Shown: in pieces, positions 1-64,000 of the stretch | How positions within the stretch are numbered: position 1 is the first letter of the stretch | Layout of the letters: the number at the start of each line of letters is the position of its first letter | Assembly: GCA_963712295.1 (NCBI GenBank) | Contig: CAVQHM010000029.1 | Span: forward strand, 63,704 to 127,703 | Reading direction: 5' to 3' | Origin: an uncultured Acidobacteriaceae bacterium | Lineage (GTDB): Bacteria > Acidobacteriota > Terriglobia > Terriglobales > Acidobacteriaceae | Length of the DNA stretch: 64,000 bases | Notes under the pieces: generated by a model | The model's database searches: none | Seen by the model: the letters and a program-made list of their open reading frames with translations, nothing else | What the model was told of the DNA's origin: nothing | Program-made: the position numbers and the translations under genes

Positions 1-1568
1 GGGCGAAGAAAGAATCCCAAACGTCGGGCTGCATCTGCTTCACGCCCAGCGATAGGCGCCGCTTGTCTGGTTCAATGGCTAGGATGACGGCCTTGACCTT
101 GTCGCCCTTCTTCAGCACCTCAGATGGATGTTTCACGCGGGTAGTCCAGCTCAAATTGCTGACATGCACCAGCCCGTCGATTCCGTCTTCGATTTCAATG
201 AAGGCGCCAAACTCGGTCAGGTTGCGCACCCGGCCCTCGACCGTCGCTCCCACTGGATATTTGTCGTGCAACGTATCCCAGGGGTTGGAGGCGAGCTGCC
301 TCATGCCCAGCGAAATCCGGCGTTCGGTCGGATTCACGCTCAAAACTACACAGTCTACTTCGTCGTTGACGTTGACCAGCTTCGACGGATGCTTCATCCG
401 TTTCGACCAGGTCATTTCGCTGACGTGAACCAGGCCCTCGATGCCCTGCTCCAGTTCGACGAAGGCTCCGTAGTCGGTGACGCTGATGACGCGTCCGTGG
501 ACGTGCGCGCCCACGGGGTAACGGTGCTCCGCATCCAGCCACGGGATCGGGGGTGAGTTGCTTGAAGCCGAGCGAGACGCGCTGCTTGTCTTTGTCGTAC
601 TTCAGCACCTTCACCTGAATCTGGTCGCCGACATTGACCAGATCGCGCGGGTGCGTCAGGCGTCCCCACGACATGTCGGTGATATGGAGCAGGCCGTCAA
701 TTCCGCCCATATCCACAAACGCGCCATACTCGGTCAAATTCTTGACGATGCCGGTGAGCACGCTGCCTTCTTGCAGATGCTCGAGCGTTTTACCGCGCTT
801 CTCGTTCTGCTCTTCTTCCAGAAGCTGCTTGCGCGAGACCACGATGTTGCCGCGCTTCTTATTCAGCTTGATGATGGCGACTTCCATCGTCTGGCCCTTC
901 ATGCCATCCAGATTCCGGATGGGACGCAGGTCCACCTGCGAGCCCGGCAGAAAGGCGCGAGCGCCCTGAATGTCGAGAGTCAGTCCGCCCTTGATGCGTT
1001 CCACGACGACGCCCTTGATCGGCTTCTTGTCGTTGTAGGCGCGCTCAATCTCGTCCCACGAGCGCAGCCGCTGCGCCTTCAGGTGCGAGAGGTTAACGTA
1101 GCCCTCTTCGGTTTGGCCCTTCTCCCGCAATACGTCGATCTCGGCGCCGGGCTGGAACTTTGGCTTGCCCTCGTGATCGAGAATTTCCGTAAGCGGCAAC
1201 ATGCCTTCGGATTTCGCCCCGATGTCGACGACGACGTGGGTCGCGGTCAGTTTCACGACCGTGCCCTTGATGACGTGGTCGTCGCCCACCGCTTCCTCGG
1301 TTTCGGTCTCAAAGCTTTGCAGCGCGGCGGCGAAGTCATCGGCGGCGGCCGCGGCATTCTCGTGAGCGGGAGTTTCAGAAGTGAGGTCTTTCGGAGCTTC
1401 GCTTCCAGGAACGTCAGGGGCGGAAGCCAGTGGTTCCGCGGAAGAGGGTTGTGCCTGCTCGGGAGCGTCTACTACGGCCGAGCCGCCGGTGTGGGAGTCG
1501 TTGGAAGATGTCATGGTTTCAATACTGGATTCAGGATTGCGGACGGTGGTGTCGTCGAACAAGTTCAT
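1..1568 (-). CDS. rpsA: 30S ribosomal protein S1; 3' end beyond window; reading frame broken by one extra base near 542
   Basis: ORF 195..1568 shows successive S1 OB-fold motifs (VIKGTVVKLT, GGLTLDIQGARAFLPGSQVD, GAFVDMGGIDGLLHITDMSW). Below about 541 the neighbouring minus frame continues WLDAEHRYPVGAHVHGRVISVTDYGAFVELEQGIEGLVHVSEMTW... to position 1. Confidence 0.9.
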
Positions 1569-1810
1569 AGCCTCTGCGTCGACGCGCGTTTGGGCGCGAC
1601 ATGCGGGACGTGGCCTAGCGGACTGCTGGTGTGCTCTTTAGGTTGCGTTGAGGCCGACCTGGCGGACGACCCTAGGACAATTCCAGCTGGTTCGAAATCA
1701 CGTCCAACAAGGACTCTCTGACTATAGCAACCGCGTTGGAACAGTGTCAAACGCGATTCGGGGCGCCCACTACCACAATTCTTATTCCGTTCACAATAGA
1801 AATGGCCCTG

Positions 1811-1952
1811 GCAGCTTGCGGAAAAAGTCGGTGTTGAACTTGATTTTGGGTGGAGCAGCGCTTCAGCGCTGCAGTAAGTGCATTGTTTTGAATCCGGCTT
1901 TAGCCGCTGAGGGAACGGTTCTCGCTCACGGACAACTTTTTCCGCAGCCTGC
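1811..1952 (+). repeat. Family A intergenic element, copy 1 (about 140 bp with terminal inverted repeats)
   Basis: Ends GCAGCTTGCGGAAAAAGTCG and CGGACAACTTTTTCCGCAGCCTGC are inverted. The core GTAAGTGCATTGTTTTGAATCCGGCTTTAGCCGCTGAGGG is identical in copies at 42524, 48505 and 63538. Confidence 0.85.
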
Positions 1953-2054
1953 TAGGAATTCACCGGCGAGACGCCGAGTGTGCCGAGACGAGCTGGGGGG
2001 GTGACCACAAAGAGGGGAAACGAAGAACTTAAAAACATCGCTTAGAGAGCCCAA

Positions 2055-2096
2055 GAAGAACTCTTCGGCGAACTCGGCGTCTCGGCGGTGAAAATC
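2055..2096. repeat. Family F repeat (GAACTCGGCGTCTCGGCGGTGAA type) abutting the ddl stop
   Basis: Related copies lie at 3363..3405 (opposite orientation), 15285..15418 and 43749..43785. Confidence 0.7.
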
Positions 2097-3298
2097 TACC
2101 GGCTGTACTGATTCCGCTTCTTGTCCTCGTGCCGCTCGATACCCAACTGGATCAGCCGGTCGATCAATTCGGGATACGGCACGCCCGTCGCCGCCCACAG
2201 CTTCGGATACATGCTGATTGCGGTGAAGCCCGGCATGGTGTTGATTTCATTGACAAAAATCCTGCGGGATTTGGGGTCCATCAGAAAATCGACGCGCGCC
2301 AGGCCGGTGCAATCGACCGCTTGAAATGCCGCGATCGCCAGCCGCTGCACCGTTTTCATCTCCGCTTTTGTGATCTTCGCGGGAATGATCCCTTCCGAGC
2401 CCTCCGCCAGATACTTTGCGTCGTAGTCGTAGAACTCCTTGCAGGGAACGATTTCTCCCGCAACCGATGCTTTGGGATCGTCGTTGCCGAGCACCGCGCA
2501 CTCGATCTCGCGTGCCCTGTTCTTCTTTCCGCCAACCCCTTCTTCAATCACGATCTTGCGATCGAACTTTGCCGCTTCCGCGATGGCCGGGCCGAGTTCC
2601 TTCCGATCGTGCGCCTTCGAGATCCCTACCGACGACCCCAGGTTTGCCGGCTTCACGAAGACGGGATACTTCAGCTTGCCCTCCACCAGCCTTTCCACTT
2701 TCCTGGGCTCGCGCTCGAATTGGCCGCGCAACACGGTCGCGTGTTTCACGATGGGCAATCCGGCCGCGCGGAACAAAGACTTCATAATGTCCTTATCCAT
2801 GCCCGCGGAGGAGCCGAGCACGCCCGCTCCAACATAGGCGATGTCAGCCAGTTCGAGCAGGCCCTGAATCGTGCCATCTTCACCGAAGGTCCCGTGGAGC
2901 ACGGGAAAAATAACATCGACGTTGATGGCGCGATCGGCGGCGCGCCGCAGATTCGCGTCGGTCTGGAAGGGCGCAAGTCCGGCGTCGCGCCGCGACGGTT
3001 CGGGAGGAACCACCACCGACTCGCCCGTGGCCAGCAACGCTGCGCCCGGAGTAGCCCCCGGATCGCCCGCGCGAAGTTGCGTAGTTCGTGTGGCGCGGGC
3101 GCCCCCGCCCGCGTCTCCCTTCAGCAATCTCTCGGCGTGTTCCGCCGTGAGCCATCGGCCGTCTTTCGTGATGCCGATGGGAACCACTTCGTATCTTGTT
3201 TTATCGATTGCGTTCAGAACGGAAGCCGCCGACAGCAGCGACACTTCATGCTCGCCGCTGCGTCCGCCAAAGAGGATGCCAACCCGAAGTTTTGCCAT
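2096..3298 (-). CDS. ddl: D-alanine--D-alanine ligase (long form, with low-complexity insertion)
   Basis: N-terminus [27 protein letters not shown] and an ATP-grasp C-terminal half ([20 protein letters not shown]). 400 aa. Confidence 0.9.
3087..3116. repeat. Family E GC-rich palindrome inside the ddl reading frame
   Basis: CGTGTGGCGCGGGCGCCCCCGCCCGCGT with stem CGCGGGCG/CGCCCGCG. The 28-nt core is identical to the intergenic copy at 13522..13549. Confidence 0.85.
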
Positions 3299-3362
3299 GA
3301 CATTTCAGTCTGGCTCCCGGCGTGTTTTCCGTCAATCGCAGCTTTGGTTCCAGCCGCTCGTA

Positions 3363-3405
3363 TCTCACCGCCGAGACGCAGAGGTCGCCGAGAAATTCTT
3401 TTGGG
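3363..3405. repeat. Family F repeat upstream of ddl
   Basis: TCTCACCGCCGAGACGCAGAGGTCGCCGAGAA, inverted relative to the copy at 2055..2096. Confidence 0.65.
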
Positions 3406-3438
3406 AGCTTGTGGCGAAAGCCGGGTCGCGGTGCCAGA

Positions 3439-3909
3439 TCAATCCGGGTTCCTCCGCGCTAGCGATGTATCCAACGGCCCGCGCCGCGATTCATTGAGTT
3501 GACCCTCGATATGCCTCTGAACGCGCTCCCACTCCGAGCGCAGCGTCATTTCCTTAATGGCGAACTTGGATTCGTGCCGGGCATCGTCCACGCGCACCGC
3601 CAATTCTTTGTTCTGTAAACGGAAATCGATGACTTCCGAGAGCGGCACCAGTTGATTCGACGACTTGCCCACGATCAAATACACAACCTTATCGGTCATC
3701 AGGATGTACTCCGGGCAGGCTCCCTCATCCGCTGGAGCTTGCGGCTGCCCGAACGTGGTCATAAAGCCCCGGTGCGTGAGCGCGCAGTCGCCCATGCGCA
3801 TACGAATCACGGTTCCATGTTGATAGATACCGAGTGGCGCGGCCAAAGCAACGGAAATGCCCGTCAAAACCAGGGCTAGTCGCAGTATGAATTTCAATTT
3901 CAATTTCAT
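3439..3909 (-). CDS. Hypothetical secreted protein
   Basis: 156-aa ORF with N-terminal signal-like [25 protein letters not shown]. No family recognised. Confidence 0.6.
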
Positions 3910-3933
3910 AAGTCTCCAATCGGCAGTCTCCCA

Positions 3934-4935
3934 TCAACGAAGGCTGGGTTCATCGTAGTACCGGTTCCGGCTATGGAATCTGAGGGTGACGTTGTGGGTT
4001 GGCATCAGGCGCAGAGAATGAAATCCAGCCTGCTGGCTGGGCAGATCGTAGGTCACCACGTAGGAGGCGCGCAGGTCCTCGAGCACCGTGTTCATCACGT
4101 TTGCGACGCCGTCTTGCAGGGAAAAATACCGCCCCCCGCTCGCATCCGACACTTGCCGCAGGAACATGCTGCCCGCCGACGGATTCGCCGGCTTCCCCGT
4201 ATCCAGCTTCACCATATCCACCGAGTAGATCAGGGCGCCACCGGCCGTTACGGCGTCCAGCGCCTCGCGTGCAGAATGCAGGCTGATGGTGTCGTTGCCG
4301 TCCGAGAACAAAACCAGCACCGGCCTCGCCCCGGCGCGGCGATGGTGCGAGATGAAATCGGACGCGAAGATCAAAGCGTCGAACAGCGGCGTCGTACCGC
4401 CGCCCTTCACCGTGAGGAGCCTACTCACGGAATCGGAAGCGTGGCAACCGCTCGCGCACAGGATGGCAGGCCGGATTTCACCCGACGCCGTTCTGGACGC
4501 CGCTCCGGACGTCGCTCCGAATTCCGCTCCAAAATACAGAACGGCGACGTTATCATCGGCGATCGACTGCTCCCGCGCAACCAGTCGCTCCACCTCGCGA
4601 ACGGCGACTCGAAAGCGCGGCGCTACCGATTCGCTCAGGTCGACCAGCGCAACCACGTCCAGCGAGGTTTCATCGGCAGCGGTGAAGCTCCGGAAATTGC
4701 GAATCACGAGGCCGTTGTCCACCACCGCAAAATCCGACTTGGTCAAGGCCGCGACCGGACGATTGTTTCCGTCGGTGGCGAAGAATGTAACCCGGACTTG
4801 CGAGACGATGCTGCGGTACGTAGGCAGGTTTGAGGAATCGTCTGTGCTTTTGGCCGCCGCAGCGTAGCTCAAGACAGCGTACGTCAAAACAAAGAGCGCC
4901 AGCAGTACCGACCGAATGTGTCTACACGTTGCCAT
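3934..4935 (-). CDS. VWA domain-containing protein (acidobacterial VWFA-related type)
   Basis: N-terminal TM/signal segment, then MIDAS-like VALVDLSESV and later LVLFSDGNDTIS. The start at MATCRH is chosen over the upstream alternative at 4980. Confidence 0.7.
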   Translation of the reverse strand: MATCRHIRSVLLALFVLTYAVLSYAAAAKSTDDSSNLPTYRSIVSQVRVTFFATDGNNRPVAALTKSDFAVVDNGLVIRNFRSFTAADETSLDVVALVDLSESVAPRFRVAVREVERLVAREQSIADDNVAVLYFGAEFGATSGAASRTASGEIRPAILCASGCHASDSVSRLLTVKGGGTTPLFDALIFASDFISHHRRAGARPVLVLFSDGNDTISLHSAREALDAVTAGGALIYSVDMVKLDTGKPANPSAGSMFLRQVSDASGGRYFSLQDGVANVMNTVLEDLRASYVVTYDLPSQQAGFHSLRLMPTHNVTLRFHSRNRYYDEPSLR

Positions 4936-5268
4936 CGCTGCCTGTTCTAGTGTATCGGCGAACGTCGGGGCAATCCCCAATTACCGAAGTTACTTTTGGA
5001 GGTGACCAAAGGACGCTGCCGCACTCGACAACCCACGCAAGGAGAAAAGGAGAAGTAGCCAAGTCGGTGAAGATCTCCGCTCGCCTTCCCATCGGCGACC
5101 GGGACCACATTGCCACGCTCGCCTCCAAAATTGTTGTGGTACCGGGGTTCGGTTACGAAGCGGCAGGAGATAGAGGTGTCAGCCGAACCCACTCCCAGAA
5201 AAGCAAGTCCCTCGATCGCTTCCTGCCGAGAGATATAAATCTTCTATAAATCTTCCCTGCGGATTGCC

Positions 5269-5298
5269 TTGACACCACGATGAAAACGGATGTAAATT
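5269..5298 (+). promoter_or_regulatory. Candidate sigma70-type promoter (TTGACA-N18-TAAATT)
   Basis: TTGACA at 5269..5274 and TAAATT at 5293..5298, about 170 nt upstream of the ATG at 5467. Confidence 0.3.
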
Positions 5299-5466
5299 AT
5301 CGCGACTTCGAAGACCGGTGCCCGGCCCCTTCCCCATGGCACTTGGACCCAGAGGCTCTCATCGAGGAAATCTAAGAACGGGACCACAGCCTGGATACAG
5401 TTGCCAGGTTGCGGTTGTTTCCCGTTGATGGATGAGGATAGGGCTTCGCATCTCACAGGAGTGTGT

Positions 5467-7296
5467 ATGAATTTGAGGATTCGAGGAAAGAACGTCCTGC
5501 CGAAATGGTCCGTATTGCTGGTTGTTCTTACGGTAACCGCGGTTGCTGCAGCGCAACACAACAAGCCAAGCGCACCCGCTGCCCCATCGCATGCATCTGC
5601 ACCCCATGCCTCCGCTCCGGCCGCGCATTCCGCCCCAGCGCAACGTCCAGGGGGGAACCCCGCGGCGCAACGGCCCGGTGGAGCAGGCGCGAATAACCGG
5701 GGACCCGGTGGCGCGAACGCGAACAATCGCGGCGCGGCAGGCACGAACAACCGCGGGCCTGGTGGCGCGAACGCGAACAATCGCGGCGCGGCAGGCACGA
5801 ACAACCGCGGGCCTGGTGGCGCGAACGCGAACAATCGCGGTACGGCAGGCGCGAACAACCGGGGACCTGGTGGCGCGAACGCGAACAATCGGGGGCAAAC
5901 GAATACCAACAACCGTGGCGGGAATAATGCTAATAATCGCGGTGGGGCTAACAGTCCAAACAACCGTGGTGGCGCAAACAATGCCAACAACCGCGGCAAC
6001 GCGAACAATCGCGGCAACGCCGGAGCCAACGCCAACCGGCATCAGCCCGCGGGAAGCAGGCAGGTGGCCCTGAAGAGCGGTGGGCACGCGACTTTTCGTA
6101 AGGACGGCAAGGTTCGTTCCATTCAAACCGCTCACGGGATGAAGATCGAACACGGAGTGCGCGGCGGGCGGCACATCGAGAGCGTGCACAACGGACGCCG
6201 CGTGGTGAGCTACGGAAGACACGGGGGCTACAGCCAGCGCGCCTACTATCGCCACGGCGGCCGGGAATATTCCCAGCGAACCTACTATAGGGGCGGACAC
6301 TACTACGCGTATGGGTACCGCAACTACTACTATGGCGGCCGTCCATATTACGGTTACGCGCCCTCCTATTACTATGGTCCCGCATACTACGGATGGGCTT
6401 ACAATCCGTGGCCCGCACCGGTTTATTACAACTGGGGCTGGGGAGGGGCGCCCTGGTATGGGTATTACGGCCCTTACTATCAGCCCTATCCGGTGTATCC
6501 GACGGCTGCCTTTTGGCTGACGGATTACTTGATTGCGGCGAACTTGCAAGCTGCTTATGCGGCGCAGCAGGAGGCGGCTGCCGGAGGCGACAACGGCGAA
6601 ATGATGCCTCTGCAACTGGGGCCGGAGTCGTCGGATATGATCGCTTCGCTGTGGACGACCGATCCGCTGATTGCCGCGAACCTCGAAGCGGCCTATGGCC
6701 AATACATGTTAGGCGCAGCAGCACCGGCGGCGAAGGGCAATGCAACGGGGCTCAGTGCTGACGTGAAGAAGGAGCTTGCCGACGAGATGAAGAACGAGAT
6801 CGCCGCGGAAAAGGAAGCGGCGGCAAACGGTCAGAAGGATGCTCCGAGCGGGGACCAGGTACCGGCGGCGCTCGATCCCAACATCCGCATCTTCGTAGTC
6901 TCCACCGACGAGGATCTGACCACGTCGGATAGCGTGGAGTGCTCGCTTACTCCTGGCGATGTGGTCTATCGTACCGGCGACAAACCGGACGATGACAACA
7001 TGGTTGACGCAACCGTAAAGAGCAGCAAGAAGGATGAGTGTGCGGTCGGCGCCACTGTAGGAGTGTCCGTCGATGACCTGCAGGAGATGCACAATCAACT
7101 GCGGATCCAGATGGATGCTGGACTGAAGGAGTTGGCCGACAAGCAAGGGAAGAACGGATTACCAGCCGCCCCCGACACCAAGACGCAGGCTGGGGAAGTC
7201 CCCGCACCAACGCCGGACACGAACGTGGAGAACGACTTGAAAGCGCAACAACAAGAAGCCGACCAGGCGGAGGCGGAAGCCAAGCAGTCGCAGTAA
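5467..7296 (+). CDS. Secreted low-complexity protein with NNRG repeats and a Tyr/Gly-rich segment
   Basis: Signal peptide MNLRIRGKNVLPKWSVLLVVLTVTAVAAAQ, then more than 15 NNRG repeats and a Y/G/P/W-rich block (YYRGGHYYAYGYRNYYYGGRPYYGY). The motif LIAANL(Q/E)AAY is duplicated, followed by an acidic coiled C-terminus. Confidence 0.75.
   Translation: MNLRIRGKNVLPKWSVLLVVLTVTAVAAAQHNKPSAPAAPSHASAPHASAPAAHSAPAQRPGGNPAAQRPGGAGANNRGPGGANANNRGAAGTNNRGPGGANANNRGAAGTNNRGPGGANANNRGTAGANNRGPGGANANNRGQTNTNNRGGNNANNRGGANSPNNRGGANNANNRGNANNRGNAGANANRHQPAGSRQVALKSGGHATFRKDGKVRSIQTAHGMKIEHGVRGGRHIESVHNGRRVVSYGRHGGYSQRAYYRHGGREYSQRTYYRGGHYYAYGYRNYYYGGRPYYGYAPSYYYGPAYYGWAYNPWPAPVYYNWGWGGAPWYGYYGPYYQPYPVYPTAAFWLTDYLIAANLQAAYAAQQEAAAGGDNGEMMPLQLGPESSDMIASLWTTDPLIAANLEAAYGQYMLGAAAPAAKGNATGLSADVKKELADEMKNEIAAEKEAAANGQKDAPSGDQVPAALDPNIRIFVVSTDEDLTTSDSVECSLTPGDVVYRTGDKPDDDNMVDATVKSSKKDECAVGATVGVSVDDLQEMHNQLRIQMDAGLKELADKQGKNGLPAAPDTKTQAGEVPAPTPDTNVENDLKAQQQEADQAEAEAKQSQ
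5707..5895 (+). repeat. 54-bp tandem repeat (about 3.4 copies) inside the CDS
   Basis: GGTGGCGCGAACGCGAACAATCGCGG... restarts at 5707, 5761, 5815 and 5869. It encodes GGANANNRGAAGTNNRGP. Confidence 0.9.
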
Positions 7297-7462
7297 AGTT
7301 GGCTGGCAAGGCTGAATCGTTGGAGTCGGGGAGCGGCGCACGATCAAGGCGGCGACGCTCCCCGCTTTCCGCAGCAAACGCTTTTGCACAATAGAAAGCA
7401 CCAAACGCACGCTCCGACCCACTCGGGAATGAGAGCGGCATCTTCACAGGAGGAAGGTTGCA

Positions 7463-8296
7463 ATGCGTCCGAGAATGGAAATAGCCGTCCTGGTCGTCGC
7501 TGTGATTGCTTTGGGAATCATGCCTTGCCGGGTGTCTGCGCAAGGTGTTCCGTTGGAAGATCAGCTCAAAGCGCAATATACGCTGGTGAAGATGGGTTCG
7601 GACACGGGCGGAGCCGCAGTCGTGGACCAGGGCACCATCCTGGTCATCAAGAAGGGCGGAATCCTCAGCGTGCCCTACGGAGACCAGGCCGTCGCTCCCA
7701 CGCACTACCAGAACGGAACGGTTCATTCCCCCAACAACATGATGATGAAGGGCATCGGCTTTGGCATGAAGAAATTTGGCAAGGAGCAAACCACGCGTCT
7801 GATGCAGACGGGAGAAAAGGTCTATCCCTCGAAGGTTGCCGTCAATCTGCCCAAAGATGAGGTGGAGATCGGCATCATCGCTTGCGATTCCTGTAACAAC
7901 ACCAGTCCCACGACATTCTATAAGGCTGACGTGATTTTCCAGTTCCCCAAGGGAACGTTGGCGAATACCAGCCCCTCGCAAGTAGAAGATACGATCGCCG
8001 GACTGCTTGCCATCGATGACAGTGGCGGCGACCAGGGCGGACAGCAGGGTAGCAATGGCAATGGTAATAGCAATGACCAGCAAGGCGGCAATCAGCAGGG
8101 TGGAGGTGGAGGGCAAGCGCAACAACAAGCGCCTCCGCCCGAACCCCAGCAGATCGAAAAGGGTCAGACCCCCGATCAAGTGAAAGCCGCGCTCGGAACG
8201 CCAGACAAGATCGTCAATCTGGGTTCAAAGCAGATCTACGTCTACAAGGATCTCAAGGTTACGTTTCTCAATGGAAAAGTTTCGGACGTGCAGTGA
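7463..8296 (+). CDS. Hypothetical secreted protein with Gly/Gln/Asn-rich linker
   Basis: GGAGGAAGG Shine-Dalgarno sequence before the ATG. Signal-like MRPRMEIAVLVVAVIALGIMPCRVSAQ. The C-terminal segment EKGQTPDQVKAALGTPDKIV resembles a small BamE/SmpA-like module (weak). Confidence 0.65.
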   Translation: MRPRMEIAVLVVAVIALGIMPCRVSAQGVPLEDQLKAQYTLVKMGSDTGGAAVVDQGTILVIKKGGILSVPYGDQAVAPTHYQNGTVHSPNNMMMKGIGFGMKKFGKEQTTRLMQTGEKVYPSKVAVNLPKDEVEIGIIACDSCNNTSPTTFYKADVIFQFPKGTLANTSPSQVEDTIAGLLAIDDSGGDQGGQQGSNGNGNSNDQQGGNQQGGGGGQAQQQAPPPEPQQIEKGQTPDQVKAALGTPDKIVNLGSKQIYVYKDLKVTFLNGKVSDVQ

Positions 8297-8324
8297 GGGG
8301 GAGTCCTGCTAAACATCTCATCAT

Positions 8325-8403
8325 TGTCATCCTGAGCGAAGCGAAGGATCTGCTTTTTGCTGGCGCAGGAGACAGCAGGTCCTTCGCTTCGCTCAGGATG
8401 ACA
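8325..8403. repeat. Family B hairpin (TGTCATCCTGAGCGAAGCGAAGGA ... TCCTTCGCTTCGCTCAGGATGACA)
   Basis: Long inverted repeat between convergent genes. Related copies at 37460..37539, 60548..60577 (half copy) and 63079..63138 (half copy). Confidence 0.85.
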
Positions 8404-8426
8404 AGTCTTAAAGGCGTACGCATCCG

Positions 8427-9371
8427 CTAGAGTATCTTCTTCCCGAACGCTGAGAGGGCCAGCTCGACCGCCAGGTCGGCGGTCTGATTGCGCTCGTCGA
8501 TGACGGGATTTACTTCCACGATTTCAAAACTCAACATGCGTCCATGGTCGGCGATGATCTCCATGGCAAGGTGCGCCTCGCGATACGTGGCGCCGCCCCA
8601 GACTGGAGTGCCCACTCCAGGCGCGTCTTCAGGATCGATCCAGTCCATGTCGAGCGAGACGTGATAGCCGGCGGTGCCGTGTCCAGCCATGCGGAGGGCT
8701 TCCTCCATGACGGCGCGCATGCCGCGCTCGTCGATATCGCGCATGGTAAAGACTTGGACTCCGGATTGGCGTATGTGTTCTTTTTCGAAGTGGTCAACAT
8801 CGCGGATGCCGACCAGCACGCAATTTTCCGGCCGCACTTTGGGCGAGAAATCGTAAATCCTGCCCAGTTCGACCGGAGGCAGGCCCATGAGCGAGGCGAG
8901 CGGCATGCCGTGCACATTGCCGCTGGGGGAAGAGTCGGGAGTGTTCATGTCGGTGTGGGCGTCGATCCAGAGCAGTCCGATTTTCTGGTTCTTGCGGCGG
9001 TAGAACTCGGCCACGCCTGACACCGTACCCACCGCGACAGAATGATCGCCGCCCAGGACGAGAGGAATTTTGCCGGCTTCGAGCGTCCTCAATACCAGGT
9101 CGGCGCTCTTGGTGCAGGTGGCAGTGATTTCCTTGAGGTACTTGGCGTGGGCGGCGCCTGCTTTTTTCTGCTCGGGGATGGCGACCGCGATGTTGCCCGC
9201 GTCTTCGACAATGTGGCCGATCGCTTCGAGGCGGGCTTCGAGTCCGGCAACGCGGACGGCCGAGGGCCCCATGTCAACGCCGCGGCGGGACTGGCCAAGA
9301 TCAAGAGGAACGCCAATCACGCGGATCTGGCGCGGGGTGATGCTGGTGAACGTTCTGCTTCGTTGTGGCAT
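8427..9371 (-). CDS. rocF: Arginase
   Basis: Ureohydrolase motifs [28 protein letters not shown] and SLDMDWIDP. Confidence 0.88.
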
Positions 9372-9377
9372 AGGACA

Positions 9378-9460
9378 AGTTCTCAGTTCCCAGTTCTCGG
9401 TTCCCAGTTAAACCCAGTCCGCAGATTTTACTGAGAACTGAGAACTGGGAACTGAGAACT
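9378..9460. terminator. Family C hairpin (GAGAACTGAGAACTGGGAACTGAGAAC type) directly after the asnS stop
   Basis: 31-nt arms at 9378..9408 and 9430..9460. Related copies at 18239..18325 and 50221..50245. Confidence 0.6.
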
Positions 9461-10788
9461 CTACGGATACAGCCGATGCAGCATCCGCGGGAAGGGAATC
9501 GTCTCGCGCACGTGCTCCAGGCCGCAGATCCAGGCGACGGCGCGCTCGATGCCCATGCCGAAACCGGAGTGCGGGACGCTGCCGTATTTGCGGAGATCAA
9601 GATACCACTTGAAGGCTTCTTCGGGCAGATTGTGTTCGTGAATGCGCTGCAGCAGCAGGTCGTGCGAGGCCATGCGCTGCGATCCGCCGATGATTTCGCC
9701 GTATCCTTCCGGGGCCAACACGTCCACGCAGAGGGCGAGTTCGGGGCGCTGCGGATCGGGCTCCATGTAAAACGCTTTCACGCTGGCCGGATAGCGATGG
9801 ACCATAACCGGCCGGTCGTACAACGAAGATAGATAGGTTTCGTCGGGCGACCCGAGATCTCCGCCCCACTCGAACTTATTTTCGAGCACGCCTTGCGAGT
9901 GGCCTTCCTGCAACTTGCTCACAGCTTCGTCGTAGGTGATGCGCGGGAAGGGCGCCTCGATTTTTTCGAGCTTCGCAAGGTCGCGGCCGATGGTTTGCAA
10001 GTCAGGGCGGCGCCGCTCCAGGCATCGCTTAACCAGAAAAGTAAGCAGCCCCTCGGCTAGTTCCATCAGGTCGTCCAGCGTGCCATAGGCGACTTCCGGT
10101 TCGACCATCCAGAACTCAGTGAGGTGGCGGCGGGTCTTCGATTTTTCCGCGCGGAAGGTTGGACCGAATGAATAGACCTTGCCGAGCGCCATCGCCGTGG
10201 CTTCGATGTAGAGCTGGCCGGACTGTGTGAGGTAAGCCTGCTCTTCGAAGTAGTCGACGGGAAAGAGCGTGGAGGTTCCTTCGCAGGCGGCGGGCGTAAG
10301 GATGGGCGGGTCGGTGAGCGTGAATCCGTTCGTGTCAAAGAAATCGCGGGCGGCACGAATGATTTCCGCGCGCACGCGCAGAATGGAGGCTTGGCGCTGC
10401 GAACGCAGCCAGAGATGGCGGTGCTCCATCAAGAAGTCGACGCCGTGTTCTTTGGGAGTGATGGGGTAAGGAGTCGACTCGGGCACGCGTTGCACGACCT
10501 GGACGTTGGACACGTCGAGCTCATAGCCGCCAGGGGCGCGCTTGTCGGCGCGAACCTTGCCTTCGACGATGACGCTCGATTCCTGGGTCAGTCCTTTGAT
10601 GGCGTCGAAGACTTCGGGCGGAACCGCGTTCTTCGGGACTACTCCCTGGATGACGCCGCTTCCGTCGCGAAATTGAGGGAAGAGGAGCTTGCCGCTTTCG
10701 CGCAGGTTGTAGAGCCATCCGCGGATGGTGACGGACTGGCCTTCGTGGCCTGCCGATTTCTGCGATGGTGCTGATGGGTGCTAGACAT
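9461..10788 (-). CDS. asnS: Asparagine--tRNA ligase; N-terminal region frame-broken (one or two extra bases, 10745..10785)
   Basis: Class II motifs [21 protein letters not shown] and [15 protein letters not shown]. The OB-fold part [33 protein letters not shown] is in frame but has no start. [11 protein letters not shown] lies in the adjacent frame and an ATG TCT in the third. Confidence 0.88.
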
Positions 10789-10819
10789 AAAATTTGAGTG
10801 CGTACGCCACGCAACTTGC

Positions 10820-10910
10820 GGAAGTCAGAAGTGAGAAATCAAATTGCAGAAGTAAAACCGATGCGGTTAGCTGCTGGGGTTAACTTCTGCAATCTGACTC
10901 TCTCGACTTG
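10820..10910. repeat. Family D hairpin (TCAGATTGCAGAGGT ... ACCTCTGCAATCTGA type), degenerate copy
   Basis: Arms GAAGTCAGAAGTGAGAAATCAAATTGCAGAAGT and AACTTCTGCAATCTGACTCTCTCGACTT. It sits just after the stop of the TIM-barrel gene. Confidence 0.75.
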
Positions 10911-10913
10911 CTC

Positions 10914-11735
10914 TTACGAGCCTTCCAGCTTTTTGAAGGTCGCGCTCACTTCTTCGCCGGGGTTTTTCTTCTCTTCGCCGTCGATTTCCAGCAACAGGGG
11001 AGGCTTTTGCGGTGCGGTGCGCAGCAATTCCATGGTCTCGTTCCAGTCGATCGATCCGCTGCCCGGCCAGAGGTGCGAGTCCTTATCCTTATGGTTGTCG
11101 TGCACGTGGGTCGAGCAGATGTGGTTCTTCAAGATGGCGAAACCTTCGGGAATTCCCTCCATCATGTGGGAGTGGCCGCAATCGAAGCACACGCCGATGT
11201 CGTCGAAATGCATGGTCTTGATGAATTCGACCAAACGTTCCGGGGTGGACAATTCGTTGGGAATATTTTCCAGCAGCACGCGGACGCCGAGCGGCTTGGC
11301 GAAAGCCCGCAGGTGCTCGACCGAGGTCATGGCGTTCTCGAATTTCTTGTCGTCGAAGGTGTCATTGGGATTGCCGATGTGCTGCACCAGAAAGCGGAAT
11401 GGAATATGCTCGGCGATTTCGAGTGAGCGTTTGATCTCGTCCATGGCGTCGATGCGGTGGGCGCGGTCGATGGAGGCGATGTTCACCGGCGGCCCGCCCG
11501 TGCGTCCCCACTCGTAATCGGAATACAAAGGCGCGTGCACGGAATTGAGTGGAATGCCGGTGGAGCGGAACCATTCGGCAATTTCGCGGACATGCTGCTT
11601 GCGATTGGCGTAGTCGAAGTGCTGGCGGGCGGCGAAGATTTCAATCGCCTGGGCTCCCGCCTTGACGAGCTCGTCGAGCAAGCCCGGATGGAGCCGTTCC
11701 TTGACATAGACGTACGTCGATACCGCCCTCAGCAT
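10914..11735 (-). CDS. Sugar phosphate isomerase/epimerase (xylose isomerase-like TIM barrel) family protein
   Basis: 273 aa. Pattern AIEIFAARQHFDY...NSVHAPLY...VQHIGNP...ENIPNE...CFDCGHSHM is typical of the AP-endonuclease-2/TIM barrel family. Its ATG overlaps the ggt stop (TGATG). Confidence 0.7.
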   Translation of the reverse strand: MLRAVSTYVYVKERLHPGLLDELVKAGAQAIEIFAARQHFDYANRKQHVREIAEWFRSTGIPLNSVHAPLYSDYEWGRTGGPPVNIASIDRAHRIDAMDEIKRSLEIAEHIPFRFLVQHIGNPNDTFDDKKFENAMTSVEHLRAFAKPLGVRVLLENIPNELSTPERLVEFIKTMHFDDIGVCFDCGHSHMMEGIPEGFAILKNHICSTHVHDNHKDKDSHLWPGSGSIDWNETMELLRTAPQKPPLLLEIDGEEKKNPGEEVSATFKKLEGS

Positions 11736-13472
11736 CAGTAACCTACCGCCTTCCCATTGTTCCGTCCGTCGCTGGCCCCGAGTCGCTCGCCGGTTTTGGG
11801 GTCAATCATGATGCACTCTCCGTCTCCCCAGAAATGCTCGACCTTCAGCTTGTGCCCTTTGGAACGCAGAACATTCATTGTATCGGGAGAGAGGCGGTCC
11901 TCCACGAAAATCTCATCGGGGAGCCACTGATGATGAAACCGCGGTGCGTTGACGGCTTCCTGAATGTCGAGCGAGAAATCGACGACACCGATGAGGATAT
12001 TGGCGACGGTGGTGATAATGGTGGGGCCGCCGGGCGAGCCGAGAACCAGGAAGAGCTTGCCGTCTTTGAGCACGATAGTAGGCGTCATGGCGGAAAGCGG
12101 CCGCTTGCCGGGGCCGATGGCGTTAGCTGGACCCTGGATCAGACCGTAAGTATTGGGGACACCTTGTTTGGCGGCGAAGTCGTCCATCTCGTCGTTGAGC
12201 AGGAAGCCAAGGCCCTCGGCGGTGACGCGGGAGCCGAAAGAGTCGTTGAGCGTCGTGGTGACCGAAACCGCATTGCCGTCGGCGTCGACGACGGAATAGT
12301 GCGTGGTGTTCTCCGGTTCGCGAATGGCGGCGACCCGCGACTGGGCAACGCGCTCCAGTTCAGCGAAGGCCGGACGTTTCAGGTCCTTGCTCACGCTGGC
12401 GTGGGCGGGATCGATGGAGTCGCGCCATGCGGCCGCGTACTTCTTGTCGATGAGCTGCGCGACAGGCACTTTGGCAAAATCGGGATCGCCCATGAAGTCG
12501 GTGCGATCGTAGAAGGCGCGGCGAAACGCTTCGGCTTCGAGGTGAATCGCGCCGGCGGAGCGGTTGCCCAATTTCGCGAGATCGAAACCTTCCAGGATGT
12601 TGAGGATTTCGATAAGCGCCACTCCGCCGGAAGATGGCGGCGGAGCGCTGATGATGTCGTAGCCGCGATAGGAGCCGCGAATGGGCTCGCGCTCCTTGAC
12701 CTCGTAGGCGGCGAGGTCGGCGGCGGTGACCAGGCCTCCACCTTTGTGGATGGCTGCGGCCAGTTCACGAGCCATGGCACCGTGGTAGAAGTCGTCGGGA
12801 TTTTTGGCGATGCGCTCGAGTGTGCGGGCAAGTTCAGGCTGCTTGAATACCTCGCCGGGCTGGTAGTAGTTTCCGTCTGCGCTGGAAAATGCGTTTCGAT
12901 TCGGAAAACTCGCTGAGGTACTCGTCTTTTTTCAAATCTTGTGTATCTTCATAGGCCAGCGGGAAGCCCTCGCGGGCCAGCTTGATGGCGGGAGCGATTA
13001 CCTTTTCCAGCGACAGCTTGCCATATTTCTTTTCCGCGTAAACCAGTCCGGCAACCGAGCCGGGGACGCCTACGGACCTGTATCCGACGACGCTGGAACC
13101 CTTGTTGGAGTCTGGGAGAACGTTGCCCTGAGCGTCCAGATACATGTTTTCGGTGGCCGCGGCGGGCGCCTTTTCTCGGAAGTCGATGAAATGAATTTCG
13201 CCGTTGGCGCTGCGGAGAAGAAGGAAACCGCCTCCCCCAAGATTTCCGGCTTGGGGGTGAACGACGGCCAGTGCGAAGCCGGTGGCGACGGCGGCGTCGA
13301 CGGCATTGCCTCCGGATTGCAACATCTCAACCCCGGCGCGCGAGGCAAGCTCGTGGACGCTGGTGACGATGGCGTGCGGAGCGTGCGTCGGGCGCAACGG
13401 CGCGGCCGAGGCGGTCGAGGCTAGTAGAGCACACAGGCTGCAGAGGATCAGTAGAGTACGTTGAATGTGCAT
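11735..13472 (-). CDS. ggt: Gamma-glutamyltransferase; frame broken by one extra base in an A/T run near 12887..12890
   Basis: The N-terminal ORF 12834..13472 has a signal peptide and GGNAVDAAVA. The C-terminal ORF 11735..12775 has the catalytic-Thr region ENTTHYSVVDADGNAVS. The intervening SADGNYYQPGEVFKQPELARTLERIAKNPDDFYHGA is readable in the C-terminal frame. Confidence 0.88.
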
Positions 13473-13521
13473 GAAATGGGTGAAGTATGAGGCTAGCTTA
13501 GCGAGTTACGGGAGTCAAACC

Positions 13522-13549
13522 CGTGTGGCGCGGGCGCCCCCGCCCGCGT
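13522..13549. repeat. Family E palindrome, intergenic twin of the ddl copy
   Basis: 28/28 identity with 3088..3115. Confidence 0.85.
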
Positions 13550-13637
13550 TCCGTGTCCGCGCCACCGCGGTATGGAGAAGCAAAGAACACAGGACGACTC
13601 TTCCACCAAACAGGCAGGCAATTCCAGAAAGACATGT

Positions 13638-14012
13638 TCACTTTTTGCAGCGCTGCCGTGGCTTCTTTGTTTGCTTTTTCTTCTTCTTTGGTGCATTGGC
13701 CGCTACCAATTCGTAGGACTGGCGAATGAGGGCCTCGAGTTCGTCGGCGGACACGACGTTGGAGTGCTCGAGAAGAATCCATTTATAGCGGCCGACATAA
13801 GGGGCTGGCGCGATGCCTTCGATTTCGAGCAGGTCGTGGAATTGTTCCGGTGCCGACTTGAGGGTGACTGGGGCGAGACTGCCTTCGGAAAGATCCACGA
13901 TAGCGAAGATCTTGCCGCGCACTTTGAAGCAGAGGTTGTCGCCCCACTGCAGCTTCTCGGTCGCGTCGGGGAAGGAAAGGCAGAGTTCGCGGAGCCATTC
14001 GGCGTCGGGCAT
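13638..14012 (-). CDS. MmcQ/YjbR family DNA-binding protein with Lys-rich tail
   Basis: MPDAEWLRELCLSFPDATEKLQWGDNLCFKVRGKIFA...PAPYVGRYKWILL fits the YjbR-like family. The upstream part of the ORF (to 14090) is translated repeat, so the ATG at 14012 is preferred. Confidence 0.65.
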   Translation of the reverse strand: MPDAEWLRELCLSFPDATEKLQWGDNLCFKVRGKIFAIVDLSEGSLAPVTLKSAPEQFHDLLEIEGIAPAPYVGRYKWILLEHSNVVSADELEALIRQSYELVAANAPKKKKKQTKKPRQRCKK

Positions 14013-14058
14013 GGGGGTGATGATAGCGCGTCGCGCTCTGTCAGAAGCGGGCAAGTTC

Positions 14059-14088
14059 ACGCGGGCGGGGTCGCCCGCGTCCACACAC
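14059..14088. repeat. Family E palindrome
   Basis: ACGCGGGCGGGGTCGCCCGCGTCCACACAC, inverted orientation of the GTGTGG...type unit. Confidence 0.75.
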
Positions 14089-14096
14089 AAAACGAA

Positions 14097-15236
14097 CTAC
14101 ACCTGCTCTCTTGCCTCCCCCAGCACTACCGACACCTCCAGCTGCTTCTTGCCGCGGAAAATGGTCACTTTCACCGTGTCCCCGGCCCGGTGCTTGTTCA
14201 TGACCTGGGCGAGGATTTGCTGGCTGTCGACCTTTTCTCCGTCGATGGCGACGATTAAATCTCCACCGATCATGATGGGAATGTTGCCGAGGTAGGCGCG
14301 TTCGCTTCCGCCGCGCAATCCAGCGCGGTCGGCGGAGCCTCCGGGAACGGCTTGCACGATGAGCAGTCCGTAGTCGGCGGCCAGGCTCAGTTCCCCAGCA
14401 ATTTCCGGATCAATGGGAATCGTGCGAACACCAAGCGCGGGACGTCGCACCCGTCCGAGGGTAACGAGATCGTTGAGCACGGCTTTGGCGGTGTTGATCG
14501 GGATGGCGAAGCCAATGCCGGCGCTTTGGCCGACGCTGGAGGCGATCATGGTGTTGATGCCGATGACTTCTCCGTGCCAATTGAGAAGCGGGCCTCCGGA
14601 GTTGCCGGGGTTGATGGCGGCGTCGGTCTGGATGGCTTCTTCGATCACCATGCCGTCGGGCTCTTGCACCTGGCGGATCGAACTGACGATGCCCCGGGTC
14701 AGCGTGCCGGCGAGGCCGAAGGGATTGCCGATGGCGTAGACTTTCTGGCCGACTTGCAGGTTGCTCGAGTCGCCGAGCGTCATGGGCTGGAGATCGGCAG
14801 CTTTGATCTGGATCACGGCTAAGTCATGCGCGCGGTCGCTGCCGACGATGGTGGCCTTATATTTCTTGCGATTGTGGAGCGTGACCCAGACCTCACGCGC
14901 ATCGGCAATGACGTGATAGTTGGTGAGGATGTGCCCTTCTTTGTCGATGACGAAGCCCGAGCCCTGGCCTTCCTGCGGCACCAGCCCGTAGAAAAAGTCG
15001 AAGGTCATAACGCGCGAAGTGATGTTAACAACGGCTCCAATGTTCTTGTGGTAGACGCCGATGTTGTTCTGCTCTTCGGCGTCGAACCCTTCGCCGCTGG
15101 CGGCTTCGGTGATCTCCACGTGCTGCGGACGGCTGATCCAGTTGGCGGGATGGAGACGTCCGTTGCGATAGGTGGTGAAGTAGAAGAAAGCGGAGGCCAG
15201 AACAATCGCAAAAACAAAAGGACGAAAAAATCTCAT
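14097..15236 (-). CDS. S1C (HtrA/DegP-type) serine protease with PDZ domain
   Basis: N-terminal TM segment, catalytic region TDAAINPGNSGGPLLN, and a C-terminal PDZ-like segment. Confidence 0.88.
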   Translation of the reverse strand: MRFFRPFVFAIVLASAFFYFTTYRNGRLHPANWISRPQHVEITEAASGEGFDAEEQNNIGVYHKNIGAVVNITSRVMTFDFFYGLVPQEGQGSGFVIDKEGHILTNYHVIADAREVWVTLHNRKKYKATIVGSDRAHDLAVIQIKAADLQPMTLGDSSNLQVGQKVYAIGNPFGLAGTLTRGIVSSIRQVQEPDGMVIEEAIQTDAAINPGNSGGPLLNWHGEVIGINTMIASSVGQSAGIGFAIPINTAKAVLNDLVTLGRVRRPALGVRTIPIDPEIAGELSLAADYGLLIVQAVPGGSADRAGLRGGSERAYLGNIPIMIGGDLIVAIDGEKVDSQQILAQVMNKHRAGDTVKVTIFRGKKQLEVSVVLGEAREQV

Positions 15237-15241
15237 CGTGG

Positions 15242-17134
15242 TTACTCCCTGAAAGCCTGTAGCTTGAATTCTAGCGAAAAGTGGAATTTACCGCAGAGGA
15301 CGCTGAGTACGCGGGGTAAACATAGGATTGTAGGGGCGGTAGCCTCATCAGTCAAAGGGGCACAGGTGAAATCAAATACAAGAGAATCTCTGCGTACTCG
15401 GCGTTCTCCGCGGTTCAAGCGCTTTGGCCTGCCCCAGCCACCGCCGCCAGGCGATTCGATTCGCACTCTTTCCCCGGAACGCAGGCGAACGCTGGTCTTG
15501 CCGGGGATTTCTTCCGCAGAACCGTCCCTTCGGATGATCAGGGTGCGGCCGGGAGCGCCGTCGGCTCCTCCGGCTAGGCCGTAGGGCCCGCGAGAACGCC
15601 GGTCGGCGAGCAGGGTGACCTGGGCATCGGTTAAGACTTCGATTTCCCGCACGATTCCATCGCCACCGGCGTGAAGGCCCGCGCCTCCACTTTGGGAGCG
15701 AAAAGAATATTGCCGCAGGCGCACCGGGTACGCGTATTCCAGGGCCTCGGCGGGAGTATTCAGGGAATTGGTCATGTGGGTGTGGACGCCCGAGACCCCG
15801 TCCTTATTGGGGCGCGCGCCCATGCCCCCGGCGATGGTCTCGTAATAAGCGAAGGGCTGCTGGGAGCGCGGGTCATTCTTCAGAGAATCAGTGCTCAGAG
15901 AATCAGTGCTTCGTGAATCCGTGCCGCCGATGGTGAGGTTGTTCATGGTGCCGGCGGCGGCGGCCGGGATGCGCTCGGGAATCGCCTGCGCCAGCGCTTT
16001 CAGCAGCACGTCGACAATCCGCTGCGAAGTTTCCACGTTGCCACCCGCTACGGCGGCCGGAGGCCTGGCATTAACCACGGTTCCCGATGGCGCGACGACG
16101 CGGATGGGACGCATCAGACCGGAGGTCGCGGGCACGTCTTCGCGGAGCAGGCAACGAAAGACGTAGAAGCAAGCCGAGTACGTAATGGCTTCGACCGCAT
16201 TGATCGCGCCTTCGACTTGAGGGTCGCTGCCAGTGAAGTCGATGGTGACTTGGGCGGCGGGCGGCTTCTTGCTCGATGCTGAGGGAGACGCGGTAAGCCG
16301 CGTCTCTACAGGGGATTTCTTGACGGGCGCGACTTGGATCGTCACGGCTATGCGCACGGGTTTGTCTTCGACGCCGTCGTCATCGAGAAAGTCTTCGGCC
16401 TGGTAGCGGCCCGGCGGGATAGTACGCAGAAAGGCTCGCATCATTTCTTCGGAATAGACCAGCAGATCGGCGGCGGCCTTTTTCACGCGGGCGATTCCGT
16501 AGCGGTCGCAGATTTCACGAAGGCGCTGGGCGCCGGTCTGGCAAGCGGCGATCTGGGCTCCGAGATCGCCTTCGCGTTCTTCGGGAGTGCGGACGTTGTT
16601 GAGGAGCAGGGCCAGCACATCGGCAACCAGCTTTCCGCCGCGCATAATCTTAACCGGCGGAATGCGGAGCCCTTCCTGGTAGATTTCGCGGCAGGGACCC
16701 ATCGAGCCAGGGTAAGTTCCGCCCACATCGGCATGGTGAGCGCGAGAAGCGACGTAGAAGTCGGGCGTTGTTGTGTGGGGCGGGCGCCCTCGCCCGCCGC
16801 TCTTGCCTTTGCGGATGTACACCGGCATGACCAACGTGATGTCAGGCAGGTGCGTACCGCCGCGAAACGGATCATTGAGCATAACGACGTCGCCGGGTTC
16901 GAGCTCACACTGTTCCACCGCCGCGGCGACCGACATAGGCATGGAGCCCAGGTGTACCGGCATGTGATCGCCCATGGCGATGACCTGGCCCGCGGAATCG
17001 AAGACGGCGCACGAGTAGTCGCGGCGCTCTTTAATGTTGGGAGAGAACGAGGTGCGGCGCAGGGCCGCCCCCATCTCCTCGGCGATTGAATGGTAAAGGT
17101 TCTTGAAAACCTCGAGTTCGACGGGATCACGCAT
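15242..17134 (-). CDS. hyuB: Hydantoinase B/oxoprolinase family protein (C-terminal tail is translated repeat)
   Basis: MRDPVELEVFKNLYHSIAEEMGAALRRTSFSPNIKERRDYSCAVFD and PGGGGWG near the usual C-terminus. The last 55 codons or so run through the family F inverted repeat. Confidence 0.85.
   Translation of the reverse strand: MRDPVELEVFKNLYHSIAEEMGAALRRTSFSPNIKERRDYSCAVFDSAGQVIAMGDHMPVHLGSMPMSVAAAVEQCELEPGDVVMLNDPFRGGTHLPDITLVMPVYIRKGKSGGRGRPPHTTTPDFYVASRAHHADVGGTYPGSMGPCREIYQEGLRIPPVKIMRGGKLVADVLALLLNNVRTPEEREGDLGAQIAACQTGAQRLREICDRYGIARVKKAAADLLVYSEEMMRAFLRTIPPGRYQAEDFLDDDGVEDKPVRIAVTIQVAPVKKSPVETRLTASPSASSKKPPAAQVTIDFTGSDPQVEGAINAVEAITYSACFYVFRCLLREDVPATSGLMRPIRVVAPSGTVVNARPPAAVAGGNVETSQRIVDVLLKALAQAIPERIPAAAAGTMNNLTIGGTDSRSTDSLSTDSLKNDPRSQQPFAYYETIAGGMGARPNKDGVSGVHTHMTNSLNTPAEALEYAYPVRLRQYSFRSQSGGAGLHAGGDGIVREIEVLTDAQVTLLADRRSRGPYGLAGGADGAPGRTLIIRRDGSAEEIPGKTSVRLRSGERVRIESPGGGGWGRPKRLNRGERRVRRDSLVFDFTCAPLTDEATAPTILCLPRVLSVLCGKFHFSLEFKLQAFRE
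15285..15418. repeat. Family F inverted pair inside the 3' end of the hyuB ORF
   Basis: TACCGCAGAGGACGCTGAGTACGC (15288..) and GCGTACTCGGCGTTCTCCGCGGT (..15412) are inverted copies. Confidence 0.7.
15881..15925. repeat. 15-bp tandem repeat x3 in frame in hyuB
   Basis: CAGAGAATCAGTGCT x2 plus degenerate TCGTGAATCCGTGCC, encoding TDSRS TDSLS TDSLK. Confidence 0.85.
16771..16797. repeat. Family E palindrome inside the hyuB reading frame
   Basis: TGTGTGGGGCGGGCGCCCTCGCCCGCC, translated as part of GKSGGRGRPPHTTTP. Confidence 0.8.
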
Positions 17135-17164
17135 GTGAAAAAAGAGTGTACGCCAAAACGTACA

Positions 17165-17309
17165 GGAGGTCAGAGGTCAGATTGCAGAGGTTAACCAACA
17201 TCTGCCGCACAGGGAACTGGGGAACCGAGAATTGGCTTTCCACTTCTGCAATCTGACTTCTGCAATTCTGGTTTCACCTCTGCAATCTGACCTCGTACCT
17301 CTGACCTCC
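17165..17309. repeat. Family D hairpin in the divergent hyuB/sppA intergenic region
   Basis: Arms 17165..17191 and 17276..17309, plus an extra internal arm copy at 17241..17270. Confidence 0.85.
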
Positions 17310-17329
17310 GGTGCTACACTTCTCTAATT

Positions 17330-18238
17330 ATGGCGGAAGGGCGTTCCCGAATCTGGATATGGTTTCTGGTGGGCGGCGGGTTGTTCGCGCTGTTCGTGGT
17401 GGCCGTGTTTACGCTGGTCTATCTGAGCTTTGGCGGCCAGGAGGAAGCATCGTTTACGGGCTTCGGCTCCAAGATCGCCGTGGTCGAACTCGATGGCGTA
17501 ATTTTCTCCCCCAAGCAGATCGTGCCCCAGCTCAAAAAGTTTGCCGATGACGATTCCGTCAAGGCCATCATCATCCACGTGAATTCGCCGGGAGGCGGCG
17601 TGGCCGCATCCGAAGAAATCTATCGCGAAGTGAAGCGGATCCGCGACGAAAAGAAGAAGCGCATCGTGGCTTCGATTGAGACCGTGGGCGCGAGCGGCGC
17701 ATATTACGTGGCGTCGGCGACCAACAAGATTTATGCGGACAAGGGCAGCGTGGTGGGATCGATCGGAGTGATTGCCGAATGGGTGAATTACGGCGAACTG
17801 CTGAAGTGGGCGAAACTGAACGCGATCACCATGAAGGCGGGCGAATTCAAGGACACAGGCAGCCCGACGCGCGAAATGACTCCCGCGGAGCGCGAGTACA
17901 TGCAGGGCTTGATCGACAACATGCACACGCAGTTCATCCAGGCGGTGGCCGACGGCAGGCACGCGAAAGAGGCCGACATCCGCGCCTTCGCGAACGGAAA
18001 AGTCTGGACCGGCCAGCAAGCGGCGGATCTGAAACTGGTGGATCAGATCGCGGATTTCGAGGGCGCGGTGAAGGACACGGCCCAGGCAGTGAATATTTCC
18101 GGCGAGCCGACGTTAGTCTACCCCCCGAAAGAACGGCGCTCGGGACTTGACTTGTTGTTTGGCGATGTTTCCGACTATTTGCCCACCCGGGAGAAGCTCT
18201 TGGAACAGCAGGTAGGGTTTTATTATCTGTGGAAATAG
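17330..18238 (+). CDS. sppA: Signal peptide peptidase SppA (36K type, S49 family)
   Basis: N-terminal TM segment, IAVVELDGVI, IIIHVNSPGGGVAASEEI, and GASGAYYVASA with the catalytic Ser context. Confidence 0.88.
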   Translation: MAEGRSRIWIWFLVGGGLFALFVVAVFTLVYLSFGGQEEASFTGFGSKIAVVELDGVIFSPKQIVPQLKKFADDDSVKAIIIHVNSPGGGVAASEEIYREVKRIRDEKKKRIVASIETVGASGAYYVASATNKIYADKGSVVGSIGVIAEWVNYGELLKWAKLNAITMKAGEFKDTGSPTREMTPAEREYMQGLIDNMHTQFIQAVADGRHAKEADIRAFANGKVWTGQQAADLKLVDQIADFEGAVKDTAQAVNISGEPTLVYPPKERRSGLDLLFGDVSDYLPTREKLLEQQVGFYYLWK

Positions 18239-18325
18239 CGAGTTCCCAGTTCTCAGTTCCCAGTTCTCAGTAAGGGCAGTTGGCGCCGTTTCTGAGAACT
18301 GAGAACTGGGAACTGAGAACTTTTT
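18239..18325 (+). terminator. Rho-independent terminator formed by a family C hairpin
   Basis: About 30-nt arms at 18239..18270 and 18292..18320, followed by TTTTT, immediately after the sppA stop. Confidence 0.8.
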
Positions 18326-18435
18326 CTCAGGTGCCCACTTCCCCACTTGCATAGAACCCCTTAAATTTGAGAAGGTTATAGGCAGGCGCACGGCGGACAG
18401 CGAGGCGGCAACGCCCCCAAGGGAGCAAAAGGCTT

Positions 18436-18765
18436 ATGACGAAGGCTGACCTGATCGAAGAAGTTTCCCGGCTGGCGGAACTCACCCGCAAAGACAGCGA
18501 AGTGATTGTGGACACGATCTTTGACAGCGTGGTGCGCTCGCTGCGGGTGGGCGACAAGATCGAAATCCGCGGTTTTGGCAGCTTCCGCACGCGCCAGCGC
18601 AAGCCGCGCGTGGGCCGGAACCCGAAAACCGGCGACCGCGTGGAAGTTCCGGCAAAGAAAATTCCATTCTTCAAGCCCAGCAAGGAATTGAAAGACCTGG
18701 TGAACAACAGCGTACCTGCGGAAGTTGCTCCCACGGTGCCGCCCACGCCACCCAACGCGCACTAA
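18436..18765 (+). CDS. Integration host factor beta-like (HU/IHF family) DNA-binding protein
   Basis: IEIRGFGSFRTRQRKPRVGRNPKTGDRVEVPAKKIPFFKPSKELK. Confidence 0.88.
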   Translation: MTKADLIEEVSRLAELTRKDSEVIVDTIFDSVVRSLRVGDKIEIRGFGSFRTRQRKPRVGRNPKTGDRVEVPAKKIPFFKPSKELKDLVNNSVPAEVAPTVPPTPPNAH

Positions 18766-18903
18766 ATAGCGCGCACAGCCCCAAAGTCCATCACCACTAG
18801 TCCATCACCATTAATGCGCGGCGGCTTTGCGGCATCGCGCGTGCGATCCGCCGATGCGAAGCCGGAACGAATCGAAAACCCAAGCGGTGGTTTCGAGCAA
18901 TTC

Positions 18904-19827
18904 CTACGAAGTGGATGCGGCACGCGCGCGTTTCGATTGCGCCAGCACTTCGAGGCTGGGGAAGGATTTCGCGATCGTGAATGTGCGCTCGGGCGGCAGC
19001 GTGCCTCTGGCAATCGCTTTCGCCATCATCTCGATCGCCTGATCCGCATTGGGCGGAATGAGAATTGTGGCGGTCAGCAGCTTGCTGCGCACCCACTCTT
19101 GTCCGGTCTTGGGAAGTCCGTCGCAACCGAGAAACGCCATCTTGTGCCACTCCTTCCGCAATTCGCTGCATTCCTCGAAGGCTCTGCGGGCTCCCATGGC
19201 CATGGAATCGTCCTGCGCGCAAACTGCCTCAATGTGCGCCTGGCGCGAAGTGGAAAGACAGAGGAACGAACTGACTGTTTTGTGGGCGCTGGCTTCGGTC
19301 CAATGGGCTTTCAGGACGCGAAGTTTCACGTTCTCGGACTTGGCTTCGAGCAACCCGGTGTAGCGCTGCTTGGCGGCCGAACTATCGGGGGGGCCTTGAA
19401 CGTAGAGAACGATTCCGCCTGCGGGCAGCAGGGCGGACAGTTGCTGTCCCTGGATGCGGCCGATCTCTTCGTGGTTGGAAGTAATGGCAAACGCCGGCAC
19501 ATGGGAACGGCGGCGAAGCTCGGAGATGTAATCGGCATTCGAATTCAGCAGCGCCACTCCAATGCCAGCGTCGGCAGCGGCACGCGCGACCTGGGGATGC
19601 GCGGTAGACCCGGCGGGTTCGAAGAGGATGGCGTCGGGCCGCGGAGCGTTCGCGGAATGAATGCTGGAGAGAAGTTGCTGGCTCTGTACGATGCCGTCGT
19701 TGCCAGCGTAGACGATCTGGAGCTCAACCCCCAGTTTGGCGGCTGCGTAGCGCGCAGCGGAAGCCTGCTCGATCTGGTAATCGTTATCGTCGTTGGTCAG
19801 CGACAGCAGGAAGCGCAGCTTCTTCAT
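18904..19827 (-). CDS. Periplasmic-binding-protein (sugar-binding/LacI-type) domain protein lacking signal peptide and HTH
   Basis: 307 aa. Alternating beta-alpha pattern and motifs (ILFEPAG, VALLNSNADY, IVLYVQGP) typical of the Peripla_BP fold. No partner ABC genes are nearby. Confidence 0.6.
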   Translation of the reverse strand: MKKLRFLLSLTNDDNDYQIEQASAARYAAAKLGVELQIVYAGNDGIVQSQQLLSSIHSANAPRPDAILFEPAGSTAHPQVARAAADAGIGVALLNSNADYISELRRRSHVPAFAITSNHEEIGRIQGQQLSALLPAGGIVLYVQGPPDSSAAKQRYTGLLEAKSENVKLRVLKAHWTEASAHKTVSSFLCLSTSRQAHIEAVCAQDDSMAMGARRAFEECSELRKEWHKMAFLGCDGLPKTGQEWVRSKLLTATILIPPNADQAIEMMAKAIARGTLPPERTFTIAKSFPSLEVLAQSKRARAASTS

Positions 19828-19925
19828 ACCATGGTTGCGTCTGGGCCATCATACCCCGAGGCGGTGTGGGTGGCGTGTGACGGTGGTAACCCGCCCTCGC
19901 CGCGAATGTGTAAGATATGGATGCA

Positions 19926-20001
19926 GGGCCCGTAGCTCAACGGTTAGAGCAGCAGACTCATAATCTGTTGGTTCCTGGTTCGAATCCAGGCGGGCCCACC
20001 A
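19926..20001 (+). tRNA. tRNA with CAT anticodon (elongator Met, or Ile2 if lysidine-modified), CCA encoded
   Basis: Acceptor GGGCCCG/CGGGCCC, D arm GCTC-AACGGTTA-GAGC, anticodon loop CTCATAA, T arm CCTGG-TTCGAAT-CCAGG. It lacks the three G-C pairs of initiator tRNA. Confidence 0.9.
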
Positions 20002-20281
20002 GGCGCCCTGCAGTTGACAAATTTTCAAGCCTTGGTTTTCCTAACGCTACGTAACATCGCACCTGCTACGTCGGCCAGCGGTCGTTCGTACGTCAACTGG
20101 ATCCCGCTCTATTTCCGCCTAGACGCTCGCGGACCCCTCCTCGACTTGCGAGGACCGGCGCGATAGCTCTTCGGCTTCGGCCTTTGCTTCTTCTTCTTTT
20201 CCGGCTTGCTTTCTACAATTTCTTCTTCCACGAGCCGATACTCTCACTCCGTGAATACAAACCGCTTGATCGCCAGCCTAC

Positions 20282-20500
20282 TTAGATGCCTTCGAGCGAC
20301 GTGTGTCCGACGCGAGTTAAGGGAAGCTCGTGCTCGTTGTGCCGCAGCTTCTCGCCGCAGTCGATCAGGTCGTTCAACTCGCTAAGCGACACGTTGTACT
20401 CGCGGTTCGGGGCAACCTTGATTCTGATGTTGGACGTATCGAGTACTGTCATTGAAACGCTGCCGTGCTTGAAAGTTGTCATGTCTAATTCTATGTCCAC
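20282..20500 (-). CDS. Hypothetical small protein (72 aa) in a lower-GC stretch
   Basis: ORF only; no family recognised. Confidence 0.4.
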   Translation of the reverse strand: MDIELDMTTFKHGSVSMTVLDTSNIRIKVAPNREYNVSLSELNDLIDCGEKLRHNEHELPLTRVGHTSLEGI

Positions 20501-20529
20501 GAGTCAACTCCTCGGCTAGAATACGTCAC

Positions 20530-21020
20530 ATGAAAAGTGCTCACATCCTCCTTCTGGTATTTCTATCTGGGTTCGGAGCGGCGACGCACGCCTACGCCAC
20601 TGACGGCCGCCTGATGACTGACGCCAGTACAAGCGTTTCCTGATTGAGGTGGACGGCAAATTACCTGTGTGGGAAGCCGCGTTGAAGAAGGTCGATCCTT
20701 CGAAGTCCGATGCCTCCTACGCAGTGGGTGAGAAGGTCGTGCAATTCAGAGATCTCGGTCTGGCGCAGGTTGAGTATGCCCGTCAATTCGTTTTCAAGCA
20801 GCGCATAAAGCGCACCGTGTCCGGCGAACTCGCTCTCGAAAGTTTCTTACGCGGAATCTTCGACTCGATGGATTCCATGATGATAACGGAGGTCTCAGCA
20901 GGTGTAACGATCTCTGCTGAACTAGACGCCTTCGCGCCACAAATCAGTAAGCTCGAAGTCTCAATCTCTAATGATGTCACGGCGCGAGTCGAACTCCTGG
21001 AGAAGGGCACCTGCCCTTGA
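20530..21020 (+). CDS. Hypothetical secreted protein, apparently split by a 1-nt deletion near 20623..20626
   Basis: The signal-peptide ORF MKSAHILLLVFLSGFGAATHAYA stops at 20641. The other frame reads QYKRFLIEVDGKLPVWEAALKK continuously into ORF 20649..21020. Confidence 0.5.
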
Positions 21021-21069
21021 GCCCGACGGTCACCCAGATCGCTCCTTAAAATCCTACCTCCCTCCGCCA

Positions 21070-22524
21070 TCACCCCACCGGCAAGCTAAAGTAAAACACC
21101 GACCCATGCCCCAGTTGGCTGGTAACGCCAAGCCGCCCTCCGTGGGCCTCCACGATGGCTTTGCAGATCGCCAGTCCCATGCCGGTGCCGTGGACTTGCA
21201 CCCGCTGATTGCGTCCGCGATAAAACTTCTCGAAGACCAGCGACTGCTCAAAGTCGTCGATGCCTGGCCCGCGATCGGCAATGTTGATGGTAAGGGTCTG
21301 TTCCTTCGCTTCCGCGGTGATGCGGATGGGAGCATCGGCGGGGGAGTACTTGGCGGCGTTCTCGATCAGGTGCACCAGGACTTCCTTGATGTGAGCGGAA
21401 TCCATGCGCGCGTTGGGAAGGCCGGCGGGGATTCTGACGTCCACGGGATGCTGGACGAGAAGTTGCTTCAATTCGTCAATCGCTTCCTCGACCGCGTTGC
21501 CAATGGGCGCGGATTCGAAGCGGAATTCCACCTTGTTGGCATCCAACTGCGCCATCTCAGCGGCTTCTCCGACCAGCCGGTTCAGCCGGTCGCTCTCCTC
21601 GTTGATGATGGTCAGCAGTTCCTGCCGCTCTTCCGGCGAATGGCCCGGGCTGCCCAGCAACGAGGTCACCGACGCCTTAATGGCGGTAAGCGGAGTGCGA
21701 AACTCATGCGTGACCGAATCGAGCAGCACCGAGCGCAACTGCTCGCTTTCGCGCGCAGCCTCGGCGCGGCTCAGTTTTTCGACGGCGCCTGCGCGCTCGC
21801 TCGATATGGCCACCAGGCTCCCGATAGCCTCCAGGGTTTGCCGCGAAAGCTCTCTGCCCGAGACGCCCATGCAGCCCACCACGCGCATGCCCATGCGGAG
21901 TGGCATGAAGGCCAGTTCATGGGCAGCATCGAATCGGGGTTCACCGCGCAGGCAGACCAGCTGAAGATCGCGCGATTCCAATCCATCGATGCTGGGTCCA
22001 GAGCGATAAACGTCGCTGCGGCTCGACAACGAAATCGCCGCCGACCGGATGCCGAACGATTCGACGATGTAGCGGGGAATCAAGTTCAACAACTCGGCCG
22101 GGTTGTCGCTCGAAAGCAACAACTGGCTGAAGCCGTAAAGACGTTCCAGTTCCTGCTGGCGCTCGACGGCAGCGCGCGTCCCTCGCCGGGCGCGGGCCGA
22201 TAGTTCGCTGGCCGTGACCGCGGTGACCAGGAAGGCGAACAGTGCGATCCAGTTCTGCGGGTCGGCGATGGTAAAGGTGCGGATCGGAGGCAGGAAGAAA
22301 TAATTGAAAGCGAGGGTGGCAATCACCGACATGAAAATGGCCCGCCGCAGGCCCCAGAAAGTGGAGATTCCGAGGACGCCCAGCAAGAAAGCGAGAGCCA
22401 TTGTCGTCGGATTCAGATGAAGCCAGCGGTAGCCGACGAGAGTAGTTCCAGCGACCGTCAGCGCCGCAATCACGTATCCCGATACCAATCTGGCGGCGGC
22501 ATTCACGAGGCGATTGTATGACAA
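21070..22524 (-). CDS. Sensor histidine kinase corresponding to the C-terminal half of KdpD (DUF4118 membrane domain, GAF-like, HisKA, HATPase)
   Basis: Four TM segments, H-box SVTHEFRTPLTAI, and ATPase boxes HLIENAAKYS, DRGPGI and GTGMGLAICK. Confidence 0.88.
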   Translation of the reverse strand: MSYNRLVNAAARLVSGYVIAALTVAGTTLVGYRWLHLNPTTMALAFLLGVLGISTFWGLRRAIFMSVIATLAFNYFFLPPIRTFTIADPQNWIALFAFLVTAVTASELSARARRGTRAAVERQQELERLYGFSQLLLSSDNPAELLNLIPRYIVESFGIRSAAISLSSRSDVYRSGPSIDGLESRDLQLVCLRGEPRFDAAHELAFMPLRMGMRVVGCMGVSGRELSRQTLEAIGSLVAISSERAGAVEKLSRAEAARESEQLRSVLLDSVTHEFRTPLTAIKASVTSLLGSPGHSPEERQELLTIINEESDRLNRLVGEAAEMAQLDANKVEFRFESAPIGNAVEEAIDELKQLLVQHPVDVRIPAGLPNARMDSAHIKEVLVHLIENAAKYSPADAPIRITAEAKEQTLTINIADRGPGIDDFEQSLVFEKFYRGRNQRVQVHGTGMGLAICKAIVEAHGGRLGVTSQLGHGSVFYFSLPVG

Positions 22525-22528
22525 AGAC

Positions 22529-22624
22529 GAGGTCAGAGGTGAGAGGTCAGATTGCAGAGGTGAAATCCCAGGCGGTTTGTGTGATGGGTTTTAACCTCTG
22601 CAATCTGACCTCTTACCTCTGACC
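22529..22624. repeat. Family D hairpin between the divergent kinase and kdpD-N genes
   Basis: Arms 22529..22561 and 22594..22624. Confidence 0.85.
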
Positions 22625-22688
22625 TTGCTCACCCATGACCTCACTCACACATCGACAAACTCGAATCTCTCAACGACAATAATCGGCG

Positions 22689-23816
22689 ATGCCCAAGACT
22701 CCCGAGCAGTGGCTGGAAGAATGTTCGCCGGCGGCGAAGAAGGGAGGCCTGTTCAAGCTCTTTCTCGGATATGCCCCCGGCGTGGGCAAGACCTATACCA
22801 TGCTGACCGAGGCGATCCGCCGCCACAGTCGAGGCGAAGATGTGGTGATCGGAGTGGTCGAAACCCACGGAAGGAAAACTGTGGGCGAGTTTGTCGCAAG
22901 CCTGGAAGCCGTGCCGCGCAAAGCGATCGAGTACAAGGGCGCGGTCTTCGAAGAGATGGATGTGGACGCCATTCTCGCGCGCAAGCCTTGCGTCGCGCTG
23001 GTGGACGAACTGGCGCACACCAACATCGAGGGCAGCAAGCATCGCAAGCGCTACGAAGATGTGCTGGAACTGCTGGACGCGGGAATCGATGTTCTTTCCA
23101 CCATGAACATCCAGCACCTGGAGAGCGTGACCCCGACGGTGCAGGGAGTCACCGGGATCCAGGTGCGGGAAACCGTTCCCGACTGGGTGCTGCAAAGAGT
23201 CAACGAAGTGGTGATGATCGACCTGACTCCGGAGGCGCTCCAGAACCGCATGCGGCGCGGCGACGTCTATCCGCAGGAACGCGTGGGCCGGGCGCTGGAA
23301 AATTTCTTCCGCGAGACGAACCTGATCGCTTTGCGCGAACTGGCTCTGCGCCAGGTGGCTCAACAGGTGGATCTAAGCCTGGAACAGCACCGCGGAGAGG
23401 AAGAGAAAACTCGCGGGGCGGTTGCCATCCGCGAGCGCATCGCGGTATGCATCAGTTCAAACCCGGCGGCGCAGTATCTGGTGGCGCGCGGCGCGCGCAT
23501 GGCTCAGGCAATGAATGCCGAGCTTTTTGTCGTCTATACCGACTTGGGGCAGGACTCGAGCGAGGCCAATCAGCGAACCTTGAACGCCAATGTGCAATTC
23601 GCAGAAAACGTTGGCGCCTCGGTCGTGCGCCTGAAGGGAAAGAGCGTGGCTCATGCCGTCGCGGAATTCGTCAACGAGAAGCACATTACCCAGGTTGTCT
23701 TTGGACGCTCCGCCACCCGAGGCTGGAAGCGCTATTTCTATCTTTCCGCCATCCATCAATTCTTGCGCGATGCCCCGGCCGTCGACGTGCACATTGTGAC
23801 CCAGGAACCCGGATAA
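22689..23816 (+). CDS. kdpD: KdpD N-terminal sensor domain plus USP domain, stand-alone protein
   Basis: GYAPGVGKTYTML, VVETHGRKTV, DELAHTN, NIQHLESV and VTGIQVRETVPDW are collinear with E. coli KdpD residues about 20-380. It ends at TAA, 5 nt before kdpE. Confidence 0.9.
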   Translation: MPKTPEQWLEECSPAAKKGGLFKLFLGYAPGVGKTYTMLTEAIRRHSRGEDVVIGVVETHGRKTVGEFVASLEAVPRKAIEYKGAVFEEMDVDAILARKPCVALVDELAHTNIEGSKHRKRYEDVLELLDAGIDVLSTMNIQHLESVTPTVQGVTGIQVRETVPDWVLQRVNEVVMIDLTPEALQNRMRRGDVYPQERVGRALENFFRETNLIALRELALRQVAQQVDLSLEQHRGEEEKTRGAVAIRERIAVCISSNPAAQYLVARGARMAQAMNAELFVVYTDLGQDSSEANQRTLNANVQFAENVGASVVRLKGKSVAHAVAEFVNEKHITQVVFGRSATRGWKRYFYLSAIHQFLRDAPAVDVHIVTQEPG

Positions 23817-23821
23817 TCGTC

Positions 23822-24514
23822 ATGCCCGACCATAAACACATTCTGGTCGTCGACGATGAATCCCAGATCACGCGGGTGCTGCGGACTTCCCTGTCCAGTC
23901 ACGGATACGACATTCGCGTGGCCAACGACGGCGAGACTGCGCTCGAGATCATGAAAGACTGGTCGCCGGATATGGTCATCACCGACCTGGCCATGCCCAA
24001 CATGGACGGCCTGGAGTTGTGCCGGCGGCTGCGGACGAAGACGCAGATTCCCATCATCGTGCTCTCGGTGCGCGGTGAGGAGCGCACTAAGGTTCAGGCG
24101 CTGGATGCGGGCGCCGACGATTACGTCACTAAGCCGTTCGGCATGGAGGAACTCCTGGCGCGCGTCCGCGCCAGCTTCCGCCGCTCGCGCGCGAAAGAGT
24201 CGGAACTCGGACCAATCGAAGCGGGCGACTTCAAGATCGATCCCGGAGCCCGCAGCGTTTTGGTAAAGGACCGCGCCGTTCATCTGACGCCGAAGGAATT
24301 CGACTTGCTCGTGTTTTTCGCGCGCCACGCCGGCAAAGTAATAACGCATCGTGCCTTGCTCGCAGCCGTGTGGGGAGGCCAAAGCACAGAGCAAGTCGAA
24401 TATCTGCGCGTGTTCGTGGCACAGCTCCGCAAAAAACTTGAGCCCTCGCCAAATTCCCCTCGCTATATCGTGACCGATCCCTGGGTGGGTTACCGCTTCG
24501 AGCCCGGCGATTGA
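23822..24514 (+). CDS. kdpE: OmpR-family response regulator KdpE
   Basis: Receiver domain ILVVDDE...MVITDLAMPNMDG...DDYVTKPF and a winged-helix C-terminus LTPKEFDLL...GYRF. Confidence 0.9.
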   Translation: MPDHKHILVVDDESQITRVLRTSLSSHGYDIRVANDGETALEIMKDWSPDMVITDLAMPNMDGLELCRRLRTKTQIPIIVLSVRGEERTKVQALDAGADDYVTKPFGMEELLARVRASFRRSRAKESELGPIEAGDFKIDPGARSVLVKDRAVHLTPKEFDLLVFFARHAGKVITHRALLAAVWGGQSTEQVEYLRVFVAQLRKKLEPSPNSPRYIVTDPWVGYRFEPGD

Positions 24515-24528
24515 CCCGCTAGAACTCA

Positions 24529-24583
24529 CGCTAGGGAGAGCCGCCCCCGGCTGTCCAAGCCGAGCAACGCGCGGCAGCCGCCG
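24529..24583. repeat. Family E bipartite element after kdpE
   Basis: CGCTAGGGAGAGCCGCCCCCGGCTGTCCAAGCCGAGC... resembles the CGTAGGGACAGCCGCCCCCGGCTGTCCAGC units at 54177 and 56406. Confidence 0.7.
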
Positions 24584-24625
24584 TGTGGTCGCCAGCGCAT
24601 CGGGTCGGTCCGGCCCACCGGCCTT

Positions 24626-24690
24626 CCTTTATGACTTCCTTACGAACTCCTTACTCCCCTCTTATGGCGCCCTGAATCTAATCGAAATGG
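24626..24690 (+). promoter_or_regulatory. Candidate KdpE operator/promoter: four 7-bp direct repeats at 11-bp spacing, upstream of the porin gene
   Basis: TTTATGA-N4-CTTACGA-N4-CTTACTC-N4-CTTATGG. About 60 nt align with 28199..28262. Confidence 0.5.
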
Positions 24691-24907
24691 CACGGAAGAT
24701 GCCCCCGAACGCACCGGAATGATTTATTTCCTGCTCACGTTGATTGCGATGGCTGTGGCCTTTTTGTTGTGGTTCCTGTCGGCGCTTATCCGAGAGGGAC
24801 GGCAATTCCGGCGAAGAACGGGGAGCGCAACACGGGCCCAAGGGGGGCCGGTCAGCCGGCGTGGAGAACTGATCTTTATGAATCCAGGAACAACTCAAGA
24901 CAAGAGC

Positions 24908-26656
24908 ATGGGCAAGACGATAGGGAAGCGAACGCTACTGATGGTGCTGGGCGCATTGCTGTTTACGCTTCCACTGCACGGACAGCAAACCGTTTCTGAC
25001 GCGAATGGTAGCGCTGTCCCAGAGGGAACGACGCCAGACCGACCGATCCCGCCGGCCGTCATGAAGGAACTCGAAGCCATGAAAGCGCGGATCGCGCAAC
25101 TGGAGGCCCAATTGCAAAAGCAAAACGGGCAGACGGAGAAGGAATCCACCGCGAAAGGAATCGAAGCGGCATCCAAAGGCCCGAATGTTCCGGAGGTGAG
25201 CTTAGCATCTGCCTCGTCTGCGCAACCCTCCCTCACTCAAACGCAGAGCGTCGCCGAGACCGCACCGCCGGCCAACGCGCCTACCAAGCCAAAACAAATT
25301 GAACCATTCTCCGATTGGGACTGGACCTGGCTCAACGGCAACCCGCGCAATAAGGACGTTGCCTTTGATTCAAAATTCTTCACTCCGGAAATCCGGGCCG
25401 ATATCACCTACAACTACGATTTCAACAAGCCAATCGACAACTCGATAGGCGGGTCGAGTGAAATTTTTCGCTCCAACGAAATCCAGCTCGAACAACTCGG
25501 CCTCGGAGGCGATTTTCACTACGACAATGTTCGCGCTCGATTCATGACCCAATTTGGCATGTATTCCACGACCACTGTGCGTAATGACCCCAGTTACGCC
25601 AAGGGACAATGGAATATTAACGAGGCGCACCGGTACCTGGCAGAGGCCTACGGAGGCTATCACATCAATGCGTTGAATGGGATCAACGTCGACGCCGGCA
25701 TCTTCTTGTCTTACATTGGCCTGTTCAGCTACTACAACGCCGACAACTGGGCCTACCAGCCTTCCTACGTTTCCTCCAACACGCCATGGTTTTTCGAGGG
25801 CCTGCGGATACAGATTTTCCCCACGCCCCACTTGAAGATCGAACCCTGGATCATCAATGGCTGGCAATCGTACGCCTCTGCCAATTCGAGGAAGGGGTTG
25901 GGCGGACAGATCAAGTGGACCCCGAGACCATGGGTGAACATCATTTCCAACAATTACGGCCTGGGCCACGACGACTTATACATACCGAAGCGCGGCCGCA
26001 TCCACACTGATGACAGTATCGAGATCAAGTATTTCGACAAACCGGGACAGACGCTCGACAAGATGGCCTTCTCGTTCACCGGCGACCTGGGCTGCGAATT
26101 TGGCGGCGGGGTGAGCTGCCACGGGAATACTTCGGGCGGTCCCAAGCAGAGCTTTGTCGGCTTCATGCTTTATAACCGCGCCTGGTTCAAGAAGGATACA
26201 TACGGACTAACCATCGGAGGCGGCATGATCAACAATCCAGGACGCTATCTGGTCCTGCTGCCGCCCATTAATGGCGAGACGGCCCCCTCTGCGGCGATCA
26301 ACGCGCCCTACTTTACCGGGAATCCCGGCGATCCATTCAAGGCTTGGGATATGTCGGTCACATACGACTACATGCCCAGGCAGTGGCTCACGTTCCGCTG
26401 GGAATACGACTATCGCCACGCGAATGTCCCCTACTGGACGGGTCGCGGCGGAGTTACGCCGCCCGGTTCGGGTGGAGTGCCCTATACCAACAACGGCTAT
26501 CCCCAATTTTTCGCGTGCAACGACGGAAATTCGTCCATGGCAACGACACTCAGCGGCGCGCAAACCGCCTGCGGGGCGCAAGGCAGCACCGTATGGTTTC
26601 CCGATCTTCGCAAGAACGAGTCGCTGGTCGACATCGACATCATGGTGAAATTCTGA
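24908..26656 (+). CDS. Outer-membrane beta-barrel porin with N-terminal coiled-coil segment
   Basis: Signal peptide MGKTIGKRTLLMVLGALLFTLPLHGQQ, coiled coil MKELEAMKARIAQLEAQLQKQ, an aromatic-rich alternating pattern, and a terminal ...DIMVKF beta-signal. Confidence 0.75.
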   Translation: MGKTIGKRTLLMVLGALLFTLPLHGQQTVSDANGSAVPEGTTPDRPIPPAVMKELEAMKARIAQLEAQLQKQNGQTEKESTAKGIEAASKGPNVPEVSLASASSAQPSLTQTQSVAETAPPANAPTKPKQIEPFSDWDWTWLNGNPRNKDVAFDSKFFTPEIRADITYNYDFNKPIDNSIGGSSEIFRSNEIQLEQLGLGGDFHYDNVRARFMTQFGMYSTTTVRNDPSYAKGQWNINEAHRYLAEAYGGYHINALNGINVDAGIFLSYIGLFSYYNADNWAYQPSYVSSNTPWFFEGLRIQIFPTPHLKIEPWIINGWQSYASANSRKGLGGQIKWTPRPWVNIISNNYGLGHDDLYIPKRGRIHTDDSIEIKYFDKPGQTLDKMAFSFTGDLGCEFGGGVSCHGNTSGGPKQSFVGFMLYNRAWFKKDTYGLTIGGGMINNPGRYLVLLPPINGETAPSAAINAPYFTGNPGDPFKAWDMSVTYDYMPRQWLTFRWEYDYRHANVPYWTGRGGVTPPGSGGVPYTNNGYPQFFACNDGNSSMATTLSGAQTACGAQGSTVWFPDLRKNESLVDIDIMVKF

Positions 26657-26773
26657 TTGTGACAAGAAGGTAGTCCACATTTGGAGGAGGTTGTGTGTAA
26701 GACCTGATTTCTGTCATGCCGGTTCGAATCAGGTAGCCGTATCACGCCCCCATCACCTGTTCTAATCTCTAAT

Positions 26774-28102
26774 TTACGGCTGCGAGATCGCGGTGAAGCT
26801 CTCCAGCGCGGCCTGGCGAGCGCGCAGCCCTCTCAGTTCTTCTTCGCTGAGCTTTTCGGCGCAGCCTGCGACCGTCCGCATTCCGCGCTCGACGAGTATC
26901 CGGCGGAACTCCGGATCGGGCGTGGACGCGGCGATGTCACCGAGGGCCCGCAGCAACCGCAAGCTGACGGCCACGTCCGTCTTCGAATACATGCGGATCT
27001 GCTCAAAGGCTGCCTCCAGCAAGCGCTCGAAGTGGATCGACCCAATGCTGGCGCGAATGATGCCCGGTGGATCGTAGAGCAGGTCCTCCGGCGGTTCCCG
27101 GGACGCGAAGCGGATCAGAATGCGGCTCAGCTGATCGACGCAGTTGATGGCCGTGGTGGGGTCGTTGACGGCGGGCGAGATCGCCTTCAACGCCACATCG
27201 ACAATCTGCAGGACGCCAAACTCCACGTCCTGCTGCAACGTTCGCGTCGGGCCGAAGTCGAACGTAGCCAGCAACTCGGCGGTGCCTTCGGGTGAAAGGC
27301 GGTTCCCCTTGGAGACCATCATCAGCGGGATTCCCGCCGGAACGAAGTGGCCGACCCGACGCAGAACGCGGATCGTGACGTGATAGTGCTTCGCCAGGGC
27401 GACCACGCGTCGCGTATCGACGAAGCGGATGTAGCCGGAATCATGGCTCAAAACGGCCACTTCGCTCGGGTTGGGTCGAAGCGGTTCCGCATCGCTCAAG
27501 GCGTTCAACCGGTGCGGCCAAGGCATAATCTCATCGATCATGGCTTCCGTTTCTGCCGCGATTCTGTCGACGATATGATTGACGCTGATGGCCTGTGAGA
27601 TGTGATGAATGAAAAAGAGCAGCAAACCGACGCAGACCAGCGCTAGCACCATCGCGCCCAGGACGGTGGCTACAGGCGCGAAGGCGTGGGGAAGCGAGCG
27701 CGCCGCCGGAAGCGCCGCCATGCAATACAAGAAAGTGCCGAGGAAGATGCCGAGTGTCCATTGCGTCACGCGGTCCCTGGAAAAGCTGACGATGATGCGC
27801 GGAGAGAACTGCATCGAGGCCAGGGTGAGCGTCATCAACAGGATGGCGAACACGATCGACACCACGGTCATGATGGAGGCGGCGATGCCCGCCAGAATGA
27901 CTTGGGCGACTTGCGGGTCGGCGTGCGAGGGGAACAGGACCGTAGGTACCCAGGCGCTGGTAACCGGAAACACTTCTTCCAACCACGACAGGGATGCACC
28001 CGCGCAACCCAGCGTCAGCGCGATGGTGAGCGGACGAATCAAAAAGCCGCCACGCAGGTTGTACATGGCGTGGCGAAGCACCAGCGGTAGGCTTTTCCTC
28101 AT
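26774..28102 (-). CDS. DUF2254-like membrane protein
   Basis: Four N-terminal TM segments followed by a soluble domain of about 250 aa. The family assignment is from memory of DUF2254 architecture. Start chosen at MRKSLPLVL. Confidence 0.6.
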   Translation of the reverse strand: MRKSLPLVLRHAMYNLRGGFLIRPLTIALTLGCAGASLSWLEEVFPVTSAWVPTVLFPSHADPQVAQVILAGIAASIMTVVSIVFAILLMTLTLASMQFSPRIIVSFSRDRVTQWTLGIFLGTFLYCMAALPAARSLPHAFAPVATVLGAMVLALVCVGLLLFFIHHISQAISVNHIVDRIAAETEAMIDEIMPWPHRLNALSDAEPLRPNPSEVAVLSHDSGYIRFVDTRRVVALAKHYHVTIRVLRRVGHFVPAGIPLMMVSKGNRLSPEGTAELLATFDFGPTRTLQQDVEFGVLQIVDVALKAISPAVNDPTTAINCVDQLSRILIRFASREPPEDLLYDPPGIIRASIGSIHFERLLEAAFEQIRMYSKTDVAVSLRLLRALGDIAASTPDPEFRRILVERGMRTVAGCAEKLSEEELRGLRARQAALESFTAISQP

Positions 28103-28198
28103 GGCTCTATCGGGTTCCAGTGTAGAGGGCCGGACCCACGCATACAACGAAAACCGGCAAGACCACGGTGCCCACGAAATGCCCCTCAGCACGCATTA

Positions 28199-28262
28199 TC
28201 TTTATGACTTCTTTATGAACCGCTTACCGCACTTTTATGGAGGGGCCTGTCTAATTTGGATG
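28199..28262 (+). promoter_or_regulatory. Candidate KdpE operator/promoter upstream of kdpFABC
   Basis: TTTATGA-N4-TTTATGA-N4-CTTACCG-N4-TTTATGG, paralogous to 24626..24690. Confidence 0.5.
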
Positions 28263-28400
28263 AGCACAAGCCACCAGCTTGCTTTCGGTATGACGCCAGG
28301 GTTCCGCCCGGACGAGGACCGCCTGGGCTCAGCCGTGCTGGTCAAGTTTGATCGTGACGACAAGTTAGCGAGTACTTGACGTCATTTGTAGGGAGGGTGC

Positions 28401-28487
28401 ATGCAAGACCTGATCTTTGTCGTGGTCGCGATAGCGTTCTTCGCGTTGTCGCTCGGTTATGTGCAATTCTGCGATCGAATTCGCTGA
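28401..28487 (+). CDS. Candidate 28-aa hydrophobic leader peptide upstream of kdpF
   Basis: GGGAGGG ends 3 nt before the ATG. Encodes MQDLIFVVVAIAFFALSLGYVQFCDRIR. Not in the supplied ORF track because it is too short. Confidence 0.4.
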   Translation: MQDLIFVVVAIAFFALSLGYVQFCDRIR

Positions 28488-28513
28488 GGACAAATCGCCT
28501 GAGGCAAATCAAT

Positions 28514-28603
28514 ATGAATGCTGAATCGATCATCATGCTGATTGTAAGCGCAGGTTTGATGGTCTACCTGCTCTATGCGTTGCTGAGACCGGAGAAATTC
28601 TGA
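28514..28603 (+). CDS. kdpF: K+-transporting ATPase subunit F
   Basis: [29 protein letters not shown], with the typical KdpF C-terminus. Its stop lies 1 nt before the kdpA ATG. Confidence 0.8.
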
Positions 28604-28604
28604 A

Positions 28605-30401
28605 ATGACAACCAATGGCTGGATACAGATCGGCGTATTTCTAGCTCTGATTCTGGCGATCACTAAGCCGCTCGGCGTGTACATGGCAAGAGTGTTCAGC
28701 CGGGAGCGCACTTTTCTCGACCCCGTGGTCCGCCCGATCGAGCGGTTGCTCTATCGTGTGACTGGCGTCGATGAAGAGCACGAGATGCGCTGGACCGAAT
28801 ACGCTTTCGCCATGCTGCTGTTCAGCGGCGCCACCATGCTGCTGCTTTATCTGATCGAGCGGGTGCAGCAGTTCCTGCCGTTGAATCCGCAGAAGTTCGG
28901 GGCAGTCGCTCAGGCACTCGCCTTTAACACCGCCGCGTCCTTCACGACCAACACGAATTGGCAGAACTATTCGGGCGAGTCCACCATGAGCTATCTCACG
29001 CAGATGGCTGGCCTGGCTTACCACAATTTCGCGTCGGCCGCGGTGGGGATCGCGCTGGCGATCGCATTCGTTCGCGGCATCGCGCGCAAGGAAAAAGAGA
29101 CCATCGGTAATTTCTGGGTCGATATGACCCGTTCCGCCCTGTGGGTGCTGCTGCCTATCTGCATCGTCTATGCCCTGGCCCTGGTTTCGCAAGGAGCTGT
29201 CCAGAACCTCAGGCCCTATGACACCGCGAAGCTGATTGAGCCGCAACAGGTCCAGAAGACGGGAACCGACGGCAAACCCATGGTAGGCCAAGACGGCAAG
29301 CCGGTGATGGACACGGTAACCGATCAGACCATCGCCCAAGGTCCGGTAGCGTCGCAAGAAGCGATCAAGATGCTCGGCACGAACGGCGGCGGGTTCTTCA
29401 ACGCCAACAGCTCCCATCCCTTCGAGAATCCGACTCCACTTAGTAACTTCCTGCAGATGCTTTCTATCTTCGCGATCCCGGCAGGTCTCACGTACACGCT
29501 GGGCCGAATGACTAAGTCGCAGCGTCACGGCTGGGCGGTCTGGGCGGCGATGGCAATTCTGTTCCTGTGCGGGGTTACGACGGCTTACTGGGCCGAGTCC
29601 CGAGGCAATCCTCTGCTGCACGGAGTCGACCACCACGCCACCGCGATGCAGCCGGGCGGCAACATGGAGGGCAAGGAGGTGCGCTTTGGCATCGCCAACT
29701 CCGCGCTGTTTGCCACCGTCACCACCGACGCAAGTTGTGGCGCCATCAACGGCGTCCATGATTCGTTTACTCCACTGGGCGGAATGGTGCCGCTTGTCAA
29801 CATCATGCTCAGCGAGACCGTTTTTGGAGGGGTGGGCGCGGGCCTGTACGGCATCCTGATCTACGTCGTGCTGGCGGTGTTCATCGCCGGGCTCATGGTC
29901 GGGCGAACCCCGGAGTATCTGGGCAAGAAGATCGAGGCCTACGACGTGAAGATGGCGATGCTCGTCACGCTGGTGTTCCCGCTGATCATTCTGGTGCTCA
30001 CGGGCATTTCATCGGTAGAGGGATTCGGCACGTCGAGCATCAGCAACGCCGGTCCGCACGGCCTGACCCAAATCCTCTACTTGTTTACGTCGTCGGCAGG
30101 GAACAATGGCTCTGCGTTCGCCGGCATAAACGGCAACACGCTTTGGTATAACACCGCAGGTGCGATGACCATGCTGGTGGGACGGTTCTTCATGATCATT
30201 CCCATGCTGGCGATTGCCGGCAATCTGGCGAAGAAGAAGACTGTGCCGGCTTCCGCGGGCACGTTCCCGGTGACTACGCCCCTGTTTACCGTTCTGCTGG
30301 TGTCAGTGATTGTGATTGTGGGAGCGCTGACATTTTTCCCGGCCCTTAGCTTGGGCCCCATACTTGAACACCTGCTGATGATGGCAGGGAAAACTTTCTG
30401 A
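28605..30401 (+). CDS. kdpA: K+-transporting ATPase subunit A
   Basis: 598-aa polytopic protein. [31 protein letters not shown] and the [10 protein letters not shown] and [18 protein letters not shown] selectivity-filter regions. Confidence 0.92.
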
Positions 30402-30439
30402 GGCAGGCCTTTTCGAGGCAGAGCTTTTTGAGGCAAAAG

Positions 30440-32467
30440 ATGGCAGAAAAGAAAAGCAAGAGTTTGTGGGACGCAAAAATCATACGGCGAGCGCTGGGCG
30501 ACGCCGTGGTCAAACTCGATCCCCGCACCATGATGAAGAATCCGGTCATGTTCGTGGTCGAGGTTGGCGCCGTGGTAACGACCATCCTGTTATTCCGCGG
30601 GAAACAGAGCTTCGCCTTCAACCTGCAGATCACACTTTGGCTCTGGTTCACCGTGTTGTTCGCGAATTTCGCGGAAGCCATGGCCGAAGGTCGCGGCAAA
30701 GCGCAAGCCGACACGCTCCGCAAAGCCCGGTCTGAGACGGTGGCCAAGCGCTTGCTGGCGAATGGGACCACGGAAATCGTGCCGAGTTCCAAGCTGCGCT
30801 CCGGCGATATCGTAATGGTAATTGCGAGCGAACTCGTCCCGGGCGATGGCGAAGTCATCGAAGGCGTCGCCTCGGTGGACGAGTCCGCGATCACTGGAGA
30901 GTCCGCGCCCGTGATCCGCGAAGCCGGAGGAGACCGGTCGGCGGTTACCGGAGGCACGCGCGTGCTTTCCGACGTGATCAAAGTCCGCATCACTTCGAAT
31001 CCAGGAGAAACCTTCCTCGACAGAATGATCGCGTTGGTCGAAGGCGCCGAACGCCAGAAGACTCCGAACGAGATCGCGCTCAACATCCTGCTGGCCGGCC
31101 TGACCATCATCTTCCTGCTGGCTGTGGTAACGCTGCAGCCGTTCGCGATTTACTCAGGATCGCCGCAGACGGTATTCGTGCTCGTTTCTCTGCTGGTCTG
31201 TCTGATTCCGACTACGATCGGCGGCTTGCTTTCGGCCATCGGTATTGCCGGCATGGACCGCCTGGTGCAGCACAACGTGCTGGCGATGTCCGGGCGCGCC
31301 GTGGAGGCGGCCGGAGACGTCAATACGCTGCTGCTCGATAAAACGGGAACGATCACGCTCGGCAACCGCCAGGCCGCCGAGTTCATCCCCGCGCCGGGCA
31401 TTACCAACGCCGAGATGGCCGATGCCGCGCAGCTTTCCTCGCTCGCCGACGAAACGCCCGAAGGCCGGTCGATTGTCGTGTTGGCGAAAGAAAAGTACAG
31501 CCTGCGCGGACGCGAACTCGCTTCTCACGAAGCGGTGTTCGTCCCTTTCACCGCGCAAACCCGCATGTCGGGCGTGAACCTCGACGGCCGTGAGATTCGC
31601 AAAGGAGCAGTCGACGCCATCACCAAATACCTGCATCAGTTCGGCACCTCGCTGCCGCGCGAGATTCAGGCGAGCGTGGAACAGATCGCTCGCTCCGGAG
31701 GAACTCCGCTGGTGGTGGCGGAAAATCAGCGTGCGCTGGGCGTGATCTACCTCAAGGACATCGTCAAAGGCGGGATGCAGGAGCGTTTCAATCAACTGCG
31801 CGCGATGGGGATCAAGACCGTCATGATCACGGGAGACAATCCGCTGACGGCGGCGGCGATCGCGCGCGAGGCCGGCGTGGACGATTTTCTGGCCGAAGCG
31901 ACCCCGAAAGACAAAATGGATCTGATTCGCCGCGAGCAAGCCGACGGCAAACTGGTTGCCATGACCGGCGACGGCACCAACGATGCTCCCGCGCTGGCGC
32001 AAGCCGATGTGGGGGTCGCGATGAACACCGGAACGCAAGCGGCAAAAGAGGCCGGAAACATGGTGGACCTCGATTCCAATCCCACCAAGCTCATCGAAGT
32101 CGTGGCCATCGGCAAACAGTTGCTGATGACGCGCGGGGCGCTCACAACTTTTTCCATTGCGAACGATGTGGCGAAGTATTTCGCAATTATTCCGGCGATG
32201 TTTGCCGGAACCTTTCCCGTGCTCAATGCGCTGAACATCATGCGGCTGCAGACGCCGCAGTCGGCGGTGCTTTCGGCCGTGATTTTTAACGCGCTCATCA
32301 TCGTCGCCCTGATTCCGCTGGCGCTGCGAGGGGTGAAGTACAAGGCGATGAGCGCCGAATCACTGCTGCGGCAGAACCTGCTGGTGTATGGATTCGGAGG
32401 ATTGGTGGTTCCATTCATCGGCATCAAGGCGATTGACATGCTCATCACCAGCATCAGGCTGGTTTAG
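30440..32467 (+). CDS. kdpB: K+-transporting ATPase subunit B (P-type ATPase)
   Basis: [18 protein letters not shown] and [18 protein letters not shown]. Confidence 0.92.
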
Positions 32468-32509
32468 GAAGAGCAATGGATAGTGGCAAATGAATAGCTG
32501 AGAAGACCT

Positions 32510-33091
32510 ATGAAGAAGAATTTAATTACCGCGGTACTCATGACACTCGCAACAACGGTCCTGTTGGGAATTCTGTATCCCCTAGTCGTGACCGGACTCG
32601 CGCAGTTGATCTTCCCCAAGCAGGCCAACGGCCAGCTCATCCGCGCGAAGGAGGGAGTGGTGATTGGTTCGCACCTGATTGGACAGCCATTTTCCGGGCC
32701 GGGTTACTTTCATTCGCGGCCTTCCGCCGCGGGCGCCGCCGGCTACGACGCCACCGCCTCGGGAGGATCGAGCCTGGGCCCGACCAACGCCCAGCTGATT
32801 GGCCGCGTCAACGGAGACGTCGCCAAGCTGCAAGCCGAAAATCCCGGCGTTCCCATCCCGGTCGACCTGGTGACGACATCGGGATCGGGACTCGACCCGG
32901 ATATCACGCCAGGAGCGGCCCAGTTCCAGATTCGGCGCGTGGCTTCAGAACGCAAGATTCCGGAAGCTGAGGTTGCGCGCCTGGTCCTCGAGCACTCCGA
33001 GAACCGGCAATGGGGATTCCTGGGTGAGCCGCGCGTGAACGTCCTCGAACTGAACCTCGCGCTCGATGCGCGCTACGGCCGAGTTCGCTAG
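32510..33091 (+). CDS. kdpC: K+-transporting ATPase subunit C
   Basis: N-terminal TM segment plus GSGLDPDITPGAAQFQIRRVA. Confidence 0.9.
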   Translation: MKKNLITAVLMTLATTVLLGILYPLVVTGLAQLIFPKQANGQLIRAKEGVVIGSHLIGQPFSGPGYFHSRPSAAGAAGYDATASGGSSLGPTNAQLIGRVNGDVAKLQAENPGVPIPVDLVTTSGSGLDPDITPGAAQFQIRRVASERKIPEAEVARLVLEHSENRQWGFLGEPRVNVLELNLALDARYGRVR

Positions 33092-33151
33092 TGGAGAGCC
33101 GGGCGTCCCCGCCCGGCCGGACGGGCAAGACGCCCGTCGCTCCACCGTAGG
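33091..33151. repeat. Family E subfamily (GTGGAGAGCCGGGC...GCTCCACCGTA) overlapping the kdpC stop
   Basis: Nested palindromes. A near-identical copy lies at 45676..45751 after ruvX. Confidence 0.8.
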
Positions 33152-33160
33152 AGCCAATCC

Positions 33161-34027
33161 CTAGTGTTGCGGATGAATCACGCTTAGCGCCCCCGCAGCC
33201 ACGGAAATCTCGGCGGGCGTCTCACACACATACTCTCCGTCAGCGTAGATCTCGATGGGAGTTTCGGTCTGCACGTGCACGCGCTCCGCCCGCGAGTATT
33301 CAACCTCGGGCACAAGCAGATGTCGCCCGAAGTACACCGTCGGAAACAAGCTAAGCAGCTTAAGCGGGCTCAGCGTGCCGATCCGGCAAACATCGAGCTT
33401 ACCGTCCGCAAAATCCGCTTCTGGCGCAATGCGCATGCCGTCGCCATAGAACTGGGTGTTGGCGAATGCGGCGAGCAAAGTGAGCTTTTCGGCTTCGGTG
33501 CGATCCGCGCCATTGATCTGTGCCAGCCGCATCGAAACAGCCGGAAGTTTGAGCAGCAGCGGCAATAGGGCCAGGGCATAGCCACCATGTCCGCGCAGCC
33601 AGCGCGGCATCCGATTGGCGCTCCGAGCCGCGGCAGAGTCCAGCCCGCACCCGGCGACGCAGCAAAAATAGTAGGTGCGCTCCGGCGCGTCGAATGGCAC
33701 GATGACCCCGAGATCGACTGGCCGCGCGCTCAATTTCCCCGATTCAAAATCACGCCAGACGCGCAACGAGTCCCGCATCGAACGCAATTTCAGCGCGCGG
33801 GCAAGATCGTTTCCACTGCCGGAGGGAACAATCAGCACCGGAAGCTTGAGCCGTACCAGCGCCGGGAGATGACGATGGATCGTGCCGTCCCCGCCAAAGA
33901 TCAGGATGGCATCGGCGTCGCCGGAAGAAGTGGGCAGTCCCTGCGACCACGCAGTTGCCGAACCGGCTTGAAACCGTTTCAAGTCAGCCGGCGAGGTTCC
34001 CAACCCGAAGATGACGGCGGCGCGCAT
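33161..34027 (-). CDS. Diacylglycerol/lipid kinase family protein (YegS/BmrU type)
   Basis: ILIFGGDGTIHRHL and VPSGSGNDLARAL. Confidence 0.8.
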   Translation of the reverse strand: MRAAVIFGLGTSPADLKRFQAGSATAWSQGLPTSSGDADAILIFGGDGTIHRHLPALVRLKLPVLIVPSGSGNDLARALKLRSMRDSLRVWRDFESGKLSARPVDLGVIVPFDAPERTYYFCCVAGCGLDSAAARSANRMPRWLRGHGGYALALLPLLLKLPAVSMRLAQINGADRTEAEKLTLLAAFANTQFYGDGMRIAPEADFADGKLDVCRIGTLSPLKLLSLFPTVYFGRHLLVPEVEYSRAERVHVQTETPIEIYADGEYVCETPAEISVAAGALSVIHPQH

Positions 34028-34089
34028 GCGTTCAGCATTAGAGCATATCCGGTGCAGAAATTCGGCGCCCGGAGGTCGGGTTGGTTTTT

Positions 34090-34127
34090 ACCTAAGACCT
34101 AAGACCTAAGACCTAAGACCTAAGACC
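34090..34127. repeat. 7-bp tandem repeat (ACCTAAG x5)
   Basis: Read directly from the sequence; lies between convergent genes. Confidence 0.85.
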
Positions 34128-34135
34128 TGCCTTTC

Positions 34136-35776
34136 TCATCTCGGCAGGCACTTCTCCATGAATTCCACCAGATCTTTTTTCATCTTGTCATGCTCGGCGC
34201 GATCGACATAAACCATGTGTCCCGACTTGTAGGTGGCGTAGGAAATATTCTGGCGGAACTGCGGACCAAGGTCCAGGTGATCCATCGTCCAGTTGGCGGC
34301 GGTAAAGGGCGTAGCCAGGTCGTAGTAGCCCTCCATCACCAGAATCTTCATATACGGATTCTTGATCATCGCCGACCGCAATCCGCCGGCCGTGCTGGGA
34401 AAGCCTTCCACGGCATTCCCCCACTCCCACTTCTGGAATCCAGGTTGGTCGTAGGCGAACACCCGGTAGGGCATGTCGGACTTGTAGTTCAATTCGGTGC
34501 GCAGGTAGTTATTGAACGCCGAGGTGTAAGGCGGCAGAATGGCGGAGCCCGTCGGATCATAGAAACGATCGCCGTCGGGATTAGGACTGCTGAAGCGGCC
34601 ATCGAGGCGCCCGACGACCAGTTTCTGATCGAGCAGCAGTTCGCGCGTGAACGTGGGTACGTCAATCCTCAGGTTGTGCGCTTCCACCACTTCTGGCCGC
34701 AGCCCTGTGTAGCGTGATAGTTGGTCGACAATCTTGCGATGTTCTTCCGGCGTCATCGCATCGCCTTTTCCCAGCGCGAGCGCGTATTCATTGGACGACC
34801 AGCGCACGACTTCCTCGCGCGTCTTCGCCACGTCCTCGGTGAGATCGGCAGCCAGTTTGTGATGATAGCCCGCGATCATGTTGAACGTGGGCACCAGCAG
34901 AAAATAGGGCAGGTCGTTCGACTTGTTCCATTCCAGTGTCTGGAAATCCAGGGCCATCGAAAGCAGGGTCACGCCGTTGAACACGATGCCGTGATCCGCC
35001 AGATATCCGGCAATGCCGGCGGCGCGCGTCGTGCCGTAACTTTCCCCCAGTAGGAACAGTGGAGAACTCCAACGATCGTAGCGCGAGATGTAGAGACGGA
35101 TGAACTCTCCAAAGGCCTGTACATCGCCTTTTACGCCGAGAAACTTTTTCGTAAGTTCGGCGTTTGCGGCCCGCGAATAGCCGGTCGCCATGGCATCCAC
35201 CATGACGATGTCACTGCGATCGAGCAGCGTGTCAGGATTGTCTTCCAGGCGGTAAGGCGCCGCCGGCATGAAGCCATTCGCCTGTAGTACCACGCGCTTC
35301 GGTCCGAGCGCCCCCATGTGCAGCCACACCGACGCCGATCCCGGGCCGCCGTTGAACGAGAACGTCAGCGGACGCTTTGCCGCATCCTGCCCGTCGAGCG
35401 TATAAGCCACGAAAAACATTTCCGCTTCCGTCTTGCCGTCGTCGCGCTTGATGGGGAGCCGGCCGGCCGTCGCCGTATAGCTGAGAGTCTTGCCGTTGAG
35501 CGTGATCTGGTGATGCGTGGTGACGGGCGGAACTTCGGCCACATCGTAATGTTCTTCCTTGTCGGCCGCTTCGCTCGCGTCGGTTTTGGCCGGCTCGGCG
35601 GTCTTGCCGCTTTCCGCCGTCTTATCGGGAGTTGCGGCACTCGCAGGCGTTGCCTGCTTCTTATCTTTCTTGGATGCCGCCTGCTTCGCGCTCTCGGGCG
35701 TCGTGTCCTGATTTTGCTGCGCAACCGTAAACGGAATCGCCAGCACGGCGAAAAGAAGAACTGTCAGAATCCTCAT
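34136..35776 (-). CDS. Peptidase S10 (serine carboxypeptidase) family protein, secreted
   Basis: Signal MRILTVLLFAVLAIPFTVAQQ, FNGGPGSASVW, and the catalytic GESYGTTRA. Confidence 0.8.
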   Translation of the reverse strand: MRILTVLLFAVLAIPFTVAQQNQDTTPESAKQAASKKDKKQATPASAATPDKTAESGKTAEPAKTDASEAADKEEHYDVAEVPPVTTHHQITLNGKTLSYTATAGRLPIKRDDGKTEAEMFFVAYTLDGQDAAKRPLTFSFNGGPGSASVWLHMGALGPKRVVLQANGFMPAAPYRLEDNPDTLLDRSDIVMVDAMATGYSRAANAELTKKFLGVKGDVQAFGEFIRLYISRYDRWSSPLFLLGESYGTTRAAGIAGYLADHGIVFNGVTLLSMALDFQTLEWNKSNDLPYFLLVPTFNMIAGYHHKLAADLTEDVAKTREEVVRWSSNEYALALGKGDAMTPEEHRKIVDQLSRYTGLRPEVVEAHNLRIDVPTFTRELLLDQKLVVGRLDGRFSSPNPDGDRFYDPTGSAILPPYTSAFNNYLRTELNYKSDMPYRVFAYDQPGFQKWEWGNAVEGFPSTAGGLRSAMIKNPYMKILVMEGYYDLATPFTAANWTMDHLDLGPQFRQNISYATYKSGHMVYVDRAEHDKMKKDLVEFMEKCLPR

Positions 35777-35943
35777 GCGTGTCTCCGAAGAAAAGAGTTG
35801 GACCAGCATTATAAAGGGTCTTGATTATTGCGCTTGGAAAACCTTCGCCCAAAGGTCTACAATTCCGCTGGACCCGGAACCATCCCATCGCAATCACCGG
35901 GAGTTTGTGTGTGGTTGGGAACATTCAAAAGGAGCTTCCAAAT

Positions 35944-36162
35944 ATGAAGAAAGTGCTCGCCTTGATGTTTGCCCTCGCCCTCTCCGTCTCGATGTCGTCG
36001 TTCGCCTTTGCCCAAGCTGACAAGCCCGCGGACAAACCGGCCGACAAGAAGGAAGAGAAAGCAAAACCCGCGAAAGAAAAGAAGGCCAAGACAGAGAAGA
36101 AAGCCAAGACAGAGAAGAAAGAAAAGAAAGACGAAATGAAGAAAGACGATATGGCGAAATAA
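35944..36162 (+). CDS. Small secreted Lys-rich protein (72 aa)
   Basis: Signal peptide MKKVLALMFALALSVSMSSFAFA, then DKPADKPADKKEEKAKPAKEKKAKTEKKAKTEKKEKK. Confidence 0.6.
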   Translation: MKKVLALMFALALSVSMSSFAFAQADKPADKPADKKEEKAKPAKEKKAKTEKKAKTEKKEKKDEMKKDDMAK

Positions 36163-36185
36163 GCCCTCCATCCCTTTTCAGTTCC

Positions 36186-36215
36186 ACCCCCGGCTTTGGT
36201 CGGGGTTTTTCTTTT
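36186..36215 (+). terminator. Rho-independent terminator
   Basis: CCCCGGC-TTTG-GTCGGGG stem followed by TTTTTCTTTT. Confidence 0.7.
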
Positions 36216-36347
36216 GCGGCCACGCACCCGCCAGCGCCAACTCCAGACGTGCTAAAATTTGTTGCGCCTGAAATGCTTCCTCCGGCTGGGTGGCGCACCC
36301 GATCTTTCCACCCTGGTAATGACGGACTAACAACGACGGACAAAAAA

Positions 36348-37400
36348 GTGGCTCAGAACCCCAACCTCCCAGCCGACCCCATCACCTACGCCGATGCCGG
36401 CGTCAGCATCGATCGTGGCAACCGCACCAAGCAGCGCATCAAGTATCTGGCCCACAAAACCTTCACCAAGGGAGTGCTGAGCGAAATCGGCGGATTCGGC
36501 GGGTTGTTCTCGGTCGACAAAAAGTATTTGGATCCGGTGCTGGTTTCGAGCGTCGATGGCGTGGGCACCAAGTTGAAAGTCGCCTTCGACATGAGCATGC
36601 ATCACACCGTCGGCGGCGACCTGGTGAATCACTGTGTCAACGACATCGCGGTGCAGGGTGCGGCGCCGTTGTTTTTCATGGACTACCTGGCCACCGGAAC
36701 CCTGGATCCGGAGATCGCCGAAAAAGTTGTGGGCGGACTGGCCGAAGCCTGCAAGCATAACGGCTGCGCTCTGATCGGCGGCGAGACCGCGGAAATGCCG
36801 GGGTTTTATCCCGATGGCGAGTACGATTTGGCCGGATTCATCGTCGGAGTAGTCGAACGCGACCGCGTTATCAGCGGCAAAGACGTGCAGGTGGGGGATT
36901 GTGTTCTCGGCTTGCCCTCCAACGGTCTGCACACCAACGGATACTCGCTGGCGCGCAAACTGCTCTTTGAAGTCGCCGGCTATTCTCTGGAAACGTTTGT
37001 CAGCGAGATCAAGAACAAGGTCGGCAACGAACTCATGCGCACCCATCGCAGCTACTGGCCGATCGTTCGCAAGATGATCGCGGGCGACTGTGTCGCGGCG
37101 CTGGCGCACATCACCGGCGGCGGCATCACCGAAAACCTGCCCCGAGTGCTGCCCAAAGGCACCTCCGCCGTGATCGAACGCGGCACCTGGCCGGTTCTGC
37201 CCATCTTTGAGCATTTGCAGAAACTCGGCAATGTCGCCGAGGAAGAAATGCTGCGCACCTTCAACATGGGCCTCGGTATGCTGATCGTGGTCCCCGCCAA
37301 GAAGTTCAAGAAAGCGCAGACCCTGCTGGAGCGTGCCGGAGAAAAGTTTTACAGCGTGGGCCGTATCGTCAAAGGCGATCGCAAGGTGATGTTCAGCTAG
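36348..37400 (+). CDS. purM: Phosphoribosylformylglycinamidine cyclo-ligase (AIR synthetase)
   Basis: YADAGVSID, GGFGGLF, SVDGVGTKL and GGETAEMPG. A GTG start at 36348 is preferred to the upstream alternative at 36249 (uncertain). Confidence 0.88.
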   Translation: MAQNPNLPADPITYADAGVSIDRGNRTKQRIKYLAHKTFTKGVLSEIGGFGGLFSVDKKYLDPVLVSSVDGVGTKLKVAFDMSMHHTVGGDLVNHCVNDIAVQGAAPLFFMDYLATGTLDPEIAEKVVGGLAEACKHNGCALIGGETAEMPGFYPDGEYDLAGFIVGVVERDRVISGKDVQVGDCVLGLPSNGLHTNGYSLARKLLFEVAGYSLETFVSEIKNKVGNELMRTHRSYWPIVRKMIAGDCVAALAHITGGGITENLPRVLPKGTSAVIERGTWPVLPIFEHLQKLGNVAEEEMLRTFNMGLGMLIVVPAKKFKKAQTLLERAGEKFYSVGRIVKGDRKVMFS

Positions 37401-37459
37401 GAACGGGCTTCTAGCTTTTGGCTCTTAGCTTGTAGCTCTTATCGACCCCTTTTATGAAT

Positions 37460-37539
37460 TGTCATCCTGAGCCAAGCGAAGGACCTGCTTTCTTGCGTAC
37501 AAAAGGAAAAGCAGGTCCTTCGCTTCGCTCAGGATGACA
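37460..37539. repeat. Family B hairpin between purM and purN
   Basis: TGTCATCCTGAGCCAAGCGAAGGACCTGC ... GCAGGTCCTTCGCTTCGCTCAGGATGACA. Confidence 0.85.
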
Positions 37540-37558
37540 AGCCCGGTCATTGTCTCGT

Positions 37559-38188
37559 ATGAAGAATCTCGGCATTCTGCTTTCCGGACGCGGTTCTAAT
37601 TTTGTGGCCATCGCCGACAGCGTTGCGGCTGGCCGGATTCCTGATGCTCGCATCGCGGTCGTGATTTCGAATCGTTCCGACGCTCCCGGCGTCGAAACCG
37701 CCCGTCAGCGCGGCCTCAACGCGCTCGTCGTTGCGTCGAAAGGCAAGCCGCGCGAGCAGCACGACCGCGAAGTTGTGGCGGCGCTCCTCGACAACCAAGT
37801 CGATCTCATCTGCCTCGCCGGTTACATGCGCCTGCTCTCGCCCTGGTTCGTGCGGCAGTTCCCGGCAAAAATTCTCAACATTCATCCGTCCTTGCTGCCC
37901 GCGTTTCCCGGCTTGGAAGCGCAGCAGCAGGCCTTCGCCTATGGGGTGAAAGTTTCAGGCTGCACGGTGCATTTCGTGGATGAGGAGCTCGATCACGGCG
38001 CCATTATTGTGCAGAAAACTGTCCCTGTGCTGGACTCCGACGACGAGCACACGCTGGCGGCACGAATTCTCGAACAGGAACACATCGCCTACAGCGAAGC
38101 GATAAAGATTGTGCTGGAAGAAAACTTCGAAATTGCCGGTAGGCGAATGGTGAAAGGTCAGAGGTCAGAGGTCAGATTGCAGAAGTAA
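37559..38188 (+). CDS. purN: Phosphoribosylglycinamide formyltransferase (C-terminal 10 residues or so encoded by a family D repeat)
   Basis: LGILLSGRGSNF and NIHPSLLPAFPG. The tail KGQRSEVRLQK is translated repeat. Confidence 0.88.
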   Translation: MKNLGILLSGRGSNFVAIADSVAAGRIPDARIAVVISNRSDAPGVETARQRGLNALVVASKGKPREQHDREVVAALLDNQVDLICLAGYMRLLSPWFVRQFPAKILNIHPSLLPAFPGLEAQQQAFAYGVKVSGCTVHFVDEELDHGAIIVQKTVPVLDSDDEHTLAARILEQEHIAYSEAIKIVLEENFEIAGRRMVKGQRSEVRLQK

Positions 38189-38246
38189 AATCCGAAATTC
38201 ACGATGGGAGGTTTTCACCTCTGCAATCTGACCTCAGACCTCTGCA
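38156..38246. repeat. Family D hairpin between convergent purN and a hypothetical gene
   Basis: Arms 38156..38187 and 38215..38246. Confidence 0.85.
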
Positions 38247-38249
38247 ATC

Positions 38250-38804
38250 CTACATAATGAGTTCGTTGCTCATCCGCGCGATCGGGTGCTGCATCACTTC
38301 AAGCTCGTTCTTCACCAGATTCAGTCCATAAACGCACTGCTCGAATCGCTGCGAAAGTTGCGCGAACAGCGGCGCCACCTTGGCGTATTCGAAGTCTTCG
38401 AATTTCGAAACGATGTAGTAGCTCTCTTTTCCCGCCTTCACCCAATCCACGAAATTTTCGACGCGCTGGCGGCGCAGGCGATAGTGGTTGATGCTCTCCG
38501 GAAACATGCCGGCGTAGAACAGCGTGAAGTCGCCGATATGCTTGCGCACCTGGCGCTCGCGGTCGAACGAGGGCGCCGGGCCGTAGATCGGGTCCGACTC
38601 GATCAGCATCTCGCCCACATCGTTCAGCGGCTTCCCCGCCGCATTGCGGATCTTCAAGAGCTGCTCGGCATCGCAAAACTCCGACAGCAGATGCGCGACG
38701 TAACTCACCACCTGCGGATCGCGAATCCCAATCTCCTGGGCGTAGTGGCGTCCGACCAGTTCAACAAACAACTGCTGCAGCGGATGCGTCTCCGGAATCT
38801 CCAT
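38250..38804 (-). CDS. Hypothetical protein (184 aa)
   Basis: ORF with ordinary composition, MEIPETHPLQQLFVELVGRHYAQEIG... No family recognised. Confidence 0.6.
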   Translation of the reverse strand: MEIPETHPLQQLFVELVGRHYAQEIGIRDPQVVSYVAHLLSEFCDAEQLLKIRNAAGKPLNDVGEMLIESDPIYGPAPSFDRERQVRKHIGDFTLFYAGMFPESINHYRLRRQRVENFVDWVKAGKESYYIVSKFEDFEYAKVAPLFAQLSQRFEQCVYGLNLVKNELEVMQHPIARMSNELIM

Positions 38805-39057
38805 GGCCCCACTTCCTTCCCAATTCGCCCTCTTATTCCTATCGGAACAAGATCTCGTGCGGATTAGATACCGTGAATCATGATCCAATGCAAGTGACCA
38901 TCGAACCACTACTATTAGAACCCTCCTGGCGGCGCGGCGTTTCGGGGCTGTCTGTTGGCAGCCAACGCAAGCGGCTGCTAATTCCCGCGTCGTGTGGATC
39001 GAAAAGTTGGTTCCCGGAATCTATTCACAAGGAAGTACAGAGAAGACCGGAGGCAGA

Positions 39058-39453
39058 GTGGAGCGAATCAACATCTCAAGCGGAACACCCTGGGAGCCGA
39101 TTGTCGGTTACTCTCGTGCGGTTCGCGTTGGCCCACACATCCACGTTGCGGGCACAACCGCAACCGGCGTCGACGGAAAGATCGTCGGTACAGGCGATGC
39201 GTACGCGCAAGCCGTTCAGACCATCAACAACATTCAGCGCGCGCTGAAGCAGGCCGGAGCCTCATTGAAGGATGTGGTTCGCACGCGCGTGTTTCTTACC
39301 AACATTGCGGATTGGGAAAAAGTGGGAAAAGCGCACGGTGAATTTTTCCGCGACATTCGTCCCGCGAGCACCATGATGGCGATCACGGCGCTGGTGTCTT
39401 CAGAGATGCTTGTGGAAATCGAAGCGGAAGCGATCGTACAAGAAGAAAAATGA
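39058..39453 (+). CDS. RidA/YjgF (endoribonuclease L-PSP) family protein
   Basis: [18 protein letters not shown]...[15 protein letters not shown]...VEIEAEA. GGAGG lies before the GTG at 39058. Confidence 0.8.
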
Positions 39454-39508
39454 GTGAATGGCGGAAGCCCGAGCTTCCGCCATCATTTTAGTGGCCTAGC
39501 GTGAGTCG

Positions 39509-39946
39509 TTAACGGCGGCCTTTCTTGCGGGCGCCTTTCTTCTTTGCCGCTTTCCGGGCCGGCTTCTTCGCCGCTTTTTTCTTCTTCGCGGTTTTGGCCT
39601 TCTTCTTGGCGGCCGGCTTTTTGGCCGCTTTCTTGGCCGGTCTTTTTGCCGCCTTTTTCTTTGCCGGAGCTTTTTTTGCCGGGGCCTTCTTTGCCGGGGC
39701 CTTCTTCTTCGGCGCCCCACCCTCGCCGCCGCCGCCCAACGGAGTTACGGGTGCGGGTGTCACCACAGGCTCCCGTACCACAGGCGCGGGAAGCTCGTCG
39801 TCTTCCTCCACCAGGGCTGGCTCTTCTTCTTCCTCTTCTTCTTCTTCGTCTAGATCTTCTTCCAGCGATTCGCCATAGGCGCCGCTGTCGCTGAACTCAT
39901 CGGTCTCATCGTCCCGACCATAGAGGGTCGGATCATCGAAGCGCAT
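39509..39946 (-). CDS. Bipartite acidic/basic protein with histone H1-like AKKA-repeat tail
   Basis: AGGAGGA Shine-Dalgarno sequence. N-terminal half DDETDEFSD...DLDEEEEEEEEEP. C-terminal half KKKAPAKKAPAKKAPAKKKAAKRPAKKAAKKPAAKKK. Confidence 0.65.
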   Translation of the reverse strand: MRFDDPTLYGRDDETDEFSDSGAYGESLEEDLDEEEEEEEEEPALVEEDDELPAPVVREPVVTPAPVTPLGGGGEGGAPKKKAPAKKAPAKKAPAKKKAAKRPAKKAAKKPAAKKKAKTAKKKKAAKKPARKAAKKKGARKKGRR

Positions 39947-40176
39947 ATCTCCTCCTGCGTATTTGCGGTCACCCGCGCGCATTCACGAGCAGGGCCAGGA
40001 ATTAGGACAACGGCTGCGAAACTGCCGTGCTTCTTCGTAACGGCGCGCGATTATAGCACGGCGCAGTTTCTCCGGCAGTATCGTGCATTCTCCGCCGATT
40101 TGCGAGCGAAATTATTCGAGAGGAAAGAGCCGCTATCCGTGGGGAGAATCAAAAGCGAAATCGAGGACTGGAGCCC

Positions 40177-41283
40177 CTACTCGTACGCCAGCGCGTCGAT
40201 GGGATCCTTCTGCGCCGCCTTGAACGCCGGATACAGCGCCCCGGCCACCGCACTGGCCAGAGCAATCAAGGCAGCCCGCGCAATCCATCCCCCGGCCAGA
40301 ACCATGGGCGTGAGGGGCAGCCGATTATGAATCAGGCTCCGGGCCACCACGCTCGCCAGGATGCCCAGCAGGATGCCTCCCACCGCCAGCAGCGCCGTTT
40401 CCCGCAGCACTACGTTCACGATATACGGCTTCGAGGCGCCCATCGATTTCAGAATGCCGATTTCGCGCGTCCGTTCCATCACCGCCGTATACATCGCCTG
40501 AAAAATCACCAGCACCCCGATGACCACCGCAATCCCGATCACCACATCGATAAAGGTCGAAAGGCCGGGAATGTGAGTTGGGGTCATCATCGAAAGATAC
40601 GTGGCCATCGAACTGGCGACGTAGCGTTCCATCCCCGGCACCTGCTTGATCTCGTCCACCACCGCATCCGCGTTGGCGGGATCGTCGAGCTTGAGATACA
40701 TCACCGAGGCCTTATCCTTGCCGCCCGTCAGATCTTGCAAGGTGCTCAGGGGAAGGAATTTTCGCCCACCCTTGCCGCGCTCGACAATGCCGCAGATGCG
40801 GAAGGGGTTGTTGAGGATCTCGATCGTGTCGCCGACTTTGGAGTGCTTGGACTGGGCAAACAAATCGTCGACCAGCACATCGTTCGGCCCCTGGAACGGA
40901 CCGCCCTTCAGATAGTGAAAGCCGCCCGACATGCTCTCGTAACTCGGCAGATCGATTCCGGCGATGATCTCCAGCGCGCCCGAGGTTGAGACCTGAGTGA
41001 TCACCGGAGCGACATGTTCCACGTGCGGCAGTTTGGCCAGAACGCCTGCCACCTTGATCGGCATCGGGCTGCCGGTCAGCCCTGCAATAAAAGACGAGCC
41101 CGGGGGTAATACGATCACATCCGCCCCGATGCCCGCGGTCCGCGTGCGGGAATCCTGCAGCATCCCCAGCGAGAACCCGACAATCAGCAGAATCATCGCG
41201 ACTTCCAGCGCCACCGCCACAATACTGATCAGCGAGCGTACCGGCCGATGCACCAAATTCCCGACAATCATGCGATTCATCAT
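40177..41283 (-). CDS. ABC transporter permease, FtsX/MacB-type
   Basis: N-terminal TM segment, periplasmic domain, and three C-terminal TM segments with TREIGILKSMGAS. No ATPase gene is adjacent. Confidence 0.8.
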   Translation of the reverse strand: MMNRMIVGNLVHRPVRSLISIVAVALEVAMILLIVGFSLGMLQDSRTRTAGIGADVIVLPPGSSFIAGLTGSPMPIKVAGVLAKLPHVEHVAPVITQVSTSGALEIIAGIDLPSYESMSGGFHYLKGGPFQGPNDVLVDDLFAQSKHSKVGDTIEILNNPFRICGIVERGKGGRKFLPLSTLQDLTGGKDKASVMYLKLDDPANADAVVDEIKQVPGMERYVASSMATYLSMMTPTHIPGLSTFIDVVIGIAVVIGVLVIFQAMYTAVMERTREIGILKSMGASKPYIVNVVLRETALLAVGGILLGILASVVARSLIHNRLPLTPMVLAGGWIARAALIALASAVAGALYPAFKAAQKDPIDALAYE

Positions 41284-41298
41284 GCTTCTTCTGGAGAC

Positions 41299-42234
41299 TT
41301 ACCTCCTGTGGCTTTGGGACGCCTTCACCGCCGCCCTGGCGTTGGACCCATCCAGGCGCACCACTTCGGCTCCAGGCGGCTGCTCCAGCGCAAACTGATC
41401 GTCGGTCAGCGCGCGATTGATTTCCAGCTTGACCATGCTGAGGATGATGTCGTAATCCTCCCGCGGCCGCTCGATCTCAATCGTGCTCGGAAATGTAGTC
41501 CCCCCGTAGTCTTTGTAGTCATGGTACTGAGCGTCGGTCGCGACGTTTCCCTGTTGGTCGTAGATCCTTTGCCGCCGCGGCAGCAGGTCCGTTCGGCTGA
41601 ACTCGATCTTGCGCCACAAATACCAACCCTGGGGCCCCTTGCGGATGACGGCCAGAGCATAATTCGGCTGCTCGACCCGACGCTTCTTCGCGTCCAACAC
41701 GGTTTCATAACCGTTTTCCATCACCGCAATCTCGTCCCGCCCGATTTCCGGGATCAGCAGCGCTTGGTAAATGTACTGGGGCCGCATGTTCTCCAGCCGC
41801 TTGTCGGGCTGGTAGTTGTCGCCATCGTCCAGGCCCACGAAGAACTTGTTCTTCGGAGGAATCCAGAGCTTGAATTCCTGCCCGTCGCTCACCATATCGA
41901 AAGCTGTGTTTCGCACCAGCGGCAGCAGGCCCTTCATGCGGAGCATGGCGGGCTTGCGCGCCAGCACGTAACCGCGAATTTCTTTGTAATCGGTGATGCG
42001 GCCGTTCTTCTGGTCCCCAGCCGAAGCGTCAATATCCACCGTCGCCTGCATCGACTGAATCTTGGCAGCCTGCGCGTTGACGTATTCGATCAGATCCTGC
42101 TGAGTGGCCGTCTTCAGCGGCTGGGTGGAAAACTGGCGGTCCACAGGACGCGTGCGGAACAGACACCCGCTCAGCGGGAAAGTAGCCGCCGTCAGAAATA
42201 GTAGACAAAGCAAGCGCAGATGAGGACGATACAT
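41299..42234 (-). CDS. Lipoprotein, LolA-fold/outer-membrane lipoprotein-sorting-like (tentative)
   Basis: Lipobox LSGC in MYRPHLRLLCLLFLTAATFPLSGC. The rest resembles DUF4292/LolA-like proteins (weak). Confidence 0.55.
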   Translation of the reverse strand: MYRPHLRLLCLLFLTAATFPLSGCLFRTRPVDRQFSTQPLKTATQQDLIEYVNAQAAKIQSMQATVDIDASAGDQKNGRITDYKEIRGYVLARKPAMLRMKGLLPLVRNTAFDMVSDGQEFKLWIPPKNKFFVGLDDGDNYQPDKRLENMRPQYIYQALLIPEIGRDEIAVMENGYETVLDAKKRRVEQPNYALAVIRKGPQGWYLWRKIEFSRTDLLPRRQRIYDQQGNVATDAQYHDYKDYGGTTFPSTIEIERPREDYDIILSMVKLEINRALTDDQFALEQPPGAEVVRLDGSNARAAVKASQSHRR

Positions 42235-42384
42235 TCCTATGCCAGTACCTGAGAACCTTCCACCACTTGGGTATCTGATTAGTATAAGGCAGGGAAGGGT
42301 TCAGCGCTCAGCAGGAAACACCATAACTGGGCATCAGGGTATCGCTTTAGCCATACCGCTAAGGTCTTCAAAATCAGACGCCCC

Positions 42385-42523
42385 TTTAGCGGCTGCGGAA
42401 AAACTCGACGTTGCAATTGATTTTGCGTGGAGCAGCGCCGGGGTCCCCAGCACGCCCGGTTTTGGCGTGGTGGGGTGGAGGGCTTCAGCGCTGCATAGCT
42501 GGCGTGTTTTCATCCACGGCTTC
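42385..42523 (+). repeat. Family A element, degenerate copy with an expanded central hairpin
   Basis: AGCGGCTGCGGAAAAACTCGACGTTGCAATTGATTTTGCGTGGAGCAGCGCC...GGGCTTCAGCGCTGC. Confidence 0.6.
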
Positions 42524-42667
42524 ACAGCTTGCGGGAAAAGGCCGATGTTGTACTTGATTTTGGGTGGCGCGGCGGTTTACCGCTGCGGTAAGTGCATTGT
42601 TTTGAATCCGGCTTTAGCCGCTGAGGGCCCCTTGCCGCATGCAAAGCGACTCTTCCCGTAGCCCGCC
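42524..42667 (+). repeat. Family A element, copy 2
   Basis: Carries the invariant 40-nt core. The hairpin variant is GCGGCGGTTTACCGCTGC. Confidence 0.85.
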
Positions 42668-42691
42668 TCAATCGTACCGCTGACTAGCTGT

Positions 42692-43705
42692 TTACCGCAG
42701 CCCAAGTGCGCGCCGATAGGCGACCACGTTCCGATTGTGCTCTTCCAGGCTGCGGGCGAAGCGGTGGTGCCCGTTGCCATCGCTGACGAAGTAAAGGAAT
42801 TTTGTGCTCTCGGGATGCAGGGCGGCTTCCAGCGCGCCTCTTCCCGGATTCGCGATGGGTCCCGGCGGCAACCCGGGGAAACGATACGTGTTATAGGGCG
42901 ACTTCACGGCCAAGTCGTCGTGATGCAGGCTTCCCGAATACGTGCCCGTCAGTTGCTCGGCGTAGATCACGCTCGGATCGGCGTCGAGCGCCATCCTTAA
43001 CGCCAACCGGTTGTAGTACACGCTGGCCACGCGCGGACGCTCCTCCGGAGCCGCCGTCTCTTTTTCGACGATCGACGCCATGGTCACGATCCGCGGGACG
43101 TCGGAGTTCAGCCCAATCTGCTGCGCCACCTGCCGGAACTGATGGACCATCGTAACCGCCATTTCCTCCAGGGTCTCGGTCCGAGTGAACTCGTAGGTGT
43201 TAGGGAACAGATACCCCTCCAGCGACTTGGCGTCCGGCGCGAGATCCGAGATCAGCTGGGTCTGGGTTTCGGCCACATGCACAAAATCGGCCGCCGATCC
43301 AAGCCCCGCGTCCTCCATCGCCTTAGCGATGTCGAATATCGTGTAACCTTCGGGAATGGTGACGGTGTGGAAGTAGATATCGCCGCGCCCGATCCGTTCG
43401 TGAATTTGGGGAAGAGTCGCCGCGCGCTCGAAAAGATACTCCCCCGCCTTCAACGATGGCTTGCGATGCCACGCGTGCCAGAGCCGGAACGCCAGTTCGC
43501 TGCGAATCACGCCCGCCTTCTTCAACTCGGCCGCAATGCGCCGCGTCGAATACCCGGTATGCAGCAGCAGAGAAGTATTGGCTGGAGGCTTAACCGGCGC
43601 ATAGACCTGCCAAGCCACCCAGCCGCCAGCGGCGAGAACGACAATCAGGAATAGTGTGATCAGCGCCCGCAAGGTTCCAGTGTAGAGGTCTTTTCCGATT
43701 GCCAC
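42692..43705 (-). CDS. mltG: Endolytic murein transglycosylase MltG (YceG family)
   Basis: N-terminal TM segment, TIPEGYTIFDIA, ASIVEKETA and YNTYRFPGLPPGPIANPG. Confidence 0.88.
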   Translation of the reverse strand: MAIGKDLYTGTLRALITLFLIVVLAAGGWVAWQVYAPVKPPANTSLLLHTGYSTRRIAAELKKAGVIRSELAFRLWHAWHRKPSLKAGEYLFERAATLPQIHERIGRGDIYFHTVTIPEGYTIFDIAKAMEDAGLGSAADFVHVAETQTQLISDLAPDAKSLEGYLFPNTYEFTRTETLEEMAVTMVHQFRQVAQQIGLNSDVPRIVTMASIVEKETAAPEERPRVASVYYNRLALRMALDADPSVIYAEQLTGTYSGSLHHDDLAVKSPYNTYRFPGLPPGPIANPGRGALEAALHPESTKFLYFVSDGNGHHRFARSLEEHNRNVVAYRRALGLR

Positions 43706-43748
43706 AAAGTGGCCAGAGTACAGGGACTGTCTGGCACTCTTGACGGTT

Positions 43749-43785
43749 TTCTCGGCGCTCTCAGCGTCTCGGCGGTGAAGGTTTC
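43749..43785. repeat. Family F repeat abutting the stop of the AI-2E gene
   Basis: TTCTCGGCGCTCTCAGCGTCTCGGCGGTGAAGG. Confidence 0.65.
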
Positions 43786-44828
43786 TACTCCCCCAGCCAG
43801 TCCGCGTACGGCTTCATCGACTCGACGTGGTCGAACACAATCTTGATCGCGCCCGTGATCGGAATGGCAAGCACCAGTCCGATGGCGCCCCAGACCGCTC
43901 CCCAGAACAGCAGCGCGATCGTGACCGCCAGCGGATTGAGTCTCAGACGGTTTCCCAGCAGCTTGGGATAGAGAACGTTCAGCGCCAAGAGATGCAGCCC
44001 GATTACGCAAAGCAACACGATCAACAGGTCTCCGGCATCCAGTTGTCCCAGGCCGACAAGGATCGGCGGCACCATCGCCAGCACAATTCCGAGGTACGGA
44101 ACCAGGCTCAGAAAGCCGCTGAGAAAGCCGACGAAATAGAAGAAGGGAACGTGCAGCAGCCCGAAAATCACCACGCTCACGCCGGAAATCAGCAGCCCGA
44201 TCAGCAGGTTCCCCACAATGAAGCTCTGCAACATCTTCCCGATCAGCCCCAGGGTCACGAATGCCGTGTGCCGGTGACGCAGAGGAAACAGCATCACCGT
44301 AGAGGAACGCGCGTGGCTCTGCCAGGTCAGCAAAAAATAGGCGAGGAATGGAACAAACACCGCCGCCAACAGGATGTCGGTCAGAGTCCCGGCTCCGCGG
44401 GTGAGCAGATCCGACCAGCTCTGCACCTGCCGCACGCGCACAACATTCAGTGGCTCCGGGGCGCTCACCGCCTCGCCCGTCTTCTCGATCTTCTCCGCCC
44501 CCTGCCGGAACGGCTGCAGGATGGAGCGGATTTTCTGCGAATACTTCGGAACGTTGTCGGCAAAAATCACGGCTTGATTGTAAGAAGCGGAGGTGACGCC
44601 ATAGATCATTGTCAGCAGCGCGACCATGCTGACCAGCGCCGCCAAGGCTCTCGGAACGTGCAGATACTCCAGCGCCTGCACCACCGGAGAGAGCATAAAG
44701 CTCAGCAGAATCGCAAAGAACAGCACCGCCAGCACCATTTCGCCGTAATACGCGAACAGAACAATCAAGCCGATGCCCAGCAGCGTCAGCGACCAGTGAT
44801 GCCCGCTTCGTTCCTCAGAGATCTCCAT
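43785..44828 (-). CDS. AI-2E family transporter (PerM/UPF0118)
   Basis: 347-aa polytopic membrane protein ending ...ALLFWGAVWGAIGLVLAIPITGAIKIV, typical of the family. Confidence 0.8.
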   Translation of the reverse strand: MEISEERSGHHWSLTLLGIGLIVLFAYYGEMVLAVLFFAILLSFMLSPVVQALEYLHVPRALAALVSMVALLTMIYGVTSASYNQAVIFADNVPKYSQKIRSILQPFRQGAEKIEKTGEAVSAPEPLNVVRVRQVQSWSDLLTRGAGTLTDILLAAVFVPFLAYFLLTWQSHARSSTVMLFPLRHRHTAFVTLGLIGKMLQSFIVGNLLIGLLISGVSVVIFGLLHVPFFYFVGFLSGFLSLVPYLGIVLAMVPPILVGLGQLDAGDLLIVLLCVIGLHLLALNVLYPKLLGNRLRLNPLAVTIALLFWGAVWGAIGLVLAIPITGAIKIVFDHVESMKPYADWLGE

Positions 44829-45219
44829 ACTGTGCTTTTACTCATCCCCTGCCGGCTGGCAAACAATTCTGCCTCACTGCCGCCGGAATTGCACCCGAGA
44901 ATTGCGACACGGTCCCGATAGACCACGAAGGCCACAAAGGAGCCCGATGGGAACTCTAGAATTCCCGACCGGACGATGCACCAGCCGCGAAGCGGCGGAA
45001 CAGGAAAGCCCGGCACGGCAGTGCCGGGTAGGCGGAAGTAGAACCAACCGAGTCCCGCGAGGGACGGAACCTGTACGACACAGACTCCGGACGGACGTCC
45101 GAGTTCTCGCCACACTCTTCACCGCTGCGGCAACTGGATTATTGTGGATACCGGCTTTGACATCGCCGGAATCGCGGATGTTAAGAAGCTTTTCTACCTC
45201 TGCCATCTACAATTGACGA

Positions 45220-45664
45220 ATGTGTGCACCGGGAACGCCAGCCCACAGCCGCATCCTGGCCCTCGATGTCGGCTCGAAAAGAATCGGGGTCGCCGTCTCC
45301 GATCCCTTGGGCATCACGGCGCAGGGGTTGGATACGATCCAGCGTCAGAACAAACGCCGCGATCATGGAGGCCCTGGGACAAGTGCTGGCGAAATACGAA
45401 GTCCGGGAGATTGTGGTCGGCCTGCCCCTGCGCTTAAGCGGCGCGGAAGGAACGCAATCGGAAAAGATGCGCCGTTTCGCCGACGATCTGCGCGCTCAAT
45501 TCGGTCTGACCGTCCATCTATGGGACGAGCGTTGGACCTCAACTCAAGCCAACCGCCTGTTGCGCGAAACCGATCTTTCGATCCAGAAGCGAGGGCAAGC
45601 AGTAGACCGGATGGCCGCCATCTTAATTCTTCAATCCTGGCTCGAAGCGCACCCCGCTCACTGA
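45220..45664 (+). CDS. ruvX: Holliday junction resolvase RuvX (YqgF); frame broken by one extra base near 45350..45360
   Basis: Frame 1 reads [36 protein letters not shown]. Frame 2 reads [43 protein letters not shown]...DERWTS. Confidence 0.85.
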
Positions 45665-45675
45665 GGCTTTCTGCT

Positions 45676-45751
45676 GGTGGAGAGCCGGGCTCCCCGCCCG
45701 GCCGCCGCACTGCCCAAGGACGGGCGAGGACGCCCGTCGCTCCACCGTACG
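45676..45751. repeat. Family E subfamily (GGTGGAGAGCCGGGC...GCTCCACCGTA) after ruvX
   Basis: Paralogue of 33091..33151. Confidence 0.8.
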
Positions 45752-45772
45752 ACTCATCATGCGGTCACGGTT

Positions 45773-48433
45773 CTAGTGCAGCATTGCCACGTCCGGAGTC
45801 ACCGACGTGCCGTCCAGGTAAAAGCTGACCGCACCCTCCATGTCGGTGCGGTAGGTTTTAACCCCGGTCTGCTGCAACCGCTCCAACACTTCGCGCCGCG
45901 GATGTCCATAAACATTTCGCGCGCCGACCGAAATGACCGCAAAACGCGGATGCACCGTCGCGAGCAGATCGGCGGAAGTTCCGCTCGCGCTTCCGTGATG
46001 AGCGACCTTCAGCAGCATTGCTTCCGGGTGCTCGTCCACCACCCGTCGTTCCACCGGACGTTCCGCGTCTCCCTCCAGCAAAGCGGTCGTGCCGCCAAAA
46101 GTGGCCGTGAACACCAGGCAATCGTCGTTCGGACGCATCGACCCGGTAATTTGGTCGCGCCCCGGGGCGAATACGCGGAAATGCGTTCCGCCGTAATCGA
46201 ATGTATCGCCGTCTTTCTCCACGGAGACTTTCATCCCCGCGCTCTGGGCTTGCGCGACGATCGGAGCCAATTCGCCCACCGGCTTGTCGATACTTATCCA
46301 AAGTTCCCGCGGGTGGAAATTCGCGATCACCGCCGGCATCCCGCCGAGGTGATCTGCATGAGGATGCGTGATGACGACCGCGTCCAGACGATCGATGCCG
46401 CGATTCCAAAGATAAGAAGAGACCACCTGCTCGCCGATATCGAAGTCCGAATGCATCCACTGCGCCATGCCTCCAGCATCGATGAGCAGAGCGCGGCCCG
46501 CGGGCGTGACCAGCAGGATGGAGTCGCCTTGCCCGACGTCAATGGCCGTCATCTCCATCACGCCCGCGCGAAGGTGAGGGCGAGAGGGGACAAACGCGAT
46601 CCAGCCGGCAACGCCGAACAGCAACGCCACGGAAGCGAAGGCGGCCAGGCGCGAGCGCCGGACTTGCACCGCCATCATGGCCAGCGCCAGAGCCGCGAGC
46701 GAGGCCAAAATCATTGCGAGCGAGGGCATGGCCACGCGCAGGTCGGCGATCGATCCTAACAACTGCCTGCCAGCAACCGGGGCGCCGCCGAGAAGATGTA
46801 CCGTTCCCGCGATACCCTCAAGCGCGAGGCCGGAAATCCAAACCGCGGGCTTGGCGAGAGTGGTCGAGATATATCCCAGGCCGACGGCGGCGGCCGCTGT
46901 AGGCATCAGCACCTGGGTGAGCGGAATCACCGCCAGGTTGGCCGGCATTCCCATGGTGGTCGCGCGATGAAAGTGGTAGGCCATAAGCAGCGCCAGCCCC
47001 GCCTGCATCAGCGCCGAAATGAAGATCAACTCGCTCGCGCCAATTGCCACTCGCATGAAGATCGCGGGCAGTATGACGCCGAGGCGCTCCCCCACAAATC
47101 TCGTCAACCGCCCCGCGATCATCCGCAGCTCGAGCCGGAACTGCGCCACCTCGCGAGCGACATGCAGATCGTAGCTGGCCGCCCGCAACAGCCGCAGACC
47201 GCGCGCATAGGGCAACGTTGTCCGCTCCAGAATCGGCGCGCCGATGCCCGCGATGATGAAGACGGCAAGAAACGTCAGCTGAAAGCTGGCCCCAAACAGG
47301 GCGTGTGGGTCGGCGATCAGAACTCCCAGAGCCGCCGCGCCAATAGCGTTCATCATGTTGCGTCCGCGATACAACAGACGCGCCCCCAGGTAGATCGCCA
47401 GCATCAGGGCGGCGCGCCAGACCGGTGGGCCGACTCCCACTACAAATGCATAGCAGAACGAGACCACCACGGTCGTAATCGCCGCCACTGCGGGATCCAC
47501 ACGAAACTGCCGCAACACCCAGAAAATCGCGAACGCCAGAATGCTCAGGTTCATTCCCGAAACAACCAGTACGTGATACGTCCCCGAGCGCTGGTACTCG
47601 GTGCGGGTTGCATTGCGCAGGAACGATTCTTCGCCCAGAACCATGGCGTCCATGAGCTCGGCCTGCGGCGCCGGCCAAAGCTGATGAATCTTTGCGATGA
47701 TGCTGGCATGAACGCGCGCCCGCCAGAGTTGAATCCAGCTGCCGGAAAACCCGGGGAGCCGCTGCAGGTCCTTGGCCTCCGCCGATCCCAGCACGCTAAT
47801 GCCGTTGTCGCGCAAATAGCCTTCATAATCGAAAGCTCCCGGATTGCGGTAATTGCGAGCCGGATGCAACTTGGCGACGATGCGAAGCCGCGTGCCATAG
47901 GTGAGTGGGCATTGGGTGATCGGGTGATCGGATGATCCGGGTGGCATCTAAGATCACCGGATCAGCCCGATGGACCGATGCGCCCGATTCTCCACCTTCT
48001 CGTAAATCGCAAGCCGCACCCCAGCCCGCACCGGCCAGGTTTCGCCCTGGCTTGCGATCGTTTCCGTCTCCACATCAATGGATTCGCGAATCGACCGCGG
48101 CCCCGCCGCCCGAGCATATCCCTCGCGAATCACGTGCCCGGTAAGCGTGACGGCCCGGCCATCGGCCAAAGTGAGAATGTGAGGATCAACCGGCCGTTGA
48201 CCGCGTATCTGAATTAGAAGCGCGCCAAGAAGAAACCATGCGCCCAGAGAAAGTGCCTTGGCCAGCCAAGCTCGCCTCGCAAGGAAGAATGACGACGCCA
48301 GGACGAACGCCACGACCGCGATCACCCACCACGACGGCGGCCGCCAGGCGCGCACGCCTGTCCAGAGGCCGAGTGAAAATACCAGCGCCGCCCAGAACAA
48401 CGGCTGCCGCGGCGGATTCTGGTTGCGCATCAT
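45773..48433 (-). pseudogene. comEC: ComEC/Rec2 DNA internalisation protein, interrupted by TGA-TCT-TAG in frame at 47948..47956
   Basis: The N-terminal ORF 47954..48433 (TM segments plus the first half of the OB fold) and the ORF 45773..47947 (PLTYGTRLRI..NPGAFDYEGYL, competence domain, MBL motif ITHPHADHLGG) are in the same phase, separated by two stops inside a GATCACC-type palindromic repeat. Confidence 0.8.
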
Positions 48434-48504
48434 TTTCTAGCTCGATGGAAAGGAAGGGCACGACATCCAGTCGTGCCATCAGGCCTAAGAAAGAAGCCCG
48501 CCTT

Positions 48505-48645
48505 CACAGGCTGCGGAAAAACGCGATCTTGCATTTGATTTTGGGTGGCGCAGCGCTTCAGCGCTGCGGTAAGTGCATTGTTTTGAATCCGGCTTTAGCC
48601 GCTGAGGGCACGGCTCTAGCTCGGAAACGACTTTTCCGCAGCCTG
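48505..48645 (+). repeat. Family A element, copy 3, flanked by a 34-bp direct duplication
   Basis: Invariant core present. CCAGTCGTGCCATCAGGCC(T/G)AAGAAAGAAGCCCG occurs at 48467..48500 and 48648..48681. Confidence 0.85.
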
Positions 48646-48843
48646 TTCCAGTCGTGCCATCAGGCCGAAGAAAGAAGCCCGGCTTCAGCCGCTGAGGGCC
48701 AACGATCCTCTTAGGACGGAGCAGCTTTTCCAGGCCCCGCTTTGTCCGACTTACACGCAGGACGAGCGGGGCCCGCGCACCCCAAACTTGCGCGGGCCCC
48801 GGCCACCCGTCTTCCGGGAGAAACTTGGACGACGTGAAAGCGG

Positions 48844-50190
48844 TCAGCGCGCCAGCAGCATCACCGATTCGATGTGAAACGTCTGGGGGAAGAGATCGAA
48901 TAAGTGTGCTTCCTCGATGTGGTAGCCGGCCGCCAGAAGGGGGGCGAGATCCCTGGCCAGCGTCGCCGGATCGCACGAAACGTACCGGACTCGGGGCGCT
49001 CCGAGTTCCACCAGAGAACGGATCACCGCTTTGCCGGCGCCAGCGCGGGGAGGGTCCAGGACAACCAAATCAGTCCGATTTCGCACTGGCCGGCTTCGCA
49101 GATCATCGCTCCTAAGGTAATCCTCGGTTCGCGCGCCGACCGCTTTCACGTTCGCAGGCACATTCTGCACCAAGTCCCCGTGCGCTGTCTGTGACGCCTC
49201 TACAGCAAAAATGTGACGAAAACTGCCAGCCAAGGCCGCCGAAAATAGTCCCACACCGGCATAGAGGTCGAGTGCGAGGTCTCCGCCGGCGTTGCCGGTC
49301 ACGACCGAAACCAGGTCGTCGATCAGATGGCGGTTCACCTGAAAAAAGGCTCCCGCGCTGACCTGATATTCGTGCTCCTTGGTTTGATAGCCAATGGTTT
49401 GATAGGCAATGGTTCGATAGCGGATCGCCTTCGCGCCCGATTGCGCCAGCGCCTTCGGATCGGGCATTTCATCTTCTTCCACCCGCCGCCGCGAAGCGAA
49501 GAACGTCACGCCGCTGATTTCCGGCAACTCGCGCTGAATCGCCTCCGCCCAGCGCAACAGGTCTCTCTTGTCTGCCTCGCGTCCGCAAAAAGCCCAGGCC
49601 AGCAAATGCTCGTCGGCCGCATCCGCGAACAGCTCGATCTCTTCGACCGCTGCCGGGCAGTTCAATCCGCCGAGCTCAACCAAGCGCGCCATCATCCGAT
49701 TGAGCAGCGGCGAGCTGATCGGACATTCGCCGATGGGAAGAAACTCGTGCGAGCCGAACCGGAAGTATCCCAGCGCAAATCCGAACAATGTCCGCACCTG
49801 CAGCCGCGTCCGGTTGCGATAGTTCCACGGAGGAGAAGGGTGCAACCGAATCTCAGCCGTCAGCTCAATCTTCGCGATCCGCCGCAGCGTCTCGTGCAGA
49901 ATTCCAGCTTTGAACTCCAGTTGCCGCTCGTACGGGATGTGCTGGTAATGGCATCCGCCACATTGGCGAAAGTACGTGCAGCGAGCCTCGACGCGATCAG
50001 ACGACGCTTCGATCAACCGCGCAACGGAGCCGCGCGCGAACCCAGGTTTTTCTAGCCCAATCTCGGCCTCAACTTTTTCTCCCGGCAAAACAAACGGCAC
50101 AAACACCGCCATGCTGCGCCCATCCGCGCCGGGAGCCGTCCGTGCCAGCCCGTCACCGCCGTAAATCAGTTTTTCGATGGAAAGAAGCAT
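48844..50190 (-). CDS. rlmD: 23S rRNA (uracil-5)-methyltransferase RlmD/RumA family
   Basis: TRAM-like N-terminus, the Fe-S motif CTYFRQCGGCHYQH, SAM motifs LDLYAGVGLF and VLDPPRAG, and a catalytic Cys in YVSCDPATLARD. Confidence 0.85.
   Translation of the reverse strand: MLLSIEKLIYGGDGLARTAPGADGRSMAVFVPFVLPGEKVEAEIGLEKPGFARGSVARLIEASSDRVEARCTYFRQCGGCHYQHIPYERQLEFKAGILHETLRRIAKIELTAEIRLHPSPPWNYRNRTRLQVRTLFGFALGYFRFGSHEFLPIGECPISSPLLNRMMARLVELGGLNCPAAVEEIELFADAADEHLLAWAFCGREADKRDLLRWAEAIQRELPEISGVTFFASRRRVEEDEMPDPKALAQSGAKAIRYRTIAYQTIGYQTKEHEYQVSAGAFFQVNRHLIDDLVSVVTGNAGGDLALDLYAGVGLFSAALAGSFRHIFAVEASQTAHGDLVQNVPANVKAVGARTEDYLRSDDLRSRPVRNRTDLVVLDPPRAGAGKAVIRSLVELGAPRVRYVSCDPATLARDLAPLLAAGYHIEEAHLFDLFPQTFHIESVMLLAR
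49381..49425. repeat. 15-bp tandem repeat x3 in frame in rlmD
   Basis: GGTTTGATAGCCAAT, GGTTTGATAGGCAAT, GGTTCGATAGCGGAT, encoding IRYRT IAYQT IGYQT on the minus strand. Confidence 0.85.
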
Positions 50191-50220
50191 GGGATTCGAT
50201 GTGCAATGAGTCGGTTCTCC

Positions 50221-50245
50221 ACTGAGAACTGAGAACCGAGAACTG
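50221..50245. repeat. Family C partial copy
   Basis: ACTGAGAACTGAGAACCGAGAACTG. Confidence 0.6.
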
Positions 50246-50248
50246 TTC

Positions 50249-50959
50249 TTAGTGCATATAGAACAAACTCAGCCGTGGCACGCCGCATCGCTCCAGCAGC
50301 CGCTTGCGCACATACTGCTTATGCAACTGTTCAACCTGCGCCGCCGTCATGTTCCGCCGGTAAGGAGCAATGTCCCGATCCGCTTCCGCCCGCACATTGA
50401 CCAGATCATCGTCCGGAGCCGCCGCCATCAGCACCGCGAACAGCTTTTCCTCCAGCACGGTCAACCGCCGCTCCAAATCTTCCAGACGCGGAAGTTGACC
50501 CGAGCTCTCGATGGCCTCCGCTATCTCACGCAGCGAACCTGCTTCTTCCCGTGCCAGCGCGACAGTCGCGAATCCTGCGCGCTCGGGCAGCTTCGCTTTC
50601 TCCAGCTTCGCAGCACTGTCGCGCAAGAATGCGGCAATCTGCGCCGCTTCAAATCCAGGCTCGCGCTGAGCTCTTTCGTCACCGCCAGCGCCCACCGCCG
50701 CTTCCTTCATATCCTCCGCTGCCGCCAGCACCGCCTGCGAACAGTACGCCAGACTATTCACCTTTTTCGATTTCGACGGGCCCCGATCGTACTTGTCAAA
50801 CGCGTCATCCACCCCGCGGAGCACCGCCTCCAGCGGCACGCCCGCGCTCTTCCAAGTCTCAATCAGAGCCCAATCAAGCGTCGAAAGCAGCAGATGCGTC
50901 CCACGCCGCCGCAAATAGTGCTCTTCGATTTCGGTGAAATAATTGAAGTAATTTTCCAC
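50249..50959 (-). CDS. Hypothetical protein; N-terminus faintly DnaD-like
   Basis: 236-aa ORF. FTEIEEHYLRRRGTHLLLSTLDWALIETWKSAGVPLEAVLRGVDDAF resembles the DnaD/DnaB_2 repeat pattern (low confidence). Confidence 0.55.
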   Translation of the reverse strand: MENYFNYFTEIEEHYLRRRGTHLLLSTLDWALIETWKSAGVPLEAVLRGVDDAFDKYDRGPSKSKKVNSLAYCSQAVLAAAEDMKEAAVGAGGDERAQREPGFEAAQIAAFLRDSAAKLEKAKLPERAGFATVALAREEAGSLREIAEAIESSGQLPRLEDLERRLTVLEEKLFAVLMAAAPDDDLVNVRAEADRDIAPYRRNMTAAQVEQLHKQYVRKRLLERCGVPRLSLFYMH

Positions 50960-50970
50960 GACGGTTCTAG

Positions 50971-51052
50971 AGAGGTCAAAGGTCAGACGTCAGATTGCAG
51001 AGGTTAGAACCCAAGGTTTCACCTCTGCAATCTAGACCTCTGACCTCTCACC
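50971..51052. repeat. Family D hairpin after coaX
   Basis: Arms 50971..51004 and 51019..51052. Confidence 0.8.
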
Positions 51053-51962
51053 TCGTTTTAGAAGATTTCGGCGAGGGCCAAGGTTTCGCGGCGGCATCCG
51101 AGGCTTTGGCCGAGGTCCTCACCGTCTTCGGCGCGGCTTCGCGCCGGAAGGACTGGTTCCGATCCCAGAGAATGCGCAGCCCCTCGAGCGTAAGAAACTC
51201 GTCCACATCCTTAATGAAGCCTGAAGCGGTGCCCAGCAGCGATCCCAGGCCGCCCGTCGCCAGCACATGAGTTTCCGGCCCCAACTCATCCACCAGTCGC
51301 TCCAGGATGCCGTCGACCAGCCCGAGATACCCGTAGTAAAGTCCCGACTGCAAACTGCCGACCGTAGTCGATCCAATCACCCGCGCCGGCTTGCGAATCT
51401 CCACCCGCGGCAGCCTGGCCGTACGTTGAAACAGCGCGTCCGCGGAAATCCCAATCCCCGGACAAATCACGCCGCCCATATACTCGCCCTTCTTGGAAAT
51501 ACAGTCGAAGGTCGTAGCCGTGCCAAAGTCCACAATCACGCACGGCCCCCCATATTTCTCAAACGCCGCCACCGCGTTGACGATCCGGTCAGCGCCCACT
51601 TCCGCCGGATTGTCGTACAGCACCTGCATGCCCGTCTTGACCCCGGGCTCGATGAACAGCGGTTTGATGTTGAAATAGCGCTCGCACACCAGTCGCAGAA
51701 CCGGATCAAGCGGCGGCACCACCGATGAAATCACGATCCCGTCGACATCCGAAACTTCCAGGTTGTCCATGGAGAAAAGGTTGCGGAAGATCACTCCGTA
51801 CTCGTCGACGGTGCGGCCCAGGTGCGAACCGACGCGCCAGTGCGCCACCAGCCGCTCGTAACGCGCCGCCTCCGCAGTCACATCCTCGCCCGGACGATGC
51901 GCCGCCGCCGCAAAAACGCCCAGCACCGTATTCGTGTTTCCGACATCGATGACTAACAGCAT
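51048..51962 (-). CDS. coaX: Type III pantothenate kinase with basic C-terminal extension
   Basis: MLLVIDVGNTNTVLGVF, GADRIVNAVAA and VDFGTATTFD. Confidence 0.88.
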   Translation of the reverse strand: MLLVIDVGNTNTVLGVFAAAAHRPGEDVTAEAARYERLVAHWRVGSHLGRTVDEYGVIFRNLFSMDNLEVSDVDGIVISSVVPPLDPVLRLVCERYFNIKPLFIEPGVKTGMQVLYDNPAEVGADRIVNAVAAFEKYGGPCVIVDFGTATTFDCISKKGEYMGGVICPGIGISADALFQRTARLPRVEIRKPARVIGSTTVGSLQSGLYYGYLGLVDGILERLVDELGPETHVLATGGLGSLLGTASGFIKDVDEFLTLEGLRILWDRNQSFRREAAPKTVRTSAKASDAAAKPWPSPKSSKTR

Positions 51963-52042
51963 ATTTGTAATTGGTAATTTGTAATCGGTAATTTGAAAGC
52001 ACCAGTCTTTCAATTACAAATTACAAATCACAAATTACCAAT
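51963..52042. repeat. AT-rich inverted repeat (TTTGTAATTGGTAATTTGTAATCGGTAATTTG ... CAATTACAAATTACAAATCACAAATTACCAAT)
   Basis: Lies between the coaX start and the birA stop. The right arm supplies the last birA codons. Confidence 0.8.
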
Positions 52043-53134
52043 GATCCTCACCGTCCCACTAACCACCGTCCGCAACCCCTCCGCCGTCCTGACGCGCAAG
52101 AACCCGCGCTCATCCAACCCCTCGGTAACGCCCTCCAGGCCGCCGTTCTCCTCGATCGTCACATTGCTGCCGCGCACCGACGAAGAACTCGCCTCGAACC
52201 GGCGCAAGATCCCCGCCCGCGCTCCCGCATTTGCCACCAAACCCCGATACTCCCGGTCGAGCGATTTTAGCAAAGCGGCGCAGAGTTCCACGCGCGACCA
52301 CTCCGTGCCGGTCTCGATCCGCAACGAGGTCGCAATCTCGCGCAGCTCCGCCGGAAACTTCACCTGATTCACGTTGATCCCGACGCCCACGACCAGGTGG
52401 CGCACTCGCGTCACTTCGGCATTCATCTCCGTAAGAATGCCGCAGAACTTCTTTCCGCCAAGCAGCAGGTCGTTGGGCCATTTCAGATCGACGGACAGCT
52501 GCGGAGCAATCTCCGCCACCGCCGAGCGTATCGCCAGTCCCGCAGCCAGCGAAAAAATGAGCGCATCCGAGGGCGGCATCGCCGGACGCAGGATCGCCGA
52601 GCAGTAGATTCCCGCCGACCGCGCCGAATGCCAGGTGTGCGCGCCGCGCCCCCGTCCCGCCAGCTGTTCTTCGGCAAGAAAGACGCTGCCTTCGGGCGCG
52701 CCCTCCATCGCGGCTCGCATCGCCTCCAAATTGGTCGAACCGATCTTGTAATAATGATGAATCTGCTTGGCGCTGATTTCGCGACTAGGTTTTGGGTAGG
52801 GCACGGCTTCAGCCGTGCCGTCCGCGGTCTCGAGAGACGTGGGCTTCAGCCCCTGAGGGACACGCCTTCCGCCCCCGCCAAAGATCGTCCCCTTCAACGA
52901 CGGCGCCAACATCTCCGGCAACAACAGGTCTGGGACCGCCCGCAGTTGATAGCCGGTTGCCGGATGTCCAGCGACATCCACGCCCAACCCGCGCAGTTGC
53001 TGAATCAGCCGCCAGACTTCCGACCGGCTAGTGCCAATCTCCTCGGCAATCTTCGTGCCGCTGACGACAACGATAGCGTGGTCCATCAGCAGCCGCACAA
53101 TGCGGCCCAGGCGAACGTCAGTCGCCTTGTGCAC
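52028..53134 (-). CDS. birA: Bifunctional biotin--[acetyl-CoA-carboxylase] ligase / biotin operon repressor
   Basis: N-terminal HTH (ISGTKIAEEIGTSRSEVWRLIQQLRGLG) and the ligase motif GRGRGAHTWHS. The start is uncertain (GTG at 53134 or further upstream). Confidence 0.85.
   Translation of the reverse strand: MHKATDVRLGRIVRLLMDHAIVVVSGTKIAEEIGTSRSEVWRLIQQLRGLGVDVAGHPATGYQLRAVPDLLLPEMLAPSLKGTIFGGGGRRVPQGLKPTSLETADGTAEAVPYPKPSREISAKQIHHYYKIGSTNLEAMRAAMEGAPEGSVFLAEEQLAGRGRGAHTWHSARSAGIYCSAILRPAMPPSDALIFSLAAGLAIRSAVAEIAPQLSVDLKWPNDLLLGGKKFCGILTEMNAEVTRVRHLVVGVGINVNQVKFPAELREIATSLRIETGTEWSRVELCAALLKSLDREYRGLVANAGARAGILRRFEASSSSVRGSNVTIEENGGLEGVTEGLDERGFLRVRTAEGLRTVVSGTVRIIGNL
52794..52859. repeat. 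Hairpin pair (GCACGGCTTCAGCCGTGC and GGGCTTCAGCCCC) inside the birA reading frame
   Basis: Translated as GLKPTSLETADGTAEAVPYP, between the HTH and ligase domains. Confidence 0.8.
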
Positions 53135-53199
53135 CGACGGCAGGCTGCGAGTTTTGGTGGAAGTGGAGATGGAGGGAATTATAACCAGTCGCTGGTGAT

Positions 53200-53255
53200 C
53201 GTGTGGGGACGGGCGCCCTCGCCCGTCCAGCCGAGCGCAGCTCGGCAGCCGCCGC
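53200..53255. repeat. Family E bipartite element
   Basis: CGTGTGGGGAC-GGGCGCCCTCGCCC-GTCC-AGC-CGAGCGCAGCTCGG-CAGC. Confidence 0.85.
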
Positions 53256-53258
53256 ACC

Positions 53259-54137
53259 CTAAGCCGGCATCACGCGCATACTCATATCCACCGCCGTCGA
53301 GGAATGCGTCAGCGCCCCGACCGAAATGAAGTCCACGCCCGTCTCCGCGTACGACCGCACGTTCTCCAGATTGATTCCGCCCGCGCACTCCAGCGGAATC
53401 CTCCGCGGCTGGTGCGAACAAATCTCGACTGCCTTGCGCACGTCTTCAACGTTCATATTGTCGAGCAGGATCGCCTCCGCCCCGTGGCCCAGCGCCTGCT
53501 GCAGTTCTTCGAGCGACCGCACTTCAATCTCGATCGGCTGACGCCCGCGCCGGTTGCGGATCGCCCGCTCCAGCGCCGGAATCGCGCCCCCGGCCAGCGC
53601 AATATGATTGTTCTTAATCAACACGCCGTCGGAAAGATCCAGTCGGTGATTCTGCCCGCCGCCGCAGCGCACCGCGTATTTATCAATCACGCGCAGTCCC
53701 GGCGCCGTCTTGCGCGTATCGAGAATCCGCACGCGCGTGTCTTCCACCGCATCGACAAACTTGCGGGTCGTGGTCGCGATTCCGGCCATGCGTTGCAGAA
53801 AATTAAGAATCACCCGCTCGCACGATAGAACCACCCGCGCGTTATGCCGGATCACCGCGATTTGTTGCCCCGGTTTCACGCGGATCCCATCAAACATCGA
53901 AGGGTGGCTAGTCACGTCGTAATGCGAAGTGACGGCCCCGTCGAGCGCCGCATAGACGTCAAGAATCCGCGGCACGCATCCCAGACCAGCCAGTATGCAC
54001 TCCTGCTTGGCGATGACCGTCGCCGAGGCCCGCTGGTTAGGATCGATGCAGGCATAGCTGGTAGCATCGCGCGTGGCCCGATCTTCGGTCAGCGCGTTCT
54101 CCAAAATCGCCGTAATGCGTCGTGAATTCCAGTCCAT
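53259..54137 (-). CDS. nadC: Nicotinate-nucleotide diphosphorylase (carboxylating), quinolinate phosphoribosyltransferase
   Basis: 292 aa. RILDTRKTAPGLR, KNNHIALAG, and a C-terminal GVDFISVGALTHS. Confidence 0.88.
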   Translation of the reverse strand: MDWNSRRITAILENALTEDRATRDATSYACIDPNQRASATVIAKQECILAGLGCVPRILDVYAALDGAVTSHYDVTSHPSMFDGIRVKPGQQIAVIRHNARVVLSCERVILNFLQRMAGIATTTRKFVDAVEDTRVRILDTRKTAPGLRVIDKYAVRCGGGQNHRLDLSDGVLIKNNHIALAGGAIPALERAIRNRRGRQPIEIEVRSLEELQQALGHGAEAILLDNMNVEDVRKAVEICSHQPRRIPLECAGGINLENVRSYAETGVDFISVGALTHSSTAVDMSMRVMPA

Positions 54138-54142
54138 GATCG

Positions 54143-54224
54143 CGTAGGGACGGACGCATTCGTCCGTCCAACCTCACGTAGGGACAGCCGCCCTCGGCTG
54201 TCCAGCGGCTCGAAGAGCCGCAGC
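54143..54224. repeat. Two adjacent family E units between nadC and valS
   Basis: CGTAGGGACGGACGCATTCGTCCGTCC, and CGTAGGGACAGCCGCCCTCGGCTGTCCAGCGGCTCGAAGAGCCGCAGC. Confidence 0.85.
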
Positions 54225-54232
54225 TCACTGTA

Positions 54233-57107
54233 TTACGAGCAGCCCAACTCTTTCATCTTGGCGAGGATTTTTTCCCGCAGCACCTTCAACTCTTCCGCCC
54301 GCGCCGTCAGCCCCTCCACGACCTTCACCGGCGCCTTCGCCAGAAACTGTTCGTTCGAAAGCTGCCGCTGCCCGTTGGCGATCTCCTTCTCGATCTTCTC
54401 CAACTCCTTCTTCAGTCGCTCACATTCCGCCGCAACGTCGATCTTCTTTTCGTATAGCGCATGCACATCAAACCGCGAAGTACTGCGAGCCCCCGGCAGG
54501 TTTGCCAGCGACCTTTCCACGAATGTGACCTTCTCCACACTCCCCAGCCGCTCGATCGCCGCCAGATTCCTCTCGAGCATCGCGCGAATCTCCGGATTCA
54601 TGCGCAAACACCTCGATCGGCACTTTGATCTTAGGCTCGACTTTCAATTCCGCCCGCAGATTGCGCACCGCAACGATCAGGTCCTGCAGGATCGCCATCT
54701 CCGTTTCAGCGCCCAGGTCAATCTGCGTTTCATCCGCGGCCGGATAGGCCGCCAGCGCAATCGACTTCAGCGGAGGCGTGCCATCGTACATCGCCTGCCA
54801 GATTTCTTCCGTGATAAACGGCATCACCGGATGCAGCAGCCGCAAAGAAGCCTCAAACAAATTGACGAGATTCGCACATGCGACTCGCGCCGCGATCGTG
54901 TGGGGACGGGGCTCTGCCCCGTCCAGGGCGGGCCGGAGAACCGCCTCCACACTTTCCTCATTCAGCCGTGGCTTGATCAGTTCCAGGTACCAGTCGCAAA
55001 ACTCGCCCCAGAAAAAATCGTAGATGCGAGTCGCGGCCTCATCGAAGCGATAAGTCTCCAGCGACTCGTTCACGTCGCGAGTCGCGCGATTGAACCGCGA
55101 GAGAATCCACCGGTCCTCAAGCGAACCAACCTCAAACCCGGCAACGCCCACGTAGGGGCGGACGCATTCGTCCGCCCCGGGCCGCAGGCCCGCGTCGATC
55201 CGGTCCACATTCATGAACATCAACCGAGCCGCATTCCATATCTTATTGGCAAAATTCCGATACCCCGCCGTGCGGCTCTCGCTAAACGCGATATCGGTCC
55301 CCGGCGCCGCCATCGCCGCCAGGGTAAAGCGCGTCGCATCGGTTCCGTACTTCCCGATGACTTCAATCGGATCGAGCACGTTCCCCTTCGTCTTCGACAT
55401 TTTCTGCCGGTCCGCATCGCGCACCAGCGCGTGGATATAAACTTCGCGAAAGGGAACGCTCGCGCGCAGCGCATCTTCTTCCGACCCCAAACTTGCCTCA
55501 GAACGCTGGCCCGGCCTGTGCGGCGGCATCATGAACCAGCATCCCAGCATGATCATGCGCGCCACCCAGAAAAACAGAATGTCAAAGCCGGTGATCATCA
55601 GCGAATTGGGATAGAAAACTTCCTCGTCGCGAGTCGCCGCAGGCCAGCCCAAAGTAGTGAACGGCAGCAACCCCGAAGAAAACCAAGTGTCAAGCACGTC
55701 CGCATCCTGCTCCAGGTTCTTGCTGCCGCATTTGCAAGCCGCAGGAGCCTCGCGCGCCACGATCACTTCCCCGCAAGCGCCGCAATACCAAGCCGGGATC
55801 CGGTGTCCCCACCACAACTGCCGCGAGATGCACCAGTCGTGGATGTTCCGCATCCAGTTCAAATAAATCTGCCCGTAATTTTCCGGCGTGAACCGTATGT
55901 ATCCCTTCTCGACAACCTCAATCGCCCGCTTCGCCAGCGGCGCAATCTTGACGAACCACTGCGTCGAGAGCCGCGGCTCGACAATCGTGCCCGAGCGGTC
56001 GCACTTGCCCAAAGCAATCGTGTAATCCTTGGTGCCCACGAGGTACCCTTGCTCCGCCAGGTCTTCCACCACATGCGCGCGCGCCGCAAAGCGATCCAGC
56101 CCCGCGTAACGGCCGGCATTCGCATTCATCTTCGAGTGCTCGTCAATCACTTCGATCTGCGGCAGGTTGTGTCGCAGTCCGGCCAGGAAGTCGTTGGGAT
56201 CATGCGCCGGCGTGACCTTCACCGCGCCCGTGCCAAACTCCGGCTGGGCCAGTTCGTCGGCGATGATCGGAATCTCCCGATTCATCAGCGGCAGCATCAC
56301 ATGCTTACCCAGCAGATGCGTGTAGCGTTCGTCTTTAGGATTGACCGCGACCGCCGTGTCGCCCAACATCGTCTCCGGACGCGTAGTCGCCACGGTAATA
56401 AATTGCGTAGGGACAGCCGCCCCCGGCTGTCCAGCGGCGCGAGGCGCCGCAGCCTCTGTGTCCACCACCGGATACCGGATCTCATACAGCTTGCCCGCGA
56501 TGTCCTCGTGCTTCACTTCGAGGTCCGAGATCGCCGTGCCGCAGTCGGAACACCAGTTCACGATGTACTTCCCGCGATAGATCAGCCCCTCTTCATACAG
56601 CCGCACGAACACTTCCTTCACCGCGTGTGACAGCCTGTCGTCCATGGTGAAGTATTCCCGGCTCCAATCGACCGAAGCGCCCAGCCGTTTCATCTGATCG
56701 AGAATCGCGCTGCCGTACTCGCGCCGCCATTCCCAGACGCGCTCCAGAAACTTCTCGCGCCCCATCTCGCGCCGCTTCTTGCCTTCTTTCAAAAGCTGGC
56801 GCTCCACCAGCATCTGCGTCGCGATGCCGGCGTGGTCGGTCCCCGGCAGCCAGAGCGAGACGAAGCCGCGCATGCGCTGCCAGCGCACCATGACGTCCAT
56901 CTGCGTCTGTTCCATCATGTGCCCCATGTGCAGCCGCCCGGTCACATTGGGAGGAGGCAACAACAGCGTGAACACAGGACGCACATCTTTTTCGGACGAA
57001 CTGGGCGGAGGCGTCTCCACCTGAAACAGTTTTTCCCGGACCCAATACTCGGCCCAGCGCGCTTCAATCGCGCCCGGTTCGTAAGCTTTCGGCAATTCGT
57101 GCGGCAT
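54233..57107 (-). CDS. valS: Valine--tRNA ligase; frame broken by one extra base near 54600..54607
   Basis: HIGH region PPPNVTGRLHMGH and KMSKS region KMSKTKGN. ORF 54233..54607 encodes the C-terminal coiled coil (ERLKKELEKIEKEIANGQRQLSNEQFLAKAP) in the adjacent frame. Confidence 0.9.
54897..54934. repeat. Family E unit inside the valS frame
   Basis: CGTGTGGGGACGGGGCTCTGCCCCGTCCAGGGCGGGCC, translated as RPALDGAEPRPHTI. Confidence 0.8.
55151..55183. repeat. Family E unit inside the valS frame
   Basis: CGTAGGGGCGGACGCATTCGTCCGCCCCGGGCC, translated as PGADECVRPYV. Confidence 0.8.
56406..56453. repeat. Family E bipartite unit inside the valS frame
   Basis: CGTAGGGACAGCCGCCCCCGGCTGTCCAGCGGCGCGAGGCGCCGCAGC, translated as AAAPRAAGQPGAAVPT just before the conserved ITVATTRPETMLGD. 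Confidence 0.85.
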
Positions 57108-57120
57108 CTTGTGTGGCTCA

Positions 57121-57166
57121 CGTGGGGACGGACGCATTCGTCCGTCCCAGCCAGGCATAGCCTGGC
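57121..57166. repeat. Family E unit just upstream of the valS start
   Basis: CGTGGGGACGGACGCATTCGTCCGTCCCAGCCAGGCATAGCCTGGC. Confidence 0.8.
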
Positions 57167-58246
57167 AGATTTTCCCGGCACCATGAGGGAATCTTTGATC
57201 TTACAGTCGCAAGAAAAGAAGGGTCAAACGCGCGAGGGGGTAATACGCACTGAGGGGATTTTACTACCCCCCCCACTGACCTTGCACCCTGAAGGGCCGG
57301 GGGGCGCGCGACGGGGGTGGGTGGTTGCGCTGGCTAGGTGGGCGGGGTAAAGCGCTCGTCTGAAGCTGCCAAGAGTCTGCGCCCGCCTGAAGAGGCGGCC
57401 GCCGTCGAGTTCGTATTCAAGTACGGTCTGGCGCTGACAGCAATGGGCTTACTAGATTCTGTGAAAAGAACGCCCGAGTGGGCCGACAATGAGGCTGCCT
57501 GCCGAGAACATATCCGGCAGAGCGCGGCTGGGGTCGCACGTGTGATTGTCCCCTTGTGCCTTTCGTTGCCAAAGACGCTGCCGAAGCTTGCCCACACCTG
57601 AGTCGTAGTGACCCAACCCACCCAACCTTTTTCATGGGAAGCCCGGGGACGGGGAAGCCACAACCAGCCGAGATCGAAATCCATTGACTTAAGAACCGTC
57701 GTGCGCAACGATAGAGATCGGATTGGGGCAGTTTCGAGGTGTATCTGTCGACCTAGACGGCCCTCGAAGCTGCCCCGAACCAATTTTCGGGGCTCTTTGA
57801 TAATGCAAGTCGTTGGTTCTTAAAGACTTTACCCGCAAGTCCTTTAAACCCAAAGATCTGGCGGGAGCCACCTCCCAAGTCTTTGATTCCCAAAGACCGA
57901 GCGATGGGGGGAGGGGGTACCCTTCTAACTAAGTCAGCTATGTCAAACCGGTGAATAGCCAAGAAAACTCGGACAGTCGCAGCGAAGCCAAAAATAATGA
58001 AGGCTTAGTTAAATCGATTCACACGCCGCAAATGATCGTCGTCGAAGCAAATCGGGAAATTCGCCGATGCACTTCCCTCAAGAAAGGTTGCAAATAACCG
58101 ATACCAGCGGTAGTATGACTTTGGATGCTGTTTTTCGCGTCCACCCTTATCCGAACAAACACAACTTCCAGGTAGAAACGCAACCCTAGGTTTTAGACCA
58201 AATCTAAAGGGGCGCCCAAGGCCCCGGTGCAATTCGGAGAGAATGC

Positions 58247-58993
58247 ATGTCGTGGTACGCGTACTGCCTCACCGAACACCAGACCCTAGCAAATGGTGTT
58301 CGCGCCCGTCGTCCCTTCGTTCTCGATGGAATCCAAGGTGTGAACTCCGCTCCTGTCATGAGCTACCCGAGCGGAGAATTCGCGGTGATCGTCAGTGAAT
58401 ACGACCGCACCACCTCCAAACTCGACGAAAAGTCGGTTCTGGAACATGCCCGCGTGGTCAGCCAGAGCTTCCGAACCGCCACCGTCTTGCCCTTCCGCTT
58501 CGGAACGATCTTCGACACCGAAGATGCCATCCGCCAGGCGGTGCGAGCCAACCGCCGGACGTTCTGCGAGAGCGTGGAGCGGCTGCGCGGCAAGTCCGAA
58601 ATGCGCATCAAGCTGGTGGTTCGCGACGGTTCTCCCCGCGGTTCCATGGACGAGATCGTCCTGCCCGATACCGTCGGCCGCGAGTACCTGATCAAGCTGC
58701 GCGAGAAGGCGTCCCGGGAGCGTGAGCGCCAGACCAAAGCCCGCGCCCTCTCCGTCCAGGTGCACAAGCTCTTCAACCCCCTCGAGGAAGAAGTCAGCTG
58801 CAAGAAGGTGGATGCCGACGGAATGTTGCTCGATATCGCACACCTGATCGACACCAAGTCGATCGAAAAGTATCAGAACCGCTACAGCACGGCCGCCAAG
58901 CAACTCAAGAACTGCCAGCTGTTCGTGACCGGTCCCTGGCCGCCCTACCACTTCCTGCCCGGCAAGGTACGCACCGTTGCCGGCGACAGCTAG
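58247..58993 (+). CDS. GvpL/GvpF family (gas vesicle accessory-like) protein, orphan
   Basis: GGAGAG ends 6 nt before the ATG. Has the family hallmarks SWYAYCL at the N-terminus, TVLPFRFGTIF in the middle, and FVTGPWPPYHF near the C-terminus. Confidence 0.8.
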   Translation: MSWYAYCLTEHQTLANGVRARRPFVLDGIQGVNSAPVMSYPSGEFAVIVSEYDRTTSKLDEKSVLEHARVVSQSFRTATVLPFRFGTIFDTEDAIRQAVRANRRTFCESVERLRGKSEMRIKLVVRDGSPRGSMDEIVLPDTVGREYLIKLREKASRERERQTKARALSVQVHKLFNPLEEEVSCKKVDADGMLLDIAHLIDTKSIEKYQNRYSTAAKQLKNCQLFVTGPWPPYHFLPGKVRTVAGDS

Positions 58994-59012
58994 AAACGAT
59001 TGATTGGTCCCA

Positions 59013-59039
59013 AGCCCCCTTTCGAGGGGGCTTTTTTTT
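59013..59039 (+). terminator. Rho-independent terminator after the gvpL/F-like gene
   Basis: AGCCCCC-TTTCGA-GGGGGCT followed by TTTTTTT. Confidence 0.85.
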
Positions 59040-59048
59040 GAGGGGTGT

Positions 59049-59114
59049 TGCGTAGAGGCGCGGTTTGCCGCGTCTCCGGCGGCGGAGGAGACGGCGCAAG
59101 CCCCGTCTCTACAG
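59049..59114. repeat. Family E subfamily (GTAGAG...CTCTAC double hairpin)
   Basis: GTAGAGGCGCGGTTTGCCGCGTCTC + GGAGACGGCGCAAGCCCCGTCTCTAC. The reverse complement matches 62300..62366. Confidence 0.8.
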
Positions 59115-59401
59115 CAAAGTGCAGTTTTGTGCATCTGGCCACCCTTCATCCGACATTGGCGGGCCCGCGTTGCGCGTTGGGGAATTACCCTAAAATATTG
59201 ATTTTGAACAGTTTCCGGAATGGCAATTGCCTTCAGCCCGATTCCGCATTTTGGTTCTGCAAATGCTCAGCTCCAGTGCACTAAAGAGGTCGTGCTCGTT
59301 TGACAAACTTCACTCTCGATGCTCTCGACATCTCACTCTGTCCGTTCCATTTCCCGGAGCGGCGTCCCTTAGCTGTCCTCTGATTCCCGCCACTTAACCT
59401 C

Positions 59402-59428
59402 TTTGAAAAGGGTGGCCCCGAAAGGGGC
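59402..59428 (+). terminator. Rho-independent terminator with GAAA tetraloop, no annotated gene upstream
   Basis: GGTGGCCCC-GAAA-GGGGCCGC followed by TTTTTTT. Confidence 0.7.
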
Positions 59429-59478
59429 CGCTTTTTTTGTTTCTCGCGCTCCTGTACACTCGCGGTTTCTTATGAACT

Positions 59479-60500
59479 TTGAAAGAACGCATGATCCAGG
59501 CCGAAACCCGCGCCGACGACGGCATGCAATTGATGCGCGTCGAAACCTTCCAGTTCTCCGACCCTGACGAAATTTCCGTCCGATGCGGAAGTAGAAGCCA
59601 TCGTGCGGAAGATGGCCAGCGATTTGAGCGCGTTACGGACGGCTCCACTCGCCGAGCCTTATAGCGGCCCCGCATTGCTCTCCGGCCGCGCGGCCGCCGT
59701 TTTTTTTCATGAAGTGCTCGGCCATCGCGTCGAAGGACAGAGGCAGCGCGGCCGCGACGAAGGCCAGACTTTCACCAAGAAGGTCAACGAAAAAATCCTG
59801 CCCGAATTCCTCAGCGTCACCGACGACCCCACGCTGCACACGCTCGCGGGCACGGAACTGTCGGGCTTTTATCGCTACGACGACGACGGCATTCCCGCCT
59901 CGCGCGTCGAGGTGGTCAAGGACGGCATCCTGAAAAATTTTCTTATGGGACGATTGCCGGTAAAGAACTTCGGCAACTCCAACGGCCACGGCCGCGCCCA
60001 GCAGGGACTGATGCCTGTCGGCCGCCAGGGCAATCTGATCGTGACTTCTTCAAAAACCGTTCCCGACGCTCAGCTGCGCTCCCGCTTCATCGAGGAAATC
60101 AAGAAGCAGGGAAAGCCCTACGGGCTCTACTTCGAAGACATTCAGGGCGGATTCACTCTGACCACGCGTGAACTGCCGCAAGCCTTCCAGGTGTTGCCGG
60201 TCATGGTGTGGCGGGTTTATGCGGATGGGCGTCCCGACGAACTGGTCCGCGGAGTCGATATCGTTGGCACCCCGCTTACCGTGCTTACCCAGATCGAGGC
60301 CACCGGAGACACCACCAGCGTCTTCAACGGCATCTGCGGAGCCGAATCGGGCAGCGTTCCTGTATCCGCAGCCGCACCGGCCATGCTGTTTTCCGACATG
60401 GAAGTGCAGAAGAAAAAGTACGGCGACGAGCGTCCTCCGATTCTTCCGCCGCCACCCGGTGCGACGGACGAGAAAAGGAGGTGCACAGTGATGCGCCGCG
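59479..60500 (+). pseudogene. TldD-type metallopeptidase, 5'-truncated fragment with a one-base frame break near 59569; no stop before the next module
   Basis: The catalytic region FFHEVLGHRVEG and the downstream SNGHGR and GICGAESGSVPVSAAAP are retained. The upstream frame (IQAETRADDGMQLMRVETFQFSDPD) begins right after a TGA at 59473, and the N-terminal domain of about 230 aa is absent. The end coordinate is approximate. Confidence 0.7.
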
Positions 60501-60547
60501 TTATGTTGGGTTCGATGTCTGGGATATTCTTTAGAACCTTTATGAAT

Positions 60548-60577
60548 TGTCATCCTGAGCGAAGCGAAGGACCTGCT
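60548..60577. repeat. Family B half copy inside the long ORF 59603..62293
   Basis: TGTCATCCTGAGCGAAGCGAAGGACCTGCT, with no right arm nearby. Confidence 0.8.
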
Positions 60578-60622
60578 GTTTGTCGGCGGTCGGCGAAAAC
60601 TGCGAATTCCTCAACGCGAGCG

Positions 60623-62293
60623 ATGTCCGCCGCCCTCGCCTTCGCGGCAGCCCTTTTCGCGCTGCTCGTCTTTGCGCCCATTCCGGCTGCCGCTTCCGCC
60701 AGTTCCGCTTCCGGCGATCCCGTCCTCCGCGCCCTTCGCGAGGAAATGGACCGCTCCAAAGCCAAGCTGAAAATGGACGGCGTACCGGCGCCGTATTACA
60801 TCGAATACCGCGTTACCGAGATCGACCAGTACGATGCCAGCGCCGTCTTCGGAGCACTGCGCAACCAGCAGCATAATCACGGCCGCCTGTTGCGCGTCGT
60901 GGTCCGCGTCGGCGACTACAAGCAGGACAGCTTCTACGGCATGGGAGAAGGCGCCGTCGACCTCGTTCCCTCCGACGACGATGTCTTCGCCATCCGCCAC
61001 CGCATCTGGCTCGCCACCGATCGCGCCTACAAGGCGGCCAGCGAAGCGCTTTCCGCCAAGCAAGCCGCCCTGAAGCAGTTGAAGGTCGATGAGCCCGTTG
61101 ACGATTTCGCCAAAGCCTCGCCGGTCGAATCGATCGAGCCTCTCGCCCATTTTCCCGCGGCCGAACTAACTTCGGACTTTCCTTCCTGGTTGCATCTTCT
61201 CGAAGAGGCTTCCGGCCAATATCGCACCGACAAAGACCTGGAGAACTTCGACTCCTCGTTGCGGTTCACCGTCGAAAACCGTTACTTCCTGAACTCCGAG
61301 GGCACGGTCGCCCGCTCCGGTCATACGCACTACGTCGTCTCCATCGCGGGATCGACCCAGGCGTCGGACGGCATGTTGCTGCAGCGGTCGCACGCCGACC
61401 AGGGCAACGATCTCAAGGATCTCCCCACCCGCGAACAATTTCTCAAAACCACTGCCCGCATCCTCGAAACCCTGAAGACACTGCGTGACGCGCCGGTGGT
61501 CGACGAGGAATACCGCGGCCCGGTGCTGTTCTCGAACGACGCCGCCGCTACTGTAGTCACCGAACTCGTGGAGCCGAATGTTCTCGGCCGAAAGCCCCAG
61601 CTCGGCGAGAACGCCCGCACCACGGGGAAATGGTCCAGCAGCTACAAATCGCGCGTGCTGCCCGACTTCATCAACTTGTTCGACGACCCGACAATCTCCG
61701 CCATTTCCGGCCAGCCCTTGTTCGGCAACTACACTCTCGACGACGAAGGCGTGAAAGCCCAGCGCGTCTCCCTGATCGAGAAAGGGCAACTCGTCTCCTA
61801 CCTCATCGGACGCCAGCCGATTCGCGATTTCCCCGCGTCGAACGGACACGGCCGGGCCGCTGCCGCCGCAGCGCCCGCGCCTCACCCCGGCAATCTCGTT
61901 CTGCAGTCGACCGATCCCCAACCGGACGCCGGCCTCAAGGCAAAGTTGATCGAGCTCTGCAAGAACCGCGACCTGCCCTACGGACTCTACGTCGAAACCA
62001 TGGGACCGCGACTCGAGCCCCGGCTCCTCTATCGCATCTACACCAAAGACGCGCGTGAAGAACTAGTGCGCGGCGGCGTCTTCGGAGATCTCGACGTCCG
62101 CTCGCTGCGCAGCGATCTGATCGCCGCCGGAACCGCGCCCGCCATCGAAGACCGCTCTGAGCCCGTCTGGTTCAGCGTCGCCAGCCCGGCGCTGCTGTGC
62201 GACGAGCTCCAGGTCAAGCGGTCGCAAGCCGCCAAGCAGAAGCTTCCCGAGTACCCCGCGCCCGCGCTCAGCCAGGCCGCGAACCGGCCGTGA
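60623..62293 (+). CDS. TldD/PmbA-family protein, secreted, lacking the HExxxH motif (PmbA/TldE-like partner)
   Basis: Signal peptide MSAALAFAAALFALLVFAPIPAAASA. Collinear with the upstream fragment (NGHGRA, YGLYVE) but has VTELVEPNVLG where the paralogue has FFHEVLGHRVEG. Confidence 0.75.
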   Translation: MSAALAFAAALFALLVFAPIPAAASASSASGDPVLRALREEMDRSKAKLKMDGVPAPYYIEYRVTEIDQYDASAVFGALRNQQHNHGRLLRVVVRVGDYKQDSFYGMGEGAVDLVPSDDDVFAIRHRIWLATDRAYKAASEALSAKQAALKQLKVDEPVDDFAKASPVESIEPLAHFPAAELTSDFPSWLHLLEEASGQYRTDKDLENFDSSLRFTVENRYFLNSEGTVARSGHTHYVVSIAGSTQASDGMLLQRSHADQGNDLKDLPTREQFLKTTARILETLKTLRDAPVVDEEYRGPVLFSNDAAATVVTELVEPNVLGRKPQLGENARTTGKWSSSYKSRVLPDFINLFDDPTISAISGQPLFGNYTLDDEGVKAQRVSLIEKGQLVSYLIGRQPIRDFPASNGHGRAAAAAAPAPHPGNLVLQSTDPQPDAGLKAKLIELCKNRDLPYGLYVETMGPRLEPRLLYRIYTKDAREELVRGGVFGDLDVRSLRSDLIAAGTAPAIEDRSEPVWFSVASPALLCDELQVKRSQAAKQKLPEYPAPALSQAANRP

Positions 62294-62299
62294 CCGGTT

Positions 62300-62366
62300 C
62301 GTGTAGAGACGGGGCTGGCCCCGTCTCCGTCCGCTGCGAAGACGCGGCAAGCCGCGTCTCTACAGG
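62300..62366. repeat. Family E subfamily (GTAGAG...CTCTAC double hairpin), inverted partner of 59049..59114
   Basis: GTAGAGACGGGGCTGGCCCCGTCTC + GAAGACGCGGCAAGCCGCGTCTCTAC. Confidence 0.8.
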
Positions 62367-62418
62367 AGGGTGAATGCCCGATGTGAACTCTTCTCCCGCC
62401 CACGCAAGCGGGTTTCGT

Positions 62419-62448
62419 TTGACCGATTTCCACAACGCACGATAGACT
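62419..62448 (+). promoter_or_regulatory. Candidate sigma70-type promoter for rplU-rpmA-obg (TTGACC-N18-TAGACT)
   Basis: Hexamers at 62419..62424 and 62443..62448, about 160 nt upstream of rplU. Confidence 0.3.
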
Positions 62449-62546
62449 AGTTGAGTTTGCCTGTACTTGCGGACCCGTTCTGGGGCCGCGCCGCGTTTCC
62501 GGTCAGAAGCCGCAGCGGGAAAACAGCAAGCATACTTAGGGTATCT

Positions 62547-62594
62547 GCCGAGCTGCGCTCGGTTTGGACGGGCGAGGTCGCCCGTCCCCACACG
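62547..62594. repeat. Family E bipartite element (inverted orientation) in the rplU leader
   Basis: GCCGAGCTGCGCTCGG-TTT-GGACGGGCGAGGTCGCCCGTCCCCACACG. Confidence 0.8.
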
Positions 62595-62607
62595 ATAAGG
62601 AGAGTTT

Positions 62608-63078
62608 ATGTACGCGGTAATCCGCGCAGGTGGAAAGCAGTATCGGGTAGCCCCGGGCGATGTAGTCCGGATGGAAACACAGGAAGACAAGGACGGAAAG
62701 ATCGAGTTCGGCGATGTGCTGGCGGTTTCCGCCGAGGCGGGCAGCGTTCTGCCTCCGGGGTCGGGAGCGAGCGTAACGGGCGAAGTCGTCGAGCAGGGAC
62801 GCGGCAACAAGATCCTGGTCTTCCACTACAAGCGCAAGAAGCAATACAAAAAGCTGCGGGGACACCGGCAGGACTACACCGCGGTCCGCATCACCGAGAT
62901 CGCCTTTGATGGGCAGTCGTTCAAAGCGCCCGAGCTTCCGAAGAAAGAGAAGAAGGAAAAGAAGGCTCATGAGGGCGGCGAAGAAGTGAAAGCATCGGCG
63001 CGGCCGGGGAAGACGGGGAAGAAGGCGGTCGCGAAGAAGCCGGCGGCGAAGAAAGCCGCGAAAGCGAAGAAGAAGTAG
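62608..63078 (+). CDS. rplU: 50S ribosomal protein L21 with Lys-rich C-terminal extension
   Basis: AAGGAGAG Shine-Dalgarno sequence. MYAVIRAGGKQYRVAPGDVV...ILVFHYKRKKQYKKLRGHRQ, then a tail of about 50 aa, KKEKKEKK...AKKPAAKKAAKAKKK. Confidence 0.9.
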   Translation: MYAVIRAGGKQYRVAPGDVVRMETQEDKDGKIEFGDVLAVSAEAGSVLPPGSGASVTGEVVEQGRGNKILVFHYKRKKQYKKLRGHRQDYTAVRITEIAFDGQSFKAPELPKKEKKEKKAHEGGEEVKASARPGKTGKKAVAKKPAAKKAAKAKKK

Positions 63079-63138
63079 GGGTCCTTCGACTCCGTTAGCT
63101 TTTCACTTCGTGAAAAGCTAGCTCCGCTCAGGATGACA
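63079..63138 (+). terminator. Hairpin (TAGCTTTTCA/TGAAAAGCTA) embedded in a family B right-arm half copy
   Basis: A 10-bp perfect stem at 63096..63105 / 63111..63120 with loop CTTCG. The flanks GTCCTTCG...GCTCAGGATGACA are family B. No clear T run, so terminator function is uncertain. Confidence 0.45.
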
Positions 63139-63200
63139 ATTTGGTTTTGGGTGGAAAGAGATTGGGAATTACTGGCAACTGGCCACTGGAAACTGATTTT

Positions 63201-63470
63201 ATGGCGCATAAAAAAGGACAAGGCACTTCACGAAACGGGCGCGACTCGAACGCGCAGCGGCTTGGGTTCAAGGCTTTCGGCGGACAACTGGTGCCGGGCG
63301 GCACGATCATCGTCCGCCAGCGCGGAACGCGGGTGAAGCCCGGACTGAACGTTGGACGCGGCAAGGACGACACGCTCTTCGCCAAGATCACGGGGCGCAT
63401 CAAGTTCCTCGACAAGGGATCGATGGGGAAGTTTGTGATGGTCGAGCCCGAGGCGATTGAAGCGAAGTAG
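63201..63470 (+). CDS. rpmA: 50S ribosomal protein L27
   Basis: [43 protein letters not shown]. Confidence 0.92.
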
Positions 63471-63537
63471 AGCGCAGACAGGTTGCGTGTTGCGTCCACG
63501 TCTAGAGTTTCGTATCGCTGCATCGCTTCGTATCAGG

Positions 63538-64000
<463 letters not shown>

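Follow-up and report, generated by a model that had tools for sequence, protein, structure and literature searches.

Four copies of one element between genes

The window, a 64-kb stretch of DNA from an uncultured Acidobacteriaceae bacterium, contains four copies of a small, palindrome-rich element, here called Family A. A 40-nt core, GTAAGTGCATTGTTTTGAATCCGGCTTTAGCCGCTGAGGG, is matched exactly at 1874-1913, 42588-42627, 48569-48608 and 63611-63650, always on the plus strand, and the number of matches expected by chance is zero (100 shuffles). A repeat search returned the same four units of about 140 nt, with 74-91% overall identity, and a partial fifth copy at 42383-42438. With boundaries taken from the sequence and from the empty sites described below, the units measure 139-142 nt and end in terminal inverted repeats of 15-19 nt, for example CAGCTTGCGGCAAAAGTCG and CGACTTTTTCCGCAAGCTG at 63549/63688. 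Four core-sharing copies in one orientation, with inverted repeats at their ends, had been claimed in a preliminary description of this DNA, and both points are borne out; the starts given there agree to within 1-2 nt for three copies, but the last was placed about 10 nt too early.

Copy 1 (1812-1951, plus strand, 140 nt) lies between an S1-domain gene (195-1568) and ddl (2096-3298), both on the minus strand, about 60 nt upstream of the S1-gene promoter match TTGACA-18-TATAGT, and is bordered by an imperfect 4-bp duplication, CTGG (1808-1811) and CTAG (1952-1955). Copy 2 (42525-42666, plus strand, 142 nt), flanked by TTCA (42521-42524) and CTCA (42667-42670), shares with a degenerate copy the spacer that separates yceG from a LolA-like gene, two minus-strand genes. 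Copy 3 (48507-48645, plus strand, 139 nt), flanked by TTCA (48503-48506) and TTCC (48646-48649), lies between a DUF4131 gene (47954-48433, minus strand) and a TRAM/tRNA-U5-methyltransferase gene (48844-50190, minus strand). Copy 4 (63549-63688, plus strand, 140 nt) is bounded by a perfect TTTA/TTTA duplication (63545-63548, 63689-63692) and occupies the loop of the hairpin GGGCATCGC/GCGATGCC between rpmA (63201-63470, plus strand) and obg (63849 onward, plus strand). Copies 1 and 4 differ at 12 positions, none of them within the core. That the copies are intergenic, as first described, holds throughout, the sole exception being the right end of the outer, degenerate copy, which overlaps the last four codons of yceG.

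Nested copies and their hosts

The degenerate copy previously placed at 42385 is real, extending from 42389 to about 42704 on the plus strand, but, rather than being a neighbour of copy 2, it is a relative of greater age that encloses copy 2 and has another spacer (ATAGCTGGCGTGTTTTCATCCAC). Copy 2 interrupts the loop of its second hairpin (CGGC-TTCA), and a 44-nt extra hairpin, CGGGGTCCCCAGCACGCCCGGTTTTGGCGTGGTGGGGTGGAGGG (42439-42482, plus strand), splits its first. The older element in turn adjoins the GCCCC-TTTA hairpin of a further, third host motif at 42340-42388. A related contig (L012), 97.1% identical to the window over 6.3 kb, contains the same nested arrangement, with TTCA/TTCA flanking the orthologous copy; since copy 2 and its host are common to both, this insertion is the older one. 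The final four codons of yceG (mltG; 42692-43705, minus strand), and its stop codon, are provided by the terminal repeat at the older element's right end, GTTTACCGCAGCCC (42690-42704).

The 44-nt GC-rich hairpin (CCCCAGCACGCC-GGGTTTT-GGCGTGCTGGGG plus flanks) takes the equivalent position inside hairpin 1 in three elements with different spacers, the other two being at about 1395-1440 of L013 and about 5825-5870 of L009 (element at L009 5788-5916). It is either the marker of a sub-lineage or an even smaller inserting unit.

Copies 3 and 4 also sit in two-hairpin hosts. The host of copy 3 (48440-48700, plus strand) leaves the copy flanked by a 42-bp direct repeat (48466-48507, 48647-48688), which corresponds to the host stretch between the hairpin-1 and hairpin-2 loops. 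Such a junction could have arisen by recombination between insertions in both loops, or by the joining of two transposon ends to different loops. The host of copy 4 (63519-63745, plus strand) consists of GGGCATCGC-TTTA-GCGATGCC, 19 nt and GCCCC-TTTA-GGGGC; it is found uninterrupted in one relative (L026), inverted in three other loci (L018, L020, L023), and with full terminal repeats at both ends in two more (L084 and L139).

Anatomy of the element and of the larger family

In a Family A element the two terminal repeats enclose a centre with an arm on either side, about 28 nt on the left and about 38 nt on the right, the consensus of the 15-19-nt ends being CAGSYTGCGGAAAAA ... TTTTTCCGCRSCTG. 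The centre begins with TTGATTTTGGGTGG, continues through hairpin 1 (7-8 bp, with a TTCA or TTTA loop), a 23-nt spacer and hairpin 2 (CGGC-TTTA-GCCG), and closes with GCTGAGGG. Across the wider family the same scaffold recurs as TTTTGGGTGG, hairpin 1, a variable spacer of 20-26 nt (mode 23), hairpin 2 and GCTGAGG. Among the 140 matches listed there are 129 distinct spacers, which form a continuum around roughly GATAACTGSCTTGTTTTCAGAGTC; the Family A spacer is one variant within it, with near neighbours such as GGTAACTGCATTGTTTTGAATGT. Family A is therefore one branch, defined by its spacer, of a much larger family. Some members of that family (L010 787-930, L090, L113 and L131) carry their own 5' motif tandemly reiterated upstream of the scaffold, as TTGATTTTGG or as three to four units of TTTTGGGTGGCGC.

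The regions of the element are conserved to very different degrees. The mean pairwise difference among 13 complete Family A copies is 0.02 in TTGATTTTGGGTGG and 0.045 at core positions outside the 20-mer used for retrieval; it is 0.14 in hairpin 1, where nearly all of it comes from one base pair and the loop. The left and right terminal repeats differ by 0.10 and 0.23, and the left and right arm interiors by 0.34 and 0.51. The centre (0.02-0.05) is thus far better kept than either the ends (0.10-0.23) or the arm interiors (0.34-0.51), a pattern that is unusual for a purely selfish element and that a transposon model alone leaves unexplained.

Empty and filled sites

The flanks of the window copies were compared with those at 16 further genome-assembly loci retrieved with a 20-nt piece of the core, and these flanks suggested both a 4-bp duplication and insertion into hairpin loops. 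Empty and filled sites in relatives had been named beforehand as the test of mobility, and such pairs were found at two of the four loci, rpmA-obg and ddl-S1.

At the first of these, contigs encoding the window's exact L27 protein were collected (many metagenome contigs do encode it). One, L026, has an identical L27 protein and an rpmA-obg spacer in which GGGCATCGC-TTTA-GCGATGCC is intact, while the window has GGGCATCGC-TTTA-[CAGCTTGCGG ... CCGCAAGCTG]-TTTA-GCGATGCC; the single TTTA of the empty site corresponds to TTTA[140 nt]TTTA in the filled one. Exact-protein look-ups for the gene neighbours of copies 1 and 3 gave no matches, and for copy 1 contigs were fetched by ddl homologues encoding 97-98% identical proteins. 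In L031, whose ddl is 97% identical to that of the window, the ddl-S1 spacer is kept and copy 1 is absent, with substitutions around the junction; L030 also lacks copy 1. Copies 1 and 4 are accordingly recent insertions, and Family A insertions vary between genomes of one species or genus. The empty sites, the terminal inverted repeats, the 4-bp duplication and the nested insertions together support the first of the two readings offered in the preliminary description, that of a MITE-like mobile element. The duplication, the choice of hairpin loops, the nesting and the membership in a larger family had gone unremarked there.

Insertion at the tips of hairpins

Target choice was surveyed in 39 non-redundant elements with both ends among the metagenome matches listed. 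Their size is mostly 137-144 nt, and the flanking tetranucleotides are mainly TTCA, TTTA, CTAG, TTAG and CTAA, with 12 pairs still identical; several duplications are imperfect (CTGG/CTAG, TTCA/TTCC). In 16 of these 39 elements the two flanks are complementary at five or more of eight positions, as in a hairpin stem, where chance predicts about one in 39 (binomial), which implies that the target tetranucleotide had been a hairpin loop. Sites of the CTAG type show no hairpin. The targets are therefore YTNR tetranucleotides of two kinds, CTAG, TTAG or CTAA in ordinary DNA and TTCA or TTTA at the apex of a GC-rich hairpin.

The hairpins that are hit have the typical form AGGGCACGGC-TTCA-GCCGTGCC, or GGC-TTYA-GCC followed by GCTGAGGG, and most of them are hairpin 1 or hairpin 2 of a sibling. 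Full elements with matching terminal repeats and target-type hairpins as their centre are seen in L016 and in L084/L139. Because the internal hairpins of siblings serve as targets, copies nest and pile up in intergenic spacers, as at 42389-42704 of the window, at 2579-2860 of L009, and in L016, L058 and L010. A strict orientation relative to the host hairpin was considered and rejected: ten copies agree, but the nested copy in L010 is inverted.

Hairpin loops of the host type may also attract unrelated insertion sequences. At about 5740-5780 of L025, a DUF772/DDE_Tnp_1 transposase gene abuts TTGGGCGCGGGCACGGCTTTT, apparently the 5' half of such a hairpin cut at the loop.

Range and orientation

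Exact cores were found at 16 genome-assembly loci, all in metagenome-assembled genomes (MAGs) of Acidobacteriaceae/Terriglobia and identical in about ten different MAG species; the Family A spacer variant was likewise found only in Acidobacteriaceae/Terriglobia genomes, one Nanoarchaeota match to a piece of the core being due to chance. The central scaffold occurs in at least 120 metagenome loci, from soil and peat. Viral contigs gave no core match and two scaffold matches, both attributable to chance, and a plasmid collection gave no match to the element.

The shared orientation to which weight had first been given is correct for the window, where five of five copies lie on one strand, but chance would give this about once in 16 and it is not a property of the family, so that the weight was unjustified. 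Family-wide orientation was assessed with a simple GC3-based heuristic gene caller that reproduces the known genes of the window. Among the matches listed, spacers between co-directional genes hold 40 copies in sense and 21 in antisense (p about 0.02, normal approximation), and convergent spacers outnumber divergent ones by 24 to 11. We do not take strand or orientation bias as a sign of function, the five of five being not significant and the family-wide bias mild and common for intergenic repeats. A mostly intergenic distribution is itself typical of MITE and REP elements.

Family A as a non-autonomous transposon

Family A is very probably a non-autonomous, cut-or-copy DNA transposon (MITE) of the Acidobacteriaceae/Terriglobia. 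It has the small size without coding capacity, the terminal inverted repeats, the duplication of fixed length and the dispersed copies, present in some genomes and absent from others, by which such elements are recognised. We suggest that a DDE-type transposase supplied in trans would make 4-bp staggered cuts, and that hairpin tips would be preferred since the tetranucleotide is exposed there. That the enzyme may be IS5-like is suggested only by the length of the duplication, 4 bp, and by sites that resemble YTAR. The conserved central module would either be needed by active lineages or have had its spacer homogenised by gene conversion between the hairpin segments.

Searches of 1.09 Mb of fetched loci, of viral contigs and of a plasmid collection gave no autonomous element with matching terminal repeats, IS5-like or other, and the trans-acting transposase is for this reason hypothetical. 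Candidates for such a partner were pursued and set aside. Where two terminal repeats lay 0.4-3.5 kb from each other, or a single end lay beside an open reading frame, the sequence proved to be that of neighbouring MITEs or ordinary genes, and the ends of the DUF772/DDE_Tnp_1 transposase gene in L025 are unrelated. Alignment of the terminal repeat with IS5 ends, made for E. coli IS5 only, was not significant, 96-304 of 2000 shuffles scoring as well.

Gene conversion and the conserved centre

The conservation of the centre may reflect selection, whether for transposition itself or for some role in the host or as RNA, or gene conversion seeded in the hairpin segments, and both are possible. Under the latter, the invariant 40-nt core would have no function, and conversion tracts or template switches between copies, beginning and ending in the conserved hairpin segments, would carry the spacer between lineages. 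Arms that are identical can enclose different spacers (L002 versus L058), and one spacer is found with at least four arm types, so the elements are mosaics, as conversion predicts; the segments flanking the spacer are near-identical in all members and would offer the necessary homology, and the other spacers drift freely, as their diversity among the matches listed attests. Independent homogenisation, however, should let species diverge, and the core is identical across the MAG species that carry it; several spacers moreover coexist in single genomes (L009), so homogenisation is at best partial. The mosaic structure thus favours conversion or recombination, while the identity of the core between species favours selection, and we regard a functionless core spread by conversion as possible, though not as the probable explanation.

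Structure and the question of an RNA

The preliminary description had also raised a family of small structured RNAs as an alternative, which has gained no support, there being no Rfam match, no promoter match inside the two copies scanned and one covarying internal pair. All three of the hairpin variants reported there are present in the sequence, but the "compensatory substitutions" reduce to one flip of the loop-closing pair, from C-G to G-C or the reverse, and a G.T wobble in the GCGGCGG variant. In 138 non-redundant members among the matches listed, the closing pair of hairpin 1 is C-G in 76, G-C in 59 and mismatched in three. The flip is real covariation and a structural constraint, with which a fold in RNA and a fold in DNA are equally compatible.

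The proposal that the whole unit folds into one long hairpin stands in part: consensus folds retain the terminal repeats and the pair of short internal hairpins, but not the rest. Single-sequence folds are good for three copies (minimum-free-energy z-scores of -2.5, -0.6, -5.0 and -5.0 for the four), and a long conserved hairpin was rejected on consensus folds of sets of 13 and 33 elements, which keep the terminal-repeat stem and hairpins 1 and 2. Covariation in these folds is confined to the terminal repeats and the one hairpin-1 pair; in the terminal repeats it is to be expected of two ends recognised by a single transposase.

A small protein encoded by the frame that is open through some copies was likewise considered and rejected. 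Spacer lengths of 20-26 nt shift the reading frame, so there is no coding constraint and no conserved open reading frame; within the core no codon position varies, and in the one frame that stays open the flip in hairpin 1 changes the amino acid.

That the elements are, or also act as, small structured RNA genes or modules, in which the spacer would be a recognition sequence and mobility only the means of spread, we consider unlikely. Several observations fit it. Family A copies from about ten genomes keep the centre far better than they keep arms and terminal repeats, the hairpin-1 closing pair covaries, and an A-T pair of the same hairpin tolerates a G.T wobble six times against one non-pair. 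Scaffold positions outside the query are kept even where terminal repeats are lacking, TTTT upstream and GCTGAGG downstream in 73 of the 138 members listed, and the elements show the modest sense bias relative to co-directional flanking genes already described. Against this, Rfam gives no match on any copy at gathering thresholds (no named RNA family had been recognised in the preliminary description either), and at E<=10 the segment 63500-63850 yields chance matches only, the best of which, to VA RNA, reaches 22.9 bits where the gathering score is 62. A consensus scan of two copies found no sigma-70 promoter match inside them, and no terminator-like hairpin with a directly following run of T was found in the copies scanned. 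Three of the window's four copies run antisense to the genes around them and one runs sense; the hairpins, being insertion targets, could be constrained equally well as DNA, and the spacers form the continuum expected from subfamily drift. We think it equally improbable that the two-hairpin module is a functional scaffold, either an RNA or a protein-binding DNA platform, with the spacer as its specificity-giving or guide-like part, spread on a transposon chassis; were this so, the 23-nt spacer of Family A would be a variant under purifying selection across species.

A third account, that these are REP/REPIN-type palindromes moved through single-stranded DNA by an HUH tyrosine transposase (RAYT or TIRYT) with the hairpins as recognition sites, deserved attention, since Acidobacteria possess their own group of tyrosine transposases associated with TIRs, the TIRYT group (PMC3733652). 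It could draw on the many short GC hairpins, on the GTAG just before hairpin 1 in some host copies (GGGTAGGGCACGGC) and on the single strand shared by all window copies, but the strand bias is not general, the hairpin of Family A itself is preceded by GTGG rather than GTAG, its long terminal inverted repeats lack the GGGGWSAS reported as a motif of repeats linked to TIRYT, and neither a RAYT nor a TIRYT gene was found beside any copy. To our knowledge HUH Y1 transposases (the IS200/IS605 family) produce no target duplication, and the site-dependent 4-bp duplications TTTA, TTCA and CTAG, seen at the empty/filled pairs and across the 39 elements listed, contradict this mechanism and make it very unlikely.

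Relation to known mobile and palindromic elements

As a MITE family, Family A may be set beside those already known from bacteria, which include the Correia elements of Neisseria, RUP of Streptococcus pneumoniae, ERIC/IRU, Nezha and Chunjie. Like these it is non-coding, 100-200 nt long and bounded by terminal inverted repeats and a short target duplication, and it is dispersed in intergenic copies that can fold as hairpins and are present in some strains and absent from others. Unlike these, to which it bears no sequence relationship, it duplicates 4 bp at YTNR and not TA, prefers the apex of hairpins, nests within itself and conserves its centre rather than its ends.

Insertion into palindromes is known from IS1397 and ISKpn1 (IS3 family) and from REP-targeting elements of the IS110 family, which insert into REP/BIME palindromes. 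As with IS1397 and ISKpn1, the target of Family A is the loop of a repeated extragenic palindrome; those elements, however, are autonomous and carry their own transposase, whereas Family A is a non-autonomous 140-nt unit that strikes palindromes of its own family. The IS5 group duplicates 4 bp at YTAR, and Family A resembles it both in the length of the duplication and in having CTAG, TTAG and CTAA among its commonest sites in the matches listed, but YTAR does not cover the TTCA and TTTA sites in loops, which are equally common.

With REP/REPIN sequences and TIR repeats (PMC3733652) Family A shares the character of short, GC-rich, often clustered intergenic palindromes, from which it differs in its target-site duplications and long terminal inverted repeats. 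A two-hairpin relative in birA, described below, recalls the Rickettsia palindromic elements in lying in frame within an essential gene, in being translated there and in being polymorphic among orthologues. These belong to another phylum and have another sequence, and the likeness is limited to this short relative, the four Family A copies being intergenic.

A literature search on Acidobacteria and MITEs returned nothing specific and no description of small repeats in Acidobacteriaceae; one survey paper mentions, without detail, MITEs in phages of 'Acidobacteriae UBA7540'. The element is thus ordinary in kind and its family undescribed, the notable habits being its targeting of hairpin tips and its self-nesting. 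For the targeting of hairpin palindromes, IS1397 and other autonomous elements provide precedents.

Few soil bacteria are as abundant as the Acidobacteriaceae, and the family is apparently very abundant in soil and peat metagenomes. Its insertions alter intergenic spacers between strains that share 97% identity, in this window including the rplU-rpmA-obg operon and the stretch just upstream of the S1-gene promoter. In annotation it accounts for many spurious small open reading frames, and short-read assemblies break at it. To the study of transposons it contributes a clear example of insertion at hairpin tips and of self-nesting, habits that may permit spread without hitting genes, and it raises the question of why the ends, which the transposase must recognise, should be less conserved than the centre.

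In-gene relatives and other repeats in the window

An uninterrupted relative of the host elements lies at 52783-52864 (plus strand), with the structure TTTTGGGTAGG-GCACGGC-TTCA-GCCGTGC, 23 nt, GGC-TTCA-GCC-CCTGAGGG. This two-hairpin segment of 80-100 nt is in frame within birA (52028-53257, minus strand), between the HTH and ligase domains, and encodes GRRVPQGLKPTSLETADGTAEAVPYPKPSREI. Precisely this segment is missing from some BirA orthologues whose remaining sequence is 91-95% identical (P0164, P0170, P0191, P0199, P0214), and others have it or tandemly duplicated versions of it (P0131, P0128, P0135); a single empty allele (L155) was available for locating its ends and any duplication.

The leuS open reading frame (54468-57158, minus strand), whose C-terminal 40 residues look unlike LeuRS, contains two in-frame, GTAG-tagged, REP-like palindromes at 55146-55178 and 56406-56453, with the predicted peptides GLRPGADECVRPYVG and AAAPRAAGQPGAAVPT. 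Palindromes of this type also lie between genes, at 54138-54224 and 53202-53249. Further REP-like palindromes occur at 16286, 59056, 59089 and 62340 and at 3087, 13522 and 16772, for example AGACGCGGTAAGCCGCGTCTCTACAGG with a CTAC (GTAG) tag. A separate dispersed family based on GGTCAGAGGTCAGATTGCAGAGGT (10819, 17157-17307, 22527-22625, 38138-38248, 50970) often forms inverted pairs between genes, and two more short families are built on CTGAGAACTGAGAACTGGGAACT (9428, 18289, 50212) and ATTGTCATCCTGAGCGAAGCGAAGGATCTGC (8323, 37458, 60546). The genome is unusually rich in several unrelated families of small palindromic repeats.

Two other features were observed in the window. An Acido-Lenti-1 RNA (RF01687) at 44983-45028 on the minus strand scores 48.8 bits against a gathering score of 37 and lies upstream of the gene at 43785-44828, in keeping with an acidobacterial source of the window. 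At 5622-5945, at least five tandem units of 54 nt with a 24/30-nt sub-periodicity lie inside a long open reading frame (5296-7296, plus strand), which probably encodes a repetitive protein.

What the first reader, a model, noticed from the sequence alone, without database searches (positions are those of the whole stretch)
53200..54224. Family E elements share conserved flanks while the stem sequences covary
Units at 53200, 54143, 54177, 54897, 55151, 56406, 57121, 62547 and 63778 keep the frame CGT(A/G)(G/T)GGGAC ... GTCC(A)GC. The enclosed stems differ yet stay complementary. Examples are GGGCGCCCTCGCCC, GGACGCATTCGTCC, AGCCGCCCTCGGCT, GGGGCTCTGCCCC and AGCCGCCTTCGGCC. Many units add a second small hairpin such as CGAGC-GCAG-CTCGG, GGCTC-GAAG-AGCCG or GGCGC-GAGG-CGCCG. 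Preserved pairing with changing sequence indicates selection or a copying mechanism acting on structure. This could be REP-like, a terminator, a recombination site, or a protein or RNase target.
Basis: seen in the sequence. Interest (0 to 1): 0.6.

Follow-up and report, generated by a model that had tools for sequence, protein, structure and literature searches.

The report
REP hairpin repeats tied to RAYTs
The "Family E" units are real copies of a well-known kind of small bacterial hairpin repeat (REP elements). Their stems differ because several sub-families coexist, each matching the repeats that flank its own RAYT transposase gene in related peat-soil acidobacteria.

Summary
All nine units exist as described. 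Each has an unpaired head (CGTAG, CGTGG or GTGTGG), a 9-bp GC hairpin with a 3-5 nt loop, and usually a second 7-bp hairpin. The genome holds about 215-280 such units, and about 430 with close variants.

Covariation is real. In copies collected by the frame alone, 187 of 215 have all five inner pairs Watson-Crick (mean 4.80 against 3.84±0.05 shuffled). On a 148-copy alignment, both-side changes number 185 against 54 shuffled.

In hairpin 1 the changes fall into a few discrete head-plus-stem classes, not many independent events. Hairpin 2 varies more freely: at least 15 perfect stems.

The units meet the published definition of GT[AG]G-tagged REPs. In sister genomes, paralogous RAYT (Y1/HUH) transposases are each flanked by one class. 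On a tree of 84 RAYTs, the flanking stem changes 30 times against 61±1.7 for shuffled labels.

This genome's assembly keeps only one RAYT of that clade, flanked by the GGAG-headed class. The classes seen in the window have no cognate RAYT here.

The units are not intrinsic terminators and match no Rfam family.

Verdict: a new member of a known kind.

The parts
53200..53248 (+). Unit of the GTGTGG-head / GGGCG-stem class. Sequence: CGTGTGG-GGACGGGCG-CCCT-CGCCCGTCC-A-GCCGAGC-GCA-GCTCGGC-AG. It lies between the birA start region and the nadC stop.
   Evidence: ssDNA fold -21.5 kcal/mol, z -4.7
54143..54169 (+). Unit of the CGTAG-head / GGACG-stem / CATT-loop class. It has hairpin 1 only and is directly followed by the next unit as a tandem direct pair.
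   Evidence: -11.6 kcal/mol, z -4.5
54177..54223 (+). Unit of the CGTAG-head / AGCCG-stem / CCCT-loop class, with hairpin 2 GCGGCTC-GAA-GAGCCGC.
   Evidence: -20.3 kcal/mol, z -5.9
54897..54945 (+). Unit with a GTGTGG head and the rare GGGGC stem (GGACGGGGC-TCT-GCCCCGTCC), with a degenerate hairpin 2. It lies in frame inside valS (peptide ..LDGAEPRPHT..). The site is empty in most congeners.
55151..55193 (+). Unit with a CGTAG head, stem GGGCGGACG-CATT-CGTCCGCCC and hairpin 2 GGGCC-GCA-GGCCC. It lies in frame inside valS (peptide ..GLRPGADECVRPYV..). The site is occupied across the genus, but with different stem classes in different species.
56406..56452 (+). Unit of the CGTAG-head / AGCCG-stem / CCCC-loop class, with hairpin 2 GCGGCGC-GAG-GCGCCGC. 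It lies in frame inside valS (peptide ..AAGQPGAAVPTQ..). The site is empty in G012, G013, G001 and G003.
57121..57167 (+). Unit with a CGTGG head, GGACG stem and CATT loop, with hairpin 2 GCCAGGC-ATA-GCCTGGC. It lies just upstream of the valS start, antisense to valS.
   Evidence: -21.8 kcal/mol, z -8.1
62547..62594 (-). Unit of the GTGTGG-head / GGGCG-stem / ACCT-loop class, with hairpin 2 CCGAGC-GCA-GCTCGG. It lies about 15 nt upstream of the rplU start, antisense to rplU.
63778..63832 (-). Unit of the CGTAG-head / AGCCG class with one A.C mismatch (GGACAGCCG-CCTT-CGGCCGTCC), with hairpin 2 GCGGAGC-GAA-GCTCCGC. It lies upstream of the obg-like gene.

Best explanation
Family E is a population of GT[AG]G-tagged REP elements, a class of small non-autonomous ssDNA hairpin repeats.

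Anatomy of a unit:
- an unpaired guide-like head (GTAG or GTGG, 0-2 nt from the foot);
- a 9-bp GC stem with a 3-5 nt loop;
- usually a second 7-bp hairpin.

Proposed mechanism. The units are substrates of REP-associated tyrosine (HUH/Y1) transposases (RAYTs). A RAYT binds the folded hairpin plus head in single-stranded DNA, then cuts and rejoins it. This spreads copies without target duplications. Only copies that fold are substrates, so a stem change survives in the population only if it is compensated.

Why the stems differ. The different stems are separate lineages. In the genus, each head-plus-stem class is the one that flanks a particular RAYT paralogue, and stem identity tracks the RAYT tree. 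The pattern of conserved flanks with covarying stems is therefore the footprint of RAYT-REP co-diversification plus amplification of a few master sequences.

Hairpin 2 is constrained only in shape, not in sequence.

Shown here: structure, copy number, discrete classes, statistical covariation, REP-flanked RAYT genes (REPtrons) in relatives, co-diversification, and filled versus empty sites between species.

Inferred: binding, cleavage, the single-stranded intermediate, and which enzyme moves the classes that have no cognate RAYT in this assembly.
For: Anatomy and excess over chance.

Discrete head-stem classes:
- GTGG head with GGGCG stem, 87 copies;
- GTAG head with AGCCG stem, 41 copies;
- GTAG head with GGACG stem, 22 copies;
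- GGAG head with GGGCG stem, 20 copies.

Formal pair counts beat both the shuffled and the slid controls. Hairpin 2, which was not selected on pairing, is perfect in 146 of 215 copies. About 44 perfect non-consensus copies fall into at least 15 stems, against 19 one-mismatch copies.

RAYT in this genome. C5:29719-30216 scores 84 bits on NF047646 (cut-off 80). It carries the HUH motif VVMPDHVH and the Tyr motif Y..NPVRAGLV. GGAG-headed hairpins flank it on both sides.

Paralogous RAYTs in congeners, by the class that flanks them:
- CGTAG-GGACAGCCG plus hairpin 2, in inverted pairs (G006);
- GTGTGG-GGACGGGCG or GGGCGGGCG (G198 and G180);
- GTGTGG-CGCGGGCG;
- GGGCGGACG with the CATT/AATG loop (L121).

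Of 95 RAYT loci, 88 have a headed perfect hairpin of at least 8 bp within 330 nt. On a tree of 84 RAYTs, the flanking stem (27 states) needs 30 changes. Shuffled labels need 61.1±1.7, with a minimum of 55 in 1000 shuffles.

Copy number in 41 congeners runs from 0 to 226.
- It is higher where the RAYT clade is present: median 60.5 against 13, one-sided Mann-Whitney p=0.005.
- The AGCCG class is commoner where its cognate RAYT type is present: median 14 against 2, p=0.008.

Genomic context is REP-like. Units are enriched between convergent genes and depleted between divergent ones. Inverted neighbours are always tail-to-tail, 13 against 0. Filled and empty sites occur in orthologous valS. The published definitions match (PMC6006769, PMC3733652).
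Against: The assembly is 93% complete and holds only one RAYT of the clade. That RAYT is flanked by the GGAG-headed class. No cognate gene or remnant exists for the GTGTGG and CGTAG classes, which make up the window's units.

The four largest AGCCG-class populations in the genus (89, 45, 39 and 37 copies) are in genomes with no detectable cognate-type RAYT. Three explanations remain open: cross-mobilisation, gaps in the MAG assemblies, or persistence after RAYT loss.

A single RAYT is often flanked by two different stems (L044, L039, L055). Stem identity is therefore not a strict address.

No within-species insertion polymorphism and no biochemical data were available.

Orientation bias relative to replication is only modest.
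- Against GC skew the odds ratio is 0.47, p=0.003.
- There is a switch near dnaA on contig C22.
- The bias is weak in the near-complete genome G132.
Confidence: 0.85

Rival explanations
1. The pairing is kept mainly by a mutational process rather than by selection on transposition. Within a quasi-palindrome, template switching or hairpin-templated repair copies one arm onto the other, turning a single change into a compensated pair in place.
For: Hairpin 2 has about 44 perfect non-consensus copies in at least 15 different stems against only 19 one-mismatch copies. The same hairpin-2 variants occur with all three hairpin-1 classes. Hairpin 2 differs even between the REPs that flank one RAYT, so its sequence is not an enzyme address.
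Against: Hairpin-1 variants are few, discrete, linked to the head type and shared across genera. That points to inheritance and amplification, not repeated local correction. At the orthologous valS site, each species carries a stem identical to an abundant genomic class. That looks like replacement by family members rather than local drift plus correction. The two processes are not exclusive.
Confidence: 0.25
2. The units are kept by the host for a function of their own, with mobility secondary or extinct. Candidate functions are 3' mRNA stabilisers, RNase or Rho-dependent termination signals, or binding sites for nucleoid proteins or gyrase, as reported for E. coli REP/BIME.
For: Units are enriched between convergent genes and depleted between divergent ones: 55, 109 and 14 (convergent, tandem, divergent) against a background of 491, 1761 and 526. 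There is a mild bias to the sense strand in tandem contexts, 67 against 42. Large, uniform populations exist without a cognate RAYT.
Against: Copy number among congeners runs from 0 to 226, so no essential host role is conserved. Units sit in both orientations, inside coding frames and in 5' regions. No Rfam family matches.
Confidence: 0.15
3. The units are intrinsic (Rho-independent) transcription terminators.
For: They contain strong GC hairpins, and many lie downstream of genes.
Against: Only 8 of 259 oriented units have four or more T within 34 nt downstream. None of the nine is among the terminator-like sites of the window scan. Three lie in frame inside valS, and two lie just upstream of start codons.
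Confidence: 0.02

Closest known systems
GT[AG]G-tagged REP elements with RAYT/TnpA-REP (E. coli REP/BIME; Nunvar 2010 PMC2817692; Ton-Hoang 2012; Messing 2012 PMC3479197; Di Nocera 2013 PMC3733652; Quentin 2018 PMC6006769)
   Same: Shared features:
- a GTAG or GTGG tetranucleotide 0-2 nt 5' of a fully paired GC stem with a 3-5 nt loop;
- hundreds of copies, mostly extragenic, with some inside ORFs;
- several classes per genome;
- RAYT genes flanked by the repeats (REPtrons);
- RAYT motifs HVH, WQ and Y..NP.
   Different: The host is an uncultured peat or soil Acidobacteriaceae genus. For Acidobacteria, Di Nocera 2013 reported only TIR-flanked tyrosine transposases. Most units carry a second, sequence-free 7-bp hairpin. 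The assembly holds several large classes but only one RAYT of the clade.
REPIN-RAYT systems of Pseudomonas fluorescens SBW25 (Bertels and Rainey 2011, PMC3116915)
   Same: A vertically persistent RAYT with a matched repeat population. Copy number varies strongly between relatives. Inverted tail-to-tail pairs occur, both next to the RAYT and elsewhere in the genome (13 pairs).
   Different: Most copies here are singlets or direct neighbours, not inverted doublets. The genus carries many RAYT paralogues rather than one per REPIN type per genome.
Subterminal hairpins of IS200/IS605 insertion sequences (IS608, ISDra2)
   Same: A Y1/HUH enzyme that recognises a hairpin plus a 5' guide tetranucleotide in ssDNA. 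The left and right hairpins are similar but not identical. There is no target duplication.
   Different: The repeats here are dispersed on their own, far from any transposase gene. The enzyme is of the RAYT type (NF047646), not the IS200 type (NF033573).
Rickettsia palindromic elements (RPE; Ogata 2000, as cited in PMC3733652)
   Same: Palindromic repeats tolerated in frame inside essential genes. Here, three units lie inside valS.
   Different: RPEs are longer and have no known RAYT partner. Here the same units are mostly intergenic.

Membership tests
GT[AG]G-tagged REP | A GTAG or GTGG tetranucleotide 0-2 nt 5' of the hairpin foot | tested here: met
   The heads are CGTAG, CGTGG and GTGTGG directly before the stem, and GTGGAG with GTGG 2 nt from the foot. 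The definition is from PMC6006769.
GT[AG]G-tagged REP | A short hairpin with a fully paired basal stem of 7-20 nt and a loop of 2-5 nt | tested here: met
   The stem is 9 bp and the loop 3-5 nt. Of 215 frame-only copies, 187 are perfect. ssDNA folds have z-scores of -3.2 to -8.1.
GT[AG]G-tagged REP | High copy number, dispersed and mainly extragenic | tested here: met
   There are 226 strict matches and about 430 family-like hairpins in 4.29 Mb. By a home-made gene caller, 290 are intergenic and 87 lie inside predicted CDS, some of those calls being false.
GT[AG]G-tagged REP | A RAYT gene flanked by the same repeats (REPtron) | tested here: met
   The RAYT on contig C5 of the window's genome is flanked by the GGAG-headed class. 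In congeners, the CGTAG-AGCCG, GTGTGG-GGGCG and CATT-loop classes flank paralogous RAYTs. For the window's own classes, no cognate RAYT is present in this assembly.
GT[AG]G-tagged REP | The RAYT binds and cleaves the REP in single-stranded DNA | not testable with these tools
   This needs biochemistry. Only the sequence motifs of the enzyme were checked.
REPIN (Bertels and Rainey) | The mobile unit is two REPs in inverted orientation forming one long hairpin | tested here: inconclusive
   Within 150 nt there are 13 tail-to-tail inverted neighbours, 10 direct neighbours and no head-to-head pairs. Most of the 259 oriented units are singlets. Inverted pairs do flank the RAYT in G006.
Intrinsic terminator | A GC hairpin followed by a T-run | tested here: not met
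   Only 8 of 259 units have four or more T within 34 nt downstream. None of the nine units appears in the terminator-like scan.
Curated structured RNA family (Rfam 15) | A match to a covariance model | tested here: not met
   No unit matched at E <= 1 in window 50000-64000.

The most novel reading that the evidence does not exclude
The radiation of RAYT paralogues in peat Acidobacteriaceae, each with its own compensated stem under a constant GT[AG]G head, may be a natural specificity series. In it, stem sequence partly addresses a repeat to its enzyme. Yet one surviving RAYT, as in this genome, still maintains several foreign stem classes at high copy number and near-perfect pairing.

Alternatively, these orphan populations and the freely covarying second hairpin are kept perfect by hairpin-templated repair, without any transposase.

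Either outcome would say something new about how REP populations persist after their enzyme is lost.
Probability: 0.2. Interest if true: 0.55.

Novelty: new member of a known kind. Interest (0 to 1): 0.3.

Why it matters
The result explains a conspicuous sequence pattern as an ordinary REP/RAYT system, and it extends such systems to an uncultured acidobacterial genus from peat soils. It also supplies a compact natural data set for asking how RAYTs read their hairpins. The set comprises 84 RAYTs, 27 compensated stem types, one conserved head and a second hairpin constrained only in shape. It flags genomes where large, well-kept repeat populations lack their cognate enzyme. For annotation, it warns that these repeats create spurious ORF extensions, gene fusions and in-frame inserts.

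Tried and rejected
- My first regular expression missed nearly all copies because of greedy variable lengths. It was fixed.
- Loci from other genomes seemed absent from the Python box. They were in fact packed several to a file.
- An apparent perfect strand bias of the units along the G132 chromosome was a listing artefact. The full list shows only a weak bias.
- GC skew in the window's genome is noisy. I report only a modest association plus the orientation switch near dnaA on contig C22.
- I did not build a covariance model. The frame-only collection and the count of structure pairs answered the covariation question, and exact patterns sufficed for the distribution.
- I considered integron attC-like sites and MITEs with terminal inverted repeats and target duplications, and dropped both. 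There are no cassette arrays or integrase. No terminal inverted repeats or duplications are visible at the filled versus empty valS sites.

Full report
**Observation**

Reading window 53000-57400 shows seven + strand units with the described layout. Windows 62500-62640 and 63740-63860 show two more on the - strand. Each unit has:
- an unpaired head (CGTAG, CGTGG or GTGTGG);
- a 9-bp stem GGAC-NNNNN with its complement, closing a 3-5 nt loop;
- in eight of the nine units, a second small hairpin 0-2 nt further on.

Three details differ from the stated frame. The unit at 55151 has GGGC/GCCC as its outer pairs. The base after GTCC varies. The unit at 63778 has one A.C mismatch.

The literal head pattern was too strict and gave only chance hits. 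The hairpin core gave 9 hits against 0.25 expected. As single-stranded DNA, all nine units fold into the two-hairpin shape, with energies of -11.6 to -22 kcal/mol and z-scores of -3.2 to -8.1. No Rfam family matches them.

**Genome-wide inventory**

The window is C29:63704-127703 of a 4.29-Mb, 29-contig assembly that is 93% complete.
- There are 281 perfect hairpins of the GGAC..GTCC type.
- There are 215 copies when only head + GGAC..N13-15..GTCC is required, with no demand on the inner stem.
- There are about 430 hairpins when close stem variants are allowed.

Other head-plus-stem relatives also exist, for example GTGTG-GCGCGGGCG, GGGCGGACA and GGGCGGGCA.

**Covariation**

In the frame-only set, 187 of 215 copies have all five inner pairs Watson-Crick. 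The mean is 4.80 pairs, against 3.84±0.05 when 3' arms are dealt out among copies.

I aligned 148 copies (A5) and wrote the structure by hand. The pair counts were:
- 90.0% of cells paired, against 81.4% in shuffles (0 of 500 shuffles reach it);
- 185 cells changed on both sides, against 53.6±5.8;
- a covariation score of 0.226, against 0.091 shuffled and 0.04-0.07 for partners slid by 1-3 columns.

The outer four pairs of hairpin 1 were fixed by my selection and say nothing. The informative pairs are columns 13-42 (GC 106, AU 35) and 31-40 (GC 82, CG 38, AU 20).

These changes are not scattered. They define discrete classes that are also linked to the head type:

| Head | Stem | Copies |
|---|---|---|
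| GTGG | GGGCG | 87 |
| GTAG | AGCCG | 41 |
| GTAG | GGACG (loop CATT) | 22 |
| GGAG | GGGCG (loop TCT) | 20 |

Rare GGCCG and GGGGC stems also occur. So in hairpin 1 a few compensated events were amplified.

Hairpin 2 was never selected on pairing, and it behaves differently.
- 146 of 215 copies have a perfect 7-bp stem, and 19 have one mismatch.
- At least 15 different stems occur, including GCCGAGC, GCGGAGC, GGCGAGC, GCGGGGC, GCCGCGC and GCGGCTC.
- About 44 copies are perfect but non-consensus.
- The same variants occur with all three hairpin-1 classes.

**What the units are**

The published operational definition of a REP is a GTAG or GTGG tetranucleotide 0-2 nt 5' of a fully paired 7-20 nt stem with a 2-5 nt loop (Quentin et al. 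2018, PMC6006769). Family E meets it.

Di Nocera et al. 2013 (PMC3733652) had already described several matching features:
- GTAG-tagged REP families with degenerate heads such as GTGG;
- several families per genome, each with its own REP-flanked RAYT locus (REPtron);
- REPs inside ORFs, including tRNA synthetase genes.

The genome encodes six Y1 (PF01797) proteins. By NCBIfam, two are IS200-type and four are RAYT-type, one of them broken. Each sits between a different repeat family.

The RAYT at C5:29719-30216 scores 84 bits on NF047646 against a cut-off of 80. It is flanked on both sides by GGAG-headed hairpins whose stem GGACGGGCG is that of the main Family E class.

**RAYT paralogues carry the other classes**

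Searching the genus with the C5 RAYT found orthologues (82-87% identity) and many paralogues (46-61%). I read their flanks.

| RAYT locus | Flanking repeats |
|---|---|
| G006:C6 | canonical CGTAG-GGACAGCCG-CC(C)T units with hairpin 2, as inverted pairs on both sides |
| G198 and G180 | GTGTGG-GGACGGGCG or GGGCGGGCG units, one with the typical AGCCGAGCACAGCTCGGCAG second hairpin |
| G193 and G191 | GTGTGG-CGCGGGCG |
| G006:C65, G181 and G196:C34 | GGAG-headed units at a syntenic site next to hslV |
| G196:C59 | two further stems under a CGTAG head |

I aligned the paralogues (A6) and scanned one genome per species. This gave 498 relatives. The best 80 are mostly peat and soil Terriglobales, Acidobacteriaceae and Candidatus Sulfotelmatobacter MAGs, with some from Planctomycetota and Desulfobacterota.

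Of 95 RAYT loci, 88 have a GT[AG]G-headed or GGAG-headed perfect hairpin of at least 8 bp within 330 nt. One of them (L121) carries the GGGCGGACG stem with the CATT/AATG loop seen at window 55151.

On a maximum-likelihood tree of 84 distinct RAYTs, the flanking stem 8-mer (27 states) needs 30 changes. The minimum possible is 26. Shuffled labels need 61.1±1.7, with a lowest value of 55 in 1000 shuffles. Stem identity therefore follows RAYT lineage while the head stays the same.

**Distribution and copy number**

The strict pattern occurs 226 times in this genome.
- It is found in 39 of 41 sampled congeners, at 0 to 148 copies.
- In a 151-genome class sample, it is frequent only in two other genera of the same family.
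- The same stem-loop classes recur across these genera.

Genomes with an intact member of the RAYT clade have more copies: median 60.5 against 13, one-sided Mann-Whitney p=0.005. The AGCCG class is commoner where its cognate-type RAYT is present: median 14 against 2, p=0.008.

The fit is imperfect. The four largest AGCCG populations (89, 45, 39 and 37 copies) are in genomes without a detectable cognate type, and this genome is one of them. tblastn finds only the C5 member of the clade here and no remnants of others.

Three explanations remain open: gaps in the MAG assemblies, cross-mobilisation by the remaining RAYT, or persistence after loss. Cross-mobilisation is plausible because one RAYT is often flanked by two different stems.

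**Context and rival roles**

I used a simple home-made gene caller (3638 genes, 83% coding). Oriented intergenic units lie between convergent, tandem and divergent gene pairs 55, 109 and 14 times. The background is 491, 1761 and 526. This is the usual REP bias.

Only 8 of 259 units have four or more T within 34 nt, and none of the nine is called terminator-like. Neighbouring inverted units are always tail-to-tail, 13 against 0.

Unit orientation correlates modestly with the sign of GC skew (odds ratio 0.47, p=0.003). It also switches at about 345 kb on contig C22, close to dnaA at 358.7 kb. In the near-complete genome G132 the bias is weak. This is compatible with replication-coupled single-strand transposition but does not prove it.

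**Units inside valS**

Three units lie in frame inside valS. My alignment of ValS from 20 genomes and the DNA of the three sites adds two points.
- The sites of units 56406 and 54897 are empty in several or most congeners. These are filled versus empty alleles with no visible target duplication.
- The site of unit 55151 is occupied across the genus with a conserved second hairpin (peptide GLRP). Its first hairpin belongs to different canonical classes in different species: GGCGGACG/AATG, GGCGGGCA/GGAA, GGACAGCCG/AGGG and GGCGGACA/GGAA.

The second point looks like replacement by other family members rather than slow local drift.

**Mechanism and confidence**

I commit to the REP/RAYT explanation at 0.85. 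Shown are the anatomy, the classes, the statistics, the REP-flanked RAYT loci, the co-diversification and the presence/absence differences between species. Inferred are binding, cleavage, the single-stranded intermediate and the identity of the enzyme acting on the window's classes.

Hairpin-templated correction may contribute, especially for hairpin 2 (0.25 as a contributor). A host function as an RNA or DNA site cannot be excluded without transcript data (0.15).

**Novelty**

This is a new member of a known kind. Other notes of this scan report the same kind of system in other lineages. For Acidobacteria, the 2013 survey reported only TIR-flanked tyrosine transposases. REP-flanked RAYTs in this peat genus therefore extend the host range but not the concept.

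Noticed in passing
window 54600-54625: valS changes frame here. The ORF 54468-57158 runs into a nonsense tail, while the conserved C-terminal coiled coil is in ORF 54233-54607. Congeners have one open frame of 930-990 aa.
   Followed up: partly
window about 52770-52870 (inside the birA-like ORF 52028-53257, - strand): The ORF carries an in-frame insert from a different repeat family (peptide RVPQGLKPTSLETADGTAEAVPYPKP). The same family flanks the RAYT genes on contigs C7 and C3.
   Followed up: partly
window 59603-62293, junction near 60.5-60.65 kb: One 896-aa open frame joins two TldD/PmbA-like genes through a repeat-derived stretch (..CHPERSEGPAV..). This is probably two genes bridged by an open repeat, or another frame error.
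   Followed up: no
G000 contigs C22:365k, C1:7.6k, C19:35.9k, C7:33.9k, C3:12.6k, C5:29.7k: There are six Y1/HUH transposase genes: two IS200-type and four RAYT-type, one of the latter frameshifted. Each is flanked by its own distinct palindromic repeat family, so the genome carries at least six REP-like families.
   Followed up: partly
G000 genome-wide, e.g. C27:6740(-), C6:17280(-), C14:31285(+): 28 of 111 GTGTGG-headed units have a truncated extra copy of head plus 5' half-arm (GTGTGGGGACGGGC..) 15-23 nt upstream, against about 2% expected by chance. Next to the RAYT of G198 (L039), the head alone is repeated three times with a 16-nt period. The origin is unexplained: nested insertion, abortive cleavage and rejoining, or slippage.
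   Followed up: partly
window 55151-55193 and orthologous valS sites in L008-L022: The same valS loop is occupied by a Family E unit in most species of the genus. The first hairpin belongs to different canonical stem classes in different species, while the second hairpin (CCGGGCC-TGC-GGCCCGG, peptide GLRP) is conserved.
   Followed up: partly
G000 contig C22, about 340-360 kb: Unit orientation switches from mostly + (21 of 26) to mostly - (14 of 17) about 10 kb from dnaA (C22:358695). The GC-skew sign changes nearby.
   Followed up: partly
genus-wide (G181, G000, G185, G178): The largest populations of the CGTAG-AGCCG class (89, 45, 39 and 37 copies) are in genomes where no cognate-type RAYT was detected. 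Several of these are incomplete MAGs.
   Followed up: partly

Follow-up and report, generated by a model that had tools for sequence, protein, structure and literature searches.

The valS gene, which encodes the essential valine-tRNA ligase (ValRS), contains three GC-rich palindromes within its reading frame, which raises the question of what these segments are, how they entered the gene and why they are tolerated there. The whole stretch of acidobacterial DNA analysed, 64 kb in length, is referred to here as the window, and its relevant features are compiled in Table 1. Our preferred answer, to which we assign a probability of about 0.75, is that the segments are inserted copies of a non-autonomous mobile element of the REP type, translated within ValRS and tolerated in permissive loops.

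Table 1. Hairpin elements and associated features in the 64 kb window.
Feature	Position	Strand	Remarks
valS (valine-tRNA ligase), host gene	54233..57107	-	ATG at 57107, TAA at 54233-54235
Site 1 element	56406..56453	+	Full two-hairpin unit, 48 nt, CGTAGGGACAGCCGCCCCCGGCTGTCCAGCGGCGCGAGGCGCCGCAGC; head antisense to valS
Site 2 element	55151..55192	+	Head CGTAG; 10-bp hairpin GGGGCGGACG-CATT-CGTCCGCCCC
Site 3 element	54897..54946	+	Head CGTGTGGGG, hairpin GGACGGGGC-TCT-GCCCCGTCC, second hairpin
Tandem intergenic pair	54143..54224	+	Between valS stop and nadC start
Intergenic copy	57121..57168	+	Just upstream of valS start codon
Intergenic copy, GTGG-head variant	53202..53249	+	Between nadC and birA
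Same-family copy, between genes	62540..62591	-	Same family as the valS elements
Diverged full-length copy, between genes	63783..63830	-	85% identical to site 1 element
Degenerate copy	24532..24557	+	Just downstream of response-regulator gene
Related GTGG-headed hairpin, in frame in ddl	3090..3113	+	ddl at 2096-3298, minus strand
Related GTGG-headed hairpin, in frame in hyuB/oxoprolinase	16775..16798	+	Peptide GGRGRPPHTT
GTAG-headed hairpin of another class, in frame in hyuB, sense	16285..16309	-	Peptide SPVETRLTASP
GGGTAG-headed GGCACGGC-TTCA-GCCGTGCC hairpin, in frame in birA	52796..52819	+	Insert of ~36 aa
RAYT (Y1 transposase) element, remnant ends	48646..48913	-	Gene body missing; present at syntenic L001 site

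The product of valS, about 957 aa long once a 1-nt frameshift near 54596 is repaired, matches the Thermus ValRS 1GAX (E = 4e-206) and shares 82-91% identity with 120 Terriglobales ValRS. The nearest ValRS loci are those of Terriglobales, Acidobacteriaceae and Ca. Sulfotelmatobacter MAGs, with up to 86% identity, in agreement with the acidobacterial origin suggested in the preliminary description of this DNA. The same description held that the palindromes leave the valS frame intact, which is the case at all three elements; elsewhere, however, the frame as assembled is broken near 54596, where the window reads GAA-T-CCG and the relatives encode ...EVFAHEPEIR.... Since ggt and ruvX in the window are likewise frameshifted, and a related ValRS (P0021) has its own, different frameshift, the break, which is unrelated to the elements, looks like an assembly error and not like biology.

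The repeated unit has a total length of 45-48 nt and consists of a GT(A/G)G head, a GC-rich hairpin, an AGC linker, usually a second short hairpin of 5-7 bp and a GCAG tail; in the window copies, the hairpins have stems of 9-10 bp and loops of 3-4 nt. Five of the six frames of the element are free of stop codons. Its conserved 5' flank is NCA, and the idea that a TCA at this position serves as a TGA stop for antisense ORFs was rejected, as no long ORF ends there. Ten copies of the valS-type element are present in the window, three of them inside coding sequence, and CGTAG, CGTGG or TGTGG directly precedes the stem in all ten; GT(A/G)G-headed hairpins overall number approximately 17-19. In blastn searches within the window, the site 1 element was identical to the intergenic copy at 54177-54224 in 44 of 48 positions (E = 1.6e-13), while site 2 matched the copies at 54143 (23/24, E = 2e-6) and 57119 (24/26, E = 4e-5) and the head of site 3 those at 53198 and 62596 (16/16, E = 6e-4). 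These matches are not due to chance, and the genic palindromes thus belong to the same family as the intergenic hairpins, as had been proposed; the positions 54897, 55151 and 56406 and their peptides were confirmed, and the intergenic examples at 54143-54224 and 57121-57168 were correct as well. In the former, a lone hairpin (54143-54176) is followed in tandem by a complete 48-nt unit (54177-54224). valS and its flanks share the same two hairpin subtypes, and the rest of the window yielded neither. Further candidates were discarded: the hairpin at 24155 in the response regulator and a GTGG palindrome in the HTH of birA are ordinary coding palindromes and not REPs, the “VILSEAKDL” element copy at 60546 is an intergenic read-through and not a protein insert, and an apparent N-terminal extension of birA through the 53202..53249 copy is spurious.

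Site 1 translates to AAAPRAAGQPGAAVPT and ends two residues before ITVATTRPET; TTRPET is the editing-domain motif of the enzyme. Site 2, which also has a small hairpin (GGGCC-GCA-GGCCC), translates to GLRPGADECVRPYV, and site 3 to (L)RPALDGAEPRPHT, where the inserted block comprises 45 nt (54902-54946) directly after a native CGTGT and encodes the peptide ...EAVLRPALDGAEPRPH(T). The junction peptides predicted for the inserts in ValRS are YPVVDTEAAAPR, AAGQPGAAVPTQFITVATTR and IDAGLRPGADECVRPYVGVAGFEVGSLEDR. Alignment to 1GAX places site 1 in a beta-hairpin just before the TTRPET motif, site 2 in the loop that joins the catalytic core to the helical anticodon-binding domain, and site 3 in an inter-helix loop of the latter domain. 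An AlphaFold model of ValRS (70 close homologues) reached a mean pLDDT of 42 and is therefore too poor for mapping or a fold search; the three inserts appear in it as coil with pLDDT <50 between regular secondary-structure elements. Together, the alignment gaps against 1GAX and this low-confidence model weakly support a location of the inserts in loops.

Equivalent residues at each of these sites in orthologues from unrelated phyla had been named beforehand as a finding that would speak against insertion. Instead, all three sites align to gaps in Thermus ValRS (1GAX), and inserts 1 and 3 are missing from most orthologues of the same order, being present in only ~7/121 and in ~14/121 orthologues, respectively. 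Compared with orthologues of 80-86% identity, valS has a clean extra 48 nt at site 1, exactly 16 codons when set against L002 and L007, for instance, and a clean extra 45 nt at site 3, where a gap of this length is seen in L001, L003, L005, L006 and L007 and a longer one in L002. The inserts are polymorphic even among ValRS whose backbones are 5-6% diverged (P0001, P0004, P0006, P0016), where presence or type differs at all three sites. In alignments of filled versus empty alleles at sites 1 and 3, CGT is already present at the junction in the empty alleles, and neither target duplications nor terminal inverted repeats were found at these junctions. The element would accordingly be one that inserts into valS without target duplication, possibly directed to a short CGT-containing motif, as judged from these two junctions. 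The mobilising enzyme would be an HUH/Y1 (RAYT-class) transposase that works in trans on the hairpin in its single-stranded form, and the inserts would then be transcribed and translated along with the rest of ValRS. They would persist because their length is a multiple of three, because most of their frames lack stops and because the three loops are permissive, with selection acting on the encoded peptide in favour of small or polar frames, and not on a ValRS-specific function.

Across 81 genomes, loop 2 ranges in length from 45 to 216 nt and contains many different palindromes, sense or antisense, that are read in different frames and orientations between genomes. The site 3 peptide AGLRPALDGAEPRPHT recurs at site 2 in other genomes, and identical inserts are distributed patchily on the ValRS tree, which could reflect allelic recombination instead of repeated transposition and excision. 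In a search for the transposase itself, regular expressions for HUH/Y motifs found nothing in 1.55 Mb. With phmmer and an E. coli YafM sequence as query, three Y1_Tnp genes were detected (L001, L039, L057) and confirmed by Pfam; others are present in L201-L203. In L001, the closest relative, the Y1_Tnp site is syntenic to 48.6-48.9 kb of the window. Inverted GGGAAGGGCACGRC-TTCA hairpins flank each of the RAYT genes of L001, L201, L202 and L203; the birA insert of the window belongs to this sister class. The Y1_Tnp genes of L039 and L057 have other repeats at their flanks. A RAYT flanked by valS-type CGTAGGGAC hairpins was not found in 2.4 Mb of related sequence; as the RAYTs found belong to the sister hairpin class, we infer the transposase step for the valS type. 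No inverted pair (REPIN), the arrangement regarded as the mobile unit in Pseudomonas, was found among the valS-type copies, which stand alone or in direct tandem, like 54143 and 54177.

These data also bear on an explanation without a dedicated transposase, namely gene conversion or template switching between nearby hairpins combined with recombination of valS alleles. It would account for the missing cognate RAYT, for the mosaic distribution of inserts on the ValRS tree, for the greatest likeness between nearest copies, including the subtypes shared by valS and its flanks, and for the small hairpin of loop 2 (GLRP), which is kept while the large one is swapped. Subtype A (CGTAGGGACGGACGCATTCGTCCGTCC) has no exact match in 80 related loci, and in 2 of 29 genomes the valS hairpin recurs identically at another place in the same 20-kb locus, a context too short to be informative. 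We regard the explanation without a dedicated transposase as unlikely, since the clean insertions at sites 3 and 1 entered loops without a prior hairpin and therefore need a de novo integration step. Moreover, the GT(A/G)G head is a hallmark of RAYT recognition (PMC6006769), and the RAYTs of this clade have hairpins of their own at their flanks and have demonstrably given rise to in-frame copies, e.g., in birA.

The hairpins are conserved far beyond the window. Among the flanks of 325 perfect hairpins (≥8 bp) in 1.55 Mb of the clade, GTGG (46) and GTAG (24) are the two commonest 4-nt sequences, so that both forms of the GT(A/G)G head greatly exceed the ~2.5 occurrences that even use of the 256 tetranucleotides over 650 flanks would give each. 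At least 120 metagenome contigs match a pattern of the element in which the unpaired bases and the outer bases of the stems are the only fixed positions, and the free stem positions are paired 5/5 in hairpin 1 of 109/121 and in hairpin 2 of 101/121 copies. In 86 distinct copies, 97.3% of the cells are paired compared to 88.5% in shuffles (reached by 0/500), changes on both sides occur in 112 cells compared to 31 in shuffles, and slid controls show a pairing of only 17-43%. Such compensatory changes, the hairpin kept intact in loop 2 of most of the 81 genomes despite differing sequence, and the position of sites 1 and 2 at domain junctions are what would be expected if the hairpins were retained in valS for a nucleic-acid role, such as translational or transcriptional pausing at domain boundaries that would help a large multidomain enzyme to fold, mRNA stabilisation or binding of gyrase or nucleoid proteins, and selection of this kind would explain why loop 2 is occupied in almost every genome. 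However, recently transposed copies are expected to keep their stems anyway, the same element occurs in unrelated proteins and in intergenic DNA, and its presence and type vary between near-identical ValRS. Ca. Angelobacter-type relatives do without any insert, as does Thermus, and some copies are visibly decaying (e.g., L006, L007). Stem mismatches of the G.T and A.C type (20 against 12) show no strand bias and thus no sign of RNA-level selection on one strand, and we consider a nucleic-acid role quite improbable.

In-frame insertion is much wider than valS and affects ddl, hyuB and birA as well as many housekeeping genes in soil metagenomes. The ddl product, which has a Pfam D-Ala-D-Ala ligase match, contains ~39 extra residues compared to S. 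aureus Ddl at the hairpin site, and hyuB/oxoprolinase (15242-17134, minus strand) carries two hairpins. Of 109 evaluable metagenomic copies, 33 (~30%) are located inside long coding ORFs compared to 50% for random positions, a count that includes orthologous repeats of one insertion event. The hosts confirmed by Pfam are NrdJ, UvrD, TGT, UbiD, MnmE, a HemN-like protein and a GHMP kinase. Antisense copies read AELRSAGQPxAAVPT in 14 of 18 cases and sense copies VGTAALGxPAERSSA in 14 of 15, and frames rich in Arg, Cys or Trp are avoided. The dominance of two benign frames argues that the elements are translated within their host proteins. The lengths of loop 2 are multiples of three in every one of the 81 genomes.

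Recruitment of the peptides for a ValRS-specific function, as an interaction surface or tRNA contact, is conceivable from their location, as site 1 adjoins the editing site and sites 2 and 3 lie in or near the anticodon-binding domain. It is nevertheless very improbable, because identical peptides occur in RNR, UvrD, TGT, UbiD and MnmE, the closest relatives lack the inserts or have replacements, and conservation tracks the DNA hairpin and not the peptide. Finally, the possibility that assembly or binning wrongly joined repeat reads into valS has a negligible likelihood despite the assembly-type frameshifts in valS, ggt and ruvX, as many independent JGI/ENA/NCBI assemblies (P0001, P0002, P0017, P0019, L182 and others) have the same inserts at the same codons with the frame kept.

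In-frame palindromes have so far been mainly a curiosity of Rickettsia, obligate intracellular bacteria whose populations are small, and weak selection in such tiny populations could explain their survival. The Terriglobales are free-living, abundant in soil and peat, and presumably form large populations; here essential enzymes are affected, including ValRS, RNR, UvrD, TGT, MnmE and Ddl, and the inserts turn over faster than 5% protein divergence accumulates. This provides a natural experiment both on the capacity of individual loops in conserved enzymes to bear 14-40 extra residues and on the influence of selfish DNA on protein length. In practical terms, marker-gene alignments of Acidobacteriota contain non-homologous, hairpin-derived segments, and recurrent insert peptides in unrelated proteins can seed spurious homology. 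A more far-reaching idea, which we put forward tentatively and hold to be rather doubtful, is that, in the gene-dense genomes of free-living bacteria, the elements evolved to fit reading frames as a means of persisting, with some loops serving as landing pads. A length divisible by three, few stops and benign peptides rich in Ala, Gly, Pro, Ser and Thr fit this idea, and if it were true, coding DNA would be nearly as available to the element as intergenic DNA, as the 30% of genic copies against the random baseline of 50% would indicate. Loop 2 of ValRS, where the small GLRP hairpin stays and its large neighbour is replaced time after time, may be such a landing pad, and the element would then be a routine source of varying loop lengths in essential proteins of a dominant soil order.

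Nunvar is said to have described GTAG/GTGG-tagged REPs together with RAYT (TnpA-REP) transposases in 2010. REPs and their RAYT transposases are covered by Di Nocera 2013 (PMC3733652) and Quentin 2018 (PMC6006769), and their defining features are GTAG or GTGG at a distance of 0-2 nt on the 5' side of a hairpin whose GC-rich, fully paired basal stem has ≥7 bp and whose loop has 2-5 nt. All ten window copies have this head at this distance, and their stems and loops fall within these ranges. As with REPs, the copies are probably many and dispersed, form subfamilies with complementary stem changes and belong to several classes per genome, occasional genic copies are in frame, and RAYT genes flanked by repeats exist in the clade. 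However, REPs are single hairpins of 20-40 nt, whereas the present element is a two-hairpin composite; REPs are overwhelmingly extragenic, whereas 3/10 window copies and ~30% of the 109 metagenomic copies are genic; and REPs have a cognate RAYT, whereas none was found for the valS type in the 2.4 Mb surveyed. Acidobacteriota are not among the REP-bearing taxa of PMC3733652, where Acidobacteria are listed only for TIR-flanked tyrosine transposases. For REP/RAYT biology, the element represents a large covarying family outside Proteobacteria.

Other small repeats are less similar. MITEs such as ERIC, BOX, Correia/NEMIS and the Coxiella QMITE are likewise non-autonomous and fuse in frame with ORFs, but they are 70-300 bp long with terminal inverted repeats and target-site duplications (PMC3184786, PMC10969869), both of which are absent from the valS junctions. 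The Acido-Lenti-1 RNA (RF01687) is likewise acidobacterial and has two hairpins, the first with a stem of 8 bp and a loop of 4 nt and the second with a stem of 5 bp and a loop of 3 nt, but its spacer and conserved bases differ. Its only match in the window is at 44983-45028(-), and it was rejected as the identity of the valS elements, with no match at 52500-57500 even at E = 10; no other Rfam family matches the elements either, at gathering thresholds for the whole window and at E = 10 for 52.5-57.5 kb.

The preliminary description had compared the inserts with the palindromic elements of Rickettsia (RPEs), for which we know of no transposase. This comparison applies to their behaviour: both are palindromes inserted in frame into unrelated housekeeping genes (here valS, ddl, hyuB, birA and the metagenome hosts), with a presumably surface-exposed extra peptide and a high intragenic fraction. 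It does not extend to the sequence class, as RPEs (Ogata, 2000) are Rickettsia-specific and, in the passages of PMC10969869 and PMC3733652 that describe them, about 100-150 bp long, with about 150 bp given in PMC10969869, and divided into families RPE-1 to RPE-10, of which RPE-4 and RPE-6 are CGTC-tagged according to the latter source. The element of the free-living soil bacteria differs from them in its size of 45-48 nt and its GT(A/G)G tag and is therefore of the REP type and not an RPE. In-frame REPs in tRNA synthetase genes have already been reported for Xanthomonas, Erythrobacter and Sphingopyxis (PMC3733652), so the principle is not new; the element described here is a new family, in a new phylum, of the already published in-frame REP/RPE phenomenon.

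The three palindromic segments of valS are, with a probability of about 0.9, insertions of a repeat family that have been tolerated in frame. As in the preliminary description, they were found at 54897, 55151 and 56406 (sites 3, 2 and 1) with the peptides quoted there, and they are the same repeat as the intergenic copies, with a similarity far above chance: the site 1 element is identical to the intergenic copy at 54177 in 44 of 48 positions (E = 1.6e-13) and the site 2 element to that at 54143 in 23 of 24 (E = 2e-6). The shared layout consists of a (C/T)GT(A/G)G head, a perfect GC-rich stem of 9-10 bp with a loop of 3-4 nt, an AGC linker, another stem (5-7 bp, loop of 3 nt), and a GCAG(C) tail. 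Repetitive extragenic palindromes (REPs) are defined by a GC-rich stem of 7 bp or more, with a loop of 2-5 nt, and by GTAG or GTGG placed 0-2 nt before it on the 5' side (PMC6006769); the window elements have this form too, and the head has degenerated to GTGG in the REPs of Opitutus terrae (PMC3733652). In 1.55 Mb of the clade, GTGG (46) and GTAG (24) were the commonest tetranucleotides flanking 325 perfect hairpins (stem of at least 8 bp). No Rfam family matched the valS elements. The Rfam matches in the window were one tRNA and the Acido-Lenti-1 RNA motif at 44983-45028 on the minus strand (48.8 bits against a gathering threshold of 37), which lies ~190 nt upstream of ruvX and also has two hairpins, yet is not the valS element.

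Hairpin elements and their host genes in the window
Feature	Position	Strand or orientation	Details
valS	ATG 57107 to TAA 54233-54235	minus	ValRS
Site 1 element	56406-56453	written on plus strand, antisense to valS	CGTAGGGACAGCCGCCCCCGGCTGTCCAGCGGCGCGAGGCGCCGCAGC
Site 2 element	55151-55192	written on plus strand, antisense to valS	CGTAGGGGCGGACGCATTCGTCCGCCCCGGGCCGCAGGCCCG
Site 3 element	54897-54946	written on plus strand, antisense to valS	CGTGTGGGGACGGGGCTCTGCCCCGTCCAGGGCGGGCCGGAGAACCGCCT
Intergenic valS-type copy	53202-53249
Intergenic valS-type copy	54143-54176
Intergenic valS-type copy	54177-54224
Intergenic valS-type copy	57121-57168
Further valS-type copy	62591-62540	minus
Further valS-type copy	63830-63783	minus
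Degenerate valS-type copy	24532-24557
ddl	2096-3298	minus	GTGG-headed hairpin 3094-3113, within ~39 extra residues vs S. aureus Ddl
hyuB/oxoprolinase	15242-17134	minus	two in-frame hairpin inserts
hyuB insert	16779-16798		peptide GGRGRPPHTT
hyuB insert	16285-16306	sense	peptide SPVETRLTASP
birA insert region	52740-52860	minus	~36 extra residues (GGGRRVPQGLKPTSLETADGTAEAVPYPKPSREISAKQ) between HTH and catalytic domain
birA hairpin	52796-52819		GGGTAG-GGCACGGC-TTCA-GCCGTGCC, within the extra residues; class flanking RAYT genes in relatives

The metagenome scan used the pattern CGTAGGGAC-N14-GTCCAGC-N13-GCAG, in which only the head, four outer stem pairs, the linker and the tail are fixed, and returned at least 121 copies on at least 120 contigs. 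Among the matches listed, the free inner positions were fully paired in hairpin 1 of 109 and in hairpin 2 of 101 of 121 copies, with several complementary variants at these positions. In the 86 distinct copies among the matches listed, 97.3% of cells were paired as opposed to 88.5% after shuffling (0 of 500 shuffles were as high), 112 cells were changed on both sides versus 31 in shuffles, and slid controls paired in just 17-43%. G.T and A.C mismatches in the stems among the matches listed showed no strand bias (20 against 12), which therefore gives no indication of one RNA strand as the selected form. The neighbouring bases are biased as well among the matches listed (loci L081-L200), with C in 76% at -2 and A in 66% at -1 on the 5' side and C in 57% at +1, and may belong to the element itself or reflect a preference for certain targets; in these loci, no long ORF stopped at the antisense TGA of the element flank.

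The valS product matches the ValRS of Thermus thermophilus (PDB 1GAX) with E = 4e-206 and shares 82-91% identity with 120 ValRS proteins of Terriglobales metagenomes and MAGs. The earlier statement that the elements leave the frame unbroken holds for all three, but valS as assembled is interrupted elsewhere, by one surplus base that lies near 54596, some 300 nt further downstream than site 3 (GAA-T-CCG in the window vs ...EVFAHEPEIR... in relatives); the C-terminal coiled coil lies beyond it in the ORF 54233-54607. Frameshifts also occur in ggt (~12875-12882; two ORFs, 11735-12775 and 12834-13472) and in ruvX at ~45360-45366, where only the first ~38 residues are in frame and the true stop lies near 45663; the related ValRS P0021 carries a different one. 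The single-base frameshifts in valS, ggt and ruvX are probably assembly indels unrelated to the palindrome inserts.

The comparison with orthologues suggested in the preliminary description agrees with insertion: all three segments are gaps in the alignment with Thermus ValRS, and many ValRS proteins of the same order are without inserts 1 and 3. A genome scan yielded 80 valS loci, the best 86% identical, all from Terriglobales, Acidobacteriaceae, Ca. Sulfotelmatobacter or Ca. Angelobacter MAGs. At the DNA level, site 1 exceeds the related loci L002 and L007 by exactly 48 nt, or 16 codons, the insert being a complete consensus unit between a Glu and a Gln codon. The 45-nt block of site 3, which begins immediately 3' of a native CGTGT, is missing in L001, L003, L005, L006 and L007, and the gap is longer in L002. 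Alignments of filled and empty alleles revealed neither target duplication nor terminal inverted repeats at the site 1 or site 3 junction. CGT is already present at both junctions in the empty alleles, so that some of the head may come from the target; on these two junctions only, this would suit an insertion directed to the 3' side of a short motif, as in IS200/IS605 elements. At the protein level, insert 1 is present in ~7 and insert 3 in ~14 of 121 close orthologues; L182 is another valS with insert 1. The closest ValRS backbones diverge by 5-6% of amino acids, and differences from the window occur at all three sites; P0006 is without inserts 1 and 3, the site 1 palindrome differs from that of the window in P0004 and P0016, and the site 2 palindrome in P0001, P0006 and P0016.

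The site 2 loop is a hotspot. Across 81 genomes its length ranges from 45 to 216 nt, always a multiple of three, the shortest, of Ca. Angelobacter type, being hairpin-free, and many distinct palindromes occur there. Most are antisense to valS, with peptides ending in ...RP(H/Y)T/V, and several have the sense orientation, their peptides beginning with GFVWG/D, the forward reading of TTCGTGTGGGG. Among close relatives, the small hairpin GGCCTGCGGCCC, which gives the peptide GLRP, is kept and the large one changed. In the 1GAX alignment, site 1 lies two residues ahead of ITVATTRPET, which we take to be the Thr-rich editing-domain motif, presumably in the strand-loop-strand leading into this domain. 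Site 2 follows the KMSKS region, presumably between the catalytic core and the helical anticodon-binding domain, and site 3 is assumed to lie between helices of the latter. Owing to a shallow alignment, an AlphaFold model was poor overall (mean pLDDT 42); it shows the inserts as coil with pLDDT <50, flanked by predicted strands 208-215/235-241 or helices 614-632/663-684 and 688-715/738-761. The natural length range among orthologues is 4-24 residues at site 1 and 15-72 at site 2, the strongest evidence for what we are fairly confident are permissive loops.

With the inserts in valS, ddl, hyuB and birA, four genuine genes thus contain 7 of the ~17-19 GT(A/G)G-headed hairpins in the 64 kb. The hyuB protein additionally has a short insert of tandem TDSLS repeats at about residues 405-420. 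For the metagenomic copies, a hairpin was classified as intragenic if an ORF had at least 50 codons on each side and GC3 > GC1 > GC2; three spurious ORFs were called before the GC1 > GC2 rule was added. In the window, the classifier agreed with Pfam for the ddl, hyuB, birA and valS hairpins and missed one palindrome, not a REP, in a response regulator. Among the matches listed, 33 of 109 evaluable copies were intragenic versus 50% of random 47-nt windows on the same contigs, so the element is only mildly depleted from genes. Ten hosts were run against Pfam, one being ambiguous; the element falls inside the protein, or between its domains, in class II ribonucleotide reductase, UvrD, queuine tRNA-ribosyltransferase (twice), UbiD, MnmE, a HemN-like enzyme, a GHMP kinase and a molybdopterin oxidoreductase.

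Antisense copies among the matches listed read xAELRSAGQPxAAVPT in 14 cases, LDSRGRLSLR in 3 and DESVRPYV in 1, and sense copies VGTAALGxPAERSSA in 14 and RRDSRPRLSS in 1, whereas the TAG in the head falls in the third sense frame. Some of the copies repeat a single event in orthologues; after these were collapsed by hand from flanking peptides, the dominant frames retained an estimated ~10 of 14 antisense and ~8 of 9 sense events among the matches listed, so the frame bias remains. The preferred frames are poor in Arg, Cys, Trp and Leu, and all inserts have lengths divisible by three. Such preference and divisibility would be expected of inserts that undergo translation and peptide-level filtering; removal at the RNA level would impose neither constraint, so both point to translated inserts.

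No Y1_Tnp domain was found among ~50 long ORFs (at least 180 aa) scanned in the window. A phmmer search with an E. coli REP-associated tyrosine transposase (RAYT; YafM), used solely as a probe, identified three ORFs in related loci with a Pfam-confirmed Y1_Tnp domain (L001:11787-12356, L057:2778-3314, L039:1106-2071). In L001, among the closest relatives, the RAYT lies between an rlmD-like gene and comEC and is flanked by inverted GGGAAGGGCACGAC-TTCA-GTCGTGCC hairpins, the class to which the birA hairpin belongs. The syntenic intergenic region of the window (48646-48913) keeps both ends, 92-95% identical to L001, and lacks ~595 nt of the transposase gene body. A 140-nt repeat family (1812-1951, 42526-42665, 48507-48646, 63549-63688) has the same hairpin class and appears to derive from RAYT element ends. 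The protein collection holds 1371 homologues of the L001 RAYT, some named 'REP-associated tyrosine transposase' by JGI, and three more RAYTs with context (L201-L203) show the same flanking inverted hairpins. RAYTs with such flanks in relatives show RAYT-REP systems to be active in the clade, one of which seeded an in-frame insert in the window. No RAYT flanked by a valS-type hairpin was found in the related loci searched, and mobilisation of this class by such an enzyme is inferred, at about even odds.

Other repeats were also observed. The L039 RAYT gene itself contains an in-frame interruption, made up of another palindromic repeat in four tandem copies (...PLKPTDGLNGPPVLL...), and the L001 comEC contains an in-frame GTGG-headed hairpin at 12971-12993 (DGTRGTGESPVPTFAL). 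In the window, a long element starting ATTGTCATCCTGAGCGAAGCGAAGGA(T/C)CTGC has three intergenic copies (8323-8400, 37458-37530, 60546-60620); the first two are followed after a 20-25 nt spacer by a perfect inverted copy, giving a stem of ~25 bp, and the third is read through by a stop-free ORF fusing two TldD/PmbA-like genes. The intergenic family GGTCAGAGGTCAGATTGCAGAGGT (17157-17307, 22527-22625, 38138-38248, also 10819 and 50970) is paired with its inverted copy at a distance of 30-100 nt. At 5622-5945, 5-6 tandem copies of a 54-nt unit lie in long ORFs on both strands, which had no Pfam match and possibly encode a repeat protein.

The whole model, with translation and loop tolerance included, is considered likely, at a level somewhat below that for the insertions themselves. 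The literature searched yielded nothing specific on acidobacterial REPs or in-frame palindromes, and Acidobacteria are named in PMC3733652 solely for TIR-flanked tyrosine transposases. GTAG-tagged REP families with degenerate GTGG heads are described there, as are in-frame intragenic REPs in several species, O. terrae being the richest, including those in tRNA synthetase genes of X. oryzae, E. litoralis and S. alaskensis (PMC3733652). Rickettsia palindromic elements, nearly half of whose 44 R. conorii copies lie in frame in ORFs, are ~150 bp long (PMC10969869), whereas the valS-type element has 45-48 nt. In-frame REPs are thus already known as a kind, and it is the family and the phylum that are new. 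Of interest are the two-hairpin 45-48 nt unit, the unusually high intragenic fraction in free-living bacteria, the clear frame bias and the speed with which inserts are exchanged in hotspot loops of an essential enzyme.

Follow-up and report, generated by a model that had tools for sequence, protein, structure and literature searches.

A solitary GvpL/GvpF-family gene outside any gas-vesicle system in an uncultured Acidobacteriaceae bacterium

The locus and its expression signals

The window, a stretch of 64,000 nucleotides from the genome of an uncultured Acidobacteriaceae bacterium, carries at positions 58247..58993 of its plus strand a solitary gene of the GvpL/GvpF family encoding a protein of 248 aa. 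The three family hallmarks reported in the original prediction (WYAYCL, LPFRFGT and GPWPPYHF) are all found in this open reading frame, and the gene is described below on the basis of the Pfam family PF06386, an AlphaFold2 model, Foldseek comparisons, dN/dS ratios and clade support. Genes of relatives were called by GC3 minus GC2 scoring; under this scoring a 287-aa antisense ORF was set aside for the GvpF-like frame. The gene is flanked by valS (54468-57158, minus strand) and by a 5'-truncated ORF (59603-62293, plus strand), as initially described, the latter being of the TldD/PmbA peptidase type according to its match with PF19289 in two stretches.

Both neighbours depart from their usual form. 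The TldD/PmbA-type ORF lacks about 230 N-terminal residues and the signal peptide of its 612-aa orthologue in a genome of the same genus (L022), and it continues into a second PmbA-like module. The valS frame ends in compositional nonsense and the usual C-terminal coiled coil is found in the adjacent frame (ORF 54233-54607), which corresponds to a frameshift or an assembly error near position 54600. From valS to the promoter of the GvpF-like gene, a segment of about 0.9 kb (57159-58030) is ORF-poor and not conserved, only two relatives (L095 and L096) matching part of it. It looks like a rearrangement joint, since relatives have aroDE at the valS side.

The gene had been placed in a lower-GC segment. 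This holds for the non-coding DNA on both sides, with a GC content of 0.49-0.55, but not for the gene itself (0.57-0.67), which has the GC content of the flanking genes. Composition thus gives no sign of transfer. When the relatives' loci were compared, no protein-coding neighbour conserved across genera and no operon partner could be found. aroDE lies upstream of the GvpF-like gene in 12 loci, an OmpA-family protein is encoded downstream in one genus, and in one relative, with a protein of 93% identity, the gene is accompanied by rsgA and a dksA-like gene; aroDE upstream and dksA-like genes downstream recur only in the nearer genera. The solitary copies were never located within gvp clusters, their neighbours being valS, aroDE, rsgA, dksA-like and peptidase genes. 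As no neighbour is conserved across genera, the context offers no functional hint.

The upstream regions of 28 relatives were aligned, the proteins being 74-98% identical for the promoter comparison. A sigma-70-type promoter (TTGCAA, 17-nt spacer, TAGTAT) was read at 58088..58116 on the plus strand; the site comes from the alignment alone, a consensus promoter scan not having listed it. The GTTGC and T.A..AT letters of this promoter are invariant among relatives, most of which exhibit TAATAT as the -10 hexamer in place of the TAGTAT found here. About 18 nt 5' of the -35 hexamer, a GATGC motif (58066..58070, plus strand), invariant in the 28 aligned regions, may act as a UP element or as an activator site. 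The inferred transcription start yields a 5' UTR of about 120 nt (58124..58246, plus strand). It contains, beside the Shine-Dalgarno sequence, a conserved hairpin (58209-58225) whose stem is kept with different letters in the more distant rows of the alignment (L118, L121, L137 and L152). The Shine-Dalgarno sequence GGAGAG (58236-58241) is invariant in the 28 relatives, and so is the region TCGGAGAG around it in the 28 upstream regions. At the 3' side, an intrinsic terminator (59012..59040, plus strand) is made of a 9-pair stem (59012-59033) followed by a T run. The Shine-Dalgarno sequence and strong terminator first described for this gene are therefore its own, and in all likelihood it is a monocistronic, housekeeping-type core gene.

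Further downstream on the same strand, alignment and a covariance model (R1) delimit at 59247..59439 a structured non-coding element of about 190 nt, a candidate sRNA. The element comprises a sigma-54-type GG-N10-GC motif (59253-59266, plus strand; invariant as TTTGG-N6-AA.TGC), a long-range helix pairing AAGAGGC with GCCUCUU, CCUCU motifs and, according to the alignment, its own intrinsic terminator (59414-59438, plus strand). Its hairpin shows compensatory changes at all seven pairs, and its indels are not multiples of three. Over the whole structure 92.9% of the cells are paired, against at most 68% in slid controls, and 18 of the 27 pairs change on both sides, these counts being taken from a model-fitted alignment, which leans towards the model. 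A permissive Rfam scan of positions 56900-59800 returned terminator-like noise only and assigned the element to no known family. The covariance model detects a single copy in the source genome, where rpoN is also present. To judge from its sequence, the element is a candidate RpoN-dependent sRNA, or else a candidate leader or attenuator for the peptidase gene. Among relatives, the gene that follows it encodes an M28 peptidase in 46 loci, a TldD-like protein in 15, a DksA-like protein in 7 and other products in 14; it is thus often a secreted M28 or a TldD-type peptidase.

Family membership, predicted fold and absence of gas-vesicle genes

A profile search with PF06386 (GvpL_GvpF) matched the 248-aa protein with 161.8 bits and an E-value of 3.9e-47, far above the gathering score of 23.6 bits, residues 3-237 being aligned on profile positions 2-244 of 245. 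The assignment to this family made in the original prediction is therefore highly significant. Two NCBIfam equivalog models gave weak matches below their cut-offs: the better one was the GvpL model NF045778 (53 bits for a cut-off of 200), and the cyanobacterial GvpF model NF052351 reached 34.8 bits for a cut-off of 350, on the N-terminal domain only. Cluster-borne acidobacterial GvpF/L score 35-109 bits on the NCBIfam GvpL model, also below 200. Since these genuine cluster-borne proteins miss the cut-offs too, the equivalog models are narrow. The 248-aa protein belongs to PF06386 and is no equivalog of GvpF or GvpL.

Using phmmer, the sequences of the solved GvpF structures were matched at marginal E-values of 0.0017 and 0.028, and the structure of the protein was consequently predicted. 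The AlphaFold2 model, calculated with an alignment of 31 orthologues as input, had a pLDDT of 85.5 and a pTM of 0.77. When it was compared with the PDB using Foldseek, the GvpF structures 4QSG and 6L5D came on top over the full length, with TM-scores of 0.69-0.73 and E-values of 4.2e-12 to 2e-10. They were the sole strong matches, no PDB entry other than GvpF having an E-value below 1e-3. Given the end-to-end PF06386 match, the model and the Foldseek matches to 4QSG and 6L5D, family membership and the predicted GvpF fold are secure. The product is almost certainly a soluble cytoplasmic protein with the two-domain GvpF fold, in which the family-wide core motifs have been kept.

Fifteen residues are common to the clade of solitary proteins described in the next section and to 31 cluster-borne GvpF/L: Y4, Y6, G31, S50, H67, V70, P82, G115, E118, L200, G229, P230, W231, P233 and F236. 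The GPWPPY.F motif is retained at the C-terminus of the solitary clade. This clade also has invariant residues of its own (A5, F75, N102, F176, P178, C185, D196, H199, Y209 and H235). Within this set C185, D196, H199, Y209 and H235, which are invariant or nearly so, are polar, ligand-type residues of the C-terminal domain, and canonical GvpF/L have E, N, F, F and N at these positions. C185 and Y209 are lost in the most divergent solitary members (L078, L076 and L070). The clade-specific Cys, Asp, His and Tyr residues hint at a putative ligand site in the C-terminal domain.

The source assembly (4.29 Mb in 29 contigs, 92.9% complete) contains exactly one PF06386 match and no match to PF00741 (GvpA/J/M). 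Another genome of the genus (G257), which is 100% complete, likewise gave no PF00741 match. As a positive control, the PF00741 search was repeated over 301 genomes of the class and was positive for GvpA/J/M in 26, usually with three clustered genes in each, which shows that the search works. We also built a class-specific GvpA/J/M HMM from 23 cluster proteins and ran it with no filters (--max) on all six-frame ORFs of the source genome, where the best E-value was 29. For comparison, a real gvp cluster of the same family (genome G217, locus L082) comprises an ArsA/Get3-type ATPase, three GvpF/L, a GvpA (115 bits for a cut-off of 100), a GvpJ-like protein and GvpG. The predicted proteins of 12 cluster loci were searched against the source genome by tblastn, and the results were inspected for L082, L083, L085, L086 and L087; for these five loci, apart from the solitary gene, the cluster genes retrieved nothing but similarity between generic ATPases. 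None of the GvpL partners GvpG, H, I, J, K and M is encoded in the source genome. The original prediction had noted the lack of other gvp genes in the window. This absence extends to the whole assembly, and the genome-wide scan for gvpA revealed no gvp cluster of which the gene could be a dispersed member. Shell proteins and cluster context having both been searched for and neither found, the GvpF-like gene lies outside any gas-vesicle system.

A tblastn search with GvpA gave a match on contig C8 (E 0.035), which was rejected as due to chance: it falls in a compositional, antisense-looking frame where no HMM match is found. On the same contig, two adjacent genes for ArsA/Get3-like ATPases of 338 and 339 aa (pair at 243707-245729, within C8:243707-246447, minus strand) have small ORFs (91 and 120 aa) ahead of them on the same strand. 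The pair shows 23-25% identity with the tandem ArsA-type ATPase found in gvp clusters of acidobacteria and is unlinked to the GvpF-like gene.

Distribution, phylogeny and constraint of the solitary gene

PF06386 was matched in all 51 genomes sampled from the family and gvpA in only 4 of them; gvpA is thus lacking in about 47 of the 51 (close to 90%), many of which are closed genomes. The four gvp-positive genomes each possess three clustered GvpF/L and one extra copy on another contig. When each genus of the family was represented by a single genome, a profile of the solitary type detected an orthologue in 59 of the 61, nearly always at an E-value of 1e-89 or better. Across 301 genomes sampled from the whole phylum, this family was the only one with matches of this profile at E <= 1e-30. 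Among 1.84 billion representative proteins, only 59 clusters were retrieved at E 1e-30, which indicates that the subfamily is compact. The nearest relatives are labelled at the NCBI as Acidobacteriaceae, Terriglobales or 'Candidatus Sulfotelmatobacter' MAGs and come from peat, bog and soil. The isolates Granulicella arctica and Edaphobacter flagellatus carry orthologues of about 50% identity.

For the phylogeny, 61 solitary proteins were combined with 32 cluster-borne ones in a maximum-likelihood tree. Three Terriglobia families (f1, f8 and f9) have their solitary copies united in one clade, supported by an SH-aLRT value of 99 and separated by a stem of 1.77 changes per site; cluster-borne GvpF/L make up three other clades, all outside this one. 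The solitary clade also takes in the extra copies found in the four gvp-positive genomes, and within it genomes group by genus label. The phylogeny proposed with the original prediction hence places the solitary copies apart from cluster-borne GvpF/L.

Two solitary copies of a further family (f5), L080 (G178:C9:514726-515412) and L081 (G184:C77:40232-40918), are located among the cluster-borne GvpF/L. Their position in a cluster-borne clade indicates that orphaning of GvpF/L happened more than once, independently.

Pairwise dN/dS ratios against 16 orthologues ranged from 0.02 to 0.12, with dS values up to saturation. The value of 0.65 obtained for L107 was left out, as it came from an unaligned position-by-position comparison with the genes out of register. 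In one closed genome of the family (G181:C1:2670673-2671393), the match to the solitary gene is split between two reading frames, one part covering profile positions 1-128 and the other 150-245. This copy may carry a frameshift in the variable linker and may be a pseudogene in that species.

We thus consider with high confidence that the GvpF-like gene is a near-universal, single-copy and strongly constrained core gene of the family. The proteins very probably constitute a distinct, vertically inherited GvpL/GvpF subfamily that has left the gas-vesicle system, and there is little doubt that at least two more families of the Terriglobia possess this subfamily as well.

Possible functions and alternative explanations

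Gas vesicles cannot be built without GvpF and GvpL, which are, to our knowledge, known only from gas-vesicle systems. The solitary gene is kept in almost every genus of the family, here in a genome that has no gas-vesicle genes, and must therefore do another job. A function unrelated to gas vesicles, one of two possibilities raised by the original prediction, is accordingly supported by a near-universal and constrained gene that forms its own clade in a family where about 90% of the genomes have no gvpA; it is further backed by genomes that do have a complete gvp cluster, since the solitary gene coexists with it there. The other possibility was that a cluster had been lost or transferred and this gene was what remained of it; we reject it in view of the dN/dS range, the separate clade and the occurrence in 59 of 61 genera.

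The closest systems of known structure are the GvpF proteins of Microcystis aeruginosa (4QSG) and Anabaena sp. PCC 7120 (6L5D), which belong to the same Pfam family, PF06386, and have the same two-domain alpha+beta fold. They share with the solitary protein the Y.Y strand, H67, the LP.RFG core, G115/E118 and GPWPPY.F, but are only 18-19% identical to it. Unlike these cyanobacterial genes, the solitary gene lies outside a gvp cluster in a genome without GvpA, and its residues C185, D196, H199, Y209 and H235 are clade-specific. Terriglobia cluster-borne GvpF/L (for instance in G217, locus L082) come from the same class and partly from the same family and genomes, and belong to the same Pfam family. 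They are nevertheless only 21-27% identical to the solitary protein, fall in three other clades across the stem of 1.77 changes per site, and are always inside gvp clusters, where the solitary copy never is. The GvpL of Halobacterium salinarum, a proposed scaffold, is of the same family (PMC7688916); the solitary protein differs from it in reaching only 53 bits on the GvpL model (cut-off 200) and in the absence of the GvpL partners from the genome.

The known roles of these relatives suggest what the solitary protein might do. GvpF binds the N-terminal helix alpha-1 of GvpA, GvpL binds all accessory Gvp proteins, and both are regarded as scaffold proteins of an early assembly complex (PMC7688916). 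For GvpF, a transient action on the hydrophobic part of the shell protein, similar to that of a chaperone, has also been proposed (PMC11445434). By analogy, the solitary GvpF-like protein would bind other proteins by holding an amphipathic or hydrophobic helix, and its client would be something other than GvpA. The residues C185, D196, H199, Y209 and H235 would then adapt the C-terminal domain to this client or add a ligand site. We put forward this mechanism, a binding, chaperone or scaffold protein comparable to GvpF/GvpL with a client other than GvpA, tentatively, as it is extrapolated from relatives that are only 18-26% identical. Taken as a whole, a gas-vesicle-independent core subfamily with a binding or chaperone role for a non-GvpA client is the best explanation and, on balance, a somewhat probable one. 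A bolder reading gives the GvpF/L fold a core job in the Acidobacteriaceae unrelated to gas vesicles, such as chaperoning or nucleating another protein assembly or acting with the linked sigma-54-type sRNA, and is a rather doubtful proposal at this stage.

The main rival is ligand or metal sensing, an RNA-linked role being a minor one. The protein could be a small-ligand or metal-sensing regulator in which two ferredoxin-like domains of the ACT type have been re-used, the five clade-specific residues forming a putative site. The sequence pattern is consistent with this, as C185, D196, H199, Y209 and H235 are (nearly) invariant and replace E, N, F, F and N, and the Foldseek matches ranking after GvpF are sensor domains of ACT-like ferredoxin fold, namely that of NikR (metal-binding), ACT domains and PII (probability 0.4-0.8). 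These matches are however weak (E of 5e-3 or higher, TM-score on target length 0.28-0.48) and typical of any beta-alpha-beta-beta-alpha-beta domain. Moreover, C185 and Y209 are not kept in L078, L076 and L070, and the protein has no DNA-binding or output domain, so that a sensor seems unlikely. The gene might instead encode a partner of the adjacent sRNA-like element, for instance a protein that binds RNA or acts as its chaperone. The element is found 3' of the GvpF-like gene on the same strand in 83 of the 90 loci searched in relatives, mostly 150-250 nt past the stop codon, and 29 of the 35 genus representatives having both keep it within 4.2 kb downstream, while the gene beyond the element varies. 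Against such a partnership, the gene is present in 59 of 61 genera and the element in 37 of 61 according to the covariance model, both are unlinked in G115, G319 and G335, and when RNAduplex was used in 18 genomes, with shuffled controls, to pair the element with the translation start region of the gene, no consistent signal emerged (z-scores between -3.7 and +1.9). We know of no GvpF/L protein that binds RNA. The linkage may be functional or may reflect ancestral synteny; because the aroDE and dksA neighbours are also partly conserved, plain ancestral synteny would explain it, and a role as RNA partner appears quite improbable.

Two further explanations would bring the gene back to gas vesicles. 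It could be a dispersed member of a complete gvp cluster located in the 7% of the genome that is unassembled, which is conceivable for an assembly in 29 contigs and in a family where four genomes do have gvp clusters. Yet PF00741 is missing from the same-genus genome, which is 100% complete, and from about 47 of the 51 family genomes, and real clusters bring their own three GvpF/L with the solitary copy elsewhere in the genome and in another clade; we regard a hidden cluster as very improbable. The idea that a gvp cluster was lost and left this gene as a decaying remnant, or that the gene arrived recently on a transferred fragment, would fit the lower-GC non-coding flanks and the rearrangement implied by a left neighbour that is valS here and aroDE in relatives. 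But the frame is intact, the promoter, Shine-Dalgarno sequence and terminator are conserved, the GC content is that of the flanking genes, and the gene is found in nearly every genus in a tree grouped by genus label. The dN/dS values together with the conserved expression signals exclude a decaying remnant, and we give hardly any credence to this explanation as a whole.

No paper on solitary GvpF/L in Acidobacteria or in this clade was found in a literature search. Automatic annotation as 'gas vesicle protein' is misleading in thousands of entries from acidobacteria. A core subfamily that operates without a shell protein in a major family of soil and peat bacteria provides a clean system for the role of the fold itself, and orthologues are available in the cultivable species Granulicella arctica and Edaphobacter flagellatus. 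The linked sRNA-like element with its sigma-54-type motif is a second, separate lead. Should the GvpF/L fold chaperone or nucleate another protein assembly, or act together with this element, GvpF/L would be a general-purpose module recruited by gas vesicles and not a gas-vesicle invention.
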